A stretch of 64,000 bases of DNA from an uncultured Nitrospiraceae bacterium (GTDB lineage: Bacteria; Nitrospirota; Thermodesulfovibrionia; Thermodesulfovibrionales; Dissulfurispiraceae). A model generated the notes under the pieces. The model made no database searches, was not told the origin of the DNA, and saw only the letters and a program-made list of their open reading frames with translations. This document shows, piece after piece, positions 1-64,000 of this stretch. Every line of letters begins with the position of its first letter. Position 1 is the stretch's first letter. The DNA is taken from assembly GCA_963705105.1 (NCBI GenBank), contig CAVPIW010000006.1, forward strand, positions 352,001-416,000, in the 5' to 3' direction. The position numbers were made by a program, and so were the translations under genes.

Positions 1-1
1 C

Positions 2-1009
2 ATCCTCCAGGACATGGCAAAGCCGTTCCACCTCGACGGCAGTGAGGTATTCATCACGACCAGCATCGGCATAACGATTTTTCCTTACGACGGCGGCGAT
101 GTCGACGCCCTCCTGAAGAATGCCGATATTGCGATGTACCATGCGAAGGACCAGGGGAGGAACAATTTTCAGTTCTACACCCAGTCAATGAATGCGACGG
201 CCTTCGAGCGCCTCGTGCTCGAAAATAATATCCGCAAAGCTATTGAACGAGATGAGTTCGAGCTCTTCTATCAGCCGCAGATTTCCGTCTCCAACGGGGA
301 GATCGTCGGCATGGAGGCCCTGATCAGATGGAACCATCCTGAGCTTGGAATGATCTCGCCTGCAGAATTCATTCCCCTTGCGGAGGAATCGGGACTCATC
401 CTGCCCCTCGGTGAATGGGTGCTGAGGAGGGCCTGCGGGCAGATCAGGCAACTGCACGACCGGGGATTCTCTGACCTGCGCATTTCGGTCAACCTGTCGG
501 TGCACCAACTGAGGCAACAGGGCCTCGTCAAGACAATCAAGGGCATCGTCGAACAATACTATCTCGACGCGAGGCGTCTCGAATTGGAAATCACTGAGAG
601 CGCCATCATGAAGAACGCCGAAGCGACCGTCGAGACGCTCATGTCGCTGAAGTCAATGGGTCTGAGGATCTCCATCGATGATTTCGGCACGGGATACTCT
701 TCACTCAGTTATCTGAAGCGGTTCCCGATCGATACCCTCAAGATCGACCGCTCCTTCATCAAGGACATCCCCAATGACCCCGACAATGCCGCCATTACGC
801 GGGCGATCATCGCCATGGCTCACAGTCTCAATCTCAAGGTTGTCGCCGAGGGGGTGGAGACGCCGGCTCAATTCGCTTTTCTGAAGAACGAAGGGTGTGA
901 CGAAATGCAGGGATTCCTGCTGTGCAGACCTCTGCCGTTCCAGAAAATCGGGGAGCTTTTGACCGAAAAGAGGGTTTTTACCACGGCCAACGTCAGCGCA
1001 GGGAATTGA
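2..1009 (+). CDS. GGDEF-EAL c-di-GMP signalling protein, 5' truncated by the window edge
   Basis: End of GGDEF ([13 protein letters not shown]) then EAL domain ([25 protein letters not shown]). Confidence 0.93.
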
Positions 1010-1172
1010 TCAGGCATCGCCATTCTTCCTCCGGTCGTTTCGTCTGACAGCCTCCGGGCCGCCCTGTTCCCGCTTTCTCCCGCGATCCTCAACAGTACAC
1101 TGCCGGTCTTCCTCATGTCATTGCGTCAGTAGTGTACAATTTACCAACAAAAGACCGTCCATTCCCTTCATC

Positions 1173-1264
1173 TGTCACTCCCCCGGCGAGTGCGTCGGGA
1201 ATCCTTCTGAAAGAACGATTCCGGACTGATTCTCGGCTGTGCGAGGACAGGAGCCACAATGACA
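1173..1264. repeat. REP-like palindromic repeat, family 2, copy 1
   Basis: TGTCA...GCGTCGGGAATCCTTCTGAAA...GATTCCGGAC...AATGACA; reverse-complement similarity to 61986-62058. Confidence 0.6.
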
Positions 1265-1284
1265 AATATAATGCAACTTTGTGA

Positions 1285-1506
1285 GTTTACCCCGTAGTTG
1301 TATAAAAAGGCGGGGCGAAGCGCCTCAAAGCCTTGCTGAAGGCGACGATACGCCTCGTCAGTTTCGTGTTTCAGGATTCCACTCTTTGTGTCATCGACCA
1401 TTCGCGTATAGTTCATCTCTCGTTTTGATACAGGTGTCGCCGCAGCAAGGTTTTCGGCGCATACACCCCGCCTTTGCCGGGAGTATATTGCAACGATAAA
1501 GTTTAT
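1285..1506 (-). repeat. Dispersed hairpin repeat family 1, copy 1 (long subtype A)
   Basis: Arms AAAGGCGGGG..GCGCC..CCTTGCTG..GGCGAC inverted; interior nearly identical to the copies at 33267 and 61465. Confidence 0.95.
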
Positions 1507-1519
1507 AAACAGATTCTAA

Positions 1520-1544
1520 ATAGTTGACAGAAATGGTAGGGTAT
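1520..1544 (+). promoter_or_regulatory. IscR type-1-like operator overlapping TTGACA upstream of iscR
   Basis: ATAGTTGAC-N7-GTAGGGTAT; second copy at 1979-2003. Confidence 0.65.
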
Positions 1545-1560
1545 TTTGTATCATTACAGA

Positions 1561-1980
1561 ATGCTCAGGTTGCCGACAAAAGGACAATACGGGGTGAGGG
1601 CCATGTTCGAGATCGCCAGCGGCTACCCGGATCAGCCGATCAGTATCAGGCAAATATCGGAAAGACAAGATGTTTCCGTTGCATATTTAGAGCAGATCCT
1701 CAACAAACTGAGGAAGGCTGGACTGATCAGGAGTGTGAAAGGACCGGGAGGGGGATATCTGCTGAACAGAAAACCGGAAGAGATAAGCATCGCCTCCATC
1801 CTCAACGAGCTCGAAGGGCCCGTCGCGATCACGTCATGTCTTGACCCCTCGGAAGGGTGCGTCAGGGTCGACACATGCGTCACTCACCTGCTCTGGAAGG
1901 CCCTTGGTGAACAGATCGAAGCCTTTCTCAGGACAATTTCCCTGAGGGACCTTGTGTCAGGGAATTTCTTACGGTCTTAA
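1561..1980 (+). CDS. iscR: Rrf2-family Fe-S cluster regulator
   Basis: Rrf2 wHTH (YLEQIL..L..SVKGPGGGY), C-x6-C-x5-C-x2-H ligands, upstream of iscSU. Confidence 0.88.
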   Translation: MLRLPTKGQYGVRAMFEIASGYPDQPISIRQISERQDVSVAYLEQILNKLRKAGLIRSVKGPGGGYLLNRKPEEISIASILNELEGPVAITSCLDPSEGCVRVDTCVTHLLWKALGEQIEAFLRTISLRDLVSGNFLRS

Positions 1981-2003
1981 AGTTGACAAAAATGATCAAG
2001 TAT
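1979..2003 (+). promoter_or_regulatory. Second IscR type-1-like operator upstream of tusA-iscS-iscU
   Basis: AAAGTTGAC-N7-ATCAAGTAT containing TTGACA. Confidence 0.6.
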
Positions 2004-2018
2004 TTTTAACCTGATACT

Positions 2019-2276
2019 ATGAAATTCGTTCATGATGTGAAGGCTGATGTCACGGCGGACATTGTGTATATGATGTGTCCCATGCATCTGCTCAAGCTCG
2101 ATGAGATGATCAGGATCCTCGAAAAGGGACAGATCCTCGAAATTCTGACGGACTACGACGGCGCGCTTGAAGACATTCCCGGATGGTGCAGAAAGACGGG
2201 GAACGAATTCATCGGCATCGATGAGGATGAGGATTTTTACAAGTTTTACGTAAGAAAAACCGTTGATCACGCCTGA
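2019..2276 (+). CDS. tusA: TusA/SirA-family sulfur carrier
   Basis: CP motif, L.ILTD..GA..DIP.WC...G fold signature. Confidence 0.8.
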   Translation: MKFVHDVKADVTADIVYMMCPMHLLKLDEMIRILEKGQILEILTDYDGALEDIPGWCRKTGNEFIGIDEDEDFYKFYVRKTVDHA

Positions 2277-2294
2277 GTTCAGAGAGGAGACACC

Positions 2295-3494
2295 ATGATA
2301 AAGAGCTATTTTGACAATGTGGCCGCAAACCCGCTCCATCCCGATGTGCTTGACGCAATGATGCCCTATTTCAGGGAGGAGTTCGGCAATCCGCTCAGCG
2401 TGTATGATCTCGGCATCAGGGCCCGCGAAGCCATCGAGGTCGCGAGAAACGAGGTCGCCGCGCTTATCAATGCGAAGCCGTCGTCTGTCGTCTTTACGGC
2501 GAGCGGAGCGGAATCGAACAATTTCGCCCTTCGGGGAATAGCTCAGGCGAAGCAGGGACAGGGCAAGCACCTGATCGTCTCAAAGGTCGAACATCACTCT
2601 ATACTCAACACGGCACGGTCCCTGGAAAAAAGCGGCTTCGTCGTTACATGGCTGCCCGTTGACAAACACGGATCCGTCGATCCGGAGACCGTAAAGAAAT
2701 CAATCTTAAAGGAGACAATCCTTATCTCCATAACCCATGCCAGCAGCGAGATCGGGACCATCGAACCGCTGAAGGAGATCGCGAAAATAGCGAAGGAGCA
2801 CAAGGTTGTCCTCCATGCCGACGGTGTCGCCACGACGGGCAACATTCCCGTCGATGTCAAGGAACTGGGCGTTGATCTTTACAGCATGGCGGCGCACCAG
2901 TTTCAGGGACCCAAGGGCGCCGGCGCGCTCTATGTCCGCGAAGGAATGAGGATCGTCCCGCTCGTGTACGGAGGGATACAGGAAGGCGGACGTCGGGCCG
3001 GGACGGAGAATGTGCCGGCCATCGTCGGCATGGGCAAGGCCGCGGAGATCACGAGGAAGACGCTGAAGGACAAAATAGCACATTGCAAAGGGCTTCGTGA
3101 CAGGGTCATCGAAGGTGTGCTGAAGATGCCGAATGTGTATCTGACCGGTCATCCCGAGAGGAGATTGCCGCACCACGCGAGTTTCGTCGTTGAGTTTATC
3201 GAAGGCGAGGCCATGCTCCTGATGCTTTCGATGAAGGGCATCTATTCGGCAAGCGGGTCGGCGTGCTCGTCCCGGGCGCTCAAGTCATCGCCGGTCCTCC
3301 TCTCCCTCGGTGTCCCGACGGCCCTTGCCCAGGGATCGGTCGTCTTCAGTTTCGGCATGGAAAACACCGACGAAGAGGTCGACTATTTCCTCACGGAATT
3401 CCCCGGTATCGTTCAGCGCCTGCGGGAGATGTCGCCCTTTGCGAAAGGGTGGGGAGAAGGCGGCGAAGGGGAAAAATGCTACGTAGGAGGTTGA
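2295..3494 (+). CDS. iscS: Cysteine desulfurase (IscS/NifS)
   Basis: EHHS, GPKG, RAGTENV, SGSACSS; the usual PLP Lys of SAHK reads AAHQ here. Confidence 0.92.
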   Translation: MIKSYFDNVAANPLHPDVLDAMMPYFREEFGNPLSVYDLGIRAREAIEVARNEVAALINAKPSSVVFTASGAESNNFALRGIAQAKQGQGKHLIVSKVEHHSILNTARSLEKSGFVVTWLPVDKHGSVDPETVKKSILKETILISITHASSEIGTIEPLKEIAKIAKEHKVVLHADGVATTGNIPVDVKELGVDLYSMAAHQFQGPKGAGALYVREGMRIVPLVYGGIQEGGRRAGTENVPAIVGMGKAAEITRKTLKDKIAHCKGLRDRVIEGVLKMPNVYLTGHPERRLPHHASFVVEFIEGEAMLLMLSMKGIYSASGSACSSRALKSSPVLLSLGVPTALAQGSVVFSFGMENTDEEVDYFLTEFPGIVQRLREMSPFAKGWGEGGEGEKCYVGG

Positions 3495-3495
3495 T

Positions 3496-3867
3496 ATGTA
3501 TTCGCCAAAAGTGATGGACCATTTCATGAATCCCCGGAACGTGGGTGAGATCGCCGACGCCGACGGAGTCGGCATGGAAGGTAACCCGACCTGCGGGGAT
3601 GCGATGCAGATTTTCATAAAAGTCGAGGATGACCGTATCGTCGACGCAAAGTTCAGGACCTTCGGCTGCGGGGCTGCTATAGCCGTCAGCAGCATGGTGA
3701 CGGAGATGGTCAAGGGCAAGACCATCGATGAGGCCCTGAACATATCGAAGGAAGCTGTCGCAGCGGCCCTTGACGGGCTGCCGGCCCAGAAAATGCACTG
3801 CTCGAACCTCGGGGCGGATGCGTTACGGAAGGCAATTGAGGATTACCGCAACAAGAAACGGTCCTGA
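3496..3867 (+). CDS. iscU: Fe-S scaffold IscU/NifU-N
   Basis: GNPTCGD, TFGCGAAIA, KMHCS. Confidence 0.95.
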   Translation: MYSPKVMDHFMNPRNVGEIADADGVGMEGNPTCGDAMQIFIKVEDDRIVDAKFRTFGCGAAIAVSSMVTEMVKGKTIDEALNISKEAVAAALDGLPAQKMHCSNLGADALRKAIEDYRNKKRS

Positions 3868-3869
3868 CG

Positions 3870-4814
3870 ATGTCGCCGACGCTTCTCCTGGCAGATGACA
3901 GCCTGACGATCCACAAGGTGGTCGAACTCGTGCTCGCCCCGGAGCGGTTCGACATCCGTGCCGCGTATGACGGAGACGAGGCGCTCCGGTTGATAGAGAT
4001 GATGAAGCCCGACATCATTCTGGCGGACGTGGAGATGCCGAAACTGAACGGGTACCAGCTCTGCGAGAAGATAAAGGGAGACCCCGCGACGGCGCGTATC
4101 CCCGTCATACTCCTGGCCGGCGCCTTTGAACCCTTCAGTGAAGAGCAGGCGAGGCGGTACGGCGCCGACGACTTCATCATCAAGCCCTTTGAGGCCCAGG
4201 AGTTGACGAGTAAGGTCAAGGCCCTTCTCATGGAGAGGGAAGAAGATGCAGGGTACGAACCTGAAGAACCCGGAGAGGAACAGGAGCCTTTGTCGCTCGC
4301 TACTGCCGGTGAACCTCCTGTTTCTCCGGAAGAGTTATCCATGCAGGAGGACCTTGCCTCCTTTGCTGAAGCCGCGACCGAACCGGAGAGGCCCGGAGAG
4401 ACGCACCTGCGGGAATCGACTTTGGAAACTCGGGACATGAGGGGCTTTGAGGAGATCCTCGCCGAAACGATGGAGAGGGAATCGCCGGAAAAGGTCGTCA
4501 CCCCCTTCGAGGCTGAAGAGGTGCGGCCGGAGCAGGCCGGGGAGCCGTCCGTCAGGGCCGTCGTCGGGGAAAGAACGATGCAGTACCTGGAGGAGCGCCT
4601 GCTCCCCGAGGTCACTGACGCTGTGCGTGACGCTGTCAGCCGTGCCATGGAAGAGATCATGCCTTCTCTTCTTGAGAATGTCGCCCGTGATGTGGTACAA
4701 AAGGTACTCGCCTCGGCGCTCGAAAAGGTCGATGCCGCCATAGACCGGATCGTGCCCGAAGTAGCGGAAACCGTCATCAGGCGGGAGATCGAAAAAATCA
4801 CCTCCGAACTCTGA
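3870..4814 (+). CDS. Response regulator receiver with acidic linker and helical C-terminus
   Basis: LLADDS, DVEMP, KPF receiver motifs. Confidence 0.8.
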   Translation: MSPTLLLADDSLTIHKVVELVLAPERFDIRAAYDGDEALRLIEMMKPDIILADVEMPKLNGYQLCEKIKGDPATARIPVILLAGAFEPFSEEQARRYGADDFIIKPFEAQELTSKVKALLMEREEDAGYEPEEPGEEQEPLSLATAGEPPVSPEELSMQEDLASFAEAATEPERPGETHLRESTLETRDMRGFEEILAETMERESPEKVVTPFEAEEVRPEQAGEPSVRAVVGERTMQYLEERLLPEVTDAVRDAVSRAMEEIMPSLLENVARDVVQKVLASALEKVDAAIDRIVPEVAETVIRREIEKITSEL

Positions 4815-4886
4815 AACCGGGGTGCCGTCATGATGCATCCCGTCGCCGTTCGAAAATCCTGAAATGGAGACAATAACCGTTCTCAT

Positions 4887-7703
4887 ATGAGTGACCTCAG
4901 CAAGAACTACCATCCCGAAGAGATAGAGGACAAATGGTACGCACTCTGGGAAGAGAAGGGATATTTCAAGCCCACTCCCCGGACAGACCGAGACCCTTTC
5001 TGCATCGTCATCCCGCCTCCAAACGTCACGGGCTCCCTCCACATGGGGCATGCCCTGAATGCGACGATCCAGGACATACTGAGCCGCTGGATGAGGATGC
5101 GCGGTCATCCCGTGCTCTGGCTCCCGGGCACCGACCATGCCGGTATTGCCACACAGAATGTGGTGGAACGGAAGGTCGCCGAGGAAGGCCTGGACAGGCA
5201 GCAGCTCGGGAGGAAAGCCTTTATCCAGCGGGTGTGGCAATGGAAGGCGGAGTACGGCGGCAGGATCATCCGCCAGCTCAGGAAGCTCGGCGCGTCCTGC
5301 GACTGGTCGCGGGAGCGCTTCACCCTCGACGAAGGGCTGTCAGGGGCTGTCAGGGAGGTTTTCGTCAGGCTCTTCGAGGAAGGACTTATCTACCGGGACA
5401 ACAGACTTATCAACTGGTGTCCCCGATGCCATACAGCCCTCTCGGACCTTGAAGTGGAATACGAGGAGATGGAGGGTAAGCTCTATACGATAAGGTACCC
5501 GGTGCACGACGGGGACTGGTACGTCGCCGTGGCGACGACGAGGCCGGAGACGATGCTCGGGGATACAGGCGTCGCCGTCCATCCCGAAGACGGCAGGTAC
5601 GAAGGCATGGTCGGCGGTTCCGTCGAGCTGCCGCTGACGGGCAGGAGCATCCCCGTTGTCGCCGACGACGATGTGGACCCCTCCTTCGGTACCGGGGCCG
5701 TCAAGGTGACACCGGCCCACGACTTCAACGACGAAATGATCGGGAAGCGGCACCACCTTCCCTCGATCACGGTCATCGGTGAGGACGGCCGGATGAAGCC
5801 CGACGCCGGTGAGCGGTATGCGGGCCTCGACCGGTATGAATGCAGAAAGAGGGTCGTTGAAGACCTCCGGACCCTGGGACTGCTTGAGGCCGAAAAGAAG
5901 CACGCCCATGCCGTGGGCCACTGTTACCGGTGCAAAACGATCATCGAACCCCTCCAGACGATCCAGTGGTATGTCCGGGTACAGTCCCTCGCCTCCGAGG
6001 CCGTCAGGGCCGTCGAGGACGAGAGGATCAGGATCGTGCCTTCCTCCTGGGAAAACAATTACTTTGCCTGGATGAAGGATATCAGGGACTGGTGCATCTC
6101 GCGTCAGATCTGGTGGGGCCACCAGATCCCCGTCTGGTACTGCCCGGAATGTGCCGACGCACAGGGAAGGCCGGCCTCCGAAAGCATCAGTATAACCTTC
6201 TTTAAACCCCTCCGGATCGCCGGCGGACACGACATCTCCGGGGGCACGTACGGAGAGTTGACAAGGCTGGGAATCGGTCACGACGAGATCGTGAGGGACG
6301 CCAGATTTATCAGGGTTTCAAAGGACGTGACGCCCCTCTGCAGCCGTGAGGACCTTGTTTCCTGTCCTGTCTGCGGCAGCAGTCGCATCATCCGGGACCC
6401 CGATGTGCTCGACACGTGGTTTTCATCGGCCCTCTGGCCGTTCTCGACCCTCGGGTGGCCCGAGGAGACGGAGGATCTCCGGTCCTTCTATCCCACGAGC
6501 GTCCTTGTGACCGGGTTCGACATCCTCTTCTTCTGGGTAGCCCGGATGATCATGATGGGCCTCAAGTTCATGGGAGATGTCCCGTTCCGGCACGTTTACA
6601 TCCATGCCCTTGTGAGGGATGCGAAGGGGCACAAGATGAGCAAGTCGAAAGGCAATGTCGTCGACCCCCTTATTATGATCGACAAATACGGGGCCGACGC
6701 CTTCCGCTTCTCCCTTGCCGCTTTTGCCGCCCAGGGACGGGATATCAGGTTTTCTGAGGATCGCGTCGAGGGATACCGTTTCTTCATCAACAAGCTCTGG
6801 AATGCCACACGTTTCGTACTGAGTTACGGGCATCTGAGGTCGGGTGGTCAAAATGACGATACTGCAGCCGTTTCCGATCTGCCGAGCCTCTGGATACTGA
6901 GCAGGCTGTCTGCCACGGCCGAGGCCGTGAACAGGCACCTCGGGGAGTACCGTTTTAACGAGGCGGCAGGAAGCATCTACCAGTTCATCTGGCACGAGTT
7001 CTGCGACTGGTATATCGAGATAACGAAGCCGCTTCTATACAGTCAGGAGGCCGATAAAACCTTTGTTGTCGATTGTCTCTTCTCGGTCCTCGAACAGGTG
7101 CTCGTCCTGCTCCATCCCTTCATGCCCTTCGTCACCGAGGAGATCTACCAGATCGTGAACGGGCAGGGGAGAAGCATCATGACGGCGCCCTTTCCGGGGG
7201 ACCTGCCGCGATACCCTGAGGCCGAGCGGAGGATGAACGCCGTCATCGAGGCTGTCTCGGGTATCAGGAGCATACGGGGTGAGCTGAACATTCCTCCCGC
7301 CGTCGAGATCAGTGCCGACATCAGGGCGCTCTCGAAGGACATCGAGGAGGTCTTGAGGGAGAACATCGTGCCCATGATGAAGCTCACCCGTTCCTCGAAG
7401 ATCGAGATAGGCAGGGAAGTTGCGAAGGAGAAGGGGTCGGCGGTATCCGTAAAGGACGGGATGGAGATCTATGTCCCCATCAGGGGGCTCCTCAATGTGG
7501 ATGCGGAGATCAGCCGGCTTGTCAAGGAGAGGACGAAGATCGACGATGCCCTCGCACTCATCAACCGCAAGCTCTTCAATGAGGATTTTCTCAATCATGC
7601 CCCGAAAGATGTGGTGCAGAAGGAGCGGGGCCGCTGTGACGAACTTCACAGGAAGAAGCAGAAGATCGAGGAGAACCTGGAGCTTCTGAAGACCGTGGAG
7701 TAG
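4887..7703 (+). CDS. valS: Valyl-tRNA synthetase
   Basis: PPPNVTGSLHMGH, KMSKS, C-terminal coiled coil. Confidence 0.98.
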   Translation: MSDLSKNYHPEEIEDKWYALWEEKGYFKPTPRTDRDPFCIVIPPPNVTGSLHMGHALNATIQDILSRWMRMRGHPVLWLPGTDHAGIATQNVVERKVAEEGLDRQQLGRKAFIQRVWQWKAEYGGRIIRQLRKLGASCDWSRERFTLDEGLSGAVREVFVRLFEEGLIYRDNRLINWCPRCHTALSDLEVEYEEMEGKLYTIRYPVHDGDWYVAVATTRPETMLGDTGVAVHPEDGRYEGMVGGSVELPLTGRSIPVVADDDVDPSFGTGAVKVTPAHDFNDEMIGKRHHLPSITVIGEDGRMKPDAGERYAGLDRYECRKRVVEDLRTLGLLEAEKKHAHAVGHCYRCKTIIEPLQTIQWYVRVQSLASEAVRAVEDERIRIVPSSWENNYFAWMKDIRDWCISRQIWWGHQIPVWYCPECADAQGRPASESISITFFKPLRIAGGHDISGGTYGELTRLGIGHDEIVRDARFIRVSKDVTPLCSREDLVSCPVCGSSRIIRDPDVLDTWFSSALWPFSTLGWPEETEDLRSFYPTSVLVTGFDILFFWVARMIMMGLKFMGDVPFRHVYIHALVRDAKGHKMSKSKGNVVDPLIMIDKYGADAFRFSLAAFAAQGRDIRFSEDRVEGYRFFINKLWNATRFVLSYGHLRSGGQNDDTAAVSDLPSLWILSRLSATAEAVNRHLGEYRFNEAAGSIYQFIWHEFCDWYIEITKPLLYSQEADKTFVVDCLFSVLEQVLVLLHPFMPFVTEEIYQIVNGQGRSIMTAPFPGDLPRYPEAERRMNAVIEAVSGIRSIRGELNIPPAVEISADIRALSKDIEEVLRENIVPMMKLTRSSKIEIGREVAKEKGSAVSVKDGMEIYVPIRGLLNVDAEISRLVKERTKIDDALALINRKLFNEDFLNHAPKDVVQKERGRCDELHRKKQKIEENLELLKTVE

Positions 7704-7810
7704 AGCCTGGAAAGGGAAAGGGGGTTCCCGGGGCATGGTTTGCCCGGGAACGGTCCGGCAGGATATGCAGCGCCGGATCAGATCGGCGCCATGAAAGGAA
7801 AGGGGATCGG

Positions 7811-8296
7811 ATGATGGAAAAGGATCTGATGGACATTGAAGGCAAGAGCCTCGACATGGTCGAAGCCGAATTTATGAACATTCGGCAGAGTACCATCCGG
7901 TCCGTGGAAGGCGGACATATCGAACTGCAGCAGGTGGGCGCGCTGAGTATTGACGGCGAGCGCATCGAGACGACTCAGGGTTTTTCGGTGCTGAATCGCG
8001 GCAATACGCTCACTCTTAACCAGGGTGTCGGTCTCTTCAATGTGGCCCACACGACGAATATAAACTACTCCTGTTCTCCCCTTTCGGTATCCGCCGCCGA
8101 CGCCGTCATCGAAAAGAGCGCCGTCGGCGTCGTTGCGGCAAGGGATGTGACGGTGACGAACAGCGCCTCGGTCCTCATGATCGCGAGAAACGTCCACGGC
8201 ACGGTGACGACGCTCCTCGACTGGAAGTCGGCCCTTGCCATAGGTGCCGTTGCAGGTGGCATCCTGGGCGCTCTCTCCCTCCTGCGGAGGCGTTAG
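7811..8296 (+). CDS. Hypothetical protein with beta-rich repeats and C-terminal membrane anchor
   Basis: ORF with SD; hydrophobic C-terminus ending RRR. Confidence 0.65.
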   Translation: MMEKDLMDIEGKSLDMVEAEFMNIRQSTIRSVEGGHIELQQVGALSIDGERIETTQGFSVLNRGNTLTLNQGVGLFNVAHTTNINYSCSPLSVSAADAVIEKSAVGVVAARDVTVTNSASVLMIARNVHGTVTTLLDWKSALAIGAVAGGILGALSLLRRR

Positions 8297-8302
8297 GGTG
8301 CA

Positions 8303-9145
8303 GTGACGACAGGCAGGCACCTTGCCCCGCTGATTCGCGAGACCATTCGCATCGCCCTGCTTGAGGATCTGGGGCAGGGCGACGTGACGTCCCTGCGGGT
8401 CATCGCCGGAGACAGGAGCGCAAAAGCCGCCATCCGGGCCAAGGAAGATTTCATCCTCGCCGGTATGCCCTTCGTCATCGAGGTTTTCTCCGTCCTCGAC
8501 CCTGATGTTTCAGTTGTCACCGGCCCGGCCGAGGGCGTGTCGGTCGTCAGGGGCGACATCGTCGCCGAGGTGTCGGGCAGGGCCTGGAGTCTTCTTGCCG
8601 GCGAGAGGACGGCCCTTAACATCCTCCAGCGCGTCTCCGGCGTCGCCACTCTCACAAGGTCATTCGTCGACAGGGTTTCCGGACTGCCCGCCCGGATCGC
8701 CGACACGCGAAAAACGACACCCTGCATGAGATACATGGAAAAATACGGCGTCGTTGTCGGAGGCGGGATCAATCACCGCTTCGGCCTTTCCGACGGCATC
8801 CTGATCAAGGACAATCACCTCAAGATTGCAGGGAGCATCACCAGGGCAGTCGAAGCGGCAAGGAAGGAACTCCCGTTCCGTAAGGTCGAGGTGGAGGTGA
8901 AAAACCTCGATGAACTCCGCGAAGCCCTTGCCGCGGGAGCCGATATCATCATGCTCGATAACATGTCTGTGGAGCAAATGGCCGAGGCTTCCGGGATAGC
9001 CGGAGGAAAAGCCGTTCTCGAGGCGTCGGGGAACGTGAACCTTTCCAATGTCAGGGCCATTGCGGAAACGGGCGTGCATGTCATCTCCGTGGGAGCGCTC
9101 ACACATTCGGCCCGTGCCGTCGACATCAGCATGAAAATCCTCTGA
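8303..9145 (+). CDS. nadC: Quinolinate phosphoribosyltransferase
   Basis: DTRKT, HRFGLSD, KDNH, MLDN, EASG. Confidence 0.96.
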   Translation: MTTGRHLAPLIRETIRIALLEDLGQGDVTSLRVIAGDRSAKAAIRAKEDFILAGMPFVIEVFSVLDPDVSVVTGPAEGVSVVRGDIVAEVSGRAWSLLAGERTALNILQRVSGVATLTRSFVDRVSGLPARIADTRKTTPCMRYMEKYGVVVGGGINHRFGLSDGILIKDNHLKIAGSITRAVEAARKELPFRKVEVEVKNLDELREALAAGADIIMLDNMSVEQMAEASGIAGGKAVLEASGNVNLSNVRAIAETGVHVISVGALTHSARAVDISMKIL

Positions 9146-9151
9146 GGGACC

Positions 9152-10192
9152 ATGGAAGACGAACTGACATACAAGAAAGCGGGCGTTGACATCGACGAGG
9201 GGGACCGTTTCGTCAGTCTCATCGCTCCCCTTGTGAAAGAGACCTTCCGCCCGGAAGTCATGACCGACATCGGGTCCTTCGGCGCCCTCTTCAGGCTCGA
9301 CACGTCACGATACCGCGAACCCGTCCTCGTGAGCGGCACCGACGGCGTGGGCACGAAACTCAAGGTCGCCTTCATGACGGACAGGCACGACACTGTCGGG
9401 ATCGACCTGGTTGCCATGTGCGTCAATGACGTCCTTACCCTCGGCGCGGAACCCCTCTTCTTTCTCGATTACTTCGCAACGGGGAGACTGCGGTCCGGCA
9501 GGGCGCGGGACGTCGTGAAGGGCATCGCCGAAGGCTGCAGGCAGGCGGGGTGCTCGCTCATCGGGGGCGAGACGGCGGAAATGCCCGGTTTTTACGGGCA
9601 GGAGGAGTATGATCTGGCCGGCTTTGCCGTCGGCGTCGTCGACCGCCCGGACATCATCGACGGGTCCCGTATCGCCGAAGGAGATGTTATGATCGGACTC
9701 CCTTCGTCGGGTTTGCACAGCAACGGCTATTCCCTGGCGCGGAAGGTCTTCTTCGACCGTGCCGGCCTGTCTCATGATGCCTGCCTGCCGGAACTCGGCA
9801 TATCCGTCGGCGAGGAACTGCTCAAGCCGACGACGATTTATGTAAAAGCATTCCAGTTGCTGAAGGGGGCCGTGACGGTGAAGGGCATGGCCCACATCAC
9901 GGGGGGAGGGCTCCCGGGGAACGTGCCGAGAATTCTGCCTGAGGGCCACTGTGCGGTGATCAGGAGAGACTCCTGGCCCGTCCATCCCGTCTTCGGCCTG
10001 ATACAAAAGATGGGCAATGTGCCCGATGACGATATGATGCGCACCTTCAACATGGGGATCGGTTTCGTCGTTGTCGTGTCGCCAGGGGATGAGGATAAGA
10101 CGCTTGCCGCACTGAAAGAGAGCGGCTATGGGGCCATCCCCATAGGCCATGTCGAAAAGGCTGAGGGCCGATCATTGCGGTTTGTTACGTGA
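9152..10192 (+). CDS. purM: AIR synthase
   Basis: [30 protein letters not shown]. Confidence 0.97.
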
Positions 10193-10203
10193 GTATTCCT
10201 CGT

Positions 10204-10360
10204 GAAAGGCGGGGTGTATGTGCTGAAAACCTTGCTGCGGCGACACCTGTATCGAAAGACAATGCTTTAAGCCAATATTTGAAAAAGGAGCCTTTTTGCT
10301 GACACTCACACTGCCACTGACACTTTTTTTCAGAGCGCTTCGCCCCGCCTTTTCATGAAC
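10204..10360 (+). repeat. Repeat family 1, copy 2 (subtype B with ACACTG/ACACTC hexamers)
   Basis: GAAAGGCGGGGTGTATG..CCTTGCTGCGGCGACACCTGTATC..CAGAGCGCTTCGCCCCGCCTTTTCATG. Confidence 0.93.
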
Positions 10361-10400
10361 GAAGAGGTATGTTGAACTCGAATATTCGCTGCAAAAGACC

Positions 10401-12332
10401 ATGAAAAAAAAGGTATTTCTCGATACGCACACATACCCTGAAGCCCGGGAGCTGCTGGCCCGGAGAATGGCTGAACTCGGGTTGAGCCCGCTCCCCGAAG
10501 AGGTCATACCGGTCAGGGAGTCGAGGGGCAGGATCTCGGCCAGGCCCGTCTTCGCGCGGTACTCCTCGCCGTTCTACCATTCGGCGGCCATGGACGGGTA
10601 TGCCGTCCGGTACACCGACACCTTCGGCGCTTCGGAAACGTCGCCGCTGACGCTCAGGATCGGTGATGCCGCCCGTCCTGTCGATACGGGAGACCCCATG
10701 CCCGGGGGGTTCAATGCCGTTGTCATGATCGAGGATGTCAATGTCGTCGGCGACAATATCGAGATCTACGAAGCAGTCCCGCCCTATCAGCACGTAAGGC
10801 CCGTCGGCGAGGACATCGTTGCGACGGAACTGATCATCCCGGGAAACCACGTGATCAGGCCTATCGACATGGGCGCCATGCTCGCAAGCGGCAACCTCGA
10901 AGTCACCGTGAGGAGAAGACCCCGTGTCGTCATCATCCCGACAGGCAGCGAGATCATCGAGCCGGAGGTGGTACGTCAGAGGATGCCGGCACCCCCGGAG
11001 ATCATCGAATATAACTCTGTCGTCCTTGCGGGACTTGCCGAAGAATGCGGGGCCACGGTGACCCGTTCGCCAATTGTGCCTGACAACCTTGGCGAAATCA
11101 GGGATGCCATCGACAGTGCCCTGGCCGTTGCAGACCTTGTCCTCGTCAACGCGGGATCGGGAAGGGGGTCGGAGGACTACACGGCCCAGGCCATTGAGGC
11201 CATCGGAGAGGTGGTCCTGCAGGGCCTCTCCATGAAGCCCGGCAAACCTTTCATCGCAGGGTTTGTGAACGGAAAACCCGTCTTCGGCATCCCCGGCTAT
11301 CCCGTTTCCGCCTACATAACTTTTGAGCTCTTTGTGAGGCCGCTTCTCGAAGGCCTGCTCGGCATCGGACGGCAAGACCGGGAGACCGTCGAGGCAATTC
11401 TCTCCAGGCCTGTTTCTTCCTCTCTCGGCGTGGACGAGTTCGTGCGCGTCAAGATCGGCGCTGTCGGGGAGAAGCACATCGCCACGCCGGTGGGCCGGGG
11501 AGCTGGCCTGCTCATGTCCCTCGTGCGGGCCGACGGCATCCTGGAGATACCTTCATCATCAGAAGGATATGTGCAGGGAACGAAGGTAAAGGTTGAAGTA
11601 ATCCGAAAGAGGAAAGACATTGAGAGGACCATCGTTTGCATCGGCAGTCATGACAACACCCTCGATATCCTGGCCAATGCGGTCAAACAGAGACATCCCG
11701 ATTACTCGTTATCGTCGGCCCACGTCGGCTCCATGGGCGGACTGATCGCGCTCAGAAGGGGAGAGGCCCATGTCGCGGGGACCCACCTCCTCGATGAGGA
11801 AACGGGCGAATACAATATACCCTTTCTGAAAAAGGTGCTCGGCGGCCAGGACGTGCTGCTCGTGAACCTCGTGTACAGGCAGCAGGGTCTTGTCGTCAAG
11901 AGCGGAAACCCGAAAAAGATACTGGGCCTGGGCGACCTTGCCGGAAAGGACGTCGCATTCATCAACCGCCAGGCGGGTTCCGGGACGAGACTCCTTCTGG
12001 ACGGCCAGCTCCGGAAACTCGGCATCGATCCCCGGCATATCAGGGGGTATGAGCATGAGGAGTATACGCATATGTCCGTAGCGTCGGCCGTCCTCACGGG
12101 GCTTGCCGATGCAGGTCTCGCCGTGTATTCCTCCGCCGCGGCCCTGGGTCTCGACTTTATCCCTGTCGCCGATGAGCGGTACGACCTCGCAATCCCCCGC
12201 CGGTTCGTCGATTCGGACATGATCAGGATCATGCTCGGCATCATCAGGGAGGACCGGGAATTCAGGGAGACGGTGTTGCGTCTCGGCGGATACGATGTCA
12301 GAGACATGGGGAAGGTGATCTTCGGAGCATGA
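10401..12332 (+). CDS. moeA: Molybdopterin molybdotransferase MoeA fused to a PBP/LysR-type substrate-binding domain
   Basis: SAAMDGYAV, TGDPMP, KPGKP, PGYPVS; C-terminal GSHD, GSMGGL, NRQAGSGTR. Confidence 0.92.
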   Translation: MKKKVFLDTHTYPEARELLARRMAELGLSPLPEEVIPVRESRGRISARPVFARYSSPFYHSAAMDGYAVRYTDTFGASETSPLTLRIGDAARPVDTGDPMPGGFNAVVMIEDVNVVGDNIEIYEAVPPYQHVRPVGEDIVATELIIPGNHVIRPIDMGAMLASGNLEVTVRRRPRVVIIPTGSEIIEPEVVRQRMPAPPEIIEYNSVVLAGLAEECGATVTRSPIVPDNLGEIRDAIDSALAVADLVLVNAGSGRGSEDYTAQAIEAIGEVVLQGLSMKPGKPFIAGFVNGKPVFGIPGYPVSAYITFELFVRPLLEGLLGIGRQDRETVEAILSRPVSSSLGVDEFVRVKIGAVGEKHIATPVGRGAGLLMSLVRADGILEIPSSSEGYVQGTKVKVEVIRKRKDIERTIVCIGSHDNTLDILANAVKQRHPDYSLSSAHVGSMGGLIALRRGEAHVAGTHLLDEETGEYNIPFLKKVLGGQDVLLVNLVYRQQGLVVKSGNPKKILGLGDLAGKDVAFINRQAGSGTRLLLDGQLRKLGIDPRHIRGYEHEEYTHMSVASAVLTGLADAGLAVYSSAAALGLDFIPVADERYDLAIPRRFVDSDMIRIMLGIIREDREFRETVLRLGGYDVRDMGKVIFGA

Positions 12333-13825
12333 AAGGCCTCGTCGAAAAAATCAGTCTTTCTCTTGAGAGACCCACGCCGACGGACAAGCAGGCGGACCGG
12401 GAGCGTCTTGTCGATGCCCTCATCGGTCATACCGGCATAGACATCCCCGTCGTGATCGATCTCACCGTCCTGAAGGACGTGCCCCGTGTCCTGAGGGACC
12501 ATGGCTTTTCTGTCACTGTCACATCCTGTTTTACCGGTGACGCCCTGCGGGTCATCGCCCTGGACAAAGAGGTCTCCTGTGGCGTCGCTGTCGACATCGG
12601 GACGACAAACATCGTCGCTTCCCTTTATGACCTCGCTGACGGCAGGCGCATCGTTCAGAGGGAGCGGGAAAACCCCCAGACCGCGATCGCCCTCGATGTC
12701 CTTTCGCGGGTGCAGGTCGCCATGGGCGGACGGGGCAGGGAACTGCACGCACTCCTGATGGAAGGGATGAACGCCCTGATCGGAGACCTGTGCGCAGCCG
12801 GGGGGATCAGGCCTGGCGACATCGACTGCGTCGTCTGCGCCGGAAACACGATAATGACCCATTTCCTGCTGGACCTGCCCGTGGAGAACATACCCCTCGA
12901 ACCTTATATCCCGGCGGCCCACCATGTCAATCCCTTCCTTCCCGGTGAGATCGGCCTGTCGATGAACAGCCGGGGGCTCGTCCATGTCTTTCCCAATGTG
13001 GGAAGCTATGTGGGCGGCGATATCGTGGCGGGCATTCTGTCGTCAGGCCTGTATCGTGACCGTGAGCCGTCCTTTCTTATCGATGTGGGAACGAACGCCG
13101 AGATCGTCCTCGGATGTAATGAATGGATCATCGTCGGTGCAGGCGCAGCGGGACCGGCCCTTGAAGGCGGCATCGCCGAGATCGGAATGAGAGCGACAGA
13201 GGGGGCGGTTGACCATGTCAGGATCAGTGAGGAGGGCAGGCATGTCGTCGTCAGCACCATCGGCAACAGCGAACCAAAGGGGATCTGCGGTTCCGGCATG
13301 ATCGAGCTCGTTTCCGAACTCTACAAAACCGGCGTCATCAATGAGCAGGGGAAGTTCACAGCGTCGGCGCCGCGTCTCGTCCACGACGAGTTTTACAAGG
13401 GCTTCATCGTCTCCGATACCGGGGACAGGCAGCTCATCATCAAGGACCGTGACATCGACAATTTCCTCAGATCGAAGGCGGCCATGTTTTCCGCCCTCTA
13501 TGTAATCGTATCTTCCGTGGGACTGCGTTTCAGGGACATTTCGAAGGTCTATGTAAGCGGCGCCTTCGGGACCGGCATAGATGCCGAAAAGGCGATGCGC
13601 ATCGGCATGATCCCGAGCATCGGGAAAGAAAAAATAATCCCCGTCGGTAACACGTCACTCCGGGGAGCCGAGATGCTCCTGATGGACCGGGAACTCCTGA
13701 AGGACGTCGATCGGATCAGCCGTATGGTCACCTACCGCGAAATGAATACGGACGGCGACTTCATGCGCGAATTTCCCTCGGCCCTGGTCATCCCTCATTT
13801 CGACCCCGTCAAGCTCGAAGGCTGA
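12329..13825 (+). CDS. ASKHA ATPase, RACo/DUF4445-like reductive activator of corrinoid proteins, lacking the N-terminal ferredoxin
   Basis: DIGTT, AGNT.M, YVGGD, DVGTNAE, AAGPALEG, GICGSG, GAFG, GNTSL.GA. Confidence 0.85.
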   Translation: MKGLVEKISLSLERPTPTDKQADRERLVDALIGHTGIDIPVVIDLTVLKDVPRVLRDHGFSVTVTSCFTGDALRVIALDKEVSCGVAVDIGTTNIVASLYDLADGRRIVQRERENPQTAIALDVLSRVQVAMGGRGRELHALLMEGMNALIGDLCAAGGIRPGDIDCVVCAGNTIMTHFLLDLPVENIPLEPYIPAAHHVNPFLPGEIGLSMNSRGLVHVFPNVGSYVGGDIVAGILSSGLYRDREPSFLIDVGTNAEIVLGCNEWIIVGAGAAGPALEGGIAEIGMRATEGAVDHVRISEEGRHVVVSTIGNSEPKGICGSGMIELVSELYKTGVINEQGKFTASAPRLVHDEFYKGFIVSDTGDRQLIIKDRDIDNFLRSKAAMFSALYVIVSSVGLRFRDISKVYVSGAFGTGIDAEKAMRIGMIPSIGKEKIIPVGNTSLRGAEMLLMDRELLKDVDRISRMVTYREMNTDGDFMREFPSALVIPHFDPVKLEG

Positions 13826-13868
13826 ACCTTGTGGTTGCAACAGGCCCTCCTTTTCAAGCAACTGCGAG
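13825..13868 (+). repeat. Mini-copy of repeat family 1 (both termini, no interior)
   Basis: AACCTTGTGGTTGCAA...CCTTTTCAAGCAACTGC resembles the family ends AACCTTATCGTTGCAA and CCTTTTCATGCAACTGC. Confidence 0.5.
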
Positions 13869-13893
13869 CTGTGAAGACTGAGTCAGGCAGGGA

Positions 13894-15024
13894 TTACTGA
13901 TCTCCTCCCGGATTGACTTCATCCGGCAGAAGTCTCCTCGCCCCGATATAGCGGCGGATATAGTATGGTGTTTCGAGGCTGTCGATCGTCACCCTCTTCG
14001 ATTTTGAGGAGGCGTGAATGAAGAGATTGTTGCCGAGATAAATACCGACGTGGGATGGAAACGATGCATAGGTTCTGAAGAAGACGAGGTCTCCCACGGA
14101 AAGCTCCTCTTTGTCGATGGGTTCACCCACCCGGAACTGCTCGCGGGCGCTCCTGGGGAGTGAGAGGCCGCAGAATGAATAGACCTTCTGCACATAGGCC
14201 GAGCAATCGATGCCGAAGGGGCCGTTGCCCCCGAAGCGGTAGGGCAGATTCAGCATCTTCTTGGCGAGGAGTATGAGTCTGTCCCGAAGATCGAGGTCGG
14301 CAATTTCACTGGAAGCGGACATCTGCTTGACTTCGTGCAGCTTCTCAGAGGCGAGGACGACGGATGCCGCGTCCATCTGGGCGGGCTCCTCGGTCATTTG
14401 GCGTGAGGGCGCTTGTGGTTCCGGTGCCCTGCGGGCGACGACGAGGGTCTGTCCTTTCTTGAGTGAGCTGTCGACCAGCCCGTTGATCTCCTTCAACTCT
14501 GCCACACTGACGTGATATGTCTTCGCGATTTTCGCAAGAGAGTCACCCTTCTTAACTTTGTGTGTCGCTTGAACTGTGTGTGTCGCTTGAACGCCCTGTT
14601 TGACGAGGAGCTTCTGGCCTGTCTTGAGTCGGGACTTCCTGAGATGGTTGAGGTCCTTCAACTGGCTCTCGGACAGGTCGTATGTCCGGGCGATCTTTGC
14701 CAGGGATTCCCCCTTGCGGACCACATGATAAGTGCTTTGGCTCTCCGCCGGGCCGGTATTCGACTGCGTGCTCGTTGAAGATGATAGGGAATCTCTCTTT
14801 CTGTCGCCTTTTTTCTGCTTCTCCGGGATTTCGAGCTTCGTCCCGATTTTCAGCGTCTGGTTGTACATATCATTTGCGGATTGGATATCCGACGCCCGGA
14901 CTTTGTATTTCTTTGCGATCTTATCGAGTGTCTCTCCCCGTTTCACCGTATGGGTCCGTGCGGATGCATCGCTAACCCACAGGAGCAGCAGTGTGACAAA
15001 AAAGAGCGTCACAATCTTCTTCAT
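13894..15024 (-). CDS. LysM x3 plus NlpC/P60 peptidoglycan endopeptidase
   Basis: Signal peptide, three H.V..G.SL..IA LysM repeats, GIDCS and HVGIY. Confidence 0.93.
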   Translation of the reverse strand: MKKIVTLFFVTLLLLWVSDASARTHTVKRGETLDKIAKKYKVRASDIQSANDMYNQTLKIGTKLEIPEKQKKGDRKRDSLSSSTSTQSNTGPAESQSTYHVVRKGESLAKIARTYDLSESQLKDLNHLRKSRLKTGQKLLVKQGVQATHTVQATHKVKKGDSLAKIAKTYHVSVAELKEINGLVDSSLKKGQTLVVARRAPEPQAPSRQMTEEPAQMDAASVVLASEKLHEVKQMSASSEIADLDLRDRLILLAKKMLNLPYRFGGNGPFGIDCSAYVQKVYSFCGLSLPRSAREQFRVGEPIDKEELSVGDLVFFRTYASFPSHVGIYLGNNLFIHASSKSKRVTIDSLETPYYIRRYIGARRLLPDEVNPGGDQ

Positions 15025-15085
15025 TGAGGTCCTCCCTTTGCAAGATTGTGTTCAACGAAAAAATGCCTATTCGTAAAAACTTACT

Positions 15086-15679
15086 TCAGGCAGCCTCGTC
15101 CTTCATGAGATCCGCGATCGGCGGCAATTCAACGAGGCTGTTCAGCCCGAAATACTGCAGGAATTCCCGGCTCGTTCCGTACAGAAAAGGCCTGCCGGGC
15201 ACGTCCTTCTTCCCCAGGATTTTGATGAGACGCTTCTCCAGGAGACCCCGCAAGGCGCCTTCGGAATTAACGCCCCGCAGTTGATCGATTTCGATCTTCG
15301 TGATCGGCTGCTTGTAGGCGACGATCGCCAGCGTTTCCAGGGATGCCTGGGAAAGTTTCGAGGCCTGGTTGATGTTTTTCAGTCTCCTGACCCAGGGAGC
15401 CAGATCCGGGTCTGTCACCATCTGATAGCCGCCGGCTATCTCGACGACCATGATGGCCGAGTTCCGCTCATTATAATCTGATCGGAGATCGTCGAACAGT
15501 TCTTTAATCTCGGGGTGTTTCATCTCGGCGGCTTTTGATATGGTGTCGGCCGGCAAAGGCTTGTCGGAAACGAACAGGAGCGCCTCAAGAATCTTTTTTT
15601 TCTGCGCCCTTTCATCCCTGATTTCATGGGAGTGGTCAGACTGTCCCAAATGGTCTTTCTCATCGGGGGTCTTTTCCAT
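15086..15679 (-). CDS. scpB: SMC-Scp complex subunit ScpB
   Basis: LEALLF, LS.A.LETLAIVAYKQP, RGVNS, GRP.LYGT. Confidence 0.95.
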   Translation of the reverse strand: MEKTPDEKDHLGQSDHSHEIRDERAQKKKILEALLFVSDKPLPADTISKAAEMKHPEIKELFDDLRSDYNERNSAIMVVEIAGGYQMVTDPDLAPWVRRLKNINQASKLSQASLETLAIVAYKQPITKIEIDQLRGVNSEGALRGLLEKRLIKILGKKDVPGRPFLYGTSREFLQYFGLNSLVELPPIADLMKDEAA

Positions 15680-16013
15680 CGGGACCAAGTATACCAGATA
15701 GAAAATAAAATTGCAAAGCAAGGGCATAGGCAAATACTATAGATACAATAGGTGATGCACCCGATCATTCCGCCTGTCCCGGTCGTCCCATTGGGACATC
15801 AGTCCCGCAGGATATCATTAGGATATGGTCGATCTTTTCCGGCTCTCATCCACCCCTTTCCGGGTATACGTGCTGAACCGCCCTGTGGTATATTTAAAGG
15901 ATGTCTGTCAATCTCCGAGAAAGTAAACAGCGAAATCAGTGGAGGGTTGTCTTCGCATGTACGAACCCGGAGAGAATTCCCGGCGACGTCAGACACGCCG
16001 GAGGAGGAGAAGA

Positions 16014-16805
16014 ATGAATACGATTATCGCCTGTTTTATCCTTGTGTTCCTGGCAACCGTTCCTGTTCGGACTGCCGACGCCTTCAGCAAGACGGGATGC
16101 GAAGGGGACTGCAAGCAATGCCATAGCTTCGGCAAGGAGGAGGCGAAGGCCATCCTCAAGAAAGTGAAACTCACGGAAGCCAAGATCCTGGGTATCCAGA
16201 TCAGTCCTGTGAAGGGTCTCTGGGAAATCACACTGGAGGACAAGGGGAAGAAGGCGGTCCTGTATGTCGATCTCTCCAAGAAATATCTCATGACGGGACC
16301 GATCATCGAGGTCAGCACGGGATCGAACAAGACGATGGAGAAGGTGGACCAGATAACGGAGAAGAAGAAGGTCGACGTCTCGAAGATCCCCGTCAGCGAT
16401 ACGATCATCATGGGGAAGAAAGATGCGGCAAAGAGGGTCATTGTCTTCACCGACCCCGATTGCCCGTTTTGCGCTACACTTCACAAGGAAATCGCGAAGG
16501 TTTCAAAAGAGAGAAAAGACATTGTCTTTCATGTCAAGCTATACCCGCTGAAGGGCCACAAGGATGCCTACTGGAAATCAAAGAGCATCGTCTGCAACAA
16601 GTCGGTCAAAATGCTTGAGGACAATTTCGAGAAGAAAACCATAAAGAAGACCGAATGCGATACGAAGGAGATCGACGATACCATCAAGCTGGCCGAGTCT
16701 CTCGGCATCACGGGAACGCCGACCTTGGTCATGCCCGACGGGACCGTCTATTCGGGCACGATGCCCGCGGACCGCATCAAGAACATCATCGACGGGAAAA
16801 AGTGA
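16014..16805 (+). CDS. dsbC: DsbC-family disulfide isomerase with N-terminal CxxCH
   Basis: Signal peptide, FTDPDCPFC, GTPT; SD GGAGGAG. Confidence 0.85.
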   Translation: MNTIIACFILVFLATVPVRTADAFSKTGCEGDCKQCHSFGKEEAKAILKKVKLTEAKILGIQISPVKGLWEITLEDKGKKAVLYVDLSKKYLMTGPIIEVSTGSNKTMEKVDQITEKKKVDVSKIPVSDTIIMGKKDAAKRVIVFTDPDCPFCATLHKEIAKVSKERKDIVFHVKLYPLKGHKDAYWKSKSIVCNKSVKMLEDNFEKKTIKKTECDTKEIDDTIKLAESLGITGTPTLVMPDGTVYSGTMPADRIKNIIDGKK

Positions 16806-16807
16806 GC

Positions 16808-17017
16808 GTAAACCTTATCGTTGCAATGCACGCCCGGGAAAGGCGGGGCGTATGCGCCGACAACCTTGCTGCTGCGACACCTGTATCGAGACTGAAGACG
16901 AGGCATAAGCCAATCTCAGGAGAATTGGGCATCTTTTCCGACACTGACACTCACACTGATACTGACACTGTTTTCAGAGTGATTCGCCCCGCCTTTCAAT
17001 GCAACTGCAGGGTAAAG
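16808..17017 (+). repeat. Repeat family 1, copy 3 (subtype B)
   Basis: AACCTTATCGTTGCAAT..AAAGGCGGGG..(ACACTG)n..CCCCGCCTTTCAATGCAAC; ends 4 bp before the carA ATG. Confidence 0.94.
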
Positions 17018-17021
17018 TTTC

Positions 17022-18158
17022 ATGGGTAGGGCACTCCTGGTCCTTTCGGACGGATACGTCTTTGAGGGGAAGAGCTTCGGCGCCGACGGCGAAAGCATCG
17101 GCGAAGTGGTGTTCAACACGTCCATGACGGGCTATCAGGAGATCCTGACGGATGCGTCGTACAAGGGACAGATCGTCACGATGACGTATACGCAGATCGG
17201 CAACTACGGCGTCAATGCCGAAGATGTCGAGTCGTCGGGGGGGCCGAAAGCGGAGGGTTTTGTCGTCCGTGAATACGTCGGTGAACCGAGCAACTGGAGA
17301 TCATCGGTCTCCCTCGGCGCCTACCTCCTGAGGCACGGGATCGTAGGGATCGAGGGAGTGGACACGAGGGCCCTGACGCAGCACCTGAGAAATTTCGGCG
17401 CCCGCATGGGCATCATCTCCACGGTGGATCATGACCCTGCGAGTCTCCTGCGGAAGGTGAGGAATCATCCCGGCATATCCGCCCTCGACCTCGTTTCCGA
17501 CGTGGCGACTCGGGAGCGGTATACCTGGACGGAAGGGCTCTGGACATGGCCCGACCCGGCTTCACAGGGACAGGAAGGGAGAGGTCAGGTTCCGGTTTAT
17601 TCCGTCGCCGTGTATGATTTCGGCGTCAAGTCCAATATCCTGAGGAGCCTCGTCGCCTACGGGTTCACCGTGACGGTATTCCCGGCGCAGACCCCGGCGG
17701 AAGAGGTGCTCGAGACGAATCCCGACGCCGTTCTCCTGAGCAACGGCCCCGGGGACCCCGAGACGGTGACATACGCCATCGAAAACACGAAAAAACTCTT
17801 CGGGAGGAAACCGATTTTCGGCATCTGCCTCGGCCACCAGATCCTCGGCCTCGCCCTGGGCGGGAGGACCTACAAGCTGAAATTCGGCCATCACGGCGGC
17901 AATCACCCCGTCATGGACCTTTCAACGGGGAAAGTGGAGATCACCGCGCAGAACCACAATTACTGCGTCGACCTCGCCAGTCTCGGCGGACGGGCGATCC
18001 TGACGCACCGCAACCTGTACGACGGCACGGAGGAGGGCATGCGCCACACCGAGTTGCCCGTCTTTTCCGTGCAGTACCACCCCGAGGCGGCGCCGGGCCC
18101 GAACGATTCGGCCCGCCTGTTCGGACGCTTCCGCGAGATGGTTGAGACGCACCGATAG
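17022..18158 (+). CDS. carA: Carbamoyl-phosphate synthase small subunit
   Basis: [27 protein letters not shown]. Confidence 0.97.
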
Positions 18159-18181
18159 GAGATGGTCTTCCCCGCGAACGT

Positions 18182-18784
18182 ATGAATTCTGAAGGCATTT
18201 ATCACATTGACGACGGAAAAGACCTTTTCACCTTCAGGACAAGCTCCTTCACTGTCGACAGGGGCAGTATCCTGCACAGCGGCATCTTTAACAGGGAACT
18301 CGCCTCAAGCCTCGCCGCAGGCGCCCTGATAATGCTGGCGGGGTTTTTTTTTGTCGACAGGGTCACGACGACCCGTGCTTTCATAGCCCTGCTACTCTTC
18401 ATTTTTCTTTTTCTCTCCTTCCGGACCCTTGTTTTCCGGGAACCTGTCCTTGAGCTGACCTTCGACAGGCAGAAAAGGCGCATCGGTCTGTCCGTCAGGA
18501 AGAGTCTGGGGACCCGGCAGATGCAGATCTCTTCCACCGATGTGGCCGGCGTCCGCATCGGCGAAAACACCTTTGATCCCGAGAACATCGACGGTGTCAA
18601 AGTGGTCGAAAAGATCGCCCTGCAGCATCACACGGTCATGCCCGGATTGGGGGAACGGCGGACCCTTTATGCGGTCGAGCTTGTTCTACTAAGCGGTAAT
18701 TGCCATGTGGTTTTCTCGACCGAGGCGGCCGATCATGCCCGGGACGTTGCGGACAAACTGAACCATGCGATAGAGAGGTGCTGA
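18182..18784 (+). CDS. Hypothetical two-TM membrane protein between carA and carB
   Basis: Two hydrophobic helices; stop overlaps the carB ATG (TGATG). Confidence 0.7.
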
Positions 18785-21700
18785 TGCCCAAGAGAAACGA
18801 CATCCGGAAGATTCTCCTCATCGGTTCCGGACCCATTGTGATCGGTCAGGCCTGCGAGTTCGACTACTCGGGGACTCAGGCCTGCAAGGCCCTCCGCGAA
18901 GAGGGATACAAGGTCGTCCTGGTGAACTCCAACCCCGCCACCATCATGACCGATCCCGAGACTGCCGACGTCACCTACATCGAACCCCTTTCGGCGGAGA
19001 TAATCGGGCTCATCATCAAACGGGAAAGGCCTGAGGCCCTCCTGCCGACCATGGGCGGTCAGACGGCGCTCAACCTTGCCGTTGAGCTGGCGGAATCGGG
19101 ATTTCTCGAGGAGCACAACGTCGAACTCATCGGGGCGAAGCTCCCTGCCATCAAGAAGGCCGAGGACAGGGAGCTCTTCAAGGAGGCGATGCGGAGGATC
19201 GGTCTGGAAGTCCCGAAGAGCGCGGCGGTGACGACGCTGAAAGAGGGCATGGACTGTATCGACGAGATCGGTTTTCCCGCTATCCTGAGACCCGCCTTCA
19301 CCCTTGGAGGCACGGGCGGAGGCATCGCCTACAACATCGAGGAATACCGTGACTTTCTCGAAAGAGGTTTGAAACTCAGTCCCGTCCGCCAGATTCTTGT
19401 CGAGGAGTCCGTTCTGGGCTGGAAGGAATACGAGCTTGAGGTCATGCGGGACAGGAAAGACAATGTGGTGATCATCTGTTCCATCGAAAACTTCGATCCC
19501 ATGGGAGTCCATACGGGTGACTCAATTACCGTTGCACCGGCCCAGACACTGACCGATAAGGAGTACCAGCGGATGCGCGATGCAGCGATCGCCGTCATAC
19601 GAGAAATCGGCGTCGATACGGGAGGGTCCAATATCCAGTTCGCCGTCCATCCCGGGACGGGACGAATGACCGTCATCGAGATGAACCCGAGGGTCTCCCG
19701 GAGTTCGGCCCTTGCAAGCAAGGCAACGGGCTTTCCCATCGCAAAACTCGCAGCAAAGCTCGCCGTCGGCTATAGCCTCGACGAGATCCGCAATGACATC
19801 ACCAGGGAGACGCCTGCCTCCTTCGAACCCGCCATCGATTACGTCGTTACCAAGGTCCCCCGGTTCACCTTCGAGAAGTTCCCCGAGGCGGACGGGACGC
19901 TGACGACGCAGATGAAGTCCGTCGGAGAGGTGATGTCCATCGGCAGGACATTCAAGGAATCACTCCAGAAGTCTCTCAGGAGCCTTGAGATCGGCTCGGC
20001 GGGACTTGAGCCGGTGGAGGCGACAGTCTATGACATCAGGGCGAAGCTGAAGACGCCGAATGCAGAACGGCTCTGGTACATCGCCGAGGCATTCAGAAGA
20101 GGCGTCAGTCTTGAAGAGATCGGTGAGCTGACGATGATCGATCCGTGGTTTTTGCGGCATCTGCGCCGGATCATCGATCTGGAAATACAGGTTTCGGATC
20201 GGGGGAGAGAGATCCTTGACGATGCGCAAGCGTTGAGGGAACTGAAGGAATACGGCTTTTCGGACAGGAGGATCGCCGAACTGAGCGGCCACAGCGAGGA
20301 CGCGATCCGCCACAGGCGGAGAGAGGAGGGCATCCGCCCGGTCTACAAACTGGTCGACACCTGTGCGGCTGAGTTCGAGGCATACACTCCCTACCTGTAC
20401 TCGACCTACGAAAAGCCTTTCTACCGGATAGCCGGTGACGGTGACACGCCGGGAGCCACGGCAGAGGCCGTCGTCCCGAAAACTGCCTGCGACGCAAACC
20501 CGACGGACAGGAAGAAGATCGTCATCCTCGGGTCGGGGCCCAACAGGATCGGGCAGGGCATCGAGTTTGACTACTGTTGCGTCCAGGCCGTCTTCGCCCT
20601 CAGGGAACTGGGGTACGAGACCATCATGATCAACTGCAACCCTGAGACGGTCAGCACCGACTATGATACGGCTGACCGTCTCTATTTCGAACCCCTGACA
20701 ATCGAGGATGTCCTGAACATCATCGATCTCGAGAAGCCCGAGGGCGTCATCGTTCAGTTCGGGGGGCAGACCCCCCTGAAACTCGCTGTCCCCCTCGAAC
20801 GGGAAGGGGTGAAGATTCTCGGCACATCTCCCGATTCCATCGATCGAGCCGAGGACAGGAGACGTTTCAAGGAGCTGCTCCACAATCTCGGTCTCAGGCA
20901 GCCTGAGAGCGACACGGCCCTGTCCGTCGACGACGCGGTTCGGGCTGCGGCCGTCATCGGATATCCCGTCATGGTGAGGCCATCCTATGTCCTCGGCGGA
21001 CGGGCGATGGAGATCGTCTATGACGAGACGTCGATGAAAGATTACATGAGGAGGGCCGTCAAGGCATCACCTGAGCATCCCATCCTCGTCGACAAGTATC
21101 TTGAAGACGCCATAGAGGTTGACGTCGACGCACTCTCGGACGGCACGGACGTCGTCATCGGCGGTGTCATGGAGCACATAGAGGAGGCGGGTATCCATTC
21201 GGGCGATTCGGCCTGTTCCCTTCCTCCCTACTCGCTCCCGGCGGGCATTGTTGAGACGATCAAGGGCCAGGCGAAGGCCCTCGCCCGGGAGCTCGATGTG
21301 CGGGGCCTCATGAATGTGCAGTTCGCCGTCAAGGACAACGAGATATTCATCCTTGAGGTGAACCCCCGTGCATCCAGGACGATACCGTATGTCAGCAAGG
21401 CGACAGGTGTCTCCCTCGCACGCCTGGCGGCGAAGGTTATAGTCGGGAGGACTCTCAGGGACCTCGGGATTACGGAAGAAAAGAAGATATCCCACGTCGC
21501 CGTCAAGGAGGCCGTTTTCCCCTTTGACCGTTTTCCCGGCGTCGATACGATCCTCGGCCCGGAAATGAAGTCGACGGGCGAAGTCATGGGCATCGACGAG
21601 GATTTCGGCAGGGCTTACGCCAAGGCCCAGGCCGCGAGCAACAACAGCATCCCCACGTCAGGAACGATTTTCGTCAGCGTCAAGGACCGGGACAAGCATC

Positions 21701-22065
21701 AGACCGTGGACATCGCCCGGGGGCTCGCGCGACTCGGCTTCAGCCTCGTCGCGACCTGGGGGACGGCGAGATACCTTGCCGGGCAAGGCATCGCCGTGAA
21801 AGGCATTAACAAGGTCGCCGAGGGCAGACCCCATGTCGTCGACCTCATCAAGAACAGGGAGGTCCATTTCATCATCAACACCGTCTCGGGTGCGCAGGCG
21901 CAGAAGGACTCCTTGTCGATCAGGAGAAACGCCCTCCAGTTCAAGATCCCTTACACGACGACTATTTCCGGGGCACGGGCTATCGTGACGGCGATGGAGA
22001 TGCTTGCGAAAAAAGAGTTGAGCATCCGGTCCATCCAGGAATACAATAGAGGCATCCACTACTAA
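18784..22065 (+). CDS. carB: Carbamoyl-phosphate synthase large subunit
   Basis: [27 protein letters not shown], duplicated ATP-grasp, MGS domain. Confidence 0.98.
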
Positions 22066-22087
22066 GTTCTACGCACAGGAGGGATTC

Positions 22088-23302
22088 ATGGCATCGATCA
22101 AGAGAATCGGAATCATCACGAGCGGCGGTGATTGCGGTGGTCTCAACGCCGTCATCAAGGGCGTTTCCCGTGAAGCCTACTCGCTGGGCATCGAGACGGT
22201 CGTCATCCCGAACGGGTATGCCGGCCTTTACAATCTTCTGGACCTCGACGAGGTTGTTTTCCTGAATGCGGAGAGGGTGAGCCGCATCGAGGCGTCCCTT
22301 GCCGGATCCGAGGCGGGCCATTCACGGGTGAAAATCAGCAGGATCAAGGATCCCCAGAAGTACGAGAAGATCAAAAAGGGCCTCAGGAAGTTCGGCATCG
22401 AGGCTCTGATCATCAGCGGCGGCGATGATACGGGAAGCGTCGTCGTTGACCTCTCGGGGCAGGGGATCCCCTGTATCCATGTCCCCAAGACCATGGACCT
22501 CGACCTGCAGTCCTACAGCGTCGGCGGCGATTCCGCAGTCAACAGGATAGCCGTCTTCACGAGGGACCTCAAAACGACGGGACTGAGCCATAACAGGATC
22601 ATCGTCATCGAGATCTTCGGCAGATATTCAGGCCACACGGCGCTCCGGGGAGGAGTGGGGGCCGAGGCTGACTGCATCCTGATCCCCGAGATTCCCGTCG
22701 ATTTTGAAATCGTCTATAATCATCTGAAGACGACCTACTTCGGCAGGGTCCTGAGGAGTGACGTCAAATCCGGCACATATATGATCGTCGTCGCCGAGGG
22801 GATCAGGAATGCCAGCGGTGAGATGCTCTACGACGAGTCGGCCGGCGTCGATGCCTTCGGCCACAAAAAGCTCACCGGCGCGGGGAAATATGTCCGGCAA
22901 CAGCTCGAAAAGCGCCTCAGGAAAGACCCCGGCGTGAAGGATTTCATGAAGGAAACGGGTATGTTCGCCCCCGGTGTCTACGAGGCACCGGAGGTGAGGG
23001 AGGTCGTGCCGGGCCATCTCGTGCGGTGCGGTGACTCGTCGGCCTTTGACGTCAACTTCGGCTATAAGGCGGGGGCGGCTGCTGTCCTCCTTCTTCTGGA
23101 CGGCATAACGGGCAACACCGTGGTGGACGTTGACGGGCAGGTGATCCATTATCAGTCAACGGCGGACCTCATTAAGCGGCGCGAAGTCGATATCAGCGAG
23201 ATCGCCCTGTTCGAGAGTCTCGGGACCTGTTTCGGCAGAAAGCCCGAAAAATATGTCTATCATTTTGAGGAGTTGAAGGGGCACGTCCCGAGGCATCTCT
23301 AA
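22088..23302 (+). CDS. pfkA: 6-phosphofructokinase, probably PPi-dependent
   Basis: TSGGD; GGDDT and PKT.D residues typical of PPi-type enzymes. Confidence 0.85.
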   Translation: MASIKRIGIITSGGDCGGLNAVIKGVSREAYSLGIETVVIPNGYAGLYNLLDLDEVVFLNAERVSRIEASLAGSEAGHSRVKISRIKDPQKYEKIKKGLRKFGIEALIISGGDDTGSVVVDLSGQGIPCIHVPKTMDLDLQSYSVGGDSAVNRIAVFTRDLKTTGLSHNRIIVIEIFGRYSGHTALRGGVGAEADCILIPEIPVDFEIVYNHLKTTYFGRVLRSDVKSGTYMIVVAEGIRNASGEMLYDESAGVDAFGHKKLTGAGKYVRQQLEKRLRKDPGVKDFMKETGMFAPGVYEAPEVREVVPGHLVRCGDSSAFDVNFGYKAGAAAVLLLLDGITGNTVVDVDGQVIHYQSTADLIKRREVDISEIALFESLGTCFGRKPEKYVYHFEELKGHVPRHL

Positions 23303-23378
23303 GCCCCGGAACGCAGAGACGGACTGGAGGGAGCGCTGTCGTCGTTCCCTCTTGCTGCGACGTAATCTTAGAGGCGAG

Positions 23379-24113
23379 TCATATGATATGCCTGCCGCTT
23401 TCCACGGCCACGCAACTACCGTGGACCTCGGTCCGGCAGAGTTCGTTCCAGCGGTGAGTCTCGTCTGCACGGATCGGCCGTCTTGTCAGGAGCATATTCG
23501 TCAGACTTGCGACAAAGGTGCAGGGATCGGGCGGACAACCCGGTACATGGACGACAGGCTTTTCGGGCGGACATTCCGCATGATCGCCGACGCCCTGCGC
23601 ACAGCAGAGGCTTGCAATATGCGATCCTTTGCGGCTGCAGTCGCCGAGGAGGATTGTCCCGATCGAACGGGAACAGACCTCTTCGATGGTCTGAAGTGCC
23701 GCGTTTCCCGCCATTGTATTCCGCACGGCCGAATGATTGGACGGCAACGATCCCTCGATGACACAGATATACTCACTCGTTCCGATGCGCGATCTTATCT
23801 TCCCGATCTCCCTGAGCTGCCTCGACGGCGACAGGACGATCGAATCGAGTTCGACCGCTATGGTGTTGAGAAGAATCGCATCGATCCAGGGATTGGAATC
23901 GTTGAGAAACGCTTCGGTGCAGCCGATGCAGGGAGCGTAATGAAACCATACGAGCTTGGGCATTTTCTCATTGGTGAGCACATCAGCAACGTCGGCGAGG
24001 GAGGACTCGCCAAGGCCGAGAATCGATGCGACGTGGCCGCAGAATTTATAGAAATCGCGTCTGCCGAGGCTGAGGAGATCGAGACGGTGTGTAAGACCTT
24101 TTTCGCGCGACAT
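23379..24113 (-). CDS. Orphan, C-terminally truncated NiFe-hydrogenase small-subunit homolog (possibly pseudogene)
   Basis: Tat-like RRDFYK, W....CIGC.E, EG, GDC, PGCPP; stops after H..C; no large subunit nearby. Confidence 0.7.
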   Translation of the reverse strand: MSREKGLTHRLDLLSLGRRDFYKFCGHVASILGLGESSLADVADVLTNEKMPKLVWFHYAPCIGCTEAFLNDSNPWIDAILLNTIAVELDSIVLSPSRQLREIGKIRSRIGTSEYICVIEGSLPSNHSAVRNTMAGNAALQTIEEVCSRSIGTILLGDCSRKGSHIASLCCAQGVGDHAECPPEKPVVHVPGCPPDPCTFVASLTNMLLTRRPIRADETHRWNELCRTEVHGSCVAVESGRHII

Positions 24114-24213
24114 GGCATCCTCCTGAAAGGTTGCAGATCTGATTTTCATTACCTTTGCTCCTGCCGGGCAGCATACCAGCATCGTTTTTCCAAGCTCTCT
24201 CTTGCGTAACGTT

Positions 24214-24252
24214 CATGCGGGGAGGGGAGGTCTCACGGCCCCTCCCCGCATG
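24214..24252. terminator. Strong GC hairpin (possible terminator or stabiliser)
   Basis: CATGCGGGGAGGGG / CCCCTCCCCGCATG inverted repeat; no U-tract. Confidence 0.4.
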
Positions 24253-24942
24253 GGAGGAGAGAGTGTCAAGCTTCACATGCTTCGTTATCGTCAGTCTGCA
24301 AATAATCTTTAGCAAAAGTGATACCACAGGAGTCGTCAGATCCCGGCCGCAAGGCCTCTCGTCATCTTCGCCCTGCCTTTTCCGGAGGTTTTTTTGCATC
24401 GCTCAGGGTAAATCATAATTTTCTATAATGACGTTTCATGCAAGTTCAAGGTTTATTGCGAAGAAAGCGGGCAATGTCATCGTTTCACACAAAAGGACCA
24501 TTTCAGGATATGCTCCTCAAAATGTCCACTGCCGGGGCAGAAGGAACAATACTGTATGACACATGTGTCAACGGGGCAATTGTCGATGACACATCATTGT
24601 CAAAATTGCCGAAGACGTGCAAACTGCGAGCATAATAGCATAGATAATTGCATGTATTGTCATACAGGGAGTGTATGGAAATACATTCTCATGCCATTCA
24701 GGGATAGAATGAGAAAAATTCGACGTCATTCCCCCCTTAGAAAGAGGATTTTGCCGTCCTCATTGGATTATTGGTCGGTGCCTTTGCGAGATCCGCTCGC
24801 GCCGCGAGCCATGGAAGCTCAGAAGCAAGAAGCAAAACTTTTCGGCATCCTTCTTTCTCATGGTATATGCAACGTTGCGAAATAGTTTGTATAATGAACA
24901 TAGGGCGATTGAAATTATATGGAGCATTTTAAGGGAGGTAAC

Positions 24943-25407
24943 ATGAAGACTGTAACGGTTGAATGGTTCTATCTGAACAAGGACGGCAAGACCTGTAGCC
25001 GCTGCGCGGCGAGCGCCGACGTCGTCAGAAAAGTCGTAAAGAAGATGACGACACCCCTGAAAAACTCGAATGTCGAGCTCAATCTGAGAGAAATCCCCCT
25101 TCCCGAGGACAAGATCGCCGACACGAACGCCGTAAAGATCAACGGCACCGATGTCATGGATATCCTCGGTGAGAAGATCCCGTCCCTGACGGACTGCCCC
25201 TCCTGTTCTGAACTCATCGGAAAGAAGGCGAGCTGCAGGACTTTCCTCTACAAGGGACAGCAGTATGACGTGCTGCCTGAACTCATGCTGGAAGAGGCCA
25301 TCCTCGCCGAGCTCGCCTCTCCGTCGGCGAAGGCGAAGGCAGAGGCGGTCTCGCAGGTCATCTGCAGCTGCCAGGAGGAGTGCTCGGGAACACATCCCGT
25401 CCAATAG
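24943..25407 (+). CDS. DUF2703-like Cys-rich small protein
   Basis: EW.....KTC.RC, C.SC, CR.F.Y.G..Y; SD GGAGG. Confidence 0.7.
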   Translation: MKTVTVEWFYLNKDGKTCSRCAASADVVRKVVKKMTTPLKNSNVELNLREIPLPEDKIADTNAVKINGTDVMDILGEKIPSLTDCPSCSELIGKKASCRTFLYKGQQYDVLPELMLEEAILAELASPSAKAKAEAVSQVICSCQEECSGTHPVQ

Positions 25408-25486
25408 CACTGTCTGCGGGAGCGGATGCAGGAGGGAGGCGGGCATGGCCCGTCCTTTCTTCCGTCCTGCTCCGGCGATCACTTTA

Positions 25487-25691
25487 TCTTATCGATGCAT
25501 ACCCTCTCCGGAAAGGCGGGGTTGGGGTGAATGCGCAGAAAACCTTGATGCGGCGACACCTTAATCGTCCGAAAGACGAAGTTTCAACGCGATGGTCGAA
25601 AAAGTGAGTTTTTTTACTGACACTGACACTCACACTGACACTGTTTTTCAGAGCGTTTCGCCCCGCCGTTCAATGCAACTATAGGGTAAAC
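25487..25691 (+). repeat. Repeat family 1, copy 4 (subtype B)
   Basis: Conserved arms plus ACTGACACTGACACTCACACTGACACTG. Confidence 0.93.
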
Positions 25692-25741
25692 ATCGATCTT
25701 CCAGGACTCAAGGATGACCGACTTGAAATGAGATGCGCTCA

Positions 25742-26365
25742 TCATGGTTCGCTCAGAGATGCATTCAGTATGTATGAAGCGCCCCTGTAAAAATCATCCC
25801 CGGCCGAACCGATCACCTTTTCGACAAAAAGGGGAACCCACAGAACCATGTGTTTCCTTATGAAATCGCCCCTGATCTCAAAGAGCCGGGATGCCTCCTC
25901 CTGCTGTCCCTCTTCGAAAAGCCGTATCGTCCTCCCCGTAAGATCGCAGACGAATTCAAGCTCTATCCCGATATGGTCGTCAGGAATACTGTATAAGTTC
26001 CTGACCGCCATCCCTGCTTCGAGATACCTTTTTCGCACAGTTACAGTCTCATCCGTCATGAGTGTGCGGGATTCGGAAAGATAGAACGATGAGTAAGGCA
26101 CTGCCGGGGGATTTTTCGGTCCGACAAACAATCGCGCAAATTCAACGGCAAGCTCCTCCGTCCACGCAATCAGCCGCTCTTTGTTTCTGCGTGCGGAATC
26201 GATCATCAATTTCAGGCCGCGGGATATCTCGTCGTCGGCTTCCGGGGGCAGTTCCACTTCGGTGAGGCCTTCGATAATCTCCCGCGACGGTTCCTGTAAA
26301 AAAACCTGCCTTAAAAGATTAAACAAGATGAATTCTTCCTTCAGTTCGTCTATCATGACCGCCAT
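25742..26365 (-). CDS. TorD/DmsD-family molybdoenzyme chaperone
   Basis: F.RLF.GP, PY.S.Y, PDDHIGIELEF, H...W. Confidence 0.9.
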   Translation of the reverse strand: MAVMIDELKEEFILFNLLRQVFLQEPSREIIEGLTEVELPPEADDEISRGLKLMIDSARRNKERLIAWTEELAVEFARLFVGPKNPPAVPYSSFYLSESRTLMTDETVTVRKRYLEAGMAVRNLYSIPDDHIGIELEFVCDLTGRTIRLFEEGQQEEASRLFEIRGDFIRKHMVLWVPLFVEKVIGSAGDDFYRGASYILNASLSEP

Positions 26366-26431
26366 TCCATGAGGCTGAGGGCCAGGGCCTCTGTGTGCCC
26401 CGACCCTCTCTTCATTGCGGGAGCGACTGAT

Positions 26432-29299
26432 CTAAGCCTTCCTGACCTTGACGATCATGTCCGCATAGGCGCTTTGTCCCATAATCGGACTGAGAGCATC
26501 AGGGTCCATCAGGTTGTTGCAGTCAGGCGTATAGTCTCTTGACTTGTATGCCGTGCCGAGGCCGGGACTGAACCTGCCGCCTGAACCGAAGGCTATTTTT
26601 ATGACACCCGGCCTCATGCCGCCTGAGGCGAAGATCTTCCCTTTTGTCGACCTGCCGAGAGGGTTTTCCACGATGACCAGGTCGCCGCTCATTAAACCCA
26701 GCTTTTTCGCATCGTCCGAGTTCATCCATATGGTGCCTACGGAAAAGGTGTTGGCCTTGAATTTCCTCGTGACGGTTTTCATCGGGTCCGCGACGGCAGG
26801 CATTGCCTCCGGCACCTCCGCCTCGAACGCGTTGTTCATCGGCATCCATAGTCCTTCGGCCTTCACTTCGCCGAGCCAGGGAATCATCTGCGTGCCCGTC
26901 ATGGAATGGTGAATTCTACCGGTGATAAGCTGAAAAGGATAATCTTTTGCATACTTCTTGAATTCGGGATTCGTGTAAGGATTCCAAAGGGTCTCGAACC
27001 AATAGAAGGTCTCCGGGAACTTGCCGAACCCGATCCTTTTCAGGCCGTACGGCACTTCGCCGCCGGCTTTTTCGATAAGCTCGTTGTATTTCGCATATCT
27101 GCCCCTGCGCTTGTCGCCGTCCGTATAGTCCCACTTGAACTCAATGAGTTTTGAGTCCGTCGGCGGCCAAATCTTATGCGGCTCGTCCGCATTCTGTTTT
27201 TTGTACCTCCGCCAGCTCATGGGCCATACGGCAACGCCGTGATTCTTCCTCAACCAGGCGGGAGTGACCTGCTCTCCGACGACCTCCTTTTTCTCATGAT
27301 CGATTTTCACGTTACCTTTTTCAAGGGACTCGGGAGTTCCCCTGAGTGTGTATCCCTCGGGATACTGCGGGTACGGCAGAGGAGTCCCGATGTTCGGCTT
27401 GCCCGGTGTCCCCAGGATCAGGTCGGTGGCAAAAGTGTCCTCGTCCTTGTATCTCTCCCAGAAGTCACCCGGTTTTATATCCCTGTCGCCGAGTTCGTGG
27501 AGCTTCTTTGCGAGGAGATTCATGATCTCCGTCGGGTTCTTCGATTCATGAAGCGGCTTGATGACGGCATCCCTGAGATAGCCGAGCGGCATGGGCGGAT
27601 AAATATCGGACCAGCTCACCCTTTCGGCATAACTCGCCTCGGGAAGGATTACATCGGCATAAAGAGCGCTTTCGAGATTGAGCGTATCCACGAAGACCAT
27701 GAGGTCGAGCGTGTAGTTGCCCGCCGCATCTTTTGCGGTCAGGGCCTCCCTCCATTTCCATGTGGCGGAGCCGCTGACCACGGTGTTTCCCGTCCTCAGG
27801 ATGTAAGCCTTTATCGGATATTTGTGGCCCCTGAATGCCCCGTACCGTATCTGCACCTCTTTTCCCGCAAAAAACTCGGGGTAATCGCCGACCACATCGT
27901 CCCACGCCGCGGGATACTTGCTGCCGAAGTGGTCTTTGTTCAGTTCGGACTGCTTGCCTTCGACCTCTTTGCCGTCTATAGCGCGTTTTACTTTCCTGTC
28001 GACGAACTTCTTATCTTGAACAAAAGAAAATTCTCTTCCCTTGCCGCCCTTGCCCCATTTCATGATCTCGCAGTCGATCACGCCGCCGGGGGCGTCGAAA
28101 TTCCCGGTGACCACATTCAACGCAACACCCAGTATGGAACCGACATACCCGTTGAAGTGGTGTCCGGGTGACTGCATGCCCCACACAAGGGCCGCCGGCT
28201 TGGTAATGCCGAAAGTGTGTGCGAGTTCGGCGATATCGTTTTTCGAAAGGCCGGCCCTCTCTGAAGCCCAATCGAGGTTGAAGTAGTTCAAGCCGTTGAC
28301 AGGGTCTTTCTTCTGCCACCATGATCTGAAGGCCCCCTCGAATTCATCCCATCCCTTCGAATATTTCTTGAAGCTCCAGTCGATGTATTTCTTGTTCGCA
28401 TCTGCCTGATTGTCGTTTTCGAGGATATAACGAAGCATTGCCGCGAAAATGTCGTTGTCAGTTCCCGGCCGGGGCGCGATCCACTTGTCCGCAAGGGCGG
28501 CGGTGTTGGAATAGCTCGGGTCTATGACGTAGTACCTGCATCCGTTCTCGACCCTCGCGCCAACCGTTCCCCTGTTCTCGTACATGATACGCGTCGCCAC
28601 AAAGGGGTTCCAGCCGCAGTAGACGATAAGCTTTGTTTTATAGGACATGTCCTTTTTCAGGCTGCCGTCGGGTTGCCTCACGTAAACCGGTCGCATCAGA
28701 TCAGGCTCCCAACGTTTGCCGCCGACGATGAGTTTCGGCCCGTGCCTTCTCGGAGTGTCGCATATGGAACCGTGTTCCACGACATTGGGCGTTCCGAAAG
28801 CGAAGAAAAGCCTCCAGTACTGGTCTCTGTCCGTCACATCTCCGGTATCCATGATGACCGATTCCGGTCCATACTTCTTTTTTATCTCCGCCAGCTTCTT
28901 TCCGATATAGTCTACAGCCTCATCCCAGGTTACCCTTTTGAATTTGCCCTCTCCCCGGGCGCCGACCCTGATCATCGGGTACTTCAGCCTGTCGGGGGAA
29001 TAGATGAGTTGCTGTCCCGAAGCGCCTTTTGCGCAGACAATGCCGTCGTTGAAAGGGACATGCGGATTGCCGTAAATTTTATGTATCTTGCCGTCCCTGA
29101 CCCAGAACTCAAGGCCGCACTCACTGGGGCACATGCAGTCGGCGCTGTATTTGACTTCGTATTTTCCCATCTCCTTTTGCATTGCTTCGGCCTCTGACGG
29201 GGAAAGATGTTTCAGGGACAGGAGGCCGGTCTTGTTCAGCGCTGTGATGCCTGCCAACGCTCCGCTGTATTTCAGGAATACCCGTCTCGATACCTGCAT
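26432..29299 (-). CDS. Tat-exported Mo/W-bisPGD oxidoreductase catalytic subunit (Psr/Arr/Anr-like)
   Basis: SRRVFLK, DCMCPSEC..CAKG FS0 motif, RLKYP, HGSIC (Cys ligand), ADVILP, C-terminal molydop-binding domain. Confidence 0.88.
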   Translation of the reverse strand: MQVSRRVFLKYSGALAGITALNKTGLLSLKHLSPSEAEAMQKEMGKYEVKYSADCMCPSECGLEFWVRDGKIHKIYGNPHVPFNDGIVCAKGASGQQLIYSPDRLKYPMIRVGARGEGKFKRVTWDEAVDYIGKKLAEIKKKYGPESVIMDTGDVTDRDQYWRLFFAFGTPNVVEHGSICDTPRRHGPKLIVGGKRWEPDLMRPVYVRQPDGSLKKDMSYKTKLIVYCGWNPFVATRIMYENRGTVGARVENGCRYYVIDPSYSNTAALADKWIAPRPGTDNDIFAAMLRYILENDNQADANKKYIDWSFKKYSKGWDEFEGAFRSWWQKKDPVNGLNYFNLDWASERAGLSKNDIAELAHTFGITKPAALVWGMQSPGHHFNGYVGSILGVALNVVTGNFDAPGGVIDCEIMKWGKGGKGREFSFVQDKKFVDRKVKRAIDGKEVEGKQSELNKDHFGSKYPAAWDDVVGDYPEFFAGKEVQIRYGAFRGHKYPIKAYILRTGNTVVSGSATWKWREALTAKDAAGNYTLDLMVFVDTLNLESALYADVILPEASYAERVSWSDIYPPMPLGYLRDAVIKPLHESKNPTEIMNLLAKKLHELGDRDIKPGDFWERYKDEDTFATDLILGTPGKPNIGTPLPYPQYPEGYTLRGTPESLEKGNVKIDHEKKEVVGEQVTPAWLRKNHGVAVWPMSWRRYKKQNADEPHKIWPPTDSKLIEFKWDYTDGDKRRGRYAKYNELIEKAGGEVPYGLKRIGFGKFPETFYWFETLWNPYTNPEFKKYAKDYPFQLITGRIHHSMTGTQMIPWLGEVKAEGLWMPMNNAFEAEVPEAMPAVADPMKTVTRKFKANTFSVGTIWMNSDDAKKLGLMSGDLVIVENPLGRSTKGKIFASGGMRPGVIKIAFGSGGRFSPGLGTAYKSRDYTPDCNNLMDPDALSPIMGQSAYADMIVKVRKA

Positions 29300-29301
29300 C
29301 G

Positions 29302-29976
29302 TTACACCTCCTCCGTATTGATAGTGCCGTCCGCCGCCTGAAAAACCTCTTTGTCGGGCGCAATAAACGTCGTCAACGGCTTTGTGCCGTATTCAGGATG
29401 CCAGTCCGTCGTTTTTTGGGATGCCTTGAGCTTCGAAACCGCGCTGCCGGGATCGTTCAAATCTCCGAAAGTCCGTGCCCGTCCCATGCAATTGCGGACG
29501 CATGCGGGTTCCTCGATGCCCGCCGCAATCCGGTGGCTGCAATAGTCGCATTTGTCGACCACTCTCAAATCGCCGGCCTTCTTACCCTTCACCTCCGTGA
29601 CGGTTTTCGCGTAAGGCTCCGGATCGTTTCTTACGGGGATGTGCGGATGCATGAACCGGGCGCCGTAAGGACAAGCGCCGACGCACCTTCCGCAGCCGAT
29701 GCACAGATCCCTGTTCACCATGACGACGCTGTCATCCCTCCTGTATGTGGCACCTTTTACAGGACAGGGGACGATACACGGGGGCTCTTCGCACTGATTG
29801 CAGATTTTCGGGAAAAAATGCCTCTTCGGTTTCGGATAATCGCCCACATCGGCAATGTCCACTTTTGACCTGAACCGACCTAAGGGTACAGAGTTTTCCA
29901 TTTTGCAGCTTACCTGGCAGGAAGTGCAGCCGACACACTTCCTCAGGTCCACAAGCAATGCATACTTCTTTGGCAT
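29302..29976 (-). CDS. Four-cluster 4Fe-4S electron-transfer subunit (DmsB/PsrB type)
   Basis: CVGCTSCQVSC, CNQCEEPPC..PCP, CIGCGRCVGACP, KCDYC. Confidence 0.93.
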   Translation of the reverse strand: MPKKYALLVDLRKCVGCTSCQVSCKMENSVPLGRFRSKVDIADVGDYPKPKRHFFPKICNQCEEPPCIVPCPVKGATYRRDDSVVMVNRDLCIGCGRCVGACPYGARFMHPHIPVRNDPEPYAKTVTEVKGKKAGDLRVVDKCDYCSHRIAAGIEEPACVRNCMGRARTFGDLNDPGSAVSKLKASQKTTDWHPEYGTKPLTTFIAPDKEVFQAADGTINTEEV

Positions 29977-30125
29977 AATGTCCCTCCTCTCTTGGGGCTG
30001 AATCGGCGGTGAAGCAATAAAGGTGTAAAATTGTTATACCATTAAAAAACTACTCGAAACAATGATTTTTTCTGCCAGCCGGTGCTCAGGTATTAGCAGA
30101 TGAGCAGAAAATGAACAGGTATCCG

Positions 30126-30917
30126 TCAGGCTGGAATTCTCCTGACTTCCTTTGTGTTATTGAGCGTTTCGGCGAGCACCCGCTCCTCCGTGCTCAGATC
30201 TCCTCTCTGAAACTCCACCCGGAAGGTTTGAGTTATGCACTTTCTTATGGCCGCCTTGAGTTCCGCGGCTTGAACCTCGCGGCCCAGTATTTCGCCCAGT
30301 GACGTGGTCCGAGAGTCGAGATCAGCGAGCAATTCTTCACGGGATGTGATCCCTCGCGCGAGAATCGCCGCCCAGGTCTCGTTCTGCGGCGCCAGGACAA
30401 TCGAGCCGTGCTGCAGCAGGGAGGTCCCCAGCCACGTCTGAGCGCTGCCGACGAATTTCTTCCCCTGGTAGACGATATCACCAACAGCGGAGCGCAAGAA
30501 ACAGACGTCGGCTTGCGGGGACCGGGCGTCTTCGCGACCGAGTTCCGCAGTGACGCCCAGTGAGTGAAAAGCGTCCAGGAGCCCTCCGCAAATAAGCCGG
30601 TAGGCGGCGGTAAGCGAAACCGGAATGCCTTGTCGTGCGCCGGCAATCACGCTGTAGGTGATCTCATGCTGGTGCAGAACCGCCCTCCCTCCCGTAATGC
30701 GCCGGACGATATCAATTCCGGCACTCCGACAAGCAGCCAGATCAAGGGAGTGCTTTTTCTGAAAATAACCGAGGGTGACGGCAGCCGGTCTCCACTGGCT
30801 GAAGCGCAGCGTCGGCGGCGACTCACCCCGCGCATGCAGCCGCAGGAGGGCCTCGTCGACGGCCATGTTGAGCGAGCCCGGCAAGGCTCCGGAGTCCAGC
30901 AGCCGCCACGTACTCAC
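30126..30917 (-). CDS. Lipoate-protein ligase / octanoyltransferase (LplA/LipM family)
   Basis: NMAVDE, RRITGGRAVLH, KFVGSAQ, QHGS. Confidence 0.9.
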   Translation of the reverse strand: MSTWRLLDSGALPGSLNMAVDEALLRLHARGESPPTLRFSQWRPAAVTLGYFQKKHSLDLAACRSAGIDIVRRITGGRAVLHQHEITYSVIAGARQGIPVSLTAAYRLICGGLLDAFHSLGVTAELGREDARSPQADVCFLRSAVGDIVYQGKKFVGSAQTWLGTSLLQHGSIVLAPQNETWAAILARGITSREELLADLDSRTTSLGEILGREVQAAELKAAIRKCITQTFRVEFQRGDLSTEERVLAETLNNTKEVRRIPA

Positions 30918-31840
30918 GGCATCTCCTCAAAAAAACCCTTTGCCTTGTAGGAACTTCGCACCAGAGGACCTGCAGCAACGCTTCTGAATCCCAGCGCACG
31001 AGCCTCTTCACTCCACCGCTGAAACTCCTCTGCGGTGACGTAGCGCCGGACCGGAGCGTGAGCCAGGGAAGGCGCCAGGTACTGGCCGAGGGTCACCATG
31101 TTACAGCCTGCCCCTGCAAGATCCCGCAAAACTGCCTCAATCTCCTCTTCCGTCTCTCCCAGTCCGAGCATCAGGCCCGATTTGACGACAATGTGCGGCG
31201 CCCTTTCCTTCGCCTGCCTGAGCAAAGAGAGCGACCGGGCATAATCGGCCCCCTGTCTCACCTCCCGGTAGAGCCTGGGGACCGTCTCAAGGTTGTGAGC
31301 CAGAATCTCCGGAGAAGCCGACAGCACCGTCGTCAGGGCCTCCTGCGCCCCCGCGAAATCAGGCACGAGCAGCTCGGCTTTCACCTTTGGGCACAGCAGC
31401 CGCAGGGCATGCACCACCTGCGCGTAATGGCCGCTGCCGCCGTCGGGGAGATCGTCCCGGGTAACCGACGTCACGACCACGTGGGCGAGGTGGAGCTCCG
31501 ACACCGCATGTGCCAGACGCAGAGGCTCATCACTATCGGGAGGTCCGCAGGGGCGGCCGTGGGCAACGGCGCAGAAGGCGCACCTCCGGGTGCAGACATC
31601 CCCGAGGATCAGAAAAGTCGCCGTATGGTGCGAATAGCATTCTCCCCGGTTGGGACATCGGGCGCCGTCGCACACCGTTTTCAGGCGCAGGTGCGCCAGC
31701 AGCGAGCTTGTCTTTTCGATTGTATCGTTGCCGGCGCCCCTCTTGGCCCGGCGAATCTCCGTCATCAGTTTTTCAGGGACCGGTGCGCTTTTCATCAGAG
31801 ACTCCGGAATACGCCGTTTTCTCTTTTTTTCCGGCGACAA
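30914..31840 (-). CDS. lipA: Lipoyl synthase
   Basis: C-x4-C-x5-C plus radical SAM CTRRCAFC, HNLETV, RSSY. Confidence 0.95.
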   Translation of the reverse strand: MSPEKKRKRRIPESLMKSAPVPEKLMTEIRRAKRGAGNDTIEKTSSLLAHLRLKTVCDGARCPNRGECYSHHTATFLILGDVCTRRCAFCAVAHGRPCGPPDSDEPLRLAHAVSELHLAHVVVTSVTRDDLPDGGSGHYAQVVHALRLLCPKVKAELLVPDFAGAQEALTTVLSASPEILAHNLETVPRLYREVRQGADYARSLSLLRQAKERAPHIVVKSGLMLGLGETEEEIEAVLRDLAGAGCNMVTLGQYLAPSLAHAPVRRYVTAEEFQRWSEEARALGFRSVAAGPLVRSSYKAKGFFEEMP

Positions 31841-31855
31841 GTGTGTTTCGTCTTC

Positions 31856-33250
31856 CTATGCAGACTCCCTGACGGGGGGTACATGGATAGCTTGTCCGTG
31901 CAGCATCTGGGCGACCTCCAGCAGCGATTCCGACAGTGTCGGATGGGCGTGGATGGTCTCCATGATGGTCTGCGCGGGCAGTTCCGCACGCATGGCCACG
32001 GCAACTTCCGCGATGAGATCTGCGCCGTGAGGGCCGATAATGTGGGCTCCGAGGATCTGGTCCGTTTCTTTATGAACGATGATCTTCACCATCCCTTCGA
32101 GCTCGCCCATGGCCTGAGCCATGCCGAGGGACTTGAGCGGAAAACGGCCGACTTTGACGGGATATGCCGCTCCTGCCTCCTCTTCGGACATTCCAACCGC
32201 GGCATACTCCGGCAGGCTGAACACACAGCGGGGCACGACACGATAGTCCATTTTGCTGCCGAGCCCGAGCGCATGTTCGGCGGCGCAGATCCCCTCCGCA
32301 AATGCCACATGGGCCAGCAGCCAGCCGCCGATCACGTCGCCGGCGGCATAGATCTCCGGATTGCCTGTCCGCATATGCCCGTCGACCACGATCCGGCCAC
32401 GGTCCATGGCCACACCGAGTTCTTCCAGACCGATCCCCTCAGTGTTGAAGCGCCTGCCGACGGCCAGCAGTATAGTGTCCGGCGCAAGCTGCGTCCCGTC
32501 CGAAAGCCGCACGGCAAAGCCTTCCCCAGTTTCGTCCACGGACTCGACCGTTACGCTGCACTGGACCTTTATCTTGCGCCTCGTCAGGAGAGTGAGCAGA
32601 TATGCGGCGATCTCGCTGTCTTCGGAAGGCAGAATGCGATCGAGAGCCTCGATGAGTGTCACCTGGCTGCCCAGTTCCCGGAAAATGGCGGCCATCTCCA
32701 CACCTACGGCGCCTGCCCCGACGACCAGGAGCTGTCCGGGGATATACGAGATATCGAGCATCTGGTCGGCCAGGAAGATCCGGGGGGTCGTAGGAAATAC
32801 CGGAAGACCGGCAGGATGCGAGCCCGTGCAGACGACAACCTTTGACGCCTTGACGAGGGCCGTTTCTCCACCCCGTTTGATTTCGATTGCGCCGGTCCCG
32901 GACAGTCGGCCACGACCCTCGACCAGTTCGATGCGGTGAGCCTGAAACAGCCTTTCGATACCTTTTCGCAGCCCCGTCACCACCCGCCGCTTTCTGGCGA
33001 TGATGGCTTCAATATCCGGAACCGCATCAACGGCCTTGAAACCGTATTCCTGCGCTCGCCGCAGAGCCCGGCCCGCTTCGGCAGAGGCGCGCACCGTCTT
33101 GGTCGGGATGCAGCCCCAGTTAAGGCACACCCCGCCCACATACTTTTCCTCAATGACCGCAACTCTGGCGCCCAACTGAGCCGCCCGGACGGCGCCCTGG
33201 TAACCGGCCGGCCCGCCTCCCAGAAAGGCAATGTCGTATTTTTCTTGCAT
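31856..33250 (-). CDS. lpdA: Dihydrolipoamide dehydrogenase
   Basis: GGGPAG, GGVCLNWGCIPTK, GAGAVG.E, HAHPTLSE. Confidence 0.94.
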   Translation of the reverse strand: MQEKYDIAFLGGGPAGYQGAVRAAQLGARVAVIEEKYVGGVCLNWGCIPTKTVRASAEAGRALRRAQEYGFKAVDAVPDIEAIIARKRRVVTGLRKGIERLFQAHRIELVEGRGRLSGTGAIEIKRGGETALVKASKVVVCTGSHPAGLPVFPTTPRIFLADQMLDISYIPGQLLVVGAGAVGVEMAAIFRELGSQVTLIEALDRILPSEDSEIAAYLLTLLTRRKIKVQCSVTVESVDETGEGFAVRLSDGTQLAPDTILLAVGRRFNTEGIGLEELGVAMDRGRIVVDGHMRTGNPEIYAAGDVIGGWLLAHVAFAEGICAAEHALGLGSKMDYRVVPRCVFSLPEYAAVGMSEEEAGAAYPVKVGRFPLKSLGMAQAMGELEGMVKIIVHKETDQILGAHIIGPHGADLIAEVAVAMRAELPAQTIMETIHAHPTLSESLLEVAQMLHGQAIHVPPVRESA

Positions 33251-33266
33251 GAGCCTCCCTCCCTTC

Positions 33267-33490
33267 ACCTTATCGTTGCAGCACACTGCCAGGAAAGGCG
33301 GGGCTGGGGTGAATGCGCCGAAAACCTTGCTGCGGCGACACCTGTATCAAAACAAAAGACGAACTATAAGCCTATGGTTGATGACACAAAGAGTGGAGTC
33401 CTGAAACACGAAGCTGATGATGCGTATCGTCGCCTTCGGCAAGGCTTTGAGGCGCTTCGCCCCGCCTTTTCATGCAACCAGGGTTTACCC
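33267..33490 (+). repeat. Repeat family 1, copy 5 (subtype A), between osmC and lpdA
   Basis: Near-identical to 61465-61687; abuts the lpdA SD. Confidence 0.95.
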
Positions 33491-33588
33491 TTACAGGAAG
33501 GGTTCTTCCCCCCGGAGGGACGGAGAGAGGTAAAATTTTTTTTCTCCGGACACCCCGTGCTCTCCCGGGTGAAGCGCTTTGTTTCGTA

Positions 33589-34035
33589 CTAATGTCCCGC
33601 CTCAGATTCCCCGCTCTCGATCACAATGGTCGGCTCAATGACAAGGTCGCACTTGAGCGATTGGTTGATCGTCGAATACTTCAGCGACAGGTCAAGGGCA
33701 CGCTGGACGACTTCCCGCGGTTTGTTCTTCACCACAAGTTTGGGATAGAGAGTCACCCTCTTGAACCAGGACGTCTTGTCGATGAATTCCTCGACCTCGC
33801 CCTCGGCGTCGCACACGAAAGAGATCATGTCGATCTTGAACCGCTCCACGGCCCAGATGACCATCATATGGTAGCACATATTGGAAGCCGCCATGAAGGC
33901 ATCTTCAGGGGTGAGTATATCGGGTAGGCCGTGAAGATCGGGAGGAGCCGAAAAACCCATCTCGACACCGTTCTGGCACCATGTGTGCCCGAGGTGTTCA
34001 CCTCGCCATTCCACTTTATTCCTGTAAACCGGCAT
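33589..34035 (-). CDS. OsmC/Ohr-family protein with the resolving Cys replaced by Ser
   Basis: G....TPE..F.A....C; C-terminal KYSTINQSL where KYC.I..SL is expected. Confidence 0.8.
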   Translation of the reverse strand: MPVYRNKVEWRGEHLGHTWCQNGVEMGFSAPPDLHGLPDILTPEDAFMAASNMCYHMMVIWAVERFKIDMISFVCDAEGEVEEFIDKTSWFKRVTLYPKLVVKNKPREVVQRALDLSLKYSTINQSLKCDLVIEPTIVIESGESEAGH

Positions 34036-34047
34036 CTGCTTCTCCTT

Positions 34048-34458
34048 TTACTCGCTCAGAATGTCATCGACCGCCCTGGCGATTTCTTCCGCCACCACCT
34101 GTGCGGCGGCCTTCTCCTCCGGCCGAAGGTTGCGCAGGCTGGTCGGCGGGTCAATCCCGTGCTTTTTCAAGATTTCGGGAATGACCAGGGAGCGGGCGGG
34201 TTTACCCGAAAGCTTTTCGGTGCCCTTTTGGGCGCAGAGCTTTTCGCAGCCGTCCACTGTGATGGTTGGGTAGTTGGCGGCGAACTCGCGCTCTTCCTTG
34301 CCTCCTGCGATAAACAGGGGGAGGCAGATAGTCACCGTTTCGCCGGGCCTCAACTCTTCCAGCACCTGGCGGCATGCCAGGCGAGACAGCGTCCCCCCGG
34401 GAATCGCCTCGCCGCTGCACGAAACGATACCGACCTTGAGAACTTCGAGAGTCATCAT
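34048..34458 (-). CDS. DGC-domain putative Zn-binding protein
   Basis: CSG, C, T.DGC..LCA. Confidence 0.85.
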   Translation of the reverse strand: MMTLEVLKVGIVSCSGEAIPGGTLSRLACRQVLEELRPGETVTICLPLFIAGGKEEREFAANYPTITVDGCEKLCAQKGTEKLSGKPARSLVIPEILKKHGIDPPTSLRNLRPEEKAAAQVVAEEIARAVDDILSE

Positions 34459-34871
34459 GCATCCTCCCCGGCAGCCAGATCGTCCACGACGCTCGCCAGT
34501 TCATCGGCCGCCAACGCAGCAAGTCGGTGTCCGACGTCATCCAGCTCGGCGATGCCGCCTGGTTTGAGATCCTTGTGCGCTTTGTAAAAGTTGATTGCCT
34601 GGTACGTTCTGGCGGCTTTCACGCCGTGAGCCTCGACGCTCTTTCGGGCACAGCTCTTGGGACAACCGTCAATGGTCATCACGGGGTTGTCCGAGATCAG
34701 GCGTATCGCCTCGGGGTCCTCGATCACCAGGAGCGGCAGGCAGGTGGTGGCTACAACGCCGGGTCTTACCCGGTCCACCAGCTCATAGGTCGTCTCCCTG
34801 GCCAGCGCCCCGTAGACTTTGCCGATGCCGCTGCAGGGGAGGACCACGACCTTCTTGGTTATTCCGGTCAT
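34455..34871 (-). CDS. DGC-domain putative Zn-binding protein
   Basis: PCSGIG, CL, IDGCPKSCA. Confidence 0.85.
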   Translation of the reverse strand: MTGITKKVVVLPCSGIGKVYGALARETTYELVDRVRPGVVATTCLPLLVIEDPEAIRLISDNPVMTIDGCPKSCARKSVEAHGVKAARTYQAINFYKAHKDLKPGGIAELDDVGHRLAALAADELASVVDDLAAGEDA

Positions 34872-35318
34872 TTTTTCTTCATCTCCTCGGCGATTTTTTC
34901 CTTCATCAGTTCGAGATAGTCTTCCGCCTGAAGCAGGTTTCTGCCGTCGGTCCCCAAATCGTCAAGCCGGATTTTATAAATCCAGCCGGCGCCGTAAGGA
35001 TCTTCGTTGATCAGATAGGGGCTTGATTCCAGTTCCTGGTTGACGTCGACCACCCTGCCCGAGACGGGCGCCAGAATCCCGAAAGTAGCCTTGATAGTCT
35101 CGATTTTTCCAAGTTCCTGGCCCTGTTTCACGTCCGTTTCTTTTTCGGCTGTTTCCAGAAAAGCGACGTCGCCTCTGGCCTTCTGGAGAAAATCTGCTCA
35201 CACCGACCGTCGCTACATTGTCCTCAACCCTGGCCCAGAAATCATCACGGCTGTAAAAATAGCCCTGTTTCACCCGGAAGACGAATTTGTCGTATGTCGT
35301 TTCAAGAAAATCACTCAT
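34868..35318 (-). pseudogene. gcvH: Glycine-cleavage H-like lipoyl carrier with +1 frameshift near 35195 (pseudogene or sequencing error)
   Basis: ..W.RVE..VATVGVS|DFLQK..GDV.. restored by removing one base; lipoyl Lys in ETIKAT; APVSG, N.DPYG.GW. Confidence 0.85.
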
Positions 35319-35332
35319 AGACCCGCTCCTTT

Positions 35333-35674
35333 TCACGCTGTCAGGATCTTCCCGACTTCCTTCAGGATCTTGCTCACCTGGATGCTTCCCGCAAACCTCG
35401 GTTCGCCGTCGATGACGACAAGAGGAGGAGGGAATTTCCGGCTCACCAGCAGACGCCCGGCCTCCGTTTCCTTTTCTTCCGGCGAGTTGCTCAAGTCGAT
35501 CAGCTCCGTGGCGGTCTTCCCCGGATAGCGCGCCTCAAGTGTCTCTTTTAGCTCGGTGCACTTTTGCAGAAGGGCCTTTGCGTATTCCGGGCCGCGTGGC
35601 GTGGAACTGCAGGTGCAGCCGCCCCCAACGCCGGGCAGATCAAGGATTTTCACTGTAATGAAGTTCTTGGCCAT
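35333..35674 (-). CDS. Small thioredoxin-like hypothetical protein with CxC
   Basis: GGGCTC near the N-terminus, PLVVIDG; SD GGAGG. Confidence 0.65.
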   Translation of the reverse strand: MAKNFITVKILDLPGVGGGCTCSSTPRGPEYAKALLQKCTELKETLEARYPGKTATELIDLSNSPEEKETEAGRLLVSRKFPPPLVVIDGEPRFAGSIQVSKILKEVGKILTA

Positions 35675-35703
35675 GTGCTTTCCTCCTTTCAAACCCTTCG
35701 GAG

Positions 35704-36048
35704 TTAAAAGCCCAGGGGCTCCCAGGATTTGAAGATGTTCACCTCGTCGCCGGGATTCGGTAGGCCGGCAATCTTCCAGGCCTTCACGGGGTCCATGAAG
35801 TTTTCCGTCACGCAGTTGCCGGGCTGATGGATGTTCTTGCAGACGGCGCGCAGGATCGGGAAGAATTTGTGCTCACGATAGTAGGAGCGGATGAACGTCA
35901 GGATGTCCAGGCTGTCCTTAGACAGCCTCCCGATGCCCTCGCGGCCTGCCAGCACTGCTGCAACCTTTTCGTTCCATTCCTCGAAATTGACGAGGAAGCC
36001 CGCATCATCGACTTCGATCTTTTTTCCTTCAGCCTCAATAATTGCCAT
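35704..36048 (-). CDS. DsrC/TusE-family protein lacking the C-terminal cysteine(s)
   Basis: D..GFL....WN..VA..LA..EG, KIAGLP.P; ends WEPLGF. Confidence 0.85.
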   Translation of the reverse strand: MAIIEAEGKKIEVDDAGFLVNFEEWNEKVAAVLAGREGIGRLSKDSLDILTFIRSYYREHKFFPILRAVCKNIHQPGNCVTENFMDPVKAWKIAGLPNPGDEVNIFKSWEPLGF

Positions 36049-36083
36049 GTCTCAACCTCCTGATACGACGCGTTGTCCTGTTT

Positions 36084-37019
36084 TTATGTCAGTATGCCCC
36101 TGACGATAATGTCCACCGCCTCCTCGGGTGTCAGTCCGTGGGCCATGAGGGTTTCCATCTGCCTCTTGTCGACGCTCCCGATGGCCGCCTCGTGGGTCAC
36201 CTTTGCAAGCGGATTTGTAACGGTAACGATGGGGATGGCTTTTGCCACGGCCCTGTCCCTGACGATCTCCATGCAGTCCACATGACCCCTGGACCCCGCG
36301 GCCCTGCCCTCGGTAATCCCCGTGATTTCGGCGACGGCGTCATTTTCGAGAGCCACCCTTGTCTTGATGAGGCTCCGCGCGTTGACGCCTGATAGAATTA
36401 CTTCCTCCCGAATTATGATGCGGTCATCGGCATGGCCGAAGACCCGTGCCGTCATCTCGACGATGCTCTCATCATCCAGTTCGACCCTGTAATCGATGTC
36501 GAGATGTCCGACCCTTCCGGTGATGAGCGAGAAGTCGCTCGTATACCTGGCCCTGGAACGGACCCGCACCCTCGCTTTTGGAATGACGTGGACCCCGCCG
36601 TAGGGCCCATGGAAATGGGCCTCCGTGTATTTCATCTCAGCGCCGTCCCCGACGTCGACGTCCCCGTCCATCAGGTGTGTGACCCTCTTCGCCGCCGGGA
36701 AGAAGCAATGGGCGACGAAATGAGCGGACGATCCCCGTTCGAGGCGGATCTTCGGGATGATCCTTTGCATACCTTCTTTGTGGAGAACACCGAAACAGAG
36801 GTGAACGGGATTTTCGATCCTGACGTTTTCCCGGACCGTCACATCGGCCGATATGCCGTCGGCCAGCGTCTCTGTCCTGACGACGAGGCCTTCAACGGTC
36901 CGGGCGCTGAGTATCTTATTCCCGTCGGCGACGAGATGGGCCACCCTCTCATTTCCGAAGACGGTCCTGTCCTCCCCCGATTTCTGGAGGGCCTTCAGAA
37001 AATGCTCGATCTTAGACAT
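36084..37019 (-). CDS. sufB: SufB/SufD-like subunit (minimal SUF, SmsB)
   Basis: PVHLCFG, RGHVDC.EIV, VTHEAAIGSVD. Confidence 0.85.
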   Translation of the reverse strand: MSKIEHFLKALQKSGEDRTVFGNERVAHLVADGNKILSARTVEGLVVRTETLADGISADVTVRENVRIENPVHLCFGVLHKEGMQRIIPKIRLERGSSAHFVAHCFFPAAKRVTHLMDGDVDVGDGAEMKYTEAHFHGPYGGVHVIPKARVRVRSRARYTSDFSLITGRVGHLDIDYRVELDDESIVEMTARVFGHADDRIIIREEVILSGVNARSLIKTRVALENDAVAEITGITEGRAAGSRGHVDCMEIVRDRAVAKAIPIVTVTNPLAKVTHEAAIGSVDKRQMETLMAHGLTPEEAVDIIVRGILT

Positions 37020-37728
37020 ACACGCACTCCTGCCCAGTACAGATGAGACACTGTCGCGATTTGTAGAACTCGGCCACCTTGAGGGGATTCCCGGTGCAGA
37101 TGATCTTTCCTCCGCAGATCTGCGAGGCCCTGTCGGCGATCCTCACGATCTCCTCCCTGTGAGTGATGAGGAGGACCGATGAGCCCTTGTCCCGGAAGGC
37201 CCGGAGTACATGAAGGATGTCTCCCGTCGAGAGCATGTCGATGCCGGAATCGGGCTCGTCAAGAACCGCCAGGCGCGGCTGCAATGCAAAGATTGACGCC
37301 AGTTCGATTCTCTTTCTCTCTCCGCCGCTCAGGCACTTGTCGACCATTCTGTTGAGGTAGAGAGCGGGGTGGAGACCCACAATCTCGAGGGCCTCATCCG
37401 GATCGACGTCCTCCCTCCCGAGAGAGAGGTAATTGCCGACTGTGATGCCCTCGAACCGTGCCGGCTCCTGCCACGCCATGGTAATGCCGAGTTTCGCCCG
37501 CTCGCTGATCGTAAGGTCGTTGATCACATGCCCGTCGAAGAGAATCTCTCCGCTATCGGGCTTGTAGCCCTCGCAGCCCATGATGAGGTATGCCACGGTG
37601 CTCTTTCCCGTCCCGTTCGTCCCGAGGAGGGCGTGAATCTCACCCTGCTCGACGGTAAGATCAAAACCGTCAAGGATTTTCCTGGTTCCGGCGGTAAATG
37701 TGAGATCTCGCAAATCGAGTAACTGCAT
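37012..37728 (-). CDS. sufC: SufC-like ABC ATPase with C-terminal Cys motif (SmsC)
   Basis: GTNGTGKST, LSGGERKR, DEPDSG, C-terminal CLIC....C. Confidence 0.85.
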   Translation of the reverse strand: MQLLDLRDLTFTAGTRKILDGFDLTVEQGEIHALLGTNGTGKSTVAYLIMGCEGYKPDSGEILFDGHVINDLTISERAKLGITMAWQEPARFEGITVGNYLSLGREDVDPDEALEIVGLHPALYLNRMVDKCLSGGERKRIELASIFALQPRLAVLDEPDSGIDMLSTGDILHVLRAFRDKGSSVLLITHREEIVRIADRASQICGGKIICTGNPLKVAEFYKSRQCLICTGQECVYV

Positions 37729-37744
37729 TGTCCCTCTCCCGCTC

Positions 37745-38488
37745 CTACTGATGTGGAGTGTTCTTATAGTCGTTGTCTCTTCTCTTCCCCAGGTCCTTGC
37801 AGACGGGGTCGGGCCAACGGTAGTCCTGTATCTCATTGACGATGAAAGACCCGGTGAGCGGGCTGTTGACCATCCTTTTCGCATAGGCCCACTGGAGTTC
37901 CTGGAACGCATCGATGTCGGCGGGGGTGAAGTTCCCCGATTCGATCTTTTTCATCCGGGCCTTCACTTCCTTCGGATATATCTCGGGATTAAGCTTGATG
38001 TGCAAGGTTTTGCCTGTCGAGACCTGCCTGACATAAAACTCGCTTTCGGACAGTGCATTGTCGATTATATGGCTGTTAAACCGTGCCCTGGCGCCGGTAA
38101 GGTAGGACGCAACGTCGGCGCCGCAGGCCGAGTTATTCGAGACGATGCGCAGGTCGGTGCGGTCGATGATGCCGTCGGGATAAAGCCTGTCGAAGGCCAC
38201 CCTGAGTGCCGAGGCGCTCTCCACGAGGCCGCCGCAGAAATGACCGTGGAACTTTATCAGGTCCTTGAGAGTGATCGTCTTGGTCATCGCGGCATACCGT
38301 CCATACTTGTTCTCCGTGTCCCTGACCCTGAAAACCGGCGAGTGGGGCGCAGCGCCGAGCCATTCCGGGAAGTACCAGTCGGTCCCGCTGTCGACAGAGG
38401 GCTTGCCGCCATTTCCCTGCCCAACCTCTGAGAAGGCAGCAGGGACGCACAGCAGCAGAATAATTAAAACCAGGAGTACCCTTTTCAC
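37745..38488 (-). CDS. Exported FmdE/FwdE-family protein
   Basis: Signal peptide, FHGHFC.G, C..D. Confidence 0.75.
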   Translation of the reverse strand: MKRVLLVLIILLLCVPAAFSEVGQGNGGKPSVDSGTDWYFPEWLGAAPHSPVFRVRDTENKYGRYAAMTKTITLKDLIKFHGHFCGGLVESASALRVAFDRLYPDGIIDRTDLRIVSNNSACGADVASYLTGARARFNSHIIDNALSESEFYVRQVSTGKTLHIKLNPEIYPKEVKARMKKIESGNFTPADIDAFQELQWAYAKRMVNSPLTGSFIVNEIQDYRWPDPVCKDLGKRRDNDYKNTPHQ

Positions 38489-38497
38489 ACAATCCTC

Positions 38498-40135
38498 CTA
38501 TATCCTTGCATTGTTTGCATGTTCCCGTCTCTTGGACACCAGTATGATCACCGATGAGACGATCAGCGCCCCCGCGAGCAGGGCAAGCGAGATCAGGACA
38601 TTGTTCAGGAGTGCGGGGTTAAAAAGGAGGACCGCACCCAGCCCGAGCATCATCGTCCCCGACAGGAGTTTCAGCACTCTGCCCTGCCACTCCGTCAGCT
38701 TTTTCCTGCCGAGGGTGACTGTGAAAATCGCCACAATGACGGAGAGCGGGACAATGTAGACGATGTTGTAGAGGACGAGATAGAGGTAGTAGCTCACCGG
38801 CGAAAGTTCGTTGAGTGTCAGTATGCGCGTGAAGACCATCGGGAACCCTGCTGTGCACAGGAGTTCGTAGGAATTGGCGGCGACGGCGAGCACGCCCGTC
38901 CCGAAAAGGATCGACGGTGTCGACGTTGACTTCATGAGCTTCCTCATCCTGTCGAAGAGTTTCGGCTTCGCGCTGTCGGGTATCGTCAGGGAGACCCCTT
39001 TTCCGAAAGCGAAGAAGTCCTTCATATTGACGGCGGCGATGGCGATGGAGACCGCCCCGGCGATGGTGGTGATAAACGCCACATGTCCCATGAAGAGGAA
39101 GAGGTTGAGCCACGCCGACATGAAGAGGAAGTAGATGAAGCCTGAGAAGAAGACGAAGACGGCGCCGATGAGGAACATTTTACCCCGCGACCGGGCATGG
39201 ACGAGGAGGCCCAGGAGAGAGAAGAGGACGAAGAAGGCGCAGGGGTTGAAGCTGTCGAGCCCGGCGATCACGACAGTCATGACGGGGAGGGACATTTTGG
39301 CGGCATCGACCCTCCCGATGAAGGGGACGTCGATGATTTCGTCGGCGATCTCAGATCCGGCCGGGGCGGAACCTCGCCCGGCGTCACGGTCTCCCTGCGG
39401 CCCTGTCACAGCACCTGAGTCAGTCGTCCCCTGACCGCTCTGGAGGCGCCGGAGGAGGTCCATCCTGTCGAGGGGGTCGATGCATTCCGTCCGGGCACAC
39501 TTCTCAAAATAGGACTGGAGCTGTTCCTTCGAGCGCTCGTTGAAACCCACAATCGCGTATTCACCGAAGAACGTGACGGGCACACCCGTATTTTGCAGGC
39601 CGTAAGACTTCGCCATCTCCGACAGCAGGAGTGCCTTCTCCTTGTCATACCAGACCTCATGGCTCTTCACCGTCATGCCGGGGAACTTCTTCTTCATCTC
39701 GTCGAGGAACGGTTTTTCGTCGGCGCAGTGGGGGCAGCCCTTGCCCCAGAAGAAATGAACGACAAAGGGCTTCCGGCTCCGGTCCGCCACCGGGGCGCTT
39801 TCTTTTGCTCTTTTCGGCTCTTCTGCGCGTGCGGGTGTCTGCGGCCCTGATGTATCACCGGCTCCCGGCTTGCCGTCCGGAGGGACGGGCACAATGATCA
39901 GCGGAGTTTTCGCGGGATTGATAAGGTCGCCTGAGCCCGCTTCCCCGCAAGCCTGATCGCTAAGGGAACTGTCAGGGCATGTGCCGTCGGGCTTCGTCGC
40001 CCCCGAGGAACAGGGCGTCCACATCAGGAGCGCGGCGAGAAGGACGAGGAGCATGACCGTGAACGCTTCCGGCCTTGCCGGGATAGTATTTTTTTTCGCG
40101 GAATATGCGATCGATAGTTGTGTCGTCGTGATCAC
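38498..40135 (-). CDS. Thioredoxin/glutaredoxin (CPHC) fused to a CcdA/DsbD-like transmembrane domain; start uncertain
   Basis: GCPHC, DSFNPC, ELLCTAGFP, multiple TM helices. Confidence 0.8.
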   Translation of the reverse strand: MITTTQLSIAYSAKKNTIPARPEAFTVMLLVLLAALLMWTPCSSGATKPDGTCPDSSLSDQACGEAGSGDLINPAKTPLIIVPVPPDGKPGAGDTSGPQTPARAEEPKRAKESAPVADRSRKPFVVHFFWGKGCPHCADEKPFLDEMKKKFPGMTVKSHEVWYDKEKALLLSEMAKSYGLQNTGVPVTFFGEYAIVGFNERSKEQLQSYFEKCARTECIDPLDRMDLLRRLQSGQGTTDSGAVTGPQGDRDAGRGSAPAGSEIADEIIDVPFIGRVDAAKMSLPVMTVVIAGLDSFNPCAFFVLFSLLGLLVHARSRGKMFLIGAVFVFFSGFIYFLFMSAWLNLFLFMGHVAFITTIAGAVSIAIAAVNMKDFFAFGKGVSLTIPDSAKPKLFDRMRKLMKSTSTPSILFGTGVLAVAANSYELLCTAGFPMVFTRILTLNELSPVSYYLYLVLYNIVYIVPLSVIVAIFTVTLGRKKLTEWQGRVLKLLSGTMMLGLGAVLLFNPALLNNVLISLALLAGALIVSSVIILVSKRREHANNARI

Positions 40136-40142
40136 CGGAGCC

Positions 40143-40850
40143 TCATTCGATGAAGGGGAGCAGGGTGGTCGCTCCCAGGTACAGTCCCGCGCCGACAAGG
40201 ATTGCCCCGCTGAGACGCTTTGAATAGAGCGAGAAGTTCTTCAACCCTCTTGACGCGACGATGCTCTCCGTTATACCGACAGAGAGCCCTGCCGCAAAAA
40301 TAATGGCGCAATGGGCGACGGCGTAGACGAAAAGCAGGGATGCCCCGTAGAGGATGTCGCCCTCCGTCGAGACATAGGCGAGGATGACGGCGAGCACCGG
40401 CGTGGCGCAGGGAGACGAGACGGTCCCCGTCAAAAGCCCGAGCAGGAATGCTCCGATCAATCCTCTTGCTTTGACCTCCCTCGTTTTTTGAAAGGGCAGG
40501 GGCACTGCGATCAGGCCTGTCATGTGAAGTCCCATGAGAACAACGAGGATCGCGAGGCCGATATACAGCCATGTACCGGTCATGGCAAGGAACTGTCCCA
40601 TGAATGACGCTGCGGCACCCAGGGCCGTGAAGGTCAGGGAGAGGCCTGCGACGAAAACGAGCGAGAACAGGGCGGCCCTTTTCCGGTCTCCGCCGGAGTA
40701 GCCACCGACGTACCCGATGATGAGAGGAATGGCGGCCAGCACACAGGGGCTTGCGGCAGAGAGGAGCCCTCCCAGGAAGACCGCCGCGATCGCCAGTCCC
40801 TGCTGGTTCTGAATAAGGGCCTGCACGCTGCCGAGCAGGTTGTCCATCAC
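40143..40850 (-). CDS. ccdA: CcdA/DsbD transmembrane electron transporter
   Basis: SPC..A.IP and SPCATP motifs, about 6 TM helices. Confidence 0.88.
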   Translation of the reverse strand: MMDNLLGSVQALIQNQQGLAIAAVFLGGLLSAASPCVLAAIPLIIGYVGGYSGGDRKRAALFSLVFVAGLSLTFTALGAAASFMGQFLAMTGTWLYIGLAILVVLMGLHMTGLIAVPLPFQKTREVKARGLIGAFLLGLLTGTVSSPCATPVLAVILAYVSTEGDILYGASLLFVYAVAHCAIIFAAGLSVGITESIVASRGLKNFSLYSKRLSGAILVGAGLYLGATTLLPFIE

Positions 40851-41227
40851 AGCCCGGCCTTTTTCAGCACAGGGACGATGTCCTCGTAGGGATAATAACC
40901 AAAATGGCGGTGGAACTCCTTGCCCTTCTTATCGAGGAAAACCTGTGTCGGTATCATGAAGACCTGGTATTTCCTGCCCGCTTCCCTGTCCACCTTCACA
41001 TCGATAAAAAGGACGTCCAGTTTTCCCTGATACTGCTTCGAGAGCTTGTCCATCACCGGCTTCATCTGCTCGCAGGGAATGCAGCCCACTGACCCGAGCT
41101 CGAGCATCACCATCCTGCCTTCCTTCTGGGCCTTCTTCAGGGTGTCATCGAGCTTCGCCGCTTCCCCCTGCGTTATCAGGAGCAGGACGCAAAACGCCAT
41201 GAAGAGGCCCGACAGCAATCTGTTCAT
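40847..41227 (-). CDS. Exported thioredoxin
   Basis: Signal peptide, CIPC, IPTQVF. Confidence 0.88.
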   Translation of the reverse strand: MNRLLSGLFMAFCVLLLITQGEAAKLDDTLKKAQKEGRMVMLELGSVGCIPCEQMKPVMDKLSKQYQGKLDVLFIDVKVDREAGRKYQVFMIPTQVFLDKKGKEFHRHFGYYPYEDIVPVLKKAGL

Positions 41228-41928
41228 TCCTTTATGCCACCTTTCTTCGCTTTTTCCGCGGCTTTTTTTCTGATCATTTCCATCTTCTCCAAGAAGGCAT
41301 TTTTTGTCCGCCGCTCTTCCTCGTCCTTCGGTTCGAACACGGGGTTCGTCACCCTCCAGGTGATCCGCGCACTGACCGGACCCTCAGGGTATGCCCCCAC
41401 GTCGTACAATGAATAGTCATCAAAAGGGGTGGCGGTCTCCTGGTAGCAGGACCAGACGGCCTTCCGGAGGATGTCGGGAGTTCCTTTGTTCAGGAGGTCC
41501 ACGACCTGCAGGATCTGATGCCGGAATCTCTCGACAAACTCCTCCGGCAGGTTGAAGAGATAGGGAGTCGGCGCAGAGGTTCCGACTATTTTTTTCCTTT
41601 TATCGATACCGTTTTTGACGAGGGAGATGATGGCCTCGCCCGTCGAGTGCCCCGGCGATTCCGGGCCTGTCACGATGAGATAACGGATGTTGGGGTTGCC
41701 GATGATGTTGCAGATCATCTTTTCGACGCCTATGTTTTCCGTCTGTATCGTGCCCGAAAGGGCCGCCCCCGATTCCACGCCCACCCTGACAAGCTCCTCG
41801 ATATCCTTCGGGATTTTGTCGTAGTCATAGATGAGCACGACGGCGACGGCGACGGGCGAAAAGTCGTTTCCTCTAAGATAATGGCCTTCTTCGGGGGGAT
41901 AGTCTGCGACCGGTTCGATTTTGAGCAT
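41224..41928 (-). CDS. MtrA/MtxA-like corrinoid-binding protein
   Basis: YPP.EG.Y..G...SPVAV, TENIG.EK...N...NPNIRYL...G.E..GH.TG, I.G...P.P.L.NL....VERFR.Q. Confidence 0.85.
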   Translation of the reverse strand: MLKIEPVADYPPEEGHYLRGNDFSPVAVAVVLIYDYDKIPKDIEELVRVGVESGAALSGTIQTENIGVEKMICNIIGNPNIRYLIVTGPESPGHSTGEAIISLVKNGIDKRKKIVGTSAPTPYLFNLPEEFVERFRHQILQVVDLLNKGTPDILRKAVWSCYQETATPFDDYSLYDVGAYPEGPVSARITWRVTNPVFEPKDEEERRTKNAFLEKMEMIRKKAAEKAKKGGIKE

Positions 41929-41943
41929 TATTTCCTCCCTCTG

Positions 41944-43020
41944 TCACAGGGGTTTTGAATTGCTTACCCGGCAATACTGAATAGTGAAGTATTTTTTCTG
42001 GAAATAAAGCGCCACGTTGACGAGGCCGATCAGGACCGGCACCTCCACGAGGGGTCCGATGACGGCTGCGAAGGCCGCCCCGGAATGGATGCCGAACACG
42101 GCCACGGCGACGGCGATGGCGAGCTCGAAGTTGTTGCTTGCCGCTGTGAAGGAGAGGGTGGCCGATTTTTCGTAATCCGTCTTCAGCTTGTAACTCATAT
42201 AGAAGGAGACGAGGAACATGACGACGAAATAGATGAGAAGAGGTATGGCGATGCGAACGACATCCAGTGGCAGCTTTACGATGTAGTTGCCCTTGAGGGA
42301 AAACATGACGACGATCGTGAAAAGGAGGAAGAGGAGCGTCAGAGGGCTGATCCTGGGAATGAAGACCCGGTCGTACCACTGACGGTCTTTGATCCGGATG
42401 AGGCTGAAACGGGTGATCATGCCCGCGATGAAGGGGATGCCGAGATAGATGAAGACGCTCTCGGCGATCTGGCCTATGGTGATATTGACAATCGTCCCCT
42501 TGAGTCCGAACCAGGAGGGCAGGACGGTGATGAATATATAGGCGTAGACGGAATAGAAGAGCACCTGGAATATGGAGTTGAAGGCGACGAGCCCCGCCGC
42601 GTATTCGGGGTCTCCGCAGGCAAGGTCGTTCCAGACGATGACCATGGCGATGCAACGCGCCAGACCGATCATGATGAGACCTACCATATACTCGGGGTGA
42701 TCGGGCAGGAAGACGACGGCGAGAATAAACATCAATATCGGCCCGATGACCCAGTTCTGGAGCAGGGACAGTCCGAGCACCTTCTTGTTCCTGAAGACTT
42801 CACCCAGCTCCTCGTACTTCACCTTGGCGAGGGGCGGGTACATCATGAGGATCAGGCCGAGCGCGATGGGGATGTTCGTCGTGCCCACCTGAAAGCGGTT
42901 CCAGAAGTCGGCGATCTGGGGATAGAGGTATCCCGAGCCGACGCCGACGGCCATGGCGAGAAATATCCAAAGCGTGAGAAACCTGTCGAGGAAGGAGAGT
43001 CTCTTAACTGTTGCCGCCAT
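41944..43020 (-). CDS. acr3: ACR3-family arsenite/antimonite efflux transporter
   Basis: [44 protein letters not shown]. Confidence 0.96.
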
Positions 43021-43429
43021 TTGTTGCGCTCCTTTGCACACTGTTCTTAGAACAGGAACCGACGTTATCGACAGATTGAGATGGCGCCGCGCAGACCTTC
43101 CCTTGCGGTTTGCTCATGATGAACCCACGCAGTCTTTCGTTGTCTTTCAGGATAACGTCGCCGGCGAGGCGTTCAAGGACAGAAAGCATGAGGAACCTCT
43201 TGAAGAGATCCGATTCGTCAATGCGGTAGTGGATCCACCTTCCCTGTTTCCTATCTATGATGAGACCCGCATCTTTGAGAACACTCAGATGAAAGGATAC
43301 TTTCGGCTGCACCAGGTCGAGGGCGGTGAATATGTCACAGACACAGAGCTCCCCGCATTCAAGCAGCTTGAGGATTCTCAGGCGCGTCTCGTCCGAGAGG
43401 GCCTTCAGTATGCTCAGTACCTGCTGCAT
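43004..43429 (-). CDS. arsR: ArsR/SmtB repressor
   Basis: [18 protein letters not shown] As(III)-binding motif, S.HL..LK.AG. Confidence 0.93.
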
Positions 43430-43433
43430 GACC

Positions 43434-43673
43434 TCAGGCCTCGGATTGAATGAGGGTTTTCACCTTCTCGATGGTCGGAAGGGGCTTGCCGCTGTGTTTC
43501 AGCTTTCCGTTCACCACGAGTCCCGGCGTCGACATGGTGTACTTCATGATTTCTTTGAGGTCCGTTATCTTTTCGATATTCGCGTCGATGCCGAGGTCTT
43601 TGACGGCTTGGAGGGCTAATTCCTCCATCTTGTGGCAGTTTGCGCATCCAGGTCCCAAAACCTTGATTTCCAT
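43434..43673 (-). CDS. Small redox-active disulfide protein (Thioredoxin_3/MTH895 type)
   Basis: IKVLGPGCANC, STPGLVVNG. Confidence 0.9.
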   Translation of the reverse strand: MEIKVLGPGCANCHKMEELALQAVKDLGIDANIEKITDLKEIMKYTMSTPGLVVNGKLKHSGKPLPTIEKVKTLIQSEA

Positions 43674-43768
43674 ATTAATTTCCTCCTGATTTCATCCGTG
43701 TCCAACATAATGTGATGCGAGGTCTTCGAGGTCTTACCGGTTCATTCGGATCAATCCCGGGTCCTGAT

Positions 43769-44719
43769 CTACAGTATAGCGTTGAACAGATATCCCACAG
43801 ATATGATCGTGATGGTCATGATACCGACAAAGACGGCCAGAAGGGGCACCTTCAGCACCTTTCTCAGGATGATCATCTCCGGGAGTGAAAGGGCCGTCAC
43901 TGCCATCATGAAGGCCAGGACCGTCCCCATGCTCATGCCTTTTCCCATGAGGGCGTACACGATGGGGATCACTCCTGCCGCGTTCGAGTAGAGCGGCACG
44001 CCGAGGGCAACCGCAATAGGCACGGCAAAGGGATTCTGCGGTCCCGCGTAGCGGGTCAGGAAATCCTGGGGCACATAGCCGTGGATGAAGCCCCCGATGC
44101 CGATGGCGATGACGATGAAGAGCCAGACCCGCTTGAGGATATCGGCGGTATTCAGCTTTGCATACTCGATCCTCTCACGGAAGGCCGGTTTCTCGATTTC
44201 CTGTTCCTGTCCCGATTTGAATTCATAGACGTATTCCTCGACCCACTTTTCGAGTTTGAGCTTGCCGATGACGAAGCCCCCGAAAACGGCGACGAGGAGG
44301 CCGGTGCCGATATAGATGGCAGTGACCTTCCACCCGAAGAGCCCCCAGAGGAGCACAATGGCCACCTCATTCACCATCGGAGAGGATATGAGGAATGACA
44401 GCGTCACGCCGAGGGGAACACCCGCCTCGACAAACCCGATGAAGAGGGGGACTGCCGAGCAGGAACAGAAAGGGGTGACGATGCCAAGCAGGGCAGCGAG
44501 GATGTTACCGATAAACTGTTTTTTATGAGAGAGGATCTTTTTCGTCCTCTCCGGGGGGAAATAGCTCCTGATTATGGAGACGCAGAATATGATGACCGAC
44601 AGGAGAAGGAAAATCTTCAGGGTGTCATAGATGAAGAAATCAAGGGCATCTCCGAGGGGTGAGCCCTTTTGAAGGTTCAGGAGGTCGAAGGTGACATAGG
44701 CTGCGAATTCTTTCAGCAC
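43769..44719 (-). CDS. arsP: ArsP-family (DUF318) organoarsenical permease
   Basis: TPFCSCS.VP, SP.VNE, GVPLY, LSLPE. Confidence 0.88.
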   Translation of the reverse strand: MLKEFAAYVTFDLLNLQKGSPLGDALDFFIYDTLKIFLLLSVIIFCVSIIRSYFPPERTKKILSHKKQFIGNILAALLGIVTPFCSCSAVPLFIGFVEAGVPLGVTLSFLISSPMVNEVAIVLLWGLFGWKVTAIYIGTGLLVAVFGGFVIGKLKLEKWVEEYVYEFKSGQEQEIEKPAFRERIEYAKLNTADILKRVWLFIVIAIGIGGFIHGYVPQDFLTRYAGPQNPFAVPIAVALGVPLYSNAAGVIPIVYALMGKGMSMGTVLAFMMAVTALSLPEMIILRKVLKVPLLAVFVGIMTITIISVGYLFNAIL

Positions 44720-44735
44720 GCAGGCAACTCCTAAA

Positions 44736-44782
44736 ATATAAAATCTTGTTTATATATTAAGGCATCTCATTCCTGATGTCAA
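44736..44782 (-). promoter_or_regulatory. Sigma70 promoter of the ars cluster with a palindromic candidate ArsR operator
   Basis: Minus strand TTGACA-17-TAATAT; perfect ATATAAA-N6-TTTATAT at 44736-44755 overlapping -10/+1. Confidence 0.7.
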
Positions 44783-44799
44783 GTGCCGACGGTGAAGAT

Positions 44800-45002
44800 A
44801 CCCAACAGTTGCATGAAAAGGCGGGGCGAAGCGCCTCAAAGCCTTGGTGAAGGCGACGATGAGCATTATCAGGTTTGTTTTCAGGAATACGCTCGGTATG
44901 CATTCGACCATCGGTTTGAACCGTCGTCTTCTGTAACGGTTATGGTGTCGCCGCACCAAGGTTTTCGGCGCATACACCCCGCCTTTTCTGAGTGCGCATT
45001 GC
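44800..45002 (-). repeat. Repeat family 1, copy 6 (subtype A2)
   Basis: Both arms carry CCTTGGTG/CACCAAGG instead of CCTTGCTG/CAGCAAGG. Confidence 0.93.
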
Positions 45003-45028
45003 CGGGGACGTCATTTACGATGTGACAA

Positions 45029-46006
45029 TTACAGAAAGTACTGTGAAATGTACCGAAAAGCGAGATAGACGATTATGCACCCGAGGACGAGCTTTATATA
45101 CCGCTGCGGTATGAACTTCTGGCAGCGGGCGCCGAGGTATATGCCGACGGTGCCGCCGATGCCGAAGAGAAATCCCAGGAGCCAGTCAGGGCTTGTCGCC
45201 ATGCCTGCCTTGGCGGGGATGACGCTGTAGAAGAACACCCCGGCGATGGATGTGATGAAGGTGCCCATGAGGGCGGCGCCGGCGATCGTGTAAACGGGCA
45301 GGTGAAAGACGGCGACGCAGAAGGGCGCTATGATCGCCCCTCCGCCGATGCCGTATGTCCCGCCGATGATGCCCACGACAAAGGCGAGAATGAACATGCC
45401 GATGGTGCTGTAGGAGAACCGCTCGCCCCAGAACTCATACTCGATCCTCGTGAGGGACCACGAGACCGTCTTCACAAGCGCCTCGGGCGGCAACCCTGAC
45501 GCCACCCGCGAGTTTTGCTGAGCTTTAATCTCGTCGGCCCGCTCTTTGAACTTCTTTTCAAGCGCCTTGTTCGCCTGGTTCTGGGCCCGCGCTTTCCCCG
45601 TGAATTCATAGAGGAGCCTGATGCCGATGTAGAGGAGGACGGAGCCGACGAAGAACTTGAACGTCCTGGGGTCGGGCAGATAGGTCACCCTGAGCCAATA
45701 GCCGATGAAGACGCCGGGCAGTGTGCCGACGATCACGACCCATGTGAGCGGCCAGGCCATGCGGCCTTCCTTGAGATAGCGGTAAACGCCGCTCGGGATG
45801 GCAACGATATTGAAGATGAAGTTAGTGCCGCTGACCGATGGACTCGTGTAATTCAGATAGCTCACCTGGAACGGCAGAAGAAGGAAAGCTCCCGACACGC
45901 CGCCCATGGAGGTGAAAAATGACACGACCATCGCCACAAGAGGGGGGATGAGGACGCTCGTCGTTACTCCGGACACGGGGAAGGCATAGGTCAGAAAATC
46001 AAACAT
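45029..46006 (-). CDS. TSUP (TauE/SafE) family transporter
   Basis: GGVSGAFLLLP and GIGGGAIIAP duplicated motifs, many TM helices. Confidence 0.88.
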   Translation of the reverse strand: MFDFLTYAFPVSGVTTSVLIPPLVAMVVSFFTSMGGVSGAFLLLPFQVSYLNYTSPSVSGTNFIFNIVAIPSGVYRYLKEGRMAWPLTWVVIVGTLPGVFIGYWLRVTYLPDPRTFKFFVGSVLLYIGIRLLYEFTGKARAQNQANKALEKKFKERADEIKAQQNSRVASGLPPEALVKTVSWSLTRIEYEFWGERFSYSTIGMFILAFVVGIIGGTYGIGGGAIIAPFCVAVFHLPVYTIAGAALMGTFITSIAGVFFYSVIPAKAGMATSPDWLLGFLFGIGGTVGIYLGARCQKFIPQRYIKLVLGCIIVYLAFRYISQYFL

Positions 46007-46061
46007 GGTATCCTCCTTTTGCTGACGCCAGCACGGTCACAGAAGCGTTGACATCTTGATA

Positions 46062-46087
46062 ATCACGATTATAAAATAAATCGTGAT
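46062..46087. promoter_or_regulatory. Candidate TunR operator upstream of the TSUP gene
   Basis: Perfect ATCACGATT-N8-AATCGTGAT palindrome between divergent TSUP and tunR. Confidence 0.65.
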
Positions 46088-46233
46088 AGTTCATTATATC
46101 AGCGGTCTGGCGCGATGTCAAGATTTCTCGTCCCCGTATTGCATTCGGTGAAACTTGTATGCACAATTACAGGAAGGATCATTGGTGTCCAAAATAATGT
46201 GTCACGAGGACAGGGCATGATTTCTTCGCATAA

Positions 46234-46450
46234 TAAACCCTTATCACCGCAATGAGATCTCAGGAAAGACGGGGCGAATGCGCCGAAAAGCATCGGTGCT
46301 GCGAAACCGCTGCCTTCCCGTACAGACCATTGCAGACCAACGATCGATGACAGGTCGAATGAATTCCTCATACACCAATAATAAACAATCATGCTCGCTA
46401 TCAGCGAGGCTTTGAGGCGTTTTGCACCGTCTTTTCGTGCAAGGCAACCG
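46234..46450 (+). repeat. Repeat family 1, copy 7 (diverged subtype A)
   Basis: AAAGACGGGGCGAATGCGCCGAAAA..CAGCGAGGCTTTGAGGCG..CCGTCTTTTC with a compensatory change. Confidence 0.8.
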
Positions 46451-46556
46451 TGAATTATGCTTCAGAAACCAGACCCTATCCTCGTTTTCAAAGTCTGACT
46501 GCAAAATATTTCGGACAGGGGCGGGGAAGGATATAGCCGGATTTGAGGCAGGATAG

Positions 46557-47606
46557 ATGAAGCGCCAACATAGGACGGATCTGCCGGATAACGCGCGGTG
46601 TCTGGACGCCGGCGAGCTGAGAACGCTGGAACAGTCATTCCGGGAATGGGCTGAAGCGAGTCCCCGCCGGGACGTCCTCCTGTCACGGAAGCGCACATTG
46701 CTCATTTTCCTCCTGATCCGTCACACCGGGGCGAAGCTGAATGAGGTGTTGTCTCTCAACCCGCTCCGCGACATAGACCATAAGCGCTTCTGCATCTTCT
46801 TCGGCACACCGGATGACACCACGGGCGAGCAACGCGCACGAGAAGTCCCCATATCCCGTTCGTTTTCCTCCGAGATCCGCTCAATGCTCGATGACGGTGC
46901 TTTCAGAGAGACTGTAAAGGACGGGCTGGACACAGACCCCGGTTTTATCAGGCTGAAATTTTACGAGCGCGCGCAGGCCTGCGGATTCCCCAAGCGTTTG
47001 GGGGGGCCTGAAATGATCCGCAAGGCCCGGGCTGTGGAGTTGGCGGAGAACAACATGCCTTTACCGGCGGTGCAGATGCTGCTGGGTCATTCGACGCCCG
47101 GTTTGACGTCTTCCTATGTTACATTCTCCGAAGCCGAGATCACGCAGGTAACGCGACATTTCATAGAAAAGGAGTCCTCCCGGCGAACGAGCGCGCGAAA
47201 CTCCTTTTTCGGAAAAGTACAATCAATACAGCAGGGCGACATACAGACACGAGTCGTTCTTTCTACCGTCGAAGGTCACCGGGTAACCACCGTAATTACC
47301 AATGACAGTGTTCAGCGGCTCGGCCTGAGGGTGGGAAAGCTGATGACCGCTGAGGTGAAGGCCCCCTGGGTCATCCTGCAGAAAAGCGACAGCAGACCCC
47401 TGTGCACCGCGGAAAACGTGTTCAGCGGCGTTGTTGAACGGGTGACCAGGGGTGAAGTCAACACGGAGTACGTTGTCAGAATCTCCGACGGAACAAGGCT
47501 CTGTTCTGTTGTCGGCACCGAAAGTGCCCGGAGCGTGGACCTCGACAAGGGTGATACCGCCTGGGCATTGTTCAACTGCCATGCCGTCGTCCTTCATGTG
47601 GATTAA
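46557..47606 (+). CDS. tunR: TunR-family regulator: XerC/D-like domain plus tandem TOBE (Mo/W oxyanion sensing)
   Basis: TGAKLNE, EMIRK, LLGH..Y recombinase remnant; TSARN and AEN TOBE repeats; divergent TSUP gene. Confidence 0.8.
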   Translation: MKRQHRTDLPDNARCLDAGELRTLEQSFREWAEASPRRDVLLSRKRTLLIFLLIRHTGAKLNEVLSLNPLRDIDHKRFCIFFGTPDDTTGEQRAREVPISRSFSSEIRSMLDDGAFRETVKDGLDTDPGFIRLKFYERAQACGFPKRLGGPEMIRKARAVELAENNMPLPAVQMLLGHSTPGLTSSYVTFSEAEITQVTRHFIEKESSRRTSARNSFFGKVQSIQQGDIQTRVVLSTVEGHRVTTVITNDSVQRLGLRVGKLMTAEVKAPWVILQKSDSRPLCTAENVFSGVVERVTRGEVNTEYVVRISDGTRLCSVVGTESARSVDLDKGDTAWALFNCHAVVLHVD

Positions 47607-47807
47607 CCGTGCAGTTGCACAGAAAGGCGGGGCGAAGCGCTCTGAAAGACAGTGTGAGTGTCAGTGTGAGTGCCGGGGAAAAGGCTCACTTTTTTCGACC
47701 ATTGGCTTGAAAGGTTGTCTTCAGTGAAGGGGAAGGTGTCGCCGCATCAAGGTTTTCGGCGCATACACCCCGCCTTACCGGAGACCCTATTGCAACGATA
47801 AGGTTAA
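47604..47807 (-). repeat. Repeat family 1, copy 8 (subtype B)
   Basis: CAGTGTGAGTGTCAGTGTGAGTG hexamers plus conserved arms. Confidence 0.93.
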
Positions 47808-47844
47808 CACTGTGGTATCAGGTCAACGCTCTCCTGATAAAAAC

Positions 47845-49020
47845 ATGCCGGATGATCGCCCGGGACGGGACGCCCCGTCTCTGCCAGACCTATTTGCCTG
47901 TTTTGTCCGGCTCGGGCTGACCGCCTTCGGCGGCCCCGCCATGCTGGCAAACATCAGGCAGGTCGTTGTTCAAAAACATAGCTGGATCGAAGAGCCATCT
48001 TTTCAGCGGGGCGTGGCCCTCTGTCAATTGATTCCCGGTGCGACGGTCATGCAGATGGCCGCATACGTCGGCTTTCAGCTCGCCGGGATCCGGGGCGCCC
48101 TTACGGCATTTGCCGGTTTTGGCCTCCCCGCTTTCCTCCTGATGCTTCTCCTGTCTGCTCTCTACGTATCGGCGCGGGATCTCTGGTGGAGCATTTCACT
48201 CTTTAAGGGGCTCCAGGTCCTTGTCGTCGCCATCGTCGCCCATGCAGCATGGCTGTTCGGCAACAGTATCGTGAAAGGCGCCGGGGCAGGTGTCATAGCC
48301 GTATGTTCCTCTCTGCTGCTCGGCGCGGGGCTGAATCCGTTCACAGTGATTCTGCTGTCCGCGGGCGCCGGCATGTTGTTGTTCCGCTATCAGGTTTCAT
48401 CGGGATCGCCACCGCCGGGTGCCTTGTCAGCCCGGACCCGGTCAGGGACTCTCATCCTCATTGCGCCGTTTGTATGGGCGGGACTCCTCTATCTGTTCAG
48501 CGACGAGTTTTGCCGTCTTGCCATGCTCATGATGAAGATCGACCTGTTCGCATTCGGCGGGGGCTTCGGTTCACTGCCGCTGATGTACCATGAGGTGGTC
48601 GAGGTCAGAGGGTGGCTGGACGGCAAGACGCTGATGGACGGCATCGCTCTCGGCCAGATGACCCCCGGACCTATCGTCATCACCGCCACTTTTGTCGGAT
48701 ACATATTGCACCAAACAGCCGGAGCCGCCGTTGCAACGGTGAGCGTGTTCCTGCCCTCCTTCGTCATCGTTGTCTTTGCTGCTCCCTTCTTCGACCGGAT
48801 CAGCTCTTCGGCGACCGTCCAGAGGGCATTGAGAGGGATCCTCGCATCTTTCGTCGGGCTCCTCGTCTTCGTGACGCTGAAGTTCACGGGAGCCGTCATG
48901 TGGGATATTGCAGGGGTTTTTCTTCTGGTTGCAGCTCTCATAGCGCTCGTACGGAAAGTCGATTTGCTGCTCATCATCACCATAGGTGCCTGTCTGTCGG
49001 TTGTCCTGTTCAGGCGTTGA
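47845..49020 (+). CDS. chrA: Chromate efflux transporter (long-chain CHR); alternative GTG start at 47812
   Basis: Duplicated AFGG and Q..PG motifs. Confidence 0.9.
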   Translation: MPDDRPGRDAPSLPDLFACFVRLGLTAFGGPAMLANIRQVVVQKHSWIEEPSFQRGVALCQLIPGATVMQMAAYVGFQLAGIRGALTAFAGFGLPAFLLMLLLSALYVSARDLWWSISLFKGLQVLVVAIVAHAAWLFGNSIVKGAGAGVIAVCSSLLLGAGLNPFTVILLSAGAGMLLFRYQVSSGSPPPGALSARTRSGTLILIAPFVWAGLLYLFSDEFCRLAMLMMKIDLFAFGGGFGSLPLMYHEVVEVRGWLDGKTLMDGIALGQMTPGPIVITATFVGYILHQTAGAAVATVSVFLPSFVIVVFAAPFFDRISSSATVQRALRGILASFVGLLVFVTLKFTGAVMWDIAGVFLLVAALIALVRKVDLLLIITIGACLSVVLFRR

Positions 49021-49048
49021 CAGCCTGCGGCTATCGGCGTGATGAATG

Positions 49049-49229
49049 AACCTTATCGTTGAAATATGCCCGCAGGAAGGGCTGGGTGTATGCGCCGAAA
49101 ACCTTGCTGCGGCGACACCTGTATCGTGACATGGGGGAATTGGACATCTTTTCCGACACTGACACTGACACTCACACGGGCACTGTTTTCAGAGTGCGTC
49201 GCCCCGCCCTTGTATGCAACTGAAAGGTG
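49049..49229 (+). repeat. Repeat family 1, copy 9 (subtype B)
   Basis: AACCTTATCGTTG..CCTTGCTGCGGCGACACCTGTATC..(ACACTG)n..TGCAAC. Confidence 0.92.
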
Positions 49230-49268
49230 ATCTGACAATAGAAAATGTGGATTTAAAAGGAGGAACGG

Positions 49269-49430
49269 ATGTGCTCATGTGAAATACTCATTACCTGGAG
49301 CGATGAGGCTCAGGCCTATGTCGCCGAGGTGCCCGGCCTTCCGGGCTGCTTTGCCTTCGGAGACTCTCCGGACGAGGCCCGGGAGAATTGCCAGGAAGAG
49401 ATGGCGGCGAGGTTTTATTGGGGAGGGTAG
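49269..49430 (+). pseudogene. Truncated HicB-like antitoxin
   Basis: EILITWSDE...YVAEVP.LPGC.A.G....EA; paralog of 55159-55371. Confidence 0.7.
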
Positions 49431-49454
49431 ACCTGGCTGTTACCCGTCGCCAGG

Positions 49455-49580
49455 GCCGAAAAGGGGCACATCATGAGGGTGCTGACAGCCGCAAAAGGCA
49501 ACAGGACGAGGTCCGCCGAAATGCTTGGCATCAGCAGGAAGACCCTCTGGGAAAAGATGACGGCCTACGGGATCGAATAG
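49455..49580 (+). pseudogene. Orphan Fis-type HTH (C-terminus of a sigma54 activator)
   Basis: AEKGHIMRVL...KGNRTRSAEMLGISRKTLWEKM. Confidence 0.7.
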
Positions 49581-49692
49581 GAATAGGCAGAAAAGCAGCG
49601 CAGATAGCACGTGTGACAGGTGAACCATTCTACGCTTTGTCATTCCGACAACTTTTCCTGTGGTAAAATGAAACATCCGGTGAGGAGAGTGT

Positions 49693-49914
49693 ATGGTGAC
49701 TTTTGACAGGATTACATTTGATCCGGGAATCATGGGAGGCAGGGCCTGCATTAGAGGAATGCGTATTCCTGTCTCGGTTATTGTCGGACAGATCGCTCAC
49801 GGGGCGACTGTAGAGGAGATTTTGGGGGACTATCCGGACATTGAGCCTGACGACATCCGCCAGGCCCTCGAATATGCAGCCTGGCTCGCCCAGGAAGAAG
49901 TCTATTCGGCGTAA
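49693..49914 (+). CDS. DUF433 antitoxin; PIN toxin partner absent
   Basis: RITFDP.IMGG..CIRG.RIPV, EEIL.DYP....DI..AL.YAA. Confidence 0.88.
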   Translation: MVTFDRITFDPGIMGGRACIRGMRIPVSVIVGQIAHGATVEEILGDYPDIEPDDIRQALEYAAWLAQEEVYSA

Positions 49915-49915
49915 T

Positions 49916-50191
49916 GGGCCATAAGGTCTTCATACACAAAGAAGACGGCACGGACTCCGTTCAATACTTTAAACTCGAAGACGGCGCAGTCATGCTGGAG
50001 CCGGACGTAAGGAAGTACTTCCCCACTTCTGACGCGGTTAATAAGGCCCTCAGATTATTGATCGAGATTGTTCCGGCAAGGAAGCGTGTATCCGGCCATC
50101 GGAAATGACACGATCATTTATGCACCGGAGCGACATGAATCTGCTCCTGAGCGTATCGGGAAACTTAATTCGCAATTCAAGACCTGGCACC
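49916..50191 (+). repeat. ~275 bp direct repeat, copy 1 (3' half of a BrnA-like antitoxin plus downstream DNA)
   Basis: Near-identical to 55604-55888 apart from one indel. Confidence 0.92.
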
Positions 50192-50229
50192 TTGTGCCCC
50201 TTTTTTGCAAGTGAAGGGGGGTTAACTTC

Positions 50230-51294
50230 ATGGAATACAATATCGAGACAGAGGAAGACTTACGGCAACTAATCGGCCAATACGAATCTGTACGGTTGGA
50301 CTTCAAGGCGTCAGCCCTTCTCGAACAGCCGACAGAGCGAATCATCAAGCAGCTTACCGAGGATGTCTCCGCCTTTGCGAACACGGAAGGAGGTATCGTC
50401 GTCATCGGCCTGAGTGAGGGGAAAAGGGGCAAGAAAAGCGTTGCTGTTGAAATAGATGAAGGCGTTGACCCCATTAGTGTCCAGCCAGAGTGGCTTGAAC
50501 AAATCATCGCCTCGAATATTAGCCCCCCTATTCCCGGCCTGACAGTTCGCCCCATCCCCCTGTCCGGTAATAAAGCGGGACGAGTAGCCTACGTGGTAAC
50601 AGTCCCCAAAGGTGTTACTGCATATCAGGCAAGACATTCTCTACTATATTACGGGCGTACTGAGTTCACGGCAGTGCCTCTCCACGATAATGTCATCCGT
50701 CTTCTTATGGCGCGTGGCCGTCTTCCTCAAGTCCGCGTAGAAATCTGTAACGTGCAGATCTTGACAGCAGACCAGGAATGGGAAGAAAGACAGGCCAAGC
50801 TCGCAGAGACAGCAAAGAGGAGAAGCGCGGGAGAAGTTATGATCTACCGTCGTGGTGTGCCGTCCTATAAGGACCTTACTGCTGCAAAACGGGACTATGA
50901 TTGGCTTTCTTTTCGCCTTGCTCTCATCAATACTGGTGACGTCACCATACGTGACCTTGCATTGTCTGTAGCCTTTACAGTAAGTTCTGAGGTCTATCGT
51001 GTCAACATGCCCCTGTCTGCCACTGAGGTTAGGTTCCGCTTTGCTGAGGGTCTGCGGAAGAGTTCATTTGGAGGTGAAGAGCACTCGCCACCCGAAAGGA
51101 AGCTTTTTCCTGGCGATCGAGTTGTCTTTCCAGACCAAGACTGGATCATTCATATGCAGGCAGGAACGCCAGTGGAAAAGCATGGGGTACGTCTGCACTG
51201 GACTGCCTATCTCGACGACACTCCACCGTGTTTTGGCGATATTGACGTGACCGAGCATTTCCAGCGAGACGCAAAAAAGCCGCAGGCTGAATAA
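50230..51294 (+). CDS. AlbA_2/Schlafen-like domain protein with unknown C-terminal domain
   Basis: ES.RLDFK, DVSAFANTEGG.VVIG, YY.R. Confidence 0.8.
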   Translation: MEYNIETEEDLRQLIGQYESVRLDFKASALLEQPTERIIKQLTEDVSAFANTEGGIVVIGLSEGKRGKKSVAVEIDEGVDPISVQPEWLEQIIASNISPPIPGLTVRPIPLSGNKAGRVAYVVTVPKGVTAYQARHSLLYYGRTEFTAVPLHDNVIRLLMARGRLPQVRVEICNVQILTADQEWEERQAKLAETAKRRSAGEVMIYRRGVPSYKDLTAAKRDYDWLSFRLALINTGDVTIRDLALSVAFTVSSEVYRVNMPLSATEVRFRFAEGLRKSSFGGEEHSPPERKLFPGDRVVFPDQDWIIHMQAGTPVEKHGVRLHWTAYLDDTPPCFGDIDVTEHFQRDAKKPQAE

Positions 51295-51475
51295 ACTGAA
51301 CTCGCTTCGCTCGATGCGACTCCACGGGGTATTTACCCCGTGGGTCGGCAAGGGTCTTCGCTTCGCTCCGACGCCCTGCACCCCACAATGCACCAAATTG
51401 AGTCAGGAGCAAGACCGACAGCGGCATCAATAATCCAAAAAGGCCACCCAGGTTGCTGGAGAGTGTGAGAAGATT

Positions 51476-51889
51476 TTGAGTTCTCCCGTGTTCAATGTGA
51501 ACTTTGGGCAGTTCTTTGAATTCAACTGCGTAGACTGTGGCACGCACATAAAAAGGCGTGTTGGAAGCTTTTCTAAAGAACAGGGGGTAGTTTGCCCAAA
51601 TTCGAAATGCCGCGCAACGTATGACGTTGAAACCGAAGGTGGCAAGGAAGTTCAGTTCAGTCTCAGACAGTCGAAATACACATGCCTGCCCCCCTGTGGC
51701 ACAGAGAATTGGGTTGGAACCCACCGTGTCCTGCCCGGAAACGTATTCGAGTGCGTCCAGTGCGGGGGAAAGGCGATGGTTGTGCAGCATATGAAACTTG
51801 TCATGCAAGCCGATGAGAAGCCAGCGTCTGGCGTGCTAAAACAACAGGGGAGTAGCGGATCTTGTGAACCTCCCACAAGTAGTACTTAA
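51476..51889 (+). CDS. Cys-rich zinc-ribbon hypothetical protein (possibly a fragment)
   Basis: CVDC, CPNSKC, CLPPC, CVQC. Confidence 0.5.
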   Translation: MSSPVFNVNFGQFFEFNCVDCGTHIKRRVGSFSKEQGVVCPNSKCRATYDVETEGGKEVQFSLRQSKYTCLPPCGTENWVGTHRVLPGNVFECVQCGGKAMVVQHMKLVMQADEKPASGVLKQQGSSGSCEPPTSST

Positions 51890-51929
51890 AACGTAGTCAC
51901 TCTCAAGAAGAAAACAATCTTTGAGTTCG

Positions 51930-52163
51930 TCGGAACCCCATGGGATCGATAGTTTGAAAAAGATGCTTTATCGGGAAAGCTTGACTCATTCGCCGAAACA
52001 GCGATCAAAGCGTTTAAGTCCGGTCGCTGCTCCGAAATTGAAACATTTTGCCTCGACGGAGTTTTGGGAACTCTATGGGTCTTTGCCACAATCTGTCCAG
52101 GACCTCGCAGACGAATGTTACTCATTACTAAGAAATGATCCTCATCAGCCCTTCAATGGGTGA
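51930..52163 (+). pseudogene. Degenerate antitoxin C-terminus and ParE/RelE-like toxin N-terminus
   Basis: WDR*FEKDALSGKLD.. then KHFASTEFWELY.SLP..VQ.LA..CY.LL..DP, truncated. Confidence 0.55.
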
Positions 52164-52271
52164 CTGGCGCAGCGCGAGATGCTGATGCCGAATGCAATGA
52201 AAACACGGGTGCAGTGAGGAGCAGAGAGCCGCTTTGTTGATGGTAGAAAAAGGTTTCTACCAAATGAGGTT

Positions 52272-52732
52272 TTATTGACGCGTGCCTCGGTGCCTCAGGT
52301 TATTAAATGGACCAACATTCCTTAAGCCAAAGTCGGGTTGATAGGCTCCGTTTCGAGCATAAGGTGCTCCATTTCCTAGCTCTGAATAATACAAGTGTCC
52401 CATCTCACTGCTTGTGACGTTATATCCAAAGGTTGACATGCCAGAATAGTTATATAAATCATATGACCATGTACCATCTACAGTTTTGGGTAGCCGCCAA
52501 CCGCTAATATTCTGTTCATTAATGTTGACTGTAAAGAGTTTACCCAATTTATTTGTTCCTGAAATGTGACCTGTGAAGACGTATAGTCATACCATGTAAT
52601 GTTTAGGTCAGAATCATAAATCAGCCGATTACCTATCGAATCCGTTCCAGTAATTATCAATGAGGCAAGCGACTGAAATGCAAAACCGAAAACTATCAGA
52701 ATTGTAACAATAAATAGCCAAATTCTTTTCAT
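52272..52732 (-). pseudogene. Frameshifted, truncated secreted protein (PEP-CTERM/DUF1566-like), AT-rich
   Basis: Signal peptide, LIYD.DLNITW; other frame GWRLP..SEMGHLYY.ELGN..GPFNNL. Confidence 0.6.
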
Positions 52733-52840
52733 TACTTCATTCTCTCTTTCTCAAGTAATGCATCGCCGGAGGGCTCGCTGACTTCAGCCTCCGCGTTCTT
52801 AAGGTCAGTATAGCACACTCAGAGGTCAAGAGGAAGATGC

Positions 52841-54240
52841 CGAATTGCCTCATCTAAAATCACGTCGAAATCGATTCGTTGCCTCAATTAGGAATCACGT
52901 CGAAATATTTTTCCTATGGACCCATACTGACCGGAAAAGACACTCCGGGAGGGGCCATGGGGCTAACGGCAAAAGAGAAACAATCTGCGATAAGAATAAC
53001 TGCACCGCGGTATCAGAGGGCATCCAAGAAGCAGAAAGGAGTCATTCTTGATGAGTTTATCGCTCTGACCGGCTATGAGCGTGATTATGCTGCCTCTGTG
53101 CTCCGAATGCACGGTAAGAAGCTTTATATCAGCAAACGTAGGGTGCTGGTGGGCGACATTGCAAAAACTGGCCGGAAAACCCGTAAGGGTATTTATGACA
53201 ACGTCGTAGTAACCGCACTTATCGTAATCTGGCATATCATGGATTGCATATGCGGGAAGCGCCTTGCGCCGATGCTCAAAGATATAGTCCCGCTCCTGGA
53301 AAAGCACCACGAGCTTCGACTTGATGAGAAGACTCGCGAGAAACTCATACGCATCAGTGCAGCCACCATTGACCGTCTCCTTAAGCCCGAAAGAAAGAAG
53401 TATGCGATCAAAGGACGATCCCTCACAAAGCCGGGAACAATGCTCAAACACCAGATTCCGATTAGAACCTTCGCTCAATGGGATGACAAGACGCCTGGCT
53501 TTGTCGAGATAGATCTTGTCGGGCACGACGGCGGCGATCCCAGTGGCGAGTTTGCCCAGACGCTCAATGTTACAGACATCGCCACAGGATGGACTGAAGC
53601 CCAGGCTGTCAGAAATAAAGCTCAACGATGGGTCTTTGAAGCGCTCACAGATATACGTGCTCGACTTCCTTTCGCCCTGTTGGGCATCGACTCCGACAAT
53701 GGGGCTGAATTCATCAACGACCAACTCTACCGATACTGCAAAGAAGAGAGAATAACCTTCACCCGAGCTCGCAGTTCAAGGAAGAACGATAATTGCTTCG
53801 TCGAGCAGAAAAACTATTCCGTTATCAGAAGAGCGGTTGGTTACATGAGACATGACACCCCAGAGGAACTGGTGCTCCTGAACGAGCTCTACGGCTTCTT
53901 GCGGCTCTACAGCAACTTCTTCCAGCCGGTCATGAAACTGATTGAGAAGACCAGAATCGGCAGCAAAGGGAGGAAGAAGTATGACAAGGCCCAGACACCG
54001 TATCACCGGGTTTTTGCGTATCCCGGCACGACTAAGGAATGCAAGAAGCAACTCCGCAGCCAATACCGAAAACTCAACCCGGCGGAACTGAAACGCGAGA
54101 TCGAAAACCTCCAAAATCGCCTGTTCCAGATCGCCTCGGACAAACACCCAAAAACCCCCAAAAAGTGAAACCCTTTCGACGTGATTTTAGATGAGGCAAC
54201 GAATACCCCGTTGGACGTGATTTTTATGTGAGGCAATGCG
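52841..54240 (+). mobile_element. Insertion sequence (ISNCY-like DDE) with doubled terminal repeats and 5-bp target duplication GATGC
   Basis: TTGCCTCATCTAAAATCACGTCGAAA at 52845 (second copy 52879) inverted at 54174-54199 and 54211-54236; GATGC at 52836 and 54241. Confidence 0.88.
52957..54168 (+). CDS. DDE (rve-type) transposase
   Basis: EIDLVGH, DIATGW, DSDNGAEF, NDNCFVEQKN; SD GGAGG. Confidence 0.92.
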   Translation: MGLTAKEKQSAIRITAPRYQRASKKQKGVILDEFIALTGYERDYAASVLRMHGKKLYISKRRVLVGDIAKTGRKTRKGIYDNVVVTALIVIWHIMDCICGKRLAPMLKDIVPLLEKHHELRLDEKTREKLIRISAATIDRLLKPERKKYAIKGRSLTKPGTMLKHQIPIRTFAQWDDKTPGFVEIDLVGHDGGDPSGEFAQTLNVTDIATGWTEAQAVRNKAQRWVFEALTDIRARLPFALLGIDSDNGAEFINDQLYRYCKEERITFTRARSSRKNDNCFVEQKNYSVIRRAVGYMRHDTPEELVLLNELYGFLRLYSNFFQPVMKLIEKTRIGSKGRKKYDKAQTPYHRVFAYPGTTKECKKQLRSQYRKLNPAELKREIENLQNRLFQIASDKHPKTPKK

Positions 54241-54316
54241 GATGCCTGCAACTGAGGGGGAGAAGACTTTCAACTTCGATGCCCGAAAAATCTTTGTTCA
54301 TCGGAAAGAGGAGAAG

Positions 54317-54806
54317 TCAGGGCATGCGCCACTGCTTCCAGTAACACATGCGTATGTGACACCTTGGCCGGTGATGCATCTCGACGGCATCGTTGTACTT
54401 CAAGCCGCTACCGAAGTAGTTGATCCCCCCTTGGAGATAGGTACGAATCTCCCCGTGTCGGCGAGCTATCGAGGTACAGCCATCTCTGAATTGTGCTCTT
54501 GAGTCATCCATCGCATGACGCGCAGATCTCTCCGGATAAGGCTTGTCCCGGCATAGACCGAAAACGTGTGAACTTTCCGTGCACAACCGCCGTATTTACC
54601 CTATCCCCTGAACCTGCGTGTTTTGTTGTGTTGTGCCCACTCGCCCGGAGACTGAGCCTTGTATGCGGTTTCTGTTCCCCGGATCACGTCCGGGGTAGGC
54701 TCTTGCCTTCGGCTCGCACTTGTGATAGCATCCATTAGTATGAACACTCTCAGATTCTCTTACAGGGGACTTGCACCCCATAAGCTCACGCCCGTGCCGG
54801 GCATAC
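54317..54806 (-). mobile_element. Internally deleted group IIC intron: 5' ribozyme joined to a maturase (domain X) fragment
   Basis: Minus-strand 5' end GTATGCCCGGCACGGGCG..GGGGTGCAAGTCCCC; fragment YLQG.INYF...RCHIRMCYWKQWR. Confidence 0.75.
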
Positions 54807-54867
54807 ACCTGACGCTTCAAGGGATCGACCGGAACTGCAGTGCTCCCCTTGAGCTTGGGCGTTCGGC
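54807..54867 (+). other. attC-like integron recombination site interrupted by the intron
   Basis: AC..TTCAAGGG...CCCTTGAG..GTTCGGC stem with GTT core just upstream of hicA. Confidence 0.65.
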
Positions 54868-54902
54868 ATGTGACCACGATACCGATCATCGAGAGAGGTG
54901 AC

Positions 54903-55172
54903 ATGGGAAGATATGAGAAATTGTTGTTCCAGGTTCTGAGGGGCACATCAGATGAGAATATCGCCTTTGACGATCTGCGCAGGCTGCTGTTAAGGTTGGG
55001 TTTTGAAGAACGCAGGCGGGGAAGTCATCATACCTTCAGAAAAGCAGGGATTGAGGAAAAGATCAACCTGCAACGGGATGATGGTAAAGCAAAGGCGTAT
55101 CAGGTACGCCAGGTGCGGGCAGTGATGTTAAAATATAAGCTCGGAGGTGAACTCGAAGATGCAGAAGTATGA
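54903..55172 (+). CDS. hicA: HicA-family toxin
   Basis: F.DL..LL..LGF....GSHH.F, K.YQVRQ. Confidence 0.85.
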   Translation: MGRYEKLLFQVLRGTSDENIAFDDLRRLLLRLGFEERRRGSHHTFRKAGIEEKINLQRDDGKAKAYQVRQVRAVMLKYKLGGELEDAEV

Positions 55173-55371
55173 AATCATTATCTACTGGAGCAATGAAGAT
55201 CAGGTGTTCGTGGCTGAAGCCCCGGAGCTTCCCGGCTGTATGGCTCATGGAGACACTGAGGAATTGGCGCTCAAGAATATTAAGGATGCCATCCAATTAT
55301 GGATTGACACAGCCAGGGAATTTGGCGATCCTGTGCCTGAGCCGAAAGGGCGTCGCCTCATGTATGCATGA
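55159..55371 (+). CDS. hicB: HicB-family antitoxin
   Basis: YEIIIYWS.ED..FVAE.PELPGCMAHG.T.E.AL.N. Confidence 0.9.
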   Translation: MQKYEIIIYWSNEDQVFVAEAPELPGCMAHGDTEELALKNIKDAIQLWIDTAREFGDPVPEPKGRRLMYA

Positions 55372-55385
55372 ATGTGAATGGCTGA

Positions 55386-55440
55386 ATCGGGTGTAAGGGA
55401 AAACGGTAGCTAACCGTCCCTCCCCACACCACCTACGCGG
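55386..55440 (-). mobile_element. Group II intron 3'-end remnant (part of domain V plus domain VI)
   Basis: Minus strand GGTGGTGTGGGGAGGG..ACCCGAT then TCAGCC, the split inverse core after hicB. Confidence 0.65.
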
Positions 55441-55460
55441 ACATCGATAGTTCCGACACT

Positions 55461-55796
55461 GAGGAAGCAACGGCGCGTGAGAGGAGACACTATGAAGAAG
55501 GCTAAGACCTGAGGGCCGACGACAATAGACGAGATGAGAGGAGAATATGACTTTTCTTCCATAAAGGGCGGCGTGCGGGGCAAGTACTATGAAGCATATC
55601 GAGGGGCCATAAGGTCGTCATATACAAAGAAGACGGCACGGACTCCGTTCAATACTTTAAACTCGAAGACGGCGCAGTCATGCTGGAGCCGGACGTAAGG
55701 AAGTACTTCCCCACTTCTGACGCGGTTAATAAGGCCCTCAGATTATTGATCGAGATTGTTCCGGCAAGGAAGCGTGTATCCGGCCATCGGAAATGA
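55461..55796 (+). pseudogene. BrnT C-terminal remnant and broken BrnA-like antitoxin
   Basis: EATARERRHYEEG*; DEMR.EYDFS...GVRGKY then frameshift to LEPDV..YFPT..AVNKALR. Confidence 0.65.
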
Positions 55797-55888
55797 CACG
55801 ACCGCATAATCATCCATGCACCGGAGCGACATGAATCTGCTCCTGAGCGTATCGGGAAACTTAATCCACAATTCAAGACCTTGGCACC
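55604..55888 (+). repeat. ~275 bp direct repeat, copy 2
   Basis: Matches 49916-50191. Confidence 0.92.
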
Positions 55889-56074
55889 CCTGTTGACATC
55901 TACACAGTGAGCAAGGCATCGGCAAGACTGCGTGAAGAAATGGAAAAAGAAACAAAGAACTGTCAGAACGCGTCGGGCACATTGATTCACAATTCAAGAC
56001 CGGACACTTTTATGTAAACAGTCGCCGGCTGAAGAATAATGTTCGCTTCAAATCAATAGGAAAGGAAGTAGTCT

Positions 56075-56287
56075 ATGCCTCTCAATCTATCAGAAATGAC
56101 CACCGCAGAAAAACTCAAGGCAATGGAAATGCTCTGGGATGATATTTGCCGGAGTACTCCCGATCTCTTGTCACCTTCTTGGCATGAAGATGTTTTGAAG
56201 GAAAGAGAACAGAGAATAAGGGAAGGAAAAGACGAGTTTGTGGACTGGGATCAAGCCAAGAAAGACATCCGGGATTCAATCCCGTGA
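56075..56287 (+). CDS. Addiction-module antitoxin component
   Basis: MT..EKL..ME.LWD, SP.WH..VL..R, DW..AK. Confidence 0.85.
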   Translation: MPLNLSEMTTAEKLKAMEMLWDDICRSTPDLLSPSWHEDVLKEREQRIREGKDEFVDWDQAKKDIRDSIP

Positions 56288-56576
56288 AGGTTAAGATTCT
56301 TGAATCTGCGAAGCAGGATTTGAGGGAATGCTTCGATTTTTATGAGTCACTTGGAACCGGCATAGTTAGCTATTTCCTGGAGTCCCTGTTTTCTGATATC
56401 GAGTCGCTCCGGTTGTTTGCGGGAATACATGGCGTCCATTTTGGGCGGTACCATCGTCTTCTTTCCAAGCGGTTTCCATTTGCCGTCTATTATCGTATCG
56501 AGGAGGATGAGGTAAAGGTCTACGTTGTCTGGACTGCCGAAGAGATCCTGCATGGATAAGAAAACGACTCCAATAA
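56284..56576 (+). pseudogene. RelE/ParE toxin with a C-terminal frameshift
   Basis: A..DL....FYE, RFPFAVYY; natural end LDCRRDPAWIRKRLQ* lies in another frame after ~56529. Confidence 0.75.
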
Positions 56577-56656
56577 GCGAAAACCTCAGTCCATCCACAG
56601 TATGGGCCACCAGGGTCTCATCGTAAATTATCATTTCAATCTTACAGAGTCCCTGG

Positions 56657-56760
56657 TGTTACGAAAAGGTAACAAAAGAGTCGATCGATCATCATCGGCG
56701 AATCGGCATTCATGGCCCGTTTAGCTGAACAAAAGAAATTGCCGTTACTTTTTCGTAGCA
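56657..56760. promoter_or_regulatory. Pair of palindromic regulator sites upstream of the cytochrome-ttr-like operon
   Basis: TGTTAC-N6-GTAACA (56657-56674) and CGTTAC-N6-GTAGCA (56743-56760). Confidence 0.5.
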
Positions 56761-56941
56761 AACCGATTTTTCTTATCTTGATAAATCAACCCCTTTCCGA
56801 GCGGCCTGTAATTTGCTAAACTTTATGAGAATCGGCATTTTCTGTGAAATTCAAAACGACAAAGGGTGATTGGCGACAGCGCACCTCACAACAGGTCGCG
56901 CTGACGTTCGTATGGGCGAAATTCCGTAAGGGGGTGAATGC

Positions 56942-57250
56942 ATGAGAGGATTGGTCATCGGTATGCTTGTTTTGTTGCTCGCGGCATCGGTGGTGGGGGC
57001 GAAGGTCGGAGGCGGCGACATCGTTTTCGAAGAAAAGAAGGTTGGAAATGTCACCTTCAGTCATGACAGCCACGTCGGCATGGGCATGAAGTGCACGGAC
57101 TGCCACGATGGGTTGTTCGGTGCGAAGGGTCAGCACAAACATGTGACCATGGCGCAGATGCAGAAGGGGCAGTCCTGCGGCGCCTGTCACGACGCCAAGA
57201 AGGCCTTCGACGTGAAAGCCGACTGCAACAAGTGTCACAAGAAAAAATAG
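56942..57250 (+). CDS. Periplasmic triheme cytochrome c (c7-like)
   Basis: Signal peptide, F.H..H, CTDCH, CGACH, CNKCH. Confidence 0.9.
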   Translation: MRGLVIGMLVLLLAASVVGAKVGGGDIVFEEKKVGNVTFSHDSHVGMGMKCTDCHDGLFGAKGQHKHVTMAQMQKGQSCGACHDAKKAFDVKADCNKCHKKK

Positions 57251-57262
57251 GGAGGTGAGCCG

Positions 57263-58105
57263 ATGTATCAGGGAAAGGACGAATTGACGGTCATACAGGA
57301 GGACATCCGGCGGGCCCTGGGCAAGCCGCAGACGCGGTGGGCCATGCTCATCGACCTGAGGAGGTGCACCGCCTGCAAGGCCTGCATGGCCGGATGCGTG
57401 GCAGAGCAGAAGAGTCCCGACGGGATCATCTACAGGCCCGTGTATGAGGAGGAGACGGGGACCTTCCCGAAGGTCAGGAGGATGTTCACCCCGAGGCCCT
57501 GCCTGCAGTGCGACAACCCTCCCTGCGTTGCCGCCTGCCCGAACAAGGGCGAGGGCAAGGCGACCTGGAAGAGCACCAAGGGAGAGAGCGCAGGCATCGT
57601 GATGATCAACTACGAGCAGTGCATCGGCTGCGGCCGCTGTGTCGCCGCCTGTCCCTACAAGGCGAGGGCCCTCGATGGAGGCTCGTTTTATACCGAAGGG
57701 ACGCCGAAGATCGAAGCCTATGAGACGTCCCCGACCTGGGAGTACGGCAGAAAGTGGCCCCGTGAAAAGGGTCGGCTTCCCATCGGTGTCGCCAGAAAAT
57801 GCCACTTCTGTGTCCACCGGCTGAAACAGGGTATGGTGCCGATGTGCGTCAGCACCTGCATCTGCAGGGCCAACTATTTCGGAGATCCTGCCGACACAGA
57901 CAGCCTCATCCACAAGGTGATGAAGGACAACAAGACGAAGGTGCTGGCGGCGGTGCTCCCAAAAACGGACATGACCGTCAAGCCCGGCATGTTTAAAGGG
58001 TTGAGCGCTGAAGAGGTGTCGAAAAAGGTCGGCTATCCGGGAACAAACCCCGTTTTCGCCGACATGGCGGACACGAAGCCACGGGTCTATTATATTCTGC
58101 CCTAA
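57263..58105 (+). CDS. Four-cluster 4Fe-4S subunit (TtrB-like)
   Basis: CTACKAC...C, CLQCDNPPC..ACP, CIGCGRCVAACP, KCHFC. Confidence 0.92.
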   Translation: MYQGKDELTVIQEDIRRALGKPQTRWAMLIDLRRCTACKACMAGCVAEQKSPDGIIYRPVYEEETGTFPKVRRMFTPRPCLQCDNPPCVAACPNKGEGKATWKSTKGESAGIVMINYEQCIGCGRCVAACPYKARALDGGSFYTEGTPKIEAYETSPTWEYGRKWPREKGRLPIGVARKCHFCVHRLKQGMVPMCVSTCICRANYFGDPADTDSLIHKVMKDNKTKVLAAVLPKTDMTVKPGMFKGLSAEEVSKKVGYPGTNPVFADMADTKPRVYYILP

Positions 58106-58118
58106 GGGAGGTGAGACG

Positions 58119-61100
58119 ATGGAAGAGAAGAAAACAAAGGGACAAGGCATACACAGGAGGGATTTCCTCAAATGCACGGCCGTGCTCGGGGGAGCCATGC
58201 TCGCTTCCCAGGTGGACTGGGCCCGTGATCTCATGAAAAGGGCGGAGGCAGGCATGTTGACACCTCAGGAGGAATATGAGCTCATCAAGGCCGAAAACAT
58301 TCTGTACACTGTCTGCCTGCAGTGCAACACGGGGTGCGGCATCAAGGTGAAGTTTTTCAGGCAGAACGGGAAGGCTGTGGCCCTCAAGATCGATGGCAAC
58401 CCTTACAACCCCTTCGTTGCGGTGCCGCACCTGCCTTATAAAAGCGCGCCTTTCGAGGTGAACACCGATGACAGGTCAATCTGCCCGAAGGGCCAGGCGG
58501 GCATCCAGACGGTCTATGACCCCTACCGGATCACCAAGGTGCTCAAGAGGGCCGGCAAACGGGGTGAAAACAAATGGATGACCATATCCTTCGACAAGGC
58601 GATCGACGAGATCGTCAGCGGCGGCAAGCTCTTCAGCCAGGTGCCGGGTGAGGAAAACCGCGTCGTGACGGGGCTTAAGGATATTTACGTCCTCAGGGAC
58701 CCGAAGATCGCCAAGGAGTTGGCGGAGGACGCAAAGGCGATCGCCAAGGCAAAGGACAAGAAGCAGGCCGTCGAGGAGTTCAGGAAGAAACAGGCGGCCA
58801 ATCTGCAGTATCTCATCGACCCCGATCATCCCGACCTTGGTCCGAAGAACAACCAGCTTGTTTACATGTGGGGCCGGAAGAAGGGTGGACGCGGCGATTT
58901 CTCCGCCCGCTTTTTCGGCGATTACTTCGGGACGGTCAATACCCACGGCCACACGACAGTCTGCCAGGGGTCGCTCTATTTCACCTGCAAGGCCATGAGC
59001 GAGCAGTACGAGTTCAGCAAGTTCGGAGGGGGGCAGAAGTTCTACTGGCAGGGAGACTTTGAGAACAGCGAATACATCCTCTCCGTCGGTTCGAACCTCT
59101 TTGACGCCAACTACGGCCCGTCGAACAGGAACGTCCGGCTCATCCCACGCCTCGCCGAGGGCAAGACGAAGATGACCGTTGTGGACCCGCGCTTCAACAA
59201 GGCGGCGGCCAAGGCGAACCGCTTCCTCCCGATCATCCCCGGGACGGACGGGGCATTGTTCGCGGGCATCATCCAGTGGATCATAAAGAACCAGAAGTTT
59301 GACTCCAAATACCTGGCCTGCGCCAACAAGGCGGCGGCAAAGGCGGCAGGGGAGCCCACCTGGACGAACGCCGTCCTCCTCGTGAAGCTCGACAAGGACG
59401 GCAAGCCAGGCAAGTTCCTCAGGGCCCACGAGATCGGCCTTGTTCAACCCGAGATGCGGAAGGACAAGGACGGCAAGGAGCAGGATTTCGAATATCTCGT
59501 GGCCATGAAAGACGGCAAGCCCGTCGCCGTTGATCCCAACGACGAAAAGAACGCCGTAACGGGAGACCTGCTGGTGTCTGCAGAGATCGGCGGTATAAAG
59601 GTGAAGAGCGGCCTGCAGGTCGTGTCCGATGCGGCGAATGCGAAGTCGATGGAGGAGTGGTCGAAGATCTGCGGCATCAGTGTCAGTGATATCGAGCAGA
59701 CGGCGAAGGAGCTCACATCCTCTGGAAAGAAGGCCGTCGTCGACGTCCACAGGGGCATCGCCCAGCACACGAACGGGTTTTACAACGTCACGTCGGCCAT
59801 GACGATCAACCTCCTTCTGGGCAACTTCGACTGGAAGGGAGGCATGATCGCTGCATCGACATACAGCGGCGCGGGCGGCAAGGAGGGTCAGCCCTTCGAT
59901 CTCGGGAAACTGAAGCCCGGCAAGACCTCCAAGTTCGGCATCAGCAGCATCAGGCACGATATCAAGTACGAGGACTCGACCCTCTTCAGCGGGTATCCGG
60001 CGAAGAGAAACTGGTGGCCCCTGTCGAGCGACATCTACGAGGAGATCATCCCCTCCATCGGTGACGCCTATCCCTATCCGGTCAAAGCGCTTTTCAGCTA
60101 CATGGGCGCACCGACCTACTCTCTGCCTGCGGGCCAGACGAATATTGAGATACTGGCCGATGTGAACAGGGTGCCCCTGTATTTCTGCTCCGATATCCTC
60201 ATCGGGACGACATCGATGTATGCCGATTACATATTCCCCGACCTCAGCTATCTGGAACGCTGGGAGATGCAGGGTTCGCACCCCAACATGCCGGCGAAGG
60301 TCCAGCCGGTCAGGCAGCCCGTCATCGCCCCCATCCCTGAGACTGTGAAGGTCTTCGGCGAGGAGCAGCCCTGCTGCTACGAGACCGTCCAGCTCGCCAT
60401 TGCCGAAAAGCTCGGCATGAAGGGGTACGGGAAGGAGGGGTTCGGTCCGGGCCAGGACTTCATGCGGCCCGACGACTTCTATGTCAGGATGGTGGCGAAC
60501 GTGGCGACGGACGGGACCCCCGTCCCCGATGCGGATGACGCCGAGATGAAACTCTTTCTCGATGCGAGGAAGCATCTGCCGAAATCGGTCTTCGATCCCG
60601 AGCGCTGGCAGAAGATCGCCGGACCGAACTGGCGGAAGGTTGTCTACGTGCTCAACCGGGGCGGCCGGTTCCAGGACTACAAGGATATGTACAAGGGCGA
60701 TCTCGTCTCGAACCAGTACAAGAAGCTCATAAACCTGTACCAGGAGAAAACGGCGGGCACCAAGAACGCCTTCACCGGGAAGTCGAACCCCGGCTACGGG
60801 ACCTATGTCCCTGTCGTTACGACGATCGGGAAGTCGCCGAAGGAGGCCGGACTCGAGGAGGGCTATCCCCTCACGCTCATCACCCAGCGCGATATCCTCC
60901 AGACGAAATCGAGGACCGTCGTCGACTACTGGCTCCTGGCGATGAAGCCGGAGAACGAGATCATCGTCAATGCGTCGGATGCAAAGAAAATGGGATTCAG
61001 CGACGGTGACCGCGCAAAGGTCGTCTCGGCGACGAACCCGGAGGGCGTCTGGGACCTGAAGAACGGGACGAAGAAGCCGATGATCGGCAAGGTGAAAGTA

Positions 61101-61340
61101 ACTGAAACGATCATGCCCGGCGTCGTCACCTTCACGCTCGGCCACGGCCACTGGGCGACGGGGGCGGCGGACGTGACGATCGACGGCAAGGTCGTCAAGG
61201 GAGATCCGAGGAGGGCCACGGGCGTGCATGCCAACGCCGCCATGTGGGTCGATCCTTATCTGAAGAACACCTGTATGCTCGACCCCGTCGGCGGAAGCGT
61301 GTCCTTCTATGATACGAAGGTGCAACTGATTAAAGTATAG
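58119..61340 (+). CDS. Tat-exported Mo-bisPGD enzyme, tetrathionate/selenate reductase A (TtrA/SrdA)-like
   Basis: RRDFLK, CLQCNTGC, GNPY.P, CPKG, HTTVC, ADYIFPD, GHGHW; 1073 aa. Confidence 0.85.
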   Translation: MEEKKTKGQGIHRRDFLKCTAVLGGAMLASQVDWARDLMKRAEAGMLTPQEEYELIKAENILYTVCLQCNTGCGIKVKFFRQNGKAVALKIDGNPYNPFVAVPHLPYKSAPFEVNTDDRSICPKGQAGIQTVYDPYRITKVLKRAGKRGENKWMTISFDKAIDEIVSGGKLFSQVPGEENRVVTGLKDIYVLRDPKIAKELAEDAKAIAKAKDKKQAVEEFRKKQAANLQYLIDPDHPDLGPKNNQLVYMWGRKKGGRGDFSARFFGDYFGTVNTHGHTTVCQGSLYFTCKAMSEQYEFSKFGGGQKFYWQGDFENSEYILSVGSNLFDANYGPSNRNVRLIPRLAEGKTKMTVVDPRFNKAAAKANRFLPIIPGTDGALFAGIIQWIIKNQKFDSKYLACANKAAAKAAGEPTWTNAVLLVKLDKDGKPGKFLRAHEIGLVQPEMRKDKDGKEQDFEYLVAMKDGKPVAVDPNDEKNAVTGDLLVSAEIGGIKVKSGLQVVSDAANAKSMEEWSKICGISVSDIEQTAKELTSSGKKAVVDVHRGIAQHTNGFYNVTSAMTINLLLGNFDWKGGMIAASTYSGAGGKEGQPFDLGKLKPGKTSKFGISSIRHDIKYEDSTLFSGYPAKRNWWPLSSDIYEEIIPSIGDAYPYPVKALFSYMGAPTYSLPAGQTNIEILADVNRVPLYFCSDILIGTTSMYADYIFPDLSYLERWEMQGSHPNMPAKVQPVRQPVIAPIPETVKVFGEEQPCCYETVQLAIAEKLGMKGYGKEGFGPGQDFMRPDDFYVRMVANVATDGTPVPDADDAEMKLFLDARKHLPKSVFDPERWQKIAGPNWRKVVYVLNRGGRFQDYKDMYKGDLVSNQYKKLINLYQEKTAGTKNAFTGKSNPGYGTYVPVVTTIGKSPKEAGLEEGYPLTLITQRDILQTKSRTVVDYWLLAMKPENEIIVNASDAKKMGFSDGDRAKVVSATNPEGVWDLKNGTKKPMIGKVKVTETIMPGVVTFTLGHGHWATGAADVTIDGKVVKGDPRRATGVHANAAMWVDPYLKNTCMLDPVGGSVSFYDTKVQLIKV

Positions 61341-61353
61341 GAAGAAAGGACAA

Positions 61354-61402
61354 CGGGACATGAGCGGGGGAGCGGCCATATATGCCCCCCGCTCATGTCC
61401 CG
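61354..61402 (+). terminator. Long hairpin after the ttrA-like gene
   Basis: 17-bp stem CGGGACATGAGCGGGGG / CCCCCGCTCATGTCCCG; no U-tract. Confidence 0.55.
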
Positions 61403-61464
61403 GAGGGTTAAGAAAAGGCAATGCCCTTGAAAATGATCTGAAAGCCGTTTTGTATCTTACATTA

Positions 61465-61687
61465 CCCTTATCGTTGCAATACACTCCCGGGAAAGGCGGG
61501 GCTGGGGTGAATGCGCCGAAAACCTTGCTGCGGCGACACCTGTATCAAAACGAAAAATGAACTATTCGCCAATGGTCGATGACACAAAGAGTGGAATCCT
61601 GAAACACGAAGCTGACGAGGCGTATCGTCGCCTTCAGCGAGGCTTTGAGGCGCTTCGCCCCGCCTTTTCATGCAACAGAAAGGTTAC
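61465..61687 (+). repeat. Repeat family 1, copy 10 (subtype A)
   Basis: Full-length; near-identical to copies 1 and 5. Confidence 0.95.
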
Positions 61688-61985
61688 CTCCGGAAGCGGC
61701 GCGCTCTCGCAGCAGCGCGGCATGTGTGTGCCGACGCTTTTAAAGGTGTTAAAGGGCTGAAGCACGCCCTTCATGTCTTCCTTGATTTTCGACTACAGAC
61801 AAAAGGGACAGGCAAGCCGGCAGATAAAACCCGAGAAGCTCAGGGGCATTATTTTTGCCGGGCAACCGTAATTTGCGCAGATGAAGCACATTCTAACCAC
61901 CGCCCATCTTAATTTTTTTGCGTCGGCAGTGACGCCGACACCGATTAATACCATGGCAATCAAACAGATGAACCATCCTACTCTC

Positions 61986-62058
61986 TGTCATTCCGGCTTG
62001 TCCGGAATCCCTCTCATTTTCAGAAGGATTGCCGACGCGCTCCGCTTGCGGCAATGAC
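61986..62058. repeat. REP-like palindromic repeat, family 2, copy 2
   Basis: TGTCATTCCGGCTTGTCCGGAATC..GATTGCCGACGCGCTCCGCTTGCGGCAATGAC, two hairpins. Confidence 0.65.
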
Positions 62059-62359
62059 GCTGTTGTAAGTATTCAATTGCCGGGTTAATAATATGGAGCC
62101 CACGGTCGCAATGGTCACAATAAACCTTCCGCTTATCGCTTCCACCATGTTGCTCCACAATAATATATCGACCATGAGACCGTATTTCATTATCACCGGA
62201 CCGTTCCGGTGCGAGACCTGCGATGCATGTTCAGATTCATTGAGGTTGCCCGAGAATTTTGCCGCAAAAAAACATGACCTCGTTTTAAGGTTTCACTGAA
62301 GGCTTTTTTGAATAGGTGGGATGATGCCATTCGTGAAAAAATGTGATAATCTATGAAGT

Positions 62360-62965
62360 ATGAGACCGCATGATTTTGAAGCCCTGCTGCAGGAATCGGT
62401 GAAGATCCACGGGCACCTCTGTCCCGGACAGGTCCTGGGCGTGCGGATGGCCCTTTACGGGCTCCATAAGATCGGCATTCAGGACCCGCGGGGAAAAGAC
62501 AGAAAAAAGATAGTCCTCTTCGTCGAGATCGACCGGTGCGCGACGGATGCGCTTCAGTCCGTCACGGGCTGCAGCCTCGGCCACCGGACAATGAAGTTCG
62601 TCGATCACGGCAAGATGGCGGCCACATTCGTCAATCTGGAAACGGGAGATGCCGTGCGTGTCGTGGCGAGGGAAGAGGCCCGGGAAAAGGCGAAGGATTA
62701 TGTCTCAGGCATCGAGGACAAGTATAAGCGCCAGCTCGAAGCATACAAGATCATGCCCGACGAAGAGCTGTTCACACATGAGTCCGTCCGTGTCAGCATC
62801 CCGCCTGAGGACATGCCCGGCAGGCCCCTTTCGAGGGTACGGTGCGAAGTCTGCGGTGAGTATGTACAGGACAAACGTGAAATAGAGGAAGAGGGGAGGG
62901 TGCTCTGCAGGGCCTGCGCCCGGAGCGGATATTTCGAAACAGTTGAGAGGTGCTCGGACCATTGA
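62360..62965 (+). CDS. FmdE/FwdE-family protein with C-terminal zinc finger
   Basis: HGHLCPG, EIDRCATDA, CEVCGE, LCRAC. Confidence 0.9.
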   Translation: MRPHDFEALLQESVKIHGHLCPGQVLGVRMALYGLHKIGIQDPRGKDRKKIVLFVEIDRCATDALQSVTGCSLGHRTMKFVDHGKMAATFVNLETGDAVRVVAREEAREKAKDYVSGIEDKYKRQLEAYKIMPDEELFTHESVRVSIPPEDMPGRPLSRVRCEVCGEYVQDKREIEEEGRVLCRACARSGYFETVERCSDH

Positions 62966-63016
62966 ATATTGAGTTTCTATGAAAACTGTCATGGATTTTA
63001 TAATGCCTATGCATAC

Positions 63017-63203
63017 GGGAAAGGCGGGGCTGGGGTGAATGCGCCGAAAACCTTGCTGCGGCGACACCTGTATCGTCACGGAAGATACGCTATAAGCCGA
63101 TGGTCGGTAGAACAGAGAAGTGGAACCCTGAAAAAGAACCTCACAATGCTCATCGTCGCCTTCAGCAAGGCTTTGAGGCGCTTCGCCCGGCCTTTTTCGG
63201 CAG
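63017..63203 (+). repeat. Repeat family 1, copy 11 (subtype A2)
   Basis: Conserved arms; interior shares AATGCTCATCGTCGCC with copy 6. Confidence 0.93.
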
Positions 63204-63245
63204 CGACGAGGTAGACAGGGATGCTTTGATATATTTTTTGCCGTT

Positions 63246-63268
63246 CGTTATGCACATTTGCAATAACG
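63246..63268. promoter_or_regulatory. ModE-box-like palindrome
   Basis: CGTTAT-N11-ATAACG, 16 bp upstream of the modE-like ATG. Confidence 0.65.
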
Positions 63269-63284
63269 CCTGCTGAGGTGAGTC

Positions 63285-64000
63285 ATGGAGATACGATCGA
63301 AGATCTGGATCGAGGTCAACAACGAGCCTGTTTTCGGGAGGGGCAGGCGGTTCCTCCTGGAAGCGATCGACAAACACGGCTCGATCAACAGGGCCGCAAA
63401 GGAGATCAACATTTCCTACCGGAAGGCCTGGAGCTACATCAATGCCATGGAGGAACGCCTTGGCATCAGGCTTGTGGACCGCCAGAGCGGCGGGAAAAAC
63501 GGCGGCGGTGCGCAGTTGACCCGGGAGGCCCGGGAATTCCTCAGGGGGTACGAGCGGCTTGAGGAGGGGATCAGGGGCTATGTTGACGAGCGTTTCCGGT
63601 CGATCGTCTTTCAAACGGAGGAACCTTCCCCGCCGGGAAACGGAAACGGAGGCAGCAGGCGGGGCGCAGGTATGACCAAGGTGCCCGTTGAGGACGCCGT
63701 CGGCATGGCCCTCGGACACGACATCACGGAGATCAGGCAGGGTGAGTTCAAAGGGAGGGCCTTCCGGAAGGGCCACATTGTCAGGCAGGAGGATCTCGAT
63801 CATCTCCGGAACCTCGGCAAGGAACATCTCTTTGTCCTTGCCATCGCAGAGGACGAGATGCATGAGAACGAGGCCGCCCATGCCCTCGCAGAGGCCCTGA
63901 TGGGAACGGGTGTTGTCGCCGAGGGGGAGCCGAAGGAAGGCAAGATCAACATCGTCGCCGGCAGAGACGGCCTGTTCAGGGTGAATGCTGACAAACTGAC
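63285..64000 (+). CDS. ModE-type wHTH fused in frame to a MoeA-like molybdopterin-binding protein; runs off the window and is not in the ORF track
   Basis: MEIRSKIWIE..FG.GR..LLEAID..GSINRAAKE.NISYRKAW; no stop before MTKVPVEDAVGM.L.HDITEI..G..KGRAF.KGH at 63672. Confidence 0.82.
   Translation, partial: MEIRSKIWIEVNNEPVFGRGRRFLLEAIDKHGSINRAAKEINISYRKAWSYINAMEERLGIRLVDRQSGGKNGGGAQLTREAREFLRGYERLEEGIRGYVDERFRSIVFQTEEPSPPGNGNGGSRRGAGMTKVPVEDAVGMALGHDITEIRQGEFKGRAFRKGHIVRQEDLDHLRNLGKEHLFVLAIAEDEMHENEAAHALAEALMGTGVVAEGEPKEGKINIVAGRDGLFRVNADKL

Follow-up and report, generated by a model that had tools for sequence, protein, structure and literature searches.

What does a set of genes for building and recharging a lipoyl carrier do in a run of arsenic genes, given that lipoate is arsenite's textbook target? 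The question is raised by the window, the whole 64,000-nucleotide stretch of DNA that was analysed. The preliminary description had reported eight genes there as a self-contained lipoyl module, and all eight were found on the minus strand within the span reported (Table 1).

Table 1 Features of the lipoyl module and of its arsenic gene context in the window
Feature	Position	Strand	Remarks
Ligase-family gene	30126-30917	-	PF21948; 263 aa; catalytic domain only
lipA (lipoyl synthase)	30914-31840	-	TIGR00510, 360 bits (cut-off 310)
lpd (dihydrolipoyl dehydrogenase)	31856-33250	-	TIGR01350, 482 bits (cut-off 409)
196-bp dispersed repeat	33283-33478		
Module osmC (OsmC-fold)	33589-34035	-	
DGC-domain protein b	34048-34458	-	PF08859
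DGC-domain protein a	34455-34871	-	PF08859
Module gcvH (lipoyl carrier)	34868-35336	-	PF01597
CxC protein, thioredoxin-fold, ArsD/DUF1462-like	35333-35674	-	C20, C22
Acr3 arsenite efflux permease (context)	41944-43017	-	TIGR00832, 466 bits (cut-off 283)
ArsR/SmtB repressor (context)	43004-43429	-	ELCVCD motif
MTH895/ArsE-family thioredoxin-like gene (context)	43434-43673	-	
ArsP_1 permease (context)	43769-44719	-	Head of run
Sigma70-like promoter match upstream of arsP (context)	44754-44782	-	10/12; consensus match only

As had been claimed, the module runs in the same direction as arsP-arsR-acr3, and both ArsR and Acr3 belong to its co-directional run in the window. It does lie downstream of acr3, but the two are not adjacent, with 6.3 kb and seven genes between them. 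From the ArsE-like gene to osmC no junction gap exceeds 35 bp. The ArsR motif is presumably its As(III) site. The repeat between osmC and lpd is dispersed genome-wide and is an insertion that forms no part of the module. TusE/DsrC-like and molybdoenzyme genes are also neighbours in the window, and these are not kept in the loci of relatives.

In the assembly a +1 frameshift breaks gcvH in two, with an extra base at 35195 that is absent from contigs of runs X1, X2 and X20. The X1 contig (1813 bp; two other letters and one gap relative to the window) possibly comes from the source data set and hence is not independent support for the missing base. Because a near-identical contig lacks the extra base, the frameshift is probably an assembly error. 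The module GcvH has an N-terminal extension and a lipoyl lysine (codon 35090-35092) that is kept in 63 of 63 sequences. Full-length relatives have bit scores slightly below the gcvH cut-offs, and in a tree the module proteins form a separate branch (41 versus 18 rows, support 100/98).

Lpd contains the CLNWGC disulfide and HPTLSE, and starts at an ATG with a ribosome-binding site at 33250 in a frame open from 33286; the Lpd-like genes inspected have C-termini of the Lpd rather than the MerA type. Both Cys motifs and RSSY are present in LipA. The ligase-family gene scores under every NCBIfam cut-off and is LipM-like or split-LplA-like: a Cys...GKK motif, which we take to be LipM-like, was matched in 19 of 30, and the top solved-structure match was Thermoplasma LplA subunit 1.

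The same gene order was found again in 108 loci, which are related and were picked as best matches, so that counts within this sample are not independent; the recurrence argues that the cluster is more than chance. The conserved unit is gcvH-DGC-DGC-osmC, accompanied in only part of the loci by lpd, lipA and the ligase. The gcvH gene lies upstream of osmC in all 69 scorable loci (43/43 at 90% de-duplication), a DGC gene directly precedes osmC in 89 of 90 (54/55) and a second DGC gene is present in 79 of 81 (47/48). Lpd directly follows osmC in 40 of 64 loci and is missing from the other 24, and lipA is missing from 18 of 48. The term self-contained therefore suits the 29 of 48 loci that have lpd, lipA and ligase together, but not the rest of the family.

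Linkage to arsenic genes is also recurrent. An arsenic-specific gene was found in 39 of the 50 loci with at least 8 kb of flank, and acr3 in 26 of the 30 with at least 12 kb. Of 36 loci having at least 6 kb of upstream sequence, 29 have arsR upstream; in 13 of 51 loci arsR and gcvH are no more than 1.1 kb apart. Of the gcvH copies in 16 whole genomes, 12 of the 17 that belong to the module lie within 15 kb of acr3, and none of the 27 others does. In the remaining 11 of the 50 long loci no arsenic-specific gene was seen; several of these are short on one side, and one (L025) extends some 10 kb in either direction. The CVC/CAC motif is absent from 19 of 45 nearest ArsR proteins, hgcA adjoins six loci, and heavy-metal ATPase and cation-efflux genes adjoin a few. 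No gcvPT or 2-oxoacid dehydrogenase gene was present in the 175 representative neighbouring ORFs scanned (of 417 unassigned). The proposed tie to ars genes was borne out by synteny and is tight. The preliminary description had named the opposite pattern, a module usually accompanied by gcvPT or 2-oxoacid dehydrogenase genes and unlinked to ars, as refuting its reading; in the loci and neighbours scanned this pattern was not seen.

The locus is without a dehydrogenase partner, as the preliminary description stated, and lacks GcvP, GcvT, E1 and E2; the statement does not extend to the window's genome (G000, 99.4% complete), which has a distant E2 and E1. GcvP and GcvT gave nothing over cut-off in G000; it carries a separate gcvH-lpd pair, lipA and ligase, and therefore the module is a second, duplicate set. 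In G302, G480, G921 and G989 (the last a single 2.4-Mb contig), the sole gcvH and lipA are the module copies, and searches for GcvP, GcvT and E2 in these four found none. Together with the separate GcvH branch, this speaks for a module that is independent of central metabolism. Across 16 carrier genomes, some of them incomplete, E2 is absent from eight and GcvP from ten; in the six that have GcvP it adjoins another gcvH each time. G764 and G639 gave no lipA match at all, so that a carrier in these two would have to obtain its lipoate by salvage or in some other way. ArsC-like genes (E ≤1e-30, all under the curated cut-off) are present in 11 of 17 genomes including G000, which argues against the module being no more than a substitute for an absent arsenate reductase.

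The module OsmC has a confidently predicted OsmC fold (AF2 model, pLDDT 93.5; Foldseek match 2onf, E 1.6e-12, TM 0.78). Its first, peroxidatic cysteine C54 and Glu44 are each kept in 96 of 96 sequences, and a second cysteine, C75, in 81 of 96. The hallmark resolving cysteine of Ohr/OsmC proteins lies about 60 residues downstream, and its loss abolished the activity of MfOhr, according to the available text of PMC5384416. Upon alignment to 2onf this site is Ser121 in the module protein, and it was serine in 57/57 and 95/95 sequences of two alignments. By our reading of the partial description in PMC5384416, the catalytic arginine was sought in the β1-β2 loop (the Ohr place) and the β3-α1 loop (the OsmC place), and no conserved arginine was found in either; the β1-β2 loop has His14 in 56 of 57 sequences and a K/R/T mix at position 11. 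As the resolving cysteine is missing, the module OsmC is, judged by its active-site residues, no standard peroxidase; with the catalytic arginine lacking at both places as well, the peroxide detoxification offered in the preliminary description is weakened. This one-Cys subfamily is large: among the 8,000 candidates scored, 5,925 clusters reached E ≤1e-30, module membership not being implied for all.

Each of the two DGC proteins has four invariant cysteines. DGC b has a predicted flavodoxin-like α/β fold without a clear structural relative, and Foldseek gave no match at E 1e-3. Comparison with the ArsC structure 2l17 gave Z 6.9 (rmsd 3.0, 104 residues aligned) at rank 21, with unrelated folds higher at Z 8.5, so that neither fold comparison offered a functional clue; the CX5R spacing of the ArsC/LMW-PTP loop is absent from the DGC alignment.

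The CxC protein is a cysteine form in the window, and 15 of 19 short-type relatives have an in-frame TGA at the Cys motif, with an ATG and ribosome-binding site 19-21 codons upstream. The TGA likely encodes selenocysteine, which would make these relatives candidate selenoproteins: selA was over cut-off in all four TGA-form genomes tested (G302, G305, G541 and G921) and in the Cys-form genome G919. Hairpins can form after the UGA, where a SECIS would lie, but their z-scores span only -1.6 to +1.5. The likeness to ArsD is weak: hhalign gave 59% (E 9e-5) and 1.5% with a smaller alignment, VcpD scored 20.5 bits against a cut-off of 90, an Atlas ArsD cluster at 0.85 is a lead only, and the top PDB profile match was a thioredoxin.

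We propose that the module is a relay under ArsR control, which passes reductant from NADH through Lpd to the lipoyl arm for use in arsenic handling, a reading whose chances we consider about even and whose chemistry is putative. From the known chemistry of their families, the ligase and LipA would lipoylate GcvH at its conserved lysine, and Lpd would recharge the lipoyl arm from NADH, a direction that we infer. GcvH may dock on OsmC, as complex prediction weakly suggests, with a score of 0.49 versus 0.12 for the best control (OsmC replaced), with runs sharing at least 76% of contacts and partner pLDDT of at least 88. In calibration this level was reached by 18 of 157 solved complexes; of 215 mismatches two passed, and both stood there too, so that such a score is more often wrong than right unless the pairing is likely beforehand. 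The carrier dithiol would stand in for the missing resolving cysteine, the dihydrolipoyl arm resolving an arsenic-bearing or oxidised cysteine on OsmC and the DGC pair. C54 and the four-Cys DGC proteins would take a pentavalent or thiol-bound arsenical or Sb, their putative substrates, and release the trivalent form, which the ArsD-like Cys/Sec protein might hand to Acr3, ArsP or ArsM. Such a relay would be a lipoate-based counterpart to the thioredoxin/glutaredoxin arm of arsenic detoxification. An NADH-LpdA-lipoyl-H relay, as first suggested, remains the natural reading and has a Trichomonas precedent; its arsenic side is putative, and the literature searched showed no arsenic link for a lipoyl relay. 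In a more specific version, possible but doubtful, one-Cys OsmC and a DGC heterodimer would make up an enzyme that is resolved by lipoyl groups and that reduces or strips arsenicals beyond the reach of ArsC (methyl- or thioarsenates, Sb(V), protein-bound As). Its electrons would come from NADH by way of the module's own H protein, the Cys/Sec ArsD-like protein would help, and some genomes would have no other use for lipoate; it would be a further class of lipoate-dependent system.

Other readings must be weighed against this relay. Dihydrolipoyl-GcvH might instead be a trap in which As(III) or methylarsenite forms a cyclic dithioarsinite, so that other lipoyl enzymes are spared, with the DGC tetra-Cys sites and the ArsD-like protein stripping off the arsenical for delivery to Acr3 or ArsP and Lpd only keeping the arm reduced. 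The tight binding of trivalent arsenicals by dihydrolipoamide (PMC7072575, in its available part) favours such capture and could poison a relay, and the weakly ArsD-like CxC protein, the invariant DGC cysteines and the loci without Lpd are consistent with it. We nevertheless think it unlikely, as in several of the host genomes there is no further lipoyl enzyme to shield, the lipoyl arm would be a costly stoichiometric trap and the invariant one-Cys OsmC is left without a role. The dithiol decoy of the preliminary description likewise fails to account for the Lpd kept directly after osmC, which fits redox turnover. Lipoylation by the Bacillus-type LipM-GcvH-LipA route offers another reading, in which the ligase, GcvH and LipA are a scaffold for re-lipoylating arsenic-poisoned PDH or glycine cleavage enzymes. 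The three genes fit that route and G000 has its distant E1 and E2, but with E2 and GcvP missing from so many carrier genomes (some incomplete) and an invariant core in which lipA and ligase are optional, this is highly improbable.

Peroxide or general thiol repair under arsenic stress, by a Trichomonas-like L-H-OsmC peroxidase that is co-regulated by ArsR and does no direct arsenic chemistry, would explain the three shared components and the OsmC fold. A gcvH-osmC pair is named in Hyphomicrobium denitrificans (available text of bioRxiv 2026.10.01.755906), and neither the canonical Arg nor the canonical Glu is present in TvOsmC (PMC5384416, as available). Against it stand the serine at the resolving site of all aligned module OsmC proteins, the DGC pair and Cys/Sec protein that it leaves unexplained, and the named hosts, which are syntrophs and relatives of sulfate reducers; we regard it as quite unlikely. 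We hold it rather improbable that the module is a broader metal(loid), organometal or sulfur-transfer system (Hg, Sb, thioarsenates) riding in ars islands with arsenite as just one inducer. The hgcA, ATPase and cation-efflux neighbours make a broader metal(loid) role possible, the ArsR proteins lacking CVC/CAC agree with it, and sHdr-LbpA lipoyl carriers handle sulfane sulfur (bioRxiv 2026.10.01.755906, in the part available), but acr3 dominates the long loci, the inspected Lpd-like C-termini are not MerA-type and the window's TusE/DsrC-like and molybdoenzyme neighbours are not conserved.

If true, an ars-linked cassette building its own lipoyl carrier would invert the role of lipoate from arsenic target to reducing tool. 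Thioredoxin, glutaredoxin and mycothiol would be joined by a further source of reductant for arsenic detoxification, and DGC-domain proteins and the one-Cys OsmC subfamily would gain their first testable function. The CxC relatives may add a selenoprotein family. As the module parts are all small soluble proteins, direct in vitro testing is feasible. The hosts are microbes of sediment and soil, many of them uncultured and some with hgcA next door, and the module may thus bear on As, Sb and Hg cycling.

Lipoyl carriers outside dehydrogenase complexes are known from the Mycobacterium tuberculosis Lpd-DlaT-AhpD-AhpC system and the GcvH-L/sirtuin/macrodomain operons. The sHdr-LbpA lipoate-binding system is a further case (available part of bioRxiv 2026.10.01.755906). 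As far as these systems are described, they resemble the module in having non-dehydrogenase lipoyl carriers, often with their own lipoylation genes, and differ in their partner proteins. We know of none that is ars-linked.

The Pseudodesulfovibrio mercurii ND132 operon arsR5-arsP-arsE-DGC, which is arsenic-induced and has a single DGC gene, shares the marker genes and places a DGC domain under arsenic induction; the available text mentions no lipoyl carrier, OsmC or lipoylation genes for it (bioRxiv 2022.10.17.512643). In H. denitrificans, GcvH_1 (Hden_1299) and OsmC (Hden_1301) are a proposed electron donor pair, a second GcvH-like gene by osmC that we liken to the module by description, not by sequence; arsenic, Acr3 and DGC go unmentioned in the part of that source available (bioRxiv 2026.10.01.755906). 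The lipoyl-dependent Ohr/OsmC peroxidases, as partly described in PMC5384416, share the fold, first cysteine, conserved Glu and lipoyl reductant, whereas the module OsmC has serine for the resolving cysteine, no Arg at the canonical places and a private carrier rather than E2 as reductant. A parallel in composition is the hydrogenosomal L protein/H protein/OsmC peroxide detoxification of Trichomonas vaginalis (Nyvltova et al. 2016, as cited in the available parts of PMC5384416 and bioRxiv 2026.10.01.755906), which likewise combines Lpd, a GcvH-type carrier without P and T proteins, and an OsmC-fold acceptor. Unlike it, the module is prokaryotic, its OsmC lacks the resolving cysteine, and its own LipA and ligase, two DGC proteins and Cys/Sec protein are joined to it in one ars-linked cassette.

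ORF and family scans found eight minus-strand genes in the module, agreeing with the preliminary description, which had clustered a lipoyl carrier, a ligase, LipA, Lpd, OsmC, two DGC proteins and a CxC protein and had them co-directional with ars genes. The eight genes end a run that starts with arsP, an ArsE-like thioredoxin gene, arsR and acr3, followed by mtrA-like, thioredoxin, ccdA, 566-aa membrane protein, fmdE, sufC/sufB-like and tusE-like genes. Intergenic gaps are ≤35 bp all along from the ArsE-like gene to osmC and a promoter-like match lies upstream of arsP; we infer that the run is a single transcript. A terminator scan was not above chance (19 versus 16.6).

Module genes and neighbouring features of the window
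Feature	Position	Strand	Basis or remark
CxC protein	35333-35674	-	ORF/family scans
gcvH	34868-35336	-	ORF/family scans
DGCa	34455-34871	-	ORF/family scans
DGCb	34048-34458	-	ORF/family scans
osmC-like	33589-34035	-	ORF/family scans
lpd	31856-33250	-	ORF/family scans
lipA	30914-31840	-	ORF/family scans
Lipoate ligase, catalytic domain only	30126-30917	-	ORF/family scans
4Fe-4S subunit, 955-aa Tat-type molybdopterin oxidoreductase, TorD-like chaperone	25742-29976	-	149 bp downstream of module
TusE/DsrC-like protein, preceded by SufC/SufB-like pair	35704-37731	-	TusE/DsrC-like protein lacks C-terminal Cys residues
Stand-alone MtrA-like corrinoid protein	41224-41928	-	Directly after acr3; NF002126 above cut-off
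TauE-family exporter, ModE/TOBE-like ORF, chromate-transporter-like ORF	45029-49020		Flank ars island; labels read from translations
Small multiheme cytochrome, 4Fe-4S subunit, 1073-aa TtrA-like molybdoenzyme	56942-61340	+	Molybdoenzyme below all NCBIfam cut-offs
Dispersed repeat, ~196 bp	33283-33478		Also near 1297-1469, 44808-44980, 61481-61676, 63018-63196

The osmC and lpd genes abut in most relatives; in the window the gap between them is occupied by the repeat. A regulatory RNA in this gap was ruled out, as there was no Rfam match and the gap sequence is the dispersed repeat, which is predicted to fold into a strong hairpin (-81 kcal/mol) and has 167 near-full-length matches (≥150 bp) in the genome. 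Many contigs from four public runs contain related ends, and the repeat is a candidate MITE-like or intron-derived element.

In the assembly gcvH is split by a frameshift. One base, at 35195, is absent from contigs of three public sequencing runs (X1, X2 and X20); the X1 contig, which may derive from the source data of the assembly, differs from the window by 2 letters and 1 gap over 1813 bp. This points to an assembly error, the alternative being a strain variant. A decaying pseudogene is unlikely given the three runs and the intact gcvH genes of relatives. X20 is an RNA run in which contigs of a relative (~93% alike) span CxC-gcvH, although RNA-library contigs do not show transcription.

We collected 108 loci: 16 by a DGCb query of genome contigs (which contain a DGC by construction), 80 from metagenomes (the top-scoring ones among at least 539 matches to an alignment of OsmC*, the module-type protein) and 12 regions from genome handles, 11 via phylum samples and one a second copy in genome G303. 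L150, the same region as L031, was removed before counting, and the loci formed 66 clusters at 90% OsmC identity. Of the scorable loci, 89 of 90 have a DGC gene immediately upstream of osmC*, 79 of 81 have another DGC and all 69 have gcvH upstream of osmC*. Lpd was present in 40/64 loci, lipA in 30/48, and lpd, lipA and ligase together in 29/48. Given this near-invariant order and the partial occurrence of the last three genes, the conserved unit is gcvH*-DGC-DGC-osmC*, the window having the fullest form. Named hosts included Syntrophobacteraceae, Syntrophales, Desulfomonilaceae, Geobacteraceae, Pelotomaculum, Desulfovirgula and Dehalococcoidia, and the module contigs of L115, L133 and L141 carried archaeal marker genes. 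The distribution is rare and patchy: module-type OsmC was found in none of the 300 other genomes sampled from the phylum of the window (35 weak matches at 63-79 bits were taken as generic) and in 7/400 and 4/400 genomes of two further phylum samples.

The INDEPENDENCE of the module from central metabolism (glycine cleavage and PDH) was seen at several levels. In the synteny check that the preliminary description had proposed, a scan of 175 neighbour ORFs, representatives of 417 unassigned ones, found no GcvP, GcvT, E1 or E2 family. A branch with support 100/98 separates the module GcvH proteins from 18 other GcvH proteins of the same genomes, and the lipoyl lysine is kept in 63/63. GcvP occurred in 6 of 16 carrier genomes, each time beside a non-module gcvH, and E2 in 8. 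Four genomes of unstated completeness (G302, G480, G921 and G989) have no gcvH or lipA besides the module copies, and searches of them for GcvP, GcvT and E2 found none. G989 consists of one 2.4-Mb contig, in which the only Biotin_lipoyl match lies in a 676-aa frame. The neighbour scan, the carrier-genome counts and the GcvH branch rule out that the module is a stray fragment of PDH or glycine cleavage. The absence of a dehydrogenase partner claimed earlier holds at the locus, but the genome of the window (99.4% complete) has unlinked E1 and E2 genes; neither GcvP nor GcvT was found there. This genome also carries another gcvH, adjoining another lpd, and another lipA and ligase, which makes the module a duplicate set of dedicated genes.

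The preliminary description would have been contradicted by a module unlinked to ars genes; instead, at least one arsenic-specific gene (acr3, arsA, arsD, arsM, arsC, arsP or arsF) was present in 39 of 50 loci with ≥8 kb of flank (30/36 de-duplicated), and 26 of the 30 loci with ≥12 kb had acr3 itself (22/25 de-duplicated). These locus counts include kin, so that rows are not independent. Sixteen whole genomes served as an internal control: acr3 lay within 15 kb of 12/17 module gcvH genes versus 0/27 other gcvH genes, and each of the five remaining module copies was at the end of a contig or on a short one. Among 36 long loci, 29 had an arsR gene upstream; it was ≤1.1 kb from gcvH in 13 of 51 loci, and 26 of the 45 nearest ArsRs had a CVC/CAC motif. 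The 11 long loci lacking an arsenic-specific gene include L025, which has ~10 kb on each side. ArsC-like genes in 11/17 genomes (on a different contig in that of the window) do not support the module as an ArsC replacement and argue that plain arsenate is not its sole purpose.

The OsmC fold of OsmC* was confirmed. The first cysteine (C54) and E44 are invariant, an invariant serine aligns with the resolving cysteine of the reference structure 2onf, and no conserved arginine was found in either canonical loop of the aligned proteins. Lacking resolving cysteine and canonical arginine, OsmC* is not a standard Ohr/OsmC peroxidase by the criteria in the accessible part of PMC5384416. DGCa and DGCb each have four near-invariant cysteines; structure searches with the confident alpha/beta DGC model (pLDDT 90) gave no telling match, and in the comparison with ArsC/LMW-PTP the top VIA matches were E1 beta/transketolase C-terminal domains (Z 8.5, within the range of common folds). 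A complex prediction for GcvH*, DGCa, DGCb and an OsmC* dimer (L016 sequences) gave weak support, with a score of 0.49 versus 0.12 for the best control (OsmC replaced), contacts agreeing ≥76% and partner pLDDT ≥88; at this level 18 of 157 solved complexes pass, plus both passing mismatches of 215.

The CxC protein is thioredoxin-like with weak likeness to ArsD/DUF1462. An in-frame TGA lies within the Cys motif of 15/19 short-type relatives, with the start 19-21 codons upstream, and these were shortened in ORF calls (L027, L028, L030, L096, L097, L099, L100, L103, L104, L106, L109, L111, L147, L151 and L154). They are a candidate selenoprotein family, and selA was present in 4/4 examined genomes with such forms. 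In the search for a SECIS element, hairpins did form after the UGA, but with z-scores of only -1.6 to +1.5. No Sec was found in aligned DGC, OsmC* or GcvH*. No matching entry was found in parts 1-2 of 3 of section 7 of the PMC13188914 selenoprotein table, though its Thioredoxin-like Sec.1/Sec.2 entries have a CxU/UxC motif in common with the CxC family.

Taking together the families, motifs, gene order, ars linkage and separation from glycine cleavage and PDH, we give about an even chance to an ArsR-induced reductant relay. Electrons would pass from NADH to Lpd, to the lipoyl arm of GcvH* and on to OsmC*/DGC, the dihydrolipoyl arm standing in for the missing resolving cysteine of OsmC*. The substrate would be an arsenical, an antimonial or an arsenic-blocked thiol, and the product would be handed to exporters; lipoylation, direction of electron flow and docking are likewise presumed. 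A decoy that captures and hands off its ligand seems rather unlikely. Peroxide defence, suggested by the OsmC fold and set against the residues that OsmC* lacks, is doubtful, and marginally more so is a broader metal or sulfur role. Lipoate resupply would account for lipA and ligase, genes found in part of the loci, and is very improbable.

Links to the downstream molybdoenzyme genes and to the upstream TusE/SufBC/MtrA genes were set aside, since neither adjacency is conserved in relatives. The 955-aa oxidoreductase best matches PhsA/PsrA, then ArrA, all below cut-offs, and its B-A-D gene order presumably recalls antimonate reductase clusters. The TtrA-like genes may encode a second respiratory enzyme near the ars island. 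MtrA-like genes also occur near the module in L116, L132 and L136, and a methyl-arsenic link is possible; the TusE/DsrC-like and SufC/SufB-like genes might provide LipA with sulfur or Fe-S clusters, SufCB also following the module in L028. Elsewhere, hgcA (mercury methylation) lies no more than a few kb from the module in L021-L024, L031 and L091. Radical SAM/SPASM genes recur in L071, L078, L087, L096, L102, L119, L143-L145, L148 and L153, a mixed cluster whose L145 member resembles a tungsten-cofactor maturase, below cut-off. A small-ORF family with no Pfam/NCBIfam match (L114, L115, L119, L121, L125, L128, L133, L134 and L138, including archaeal-looking contigs) sits mostly just after osmC*.

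The cassette is real, conserved, ars-linked and apparently undescribed: no description was found in the literature searched, although subscription papers and supplements, outside its scope, could hold one. In the accessible text of bioRxiv 2026.10.01.755906 a gcvH-osmC pair of H. denitrificans is named, but neither arsenic nor DGC is mentioned, and that of bioRxiv 2022.10.17.512643 gives an arsenic-induced operon with a single DGC gene in P. mercurii ND132. A CMD/AhpD-family gene just upstream of gcvH* in L031, L074 and L174 echoes lipoyl-AhpD relays. The closest likeness in working is to the T. vaginalis L-H-OsmC relay (as cited in the parts seen of PMC5384416 and bioRxiv 2026.10.01.755906), and the cassette would be a variant of this lipoyl-H/OsmC kind, with the chemistry proposed here.
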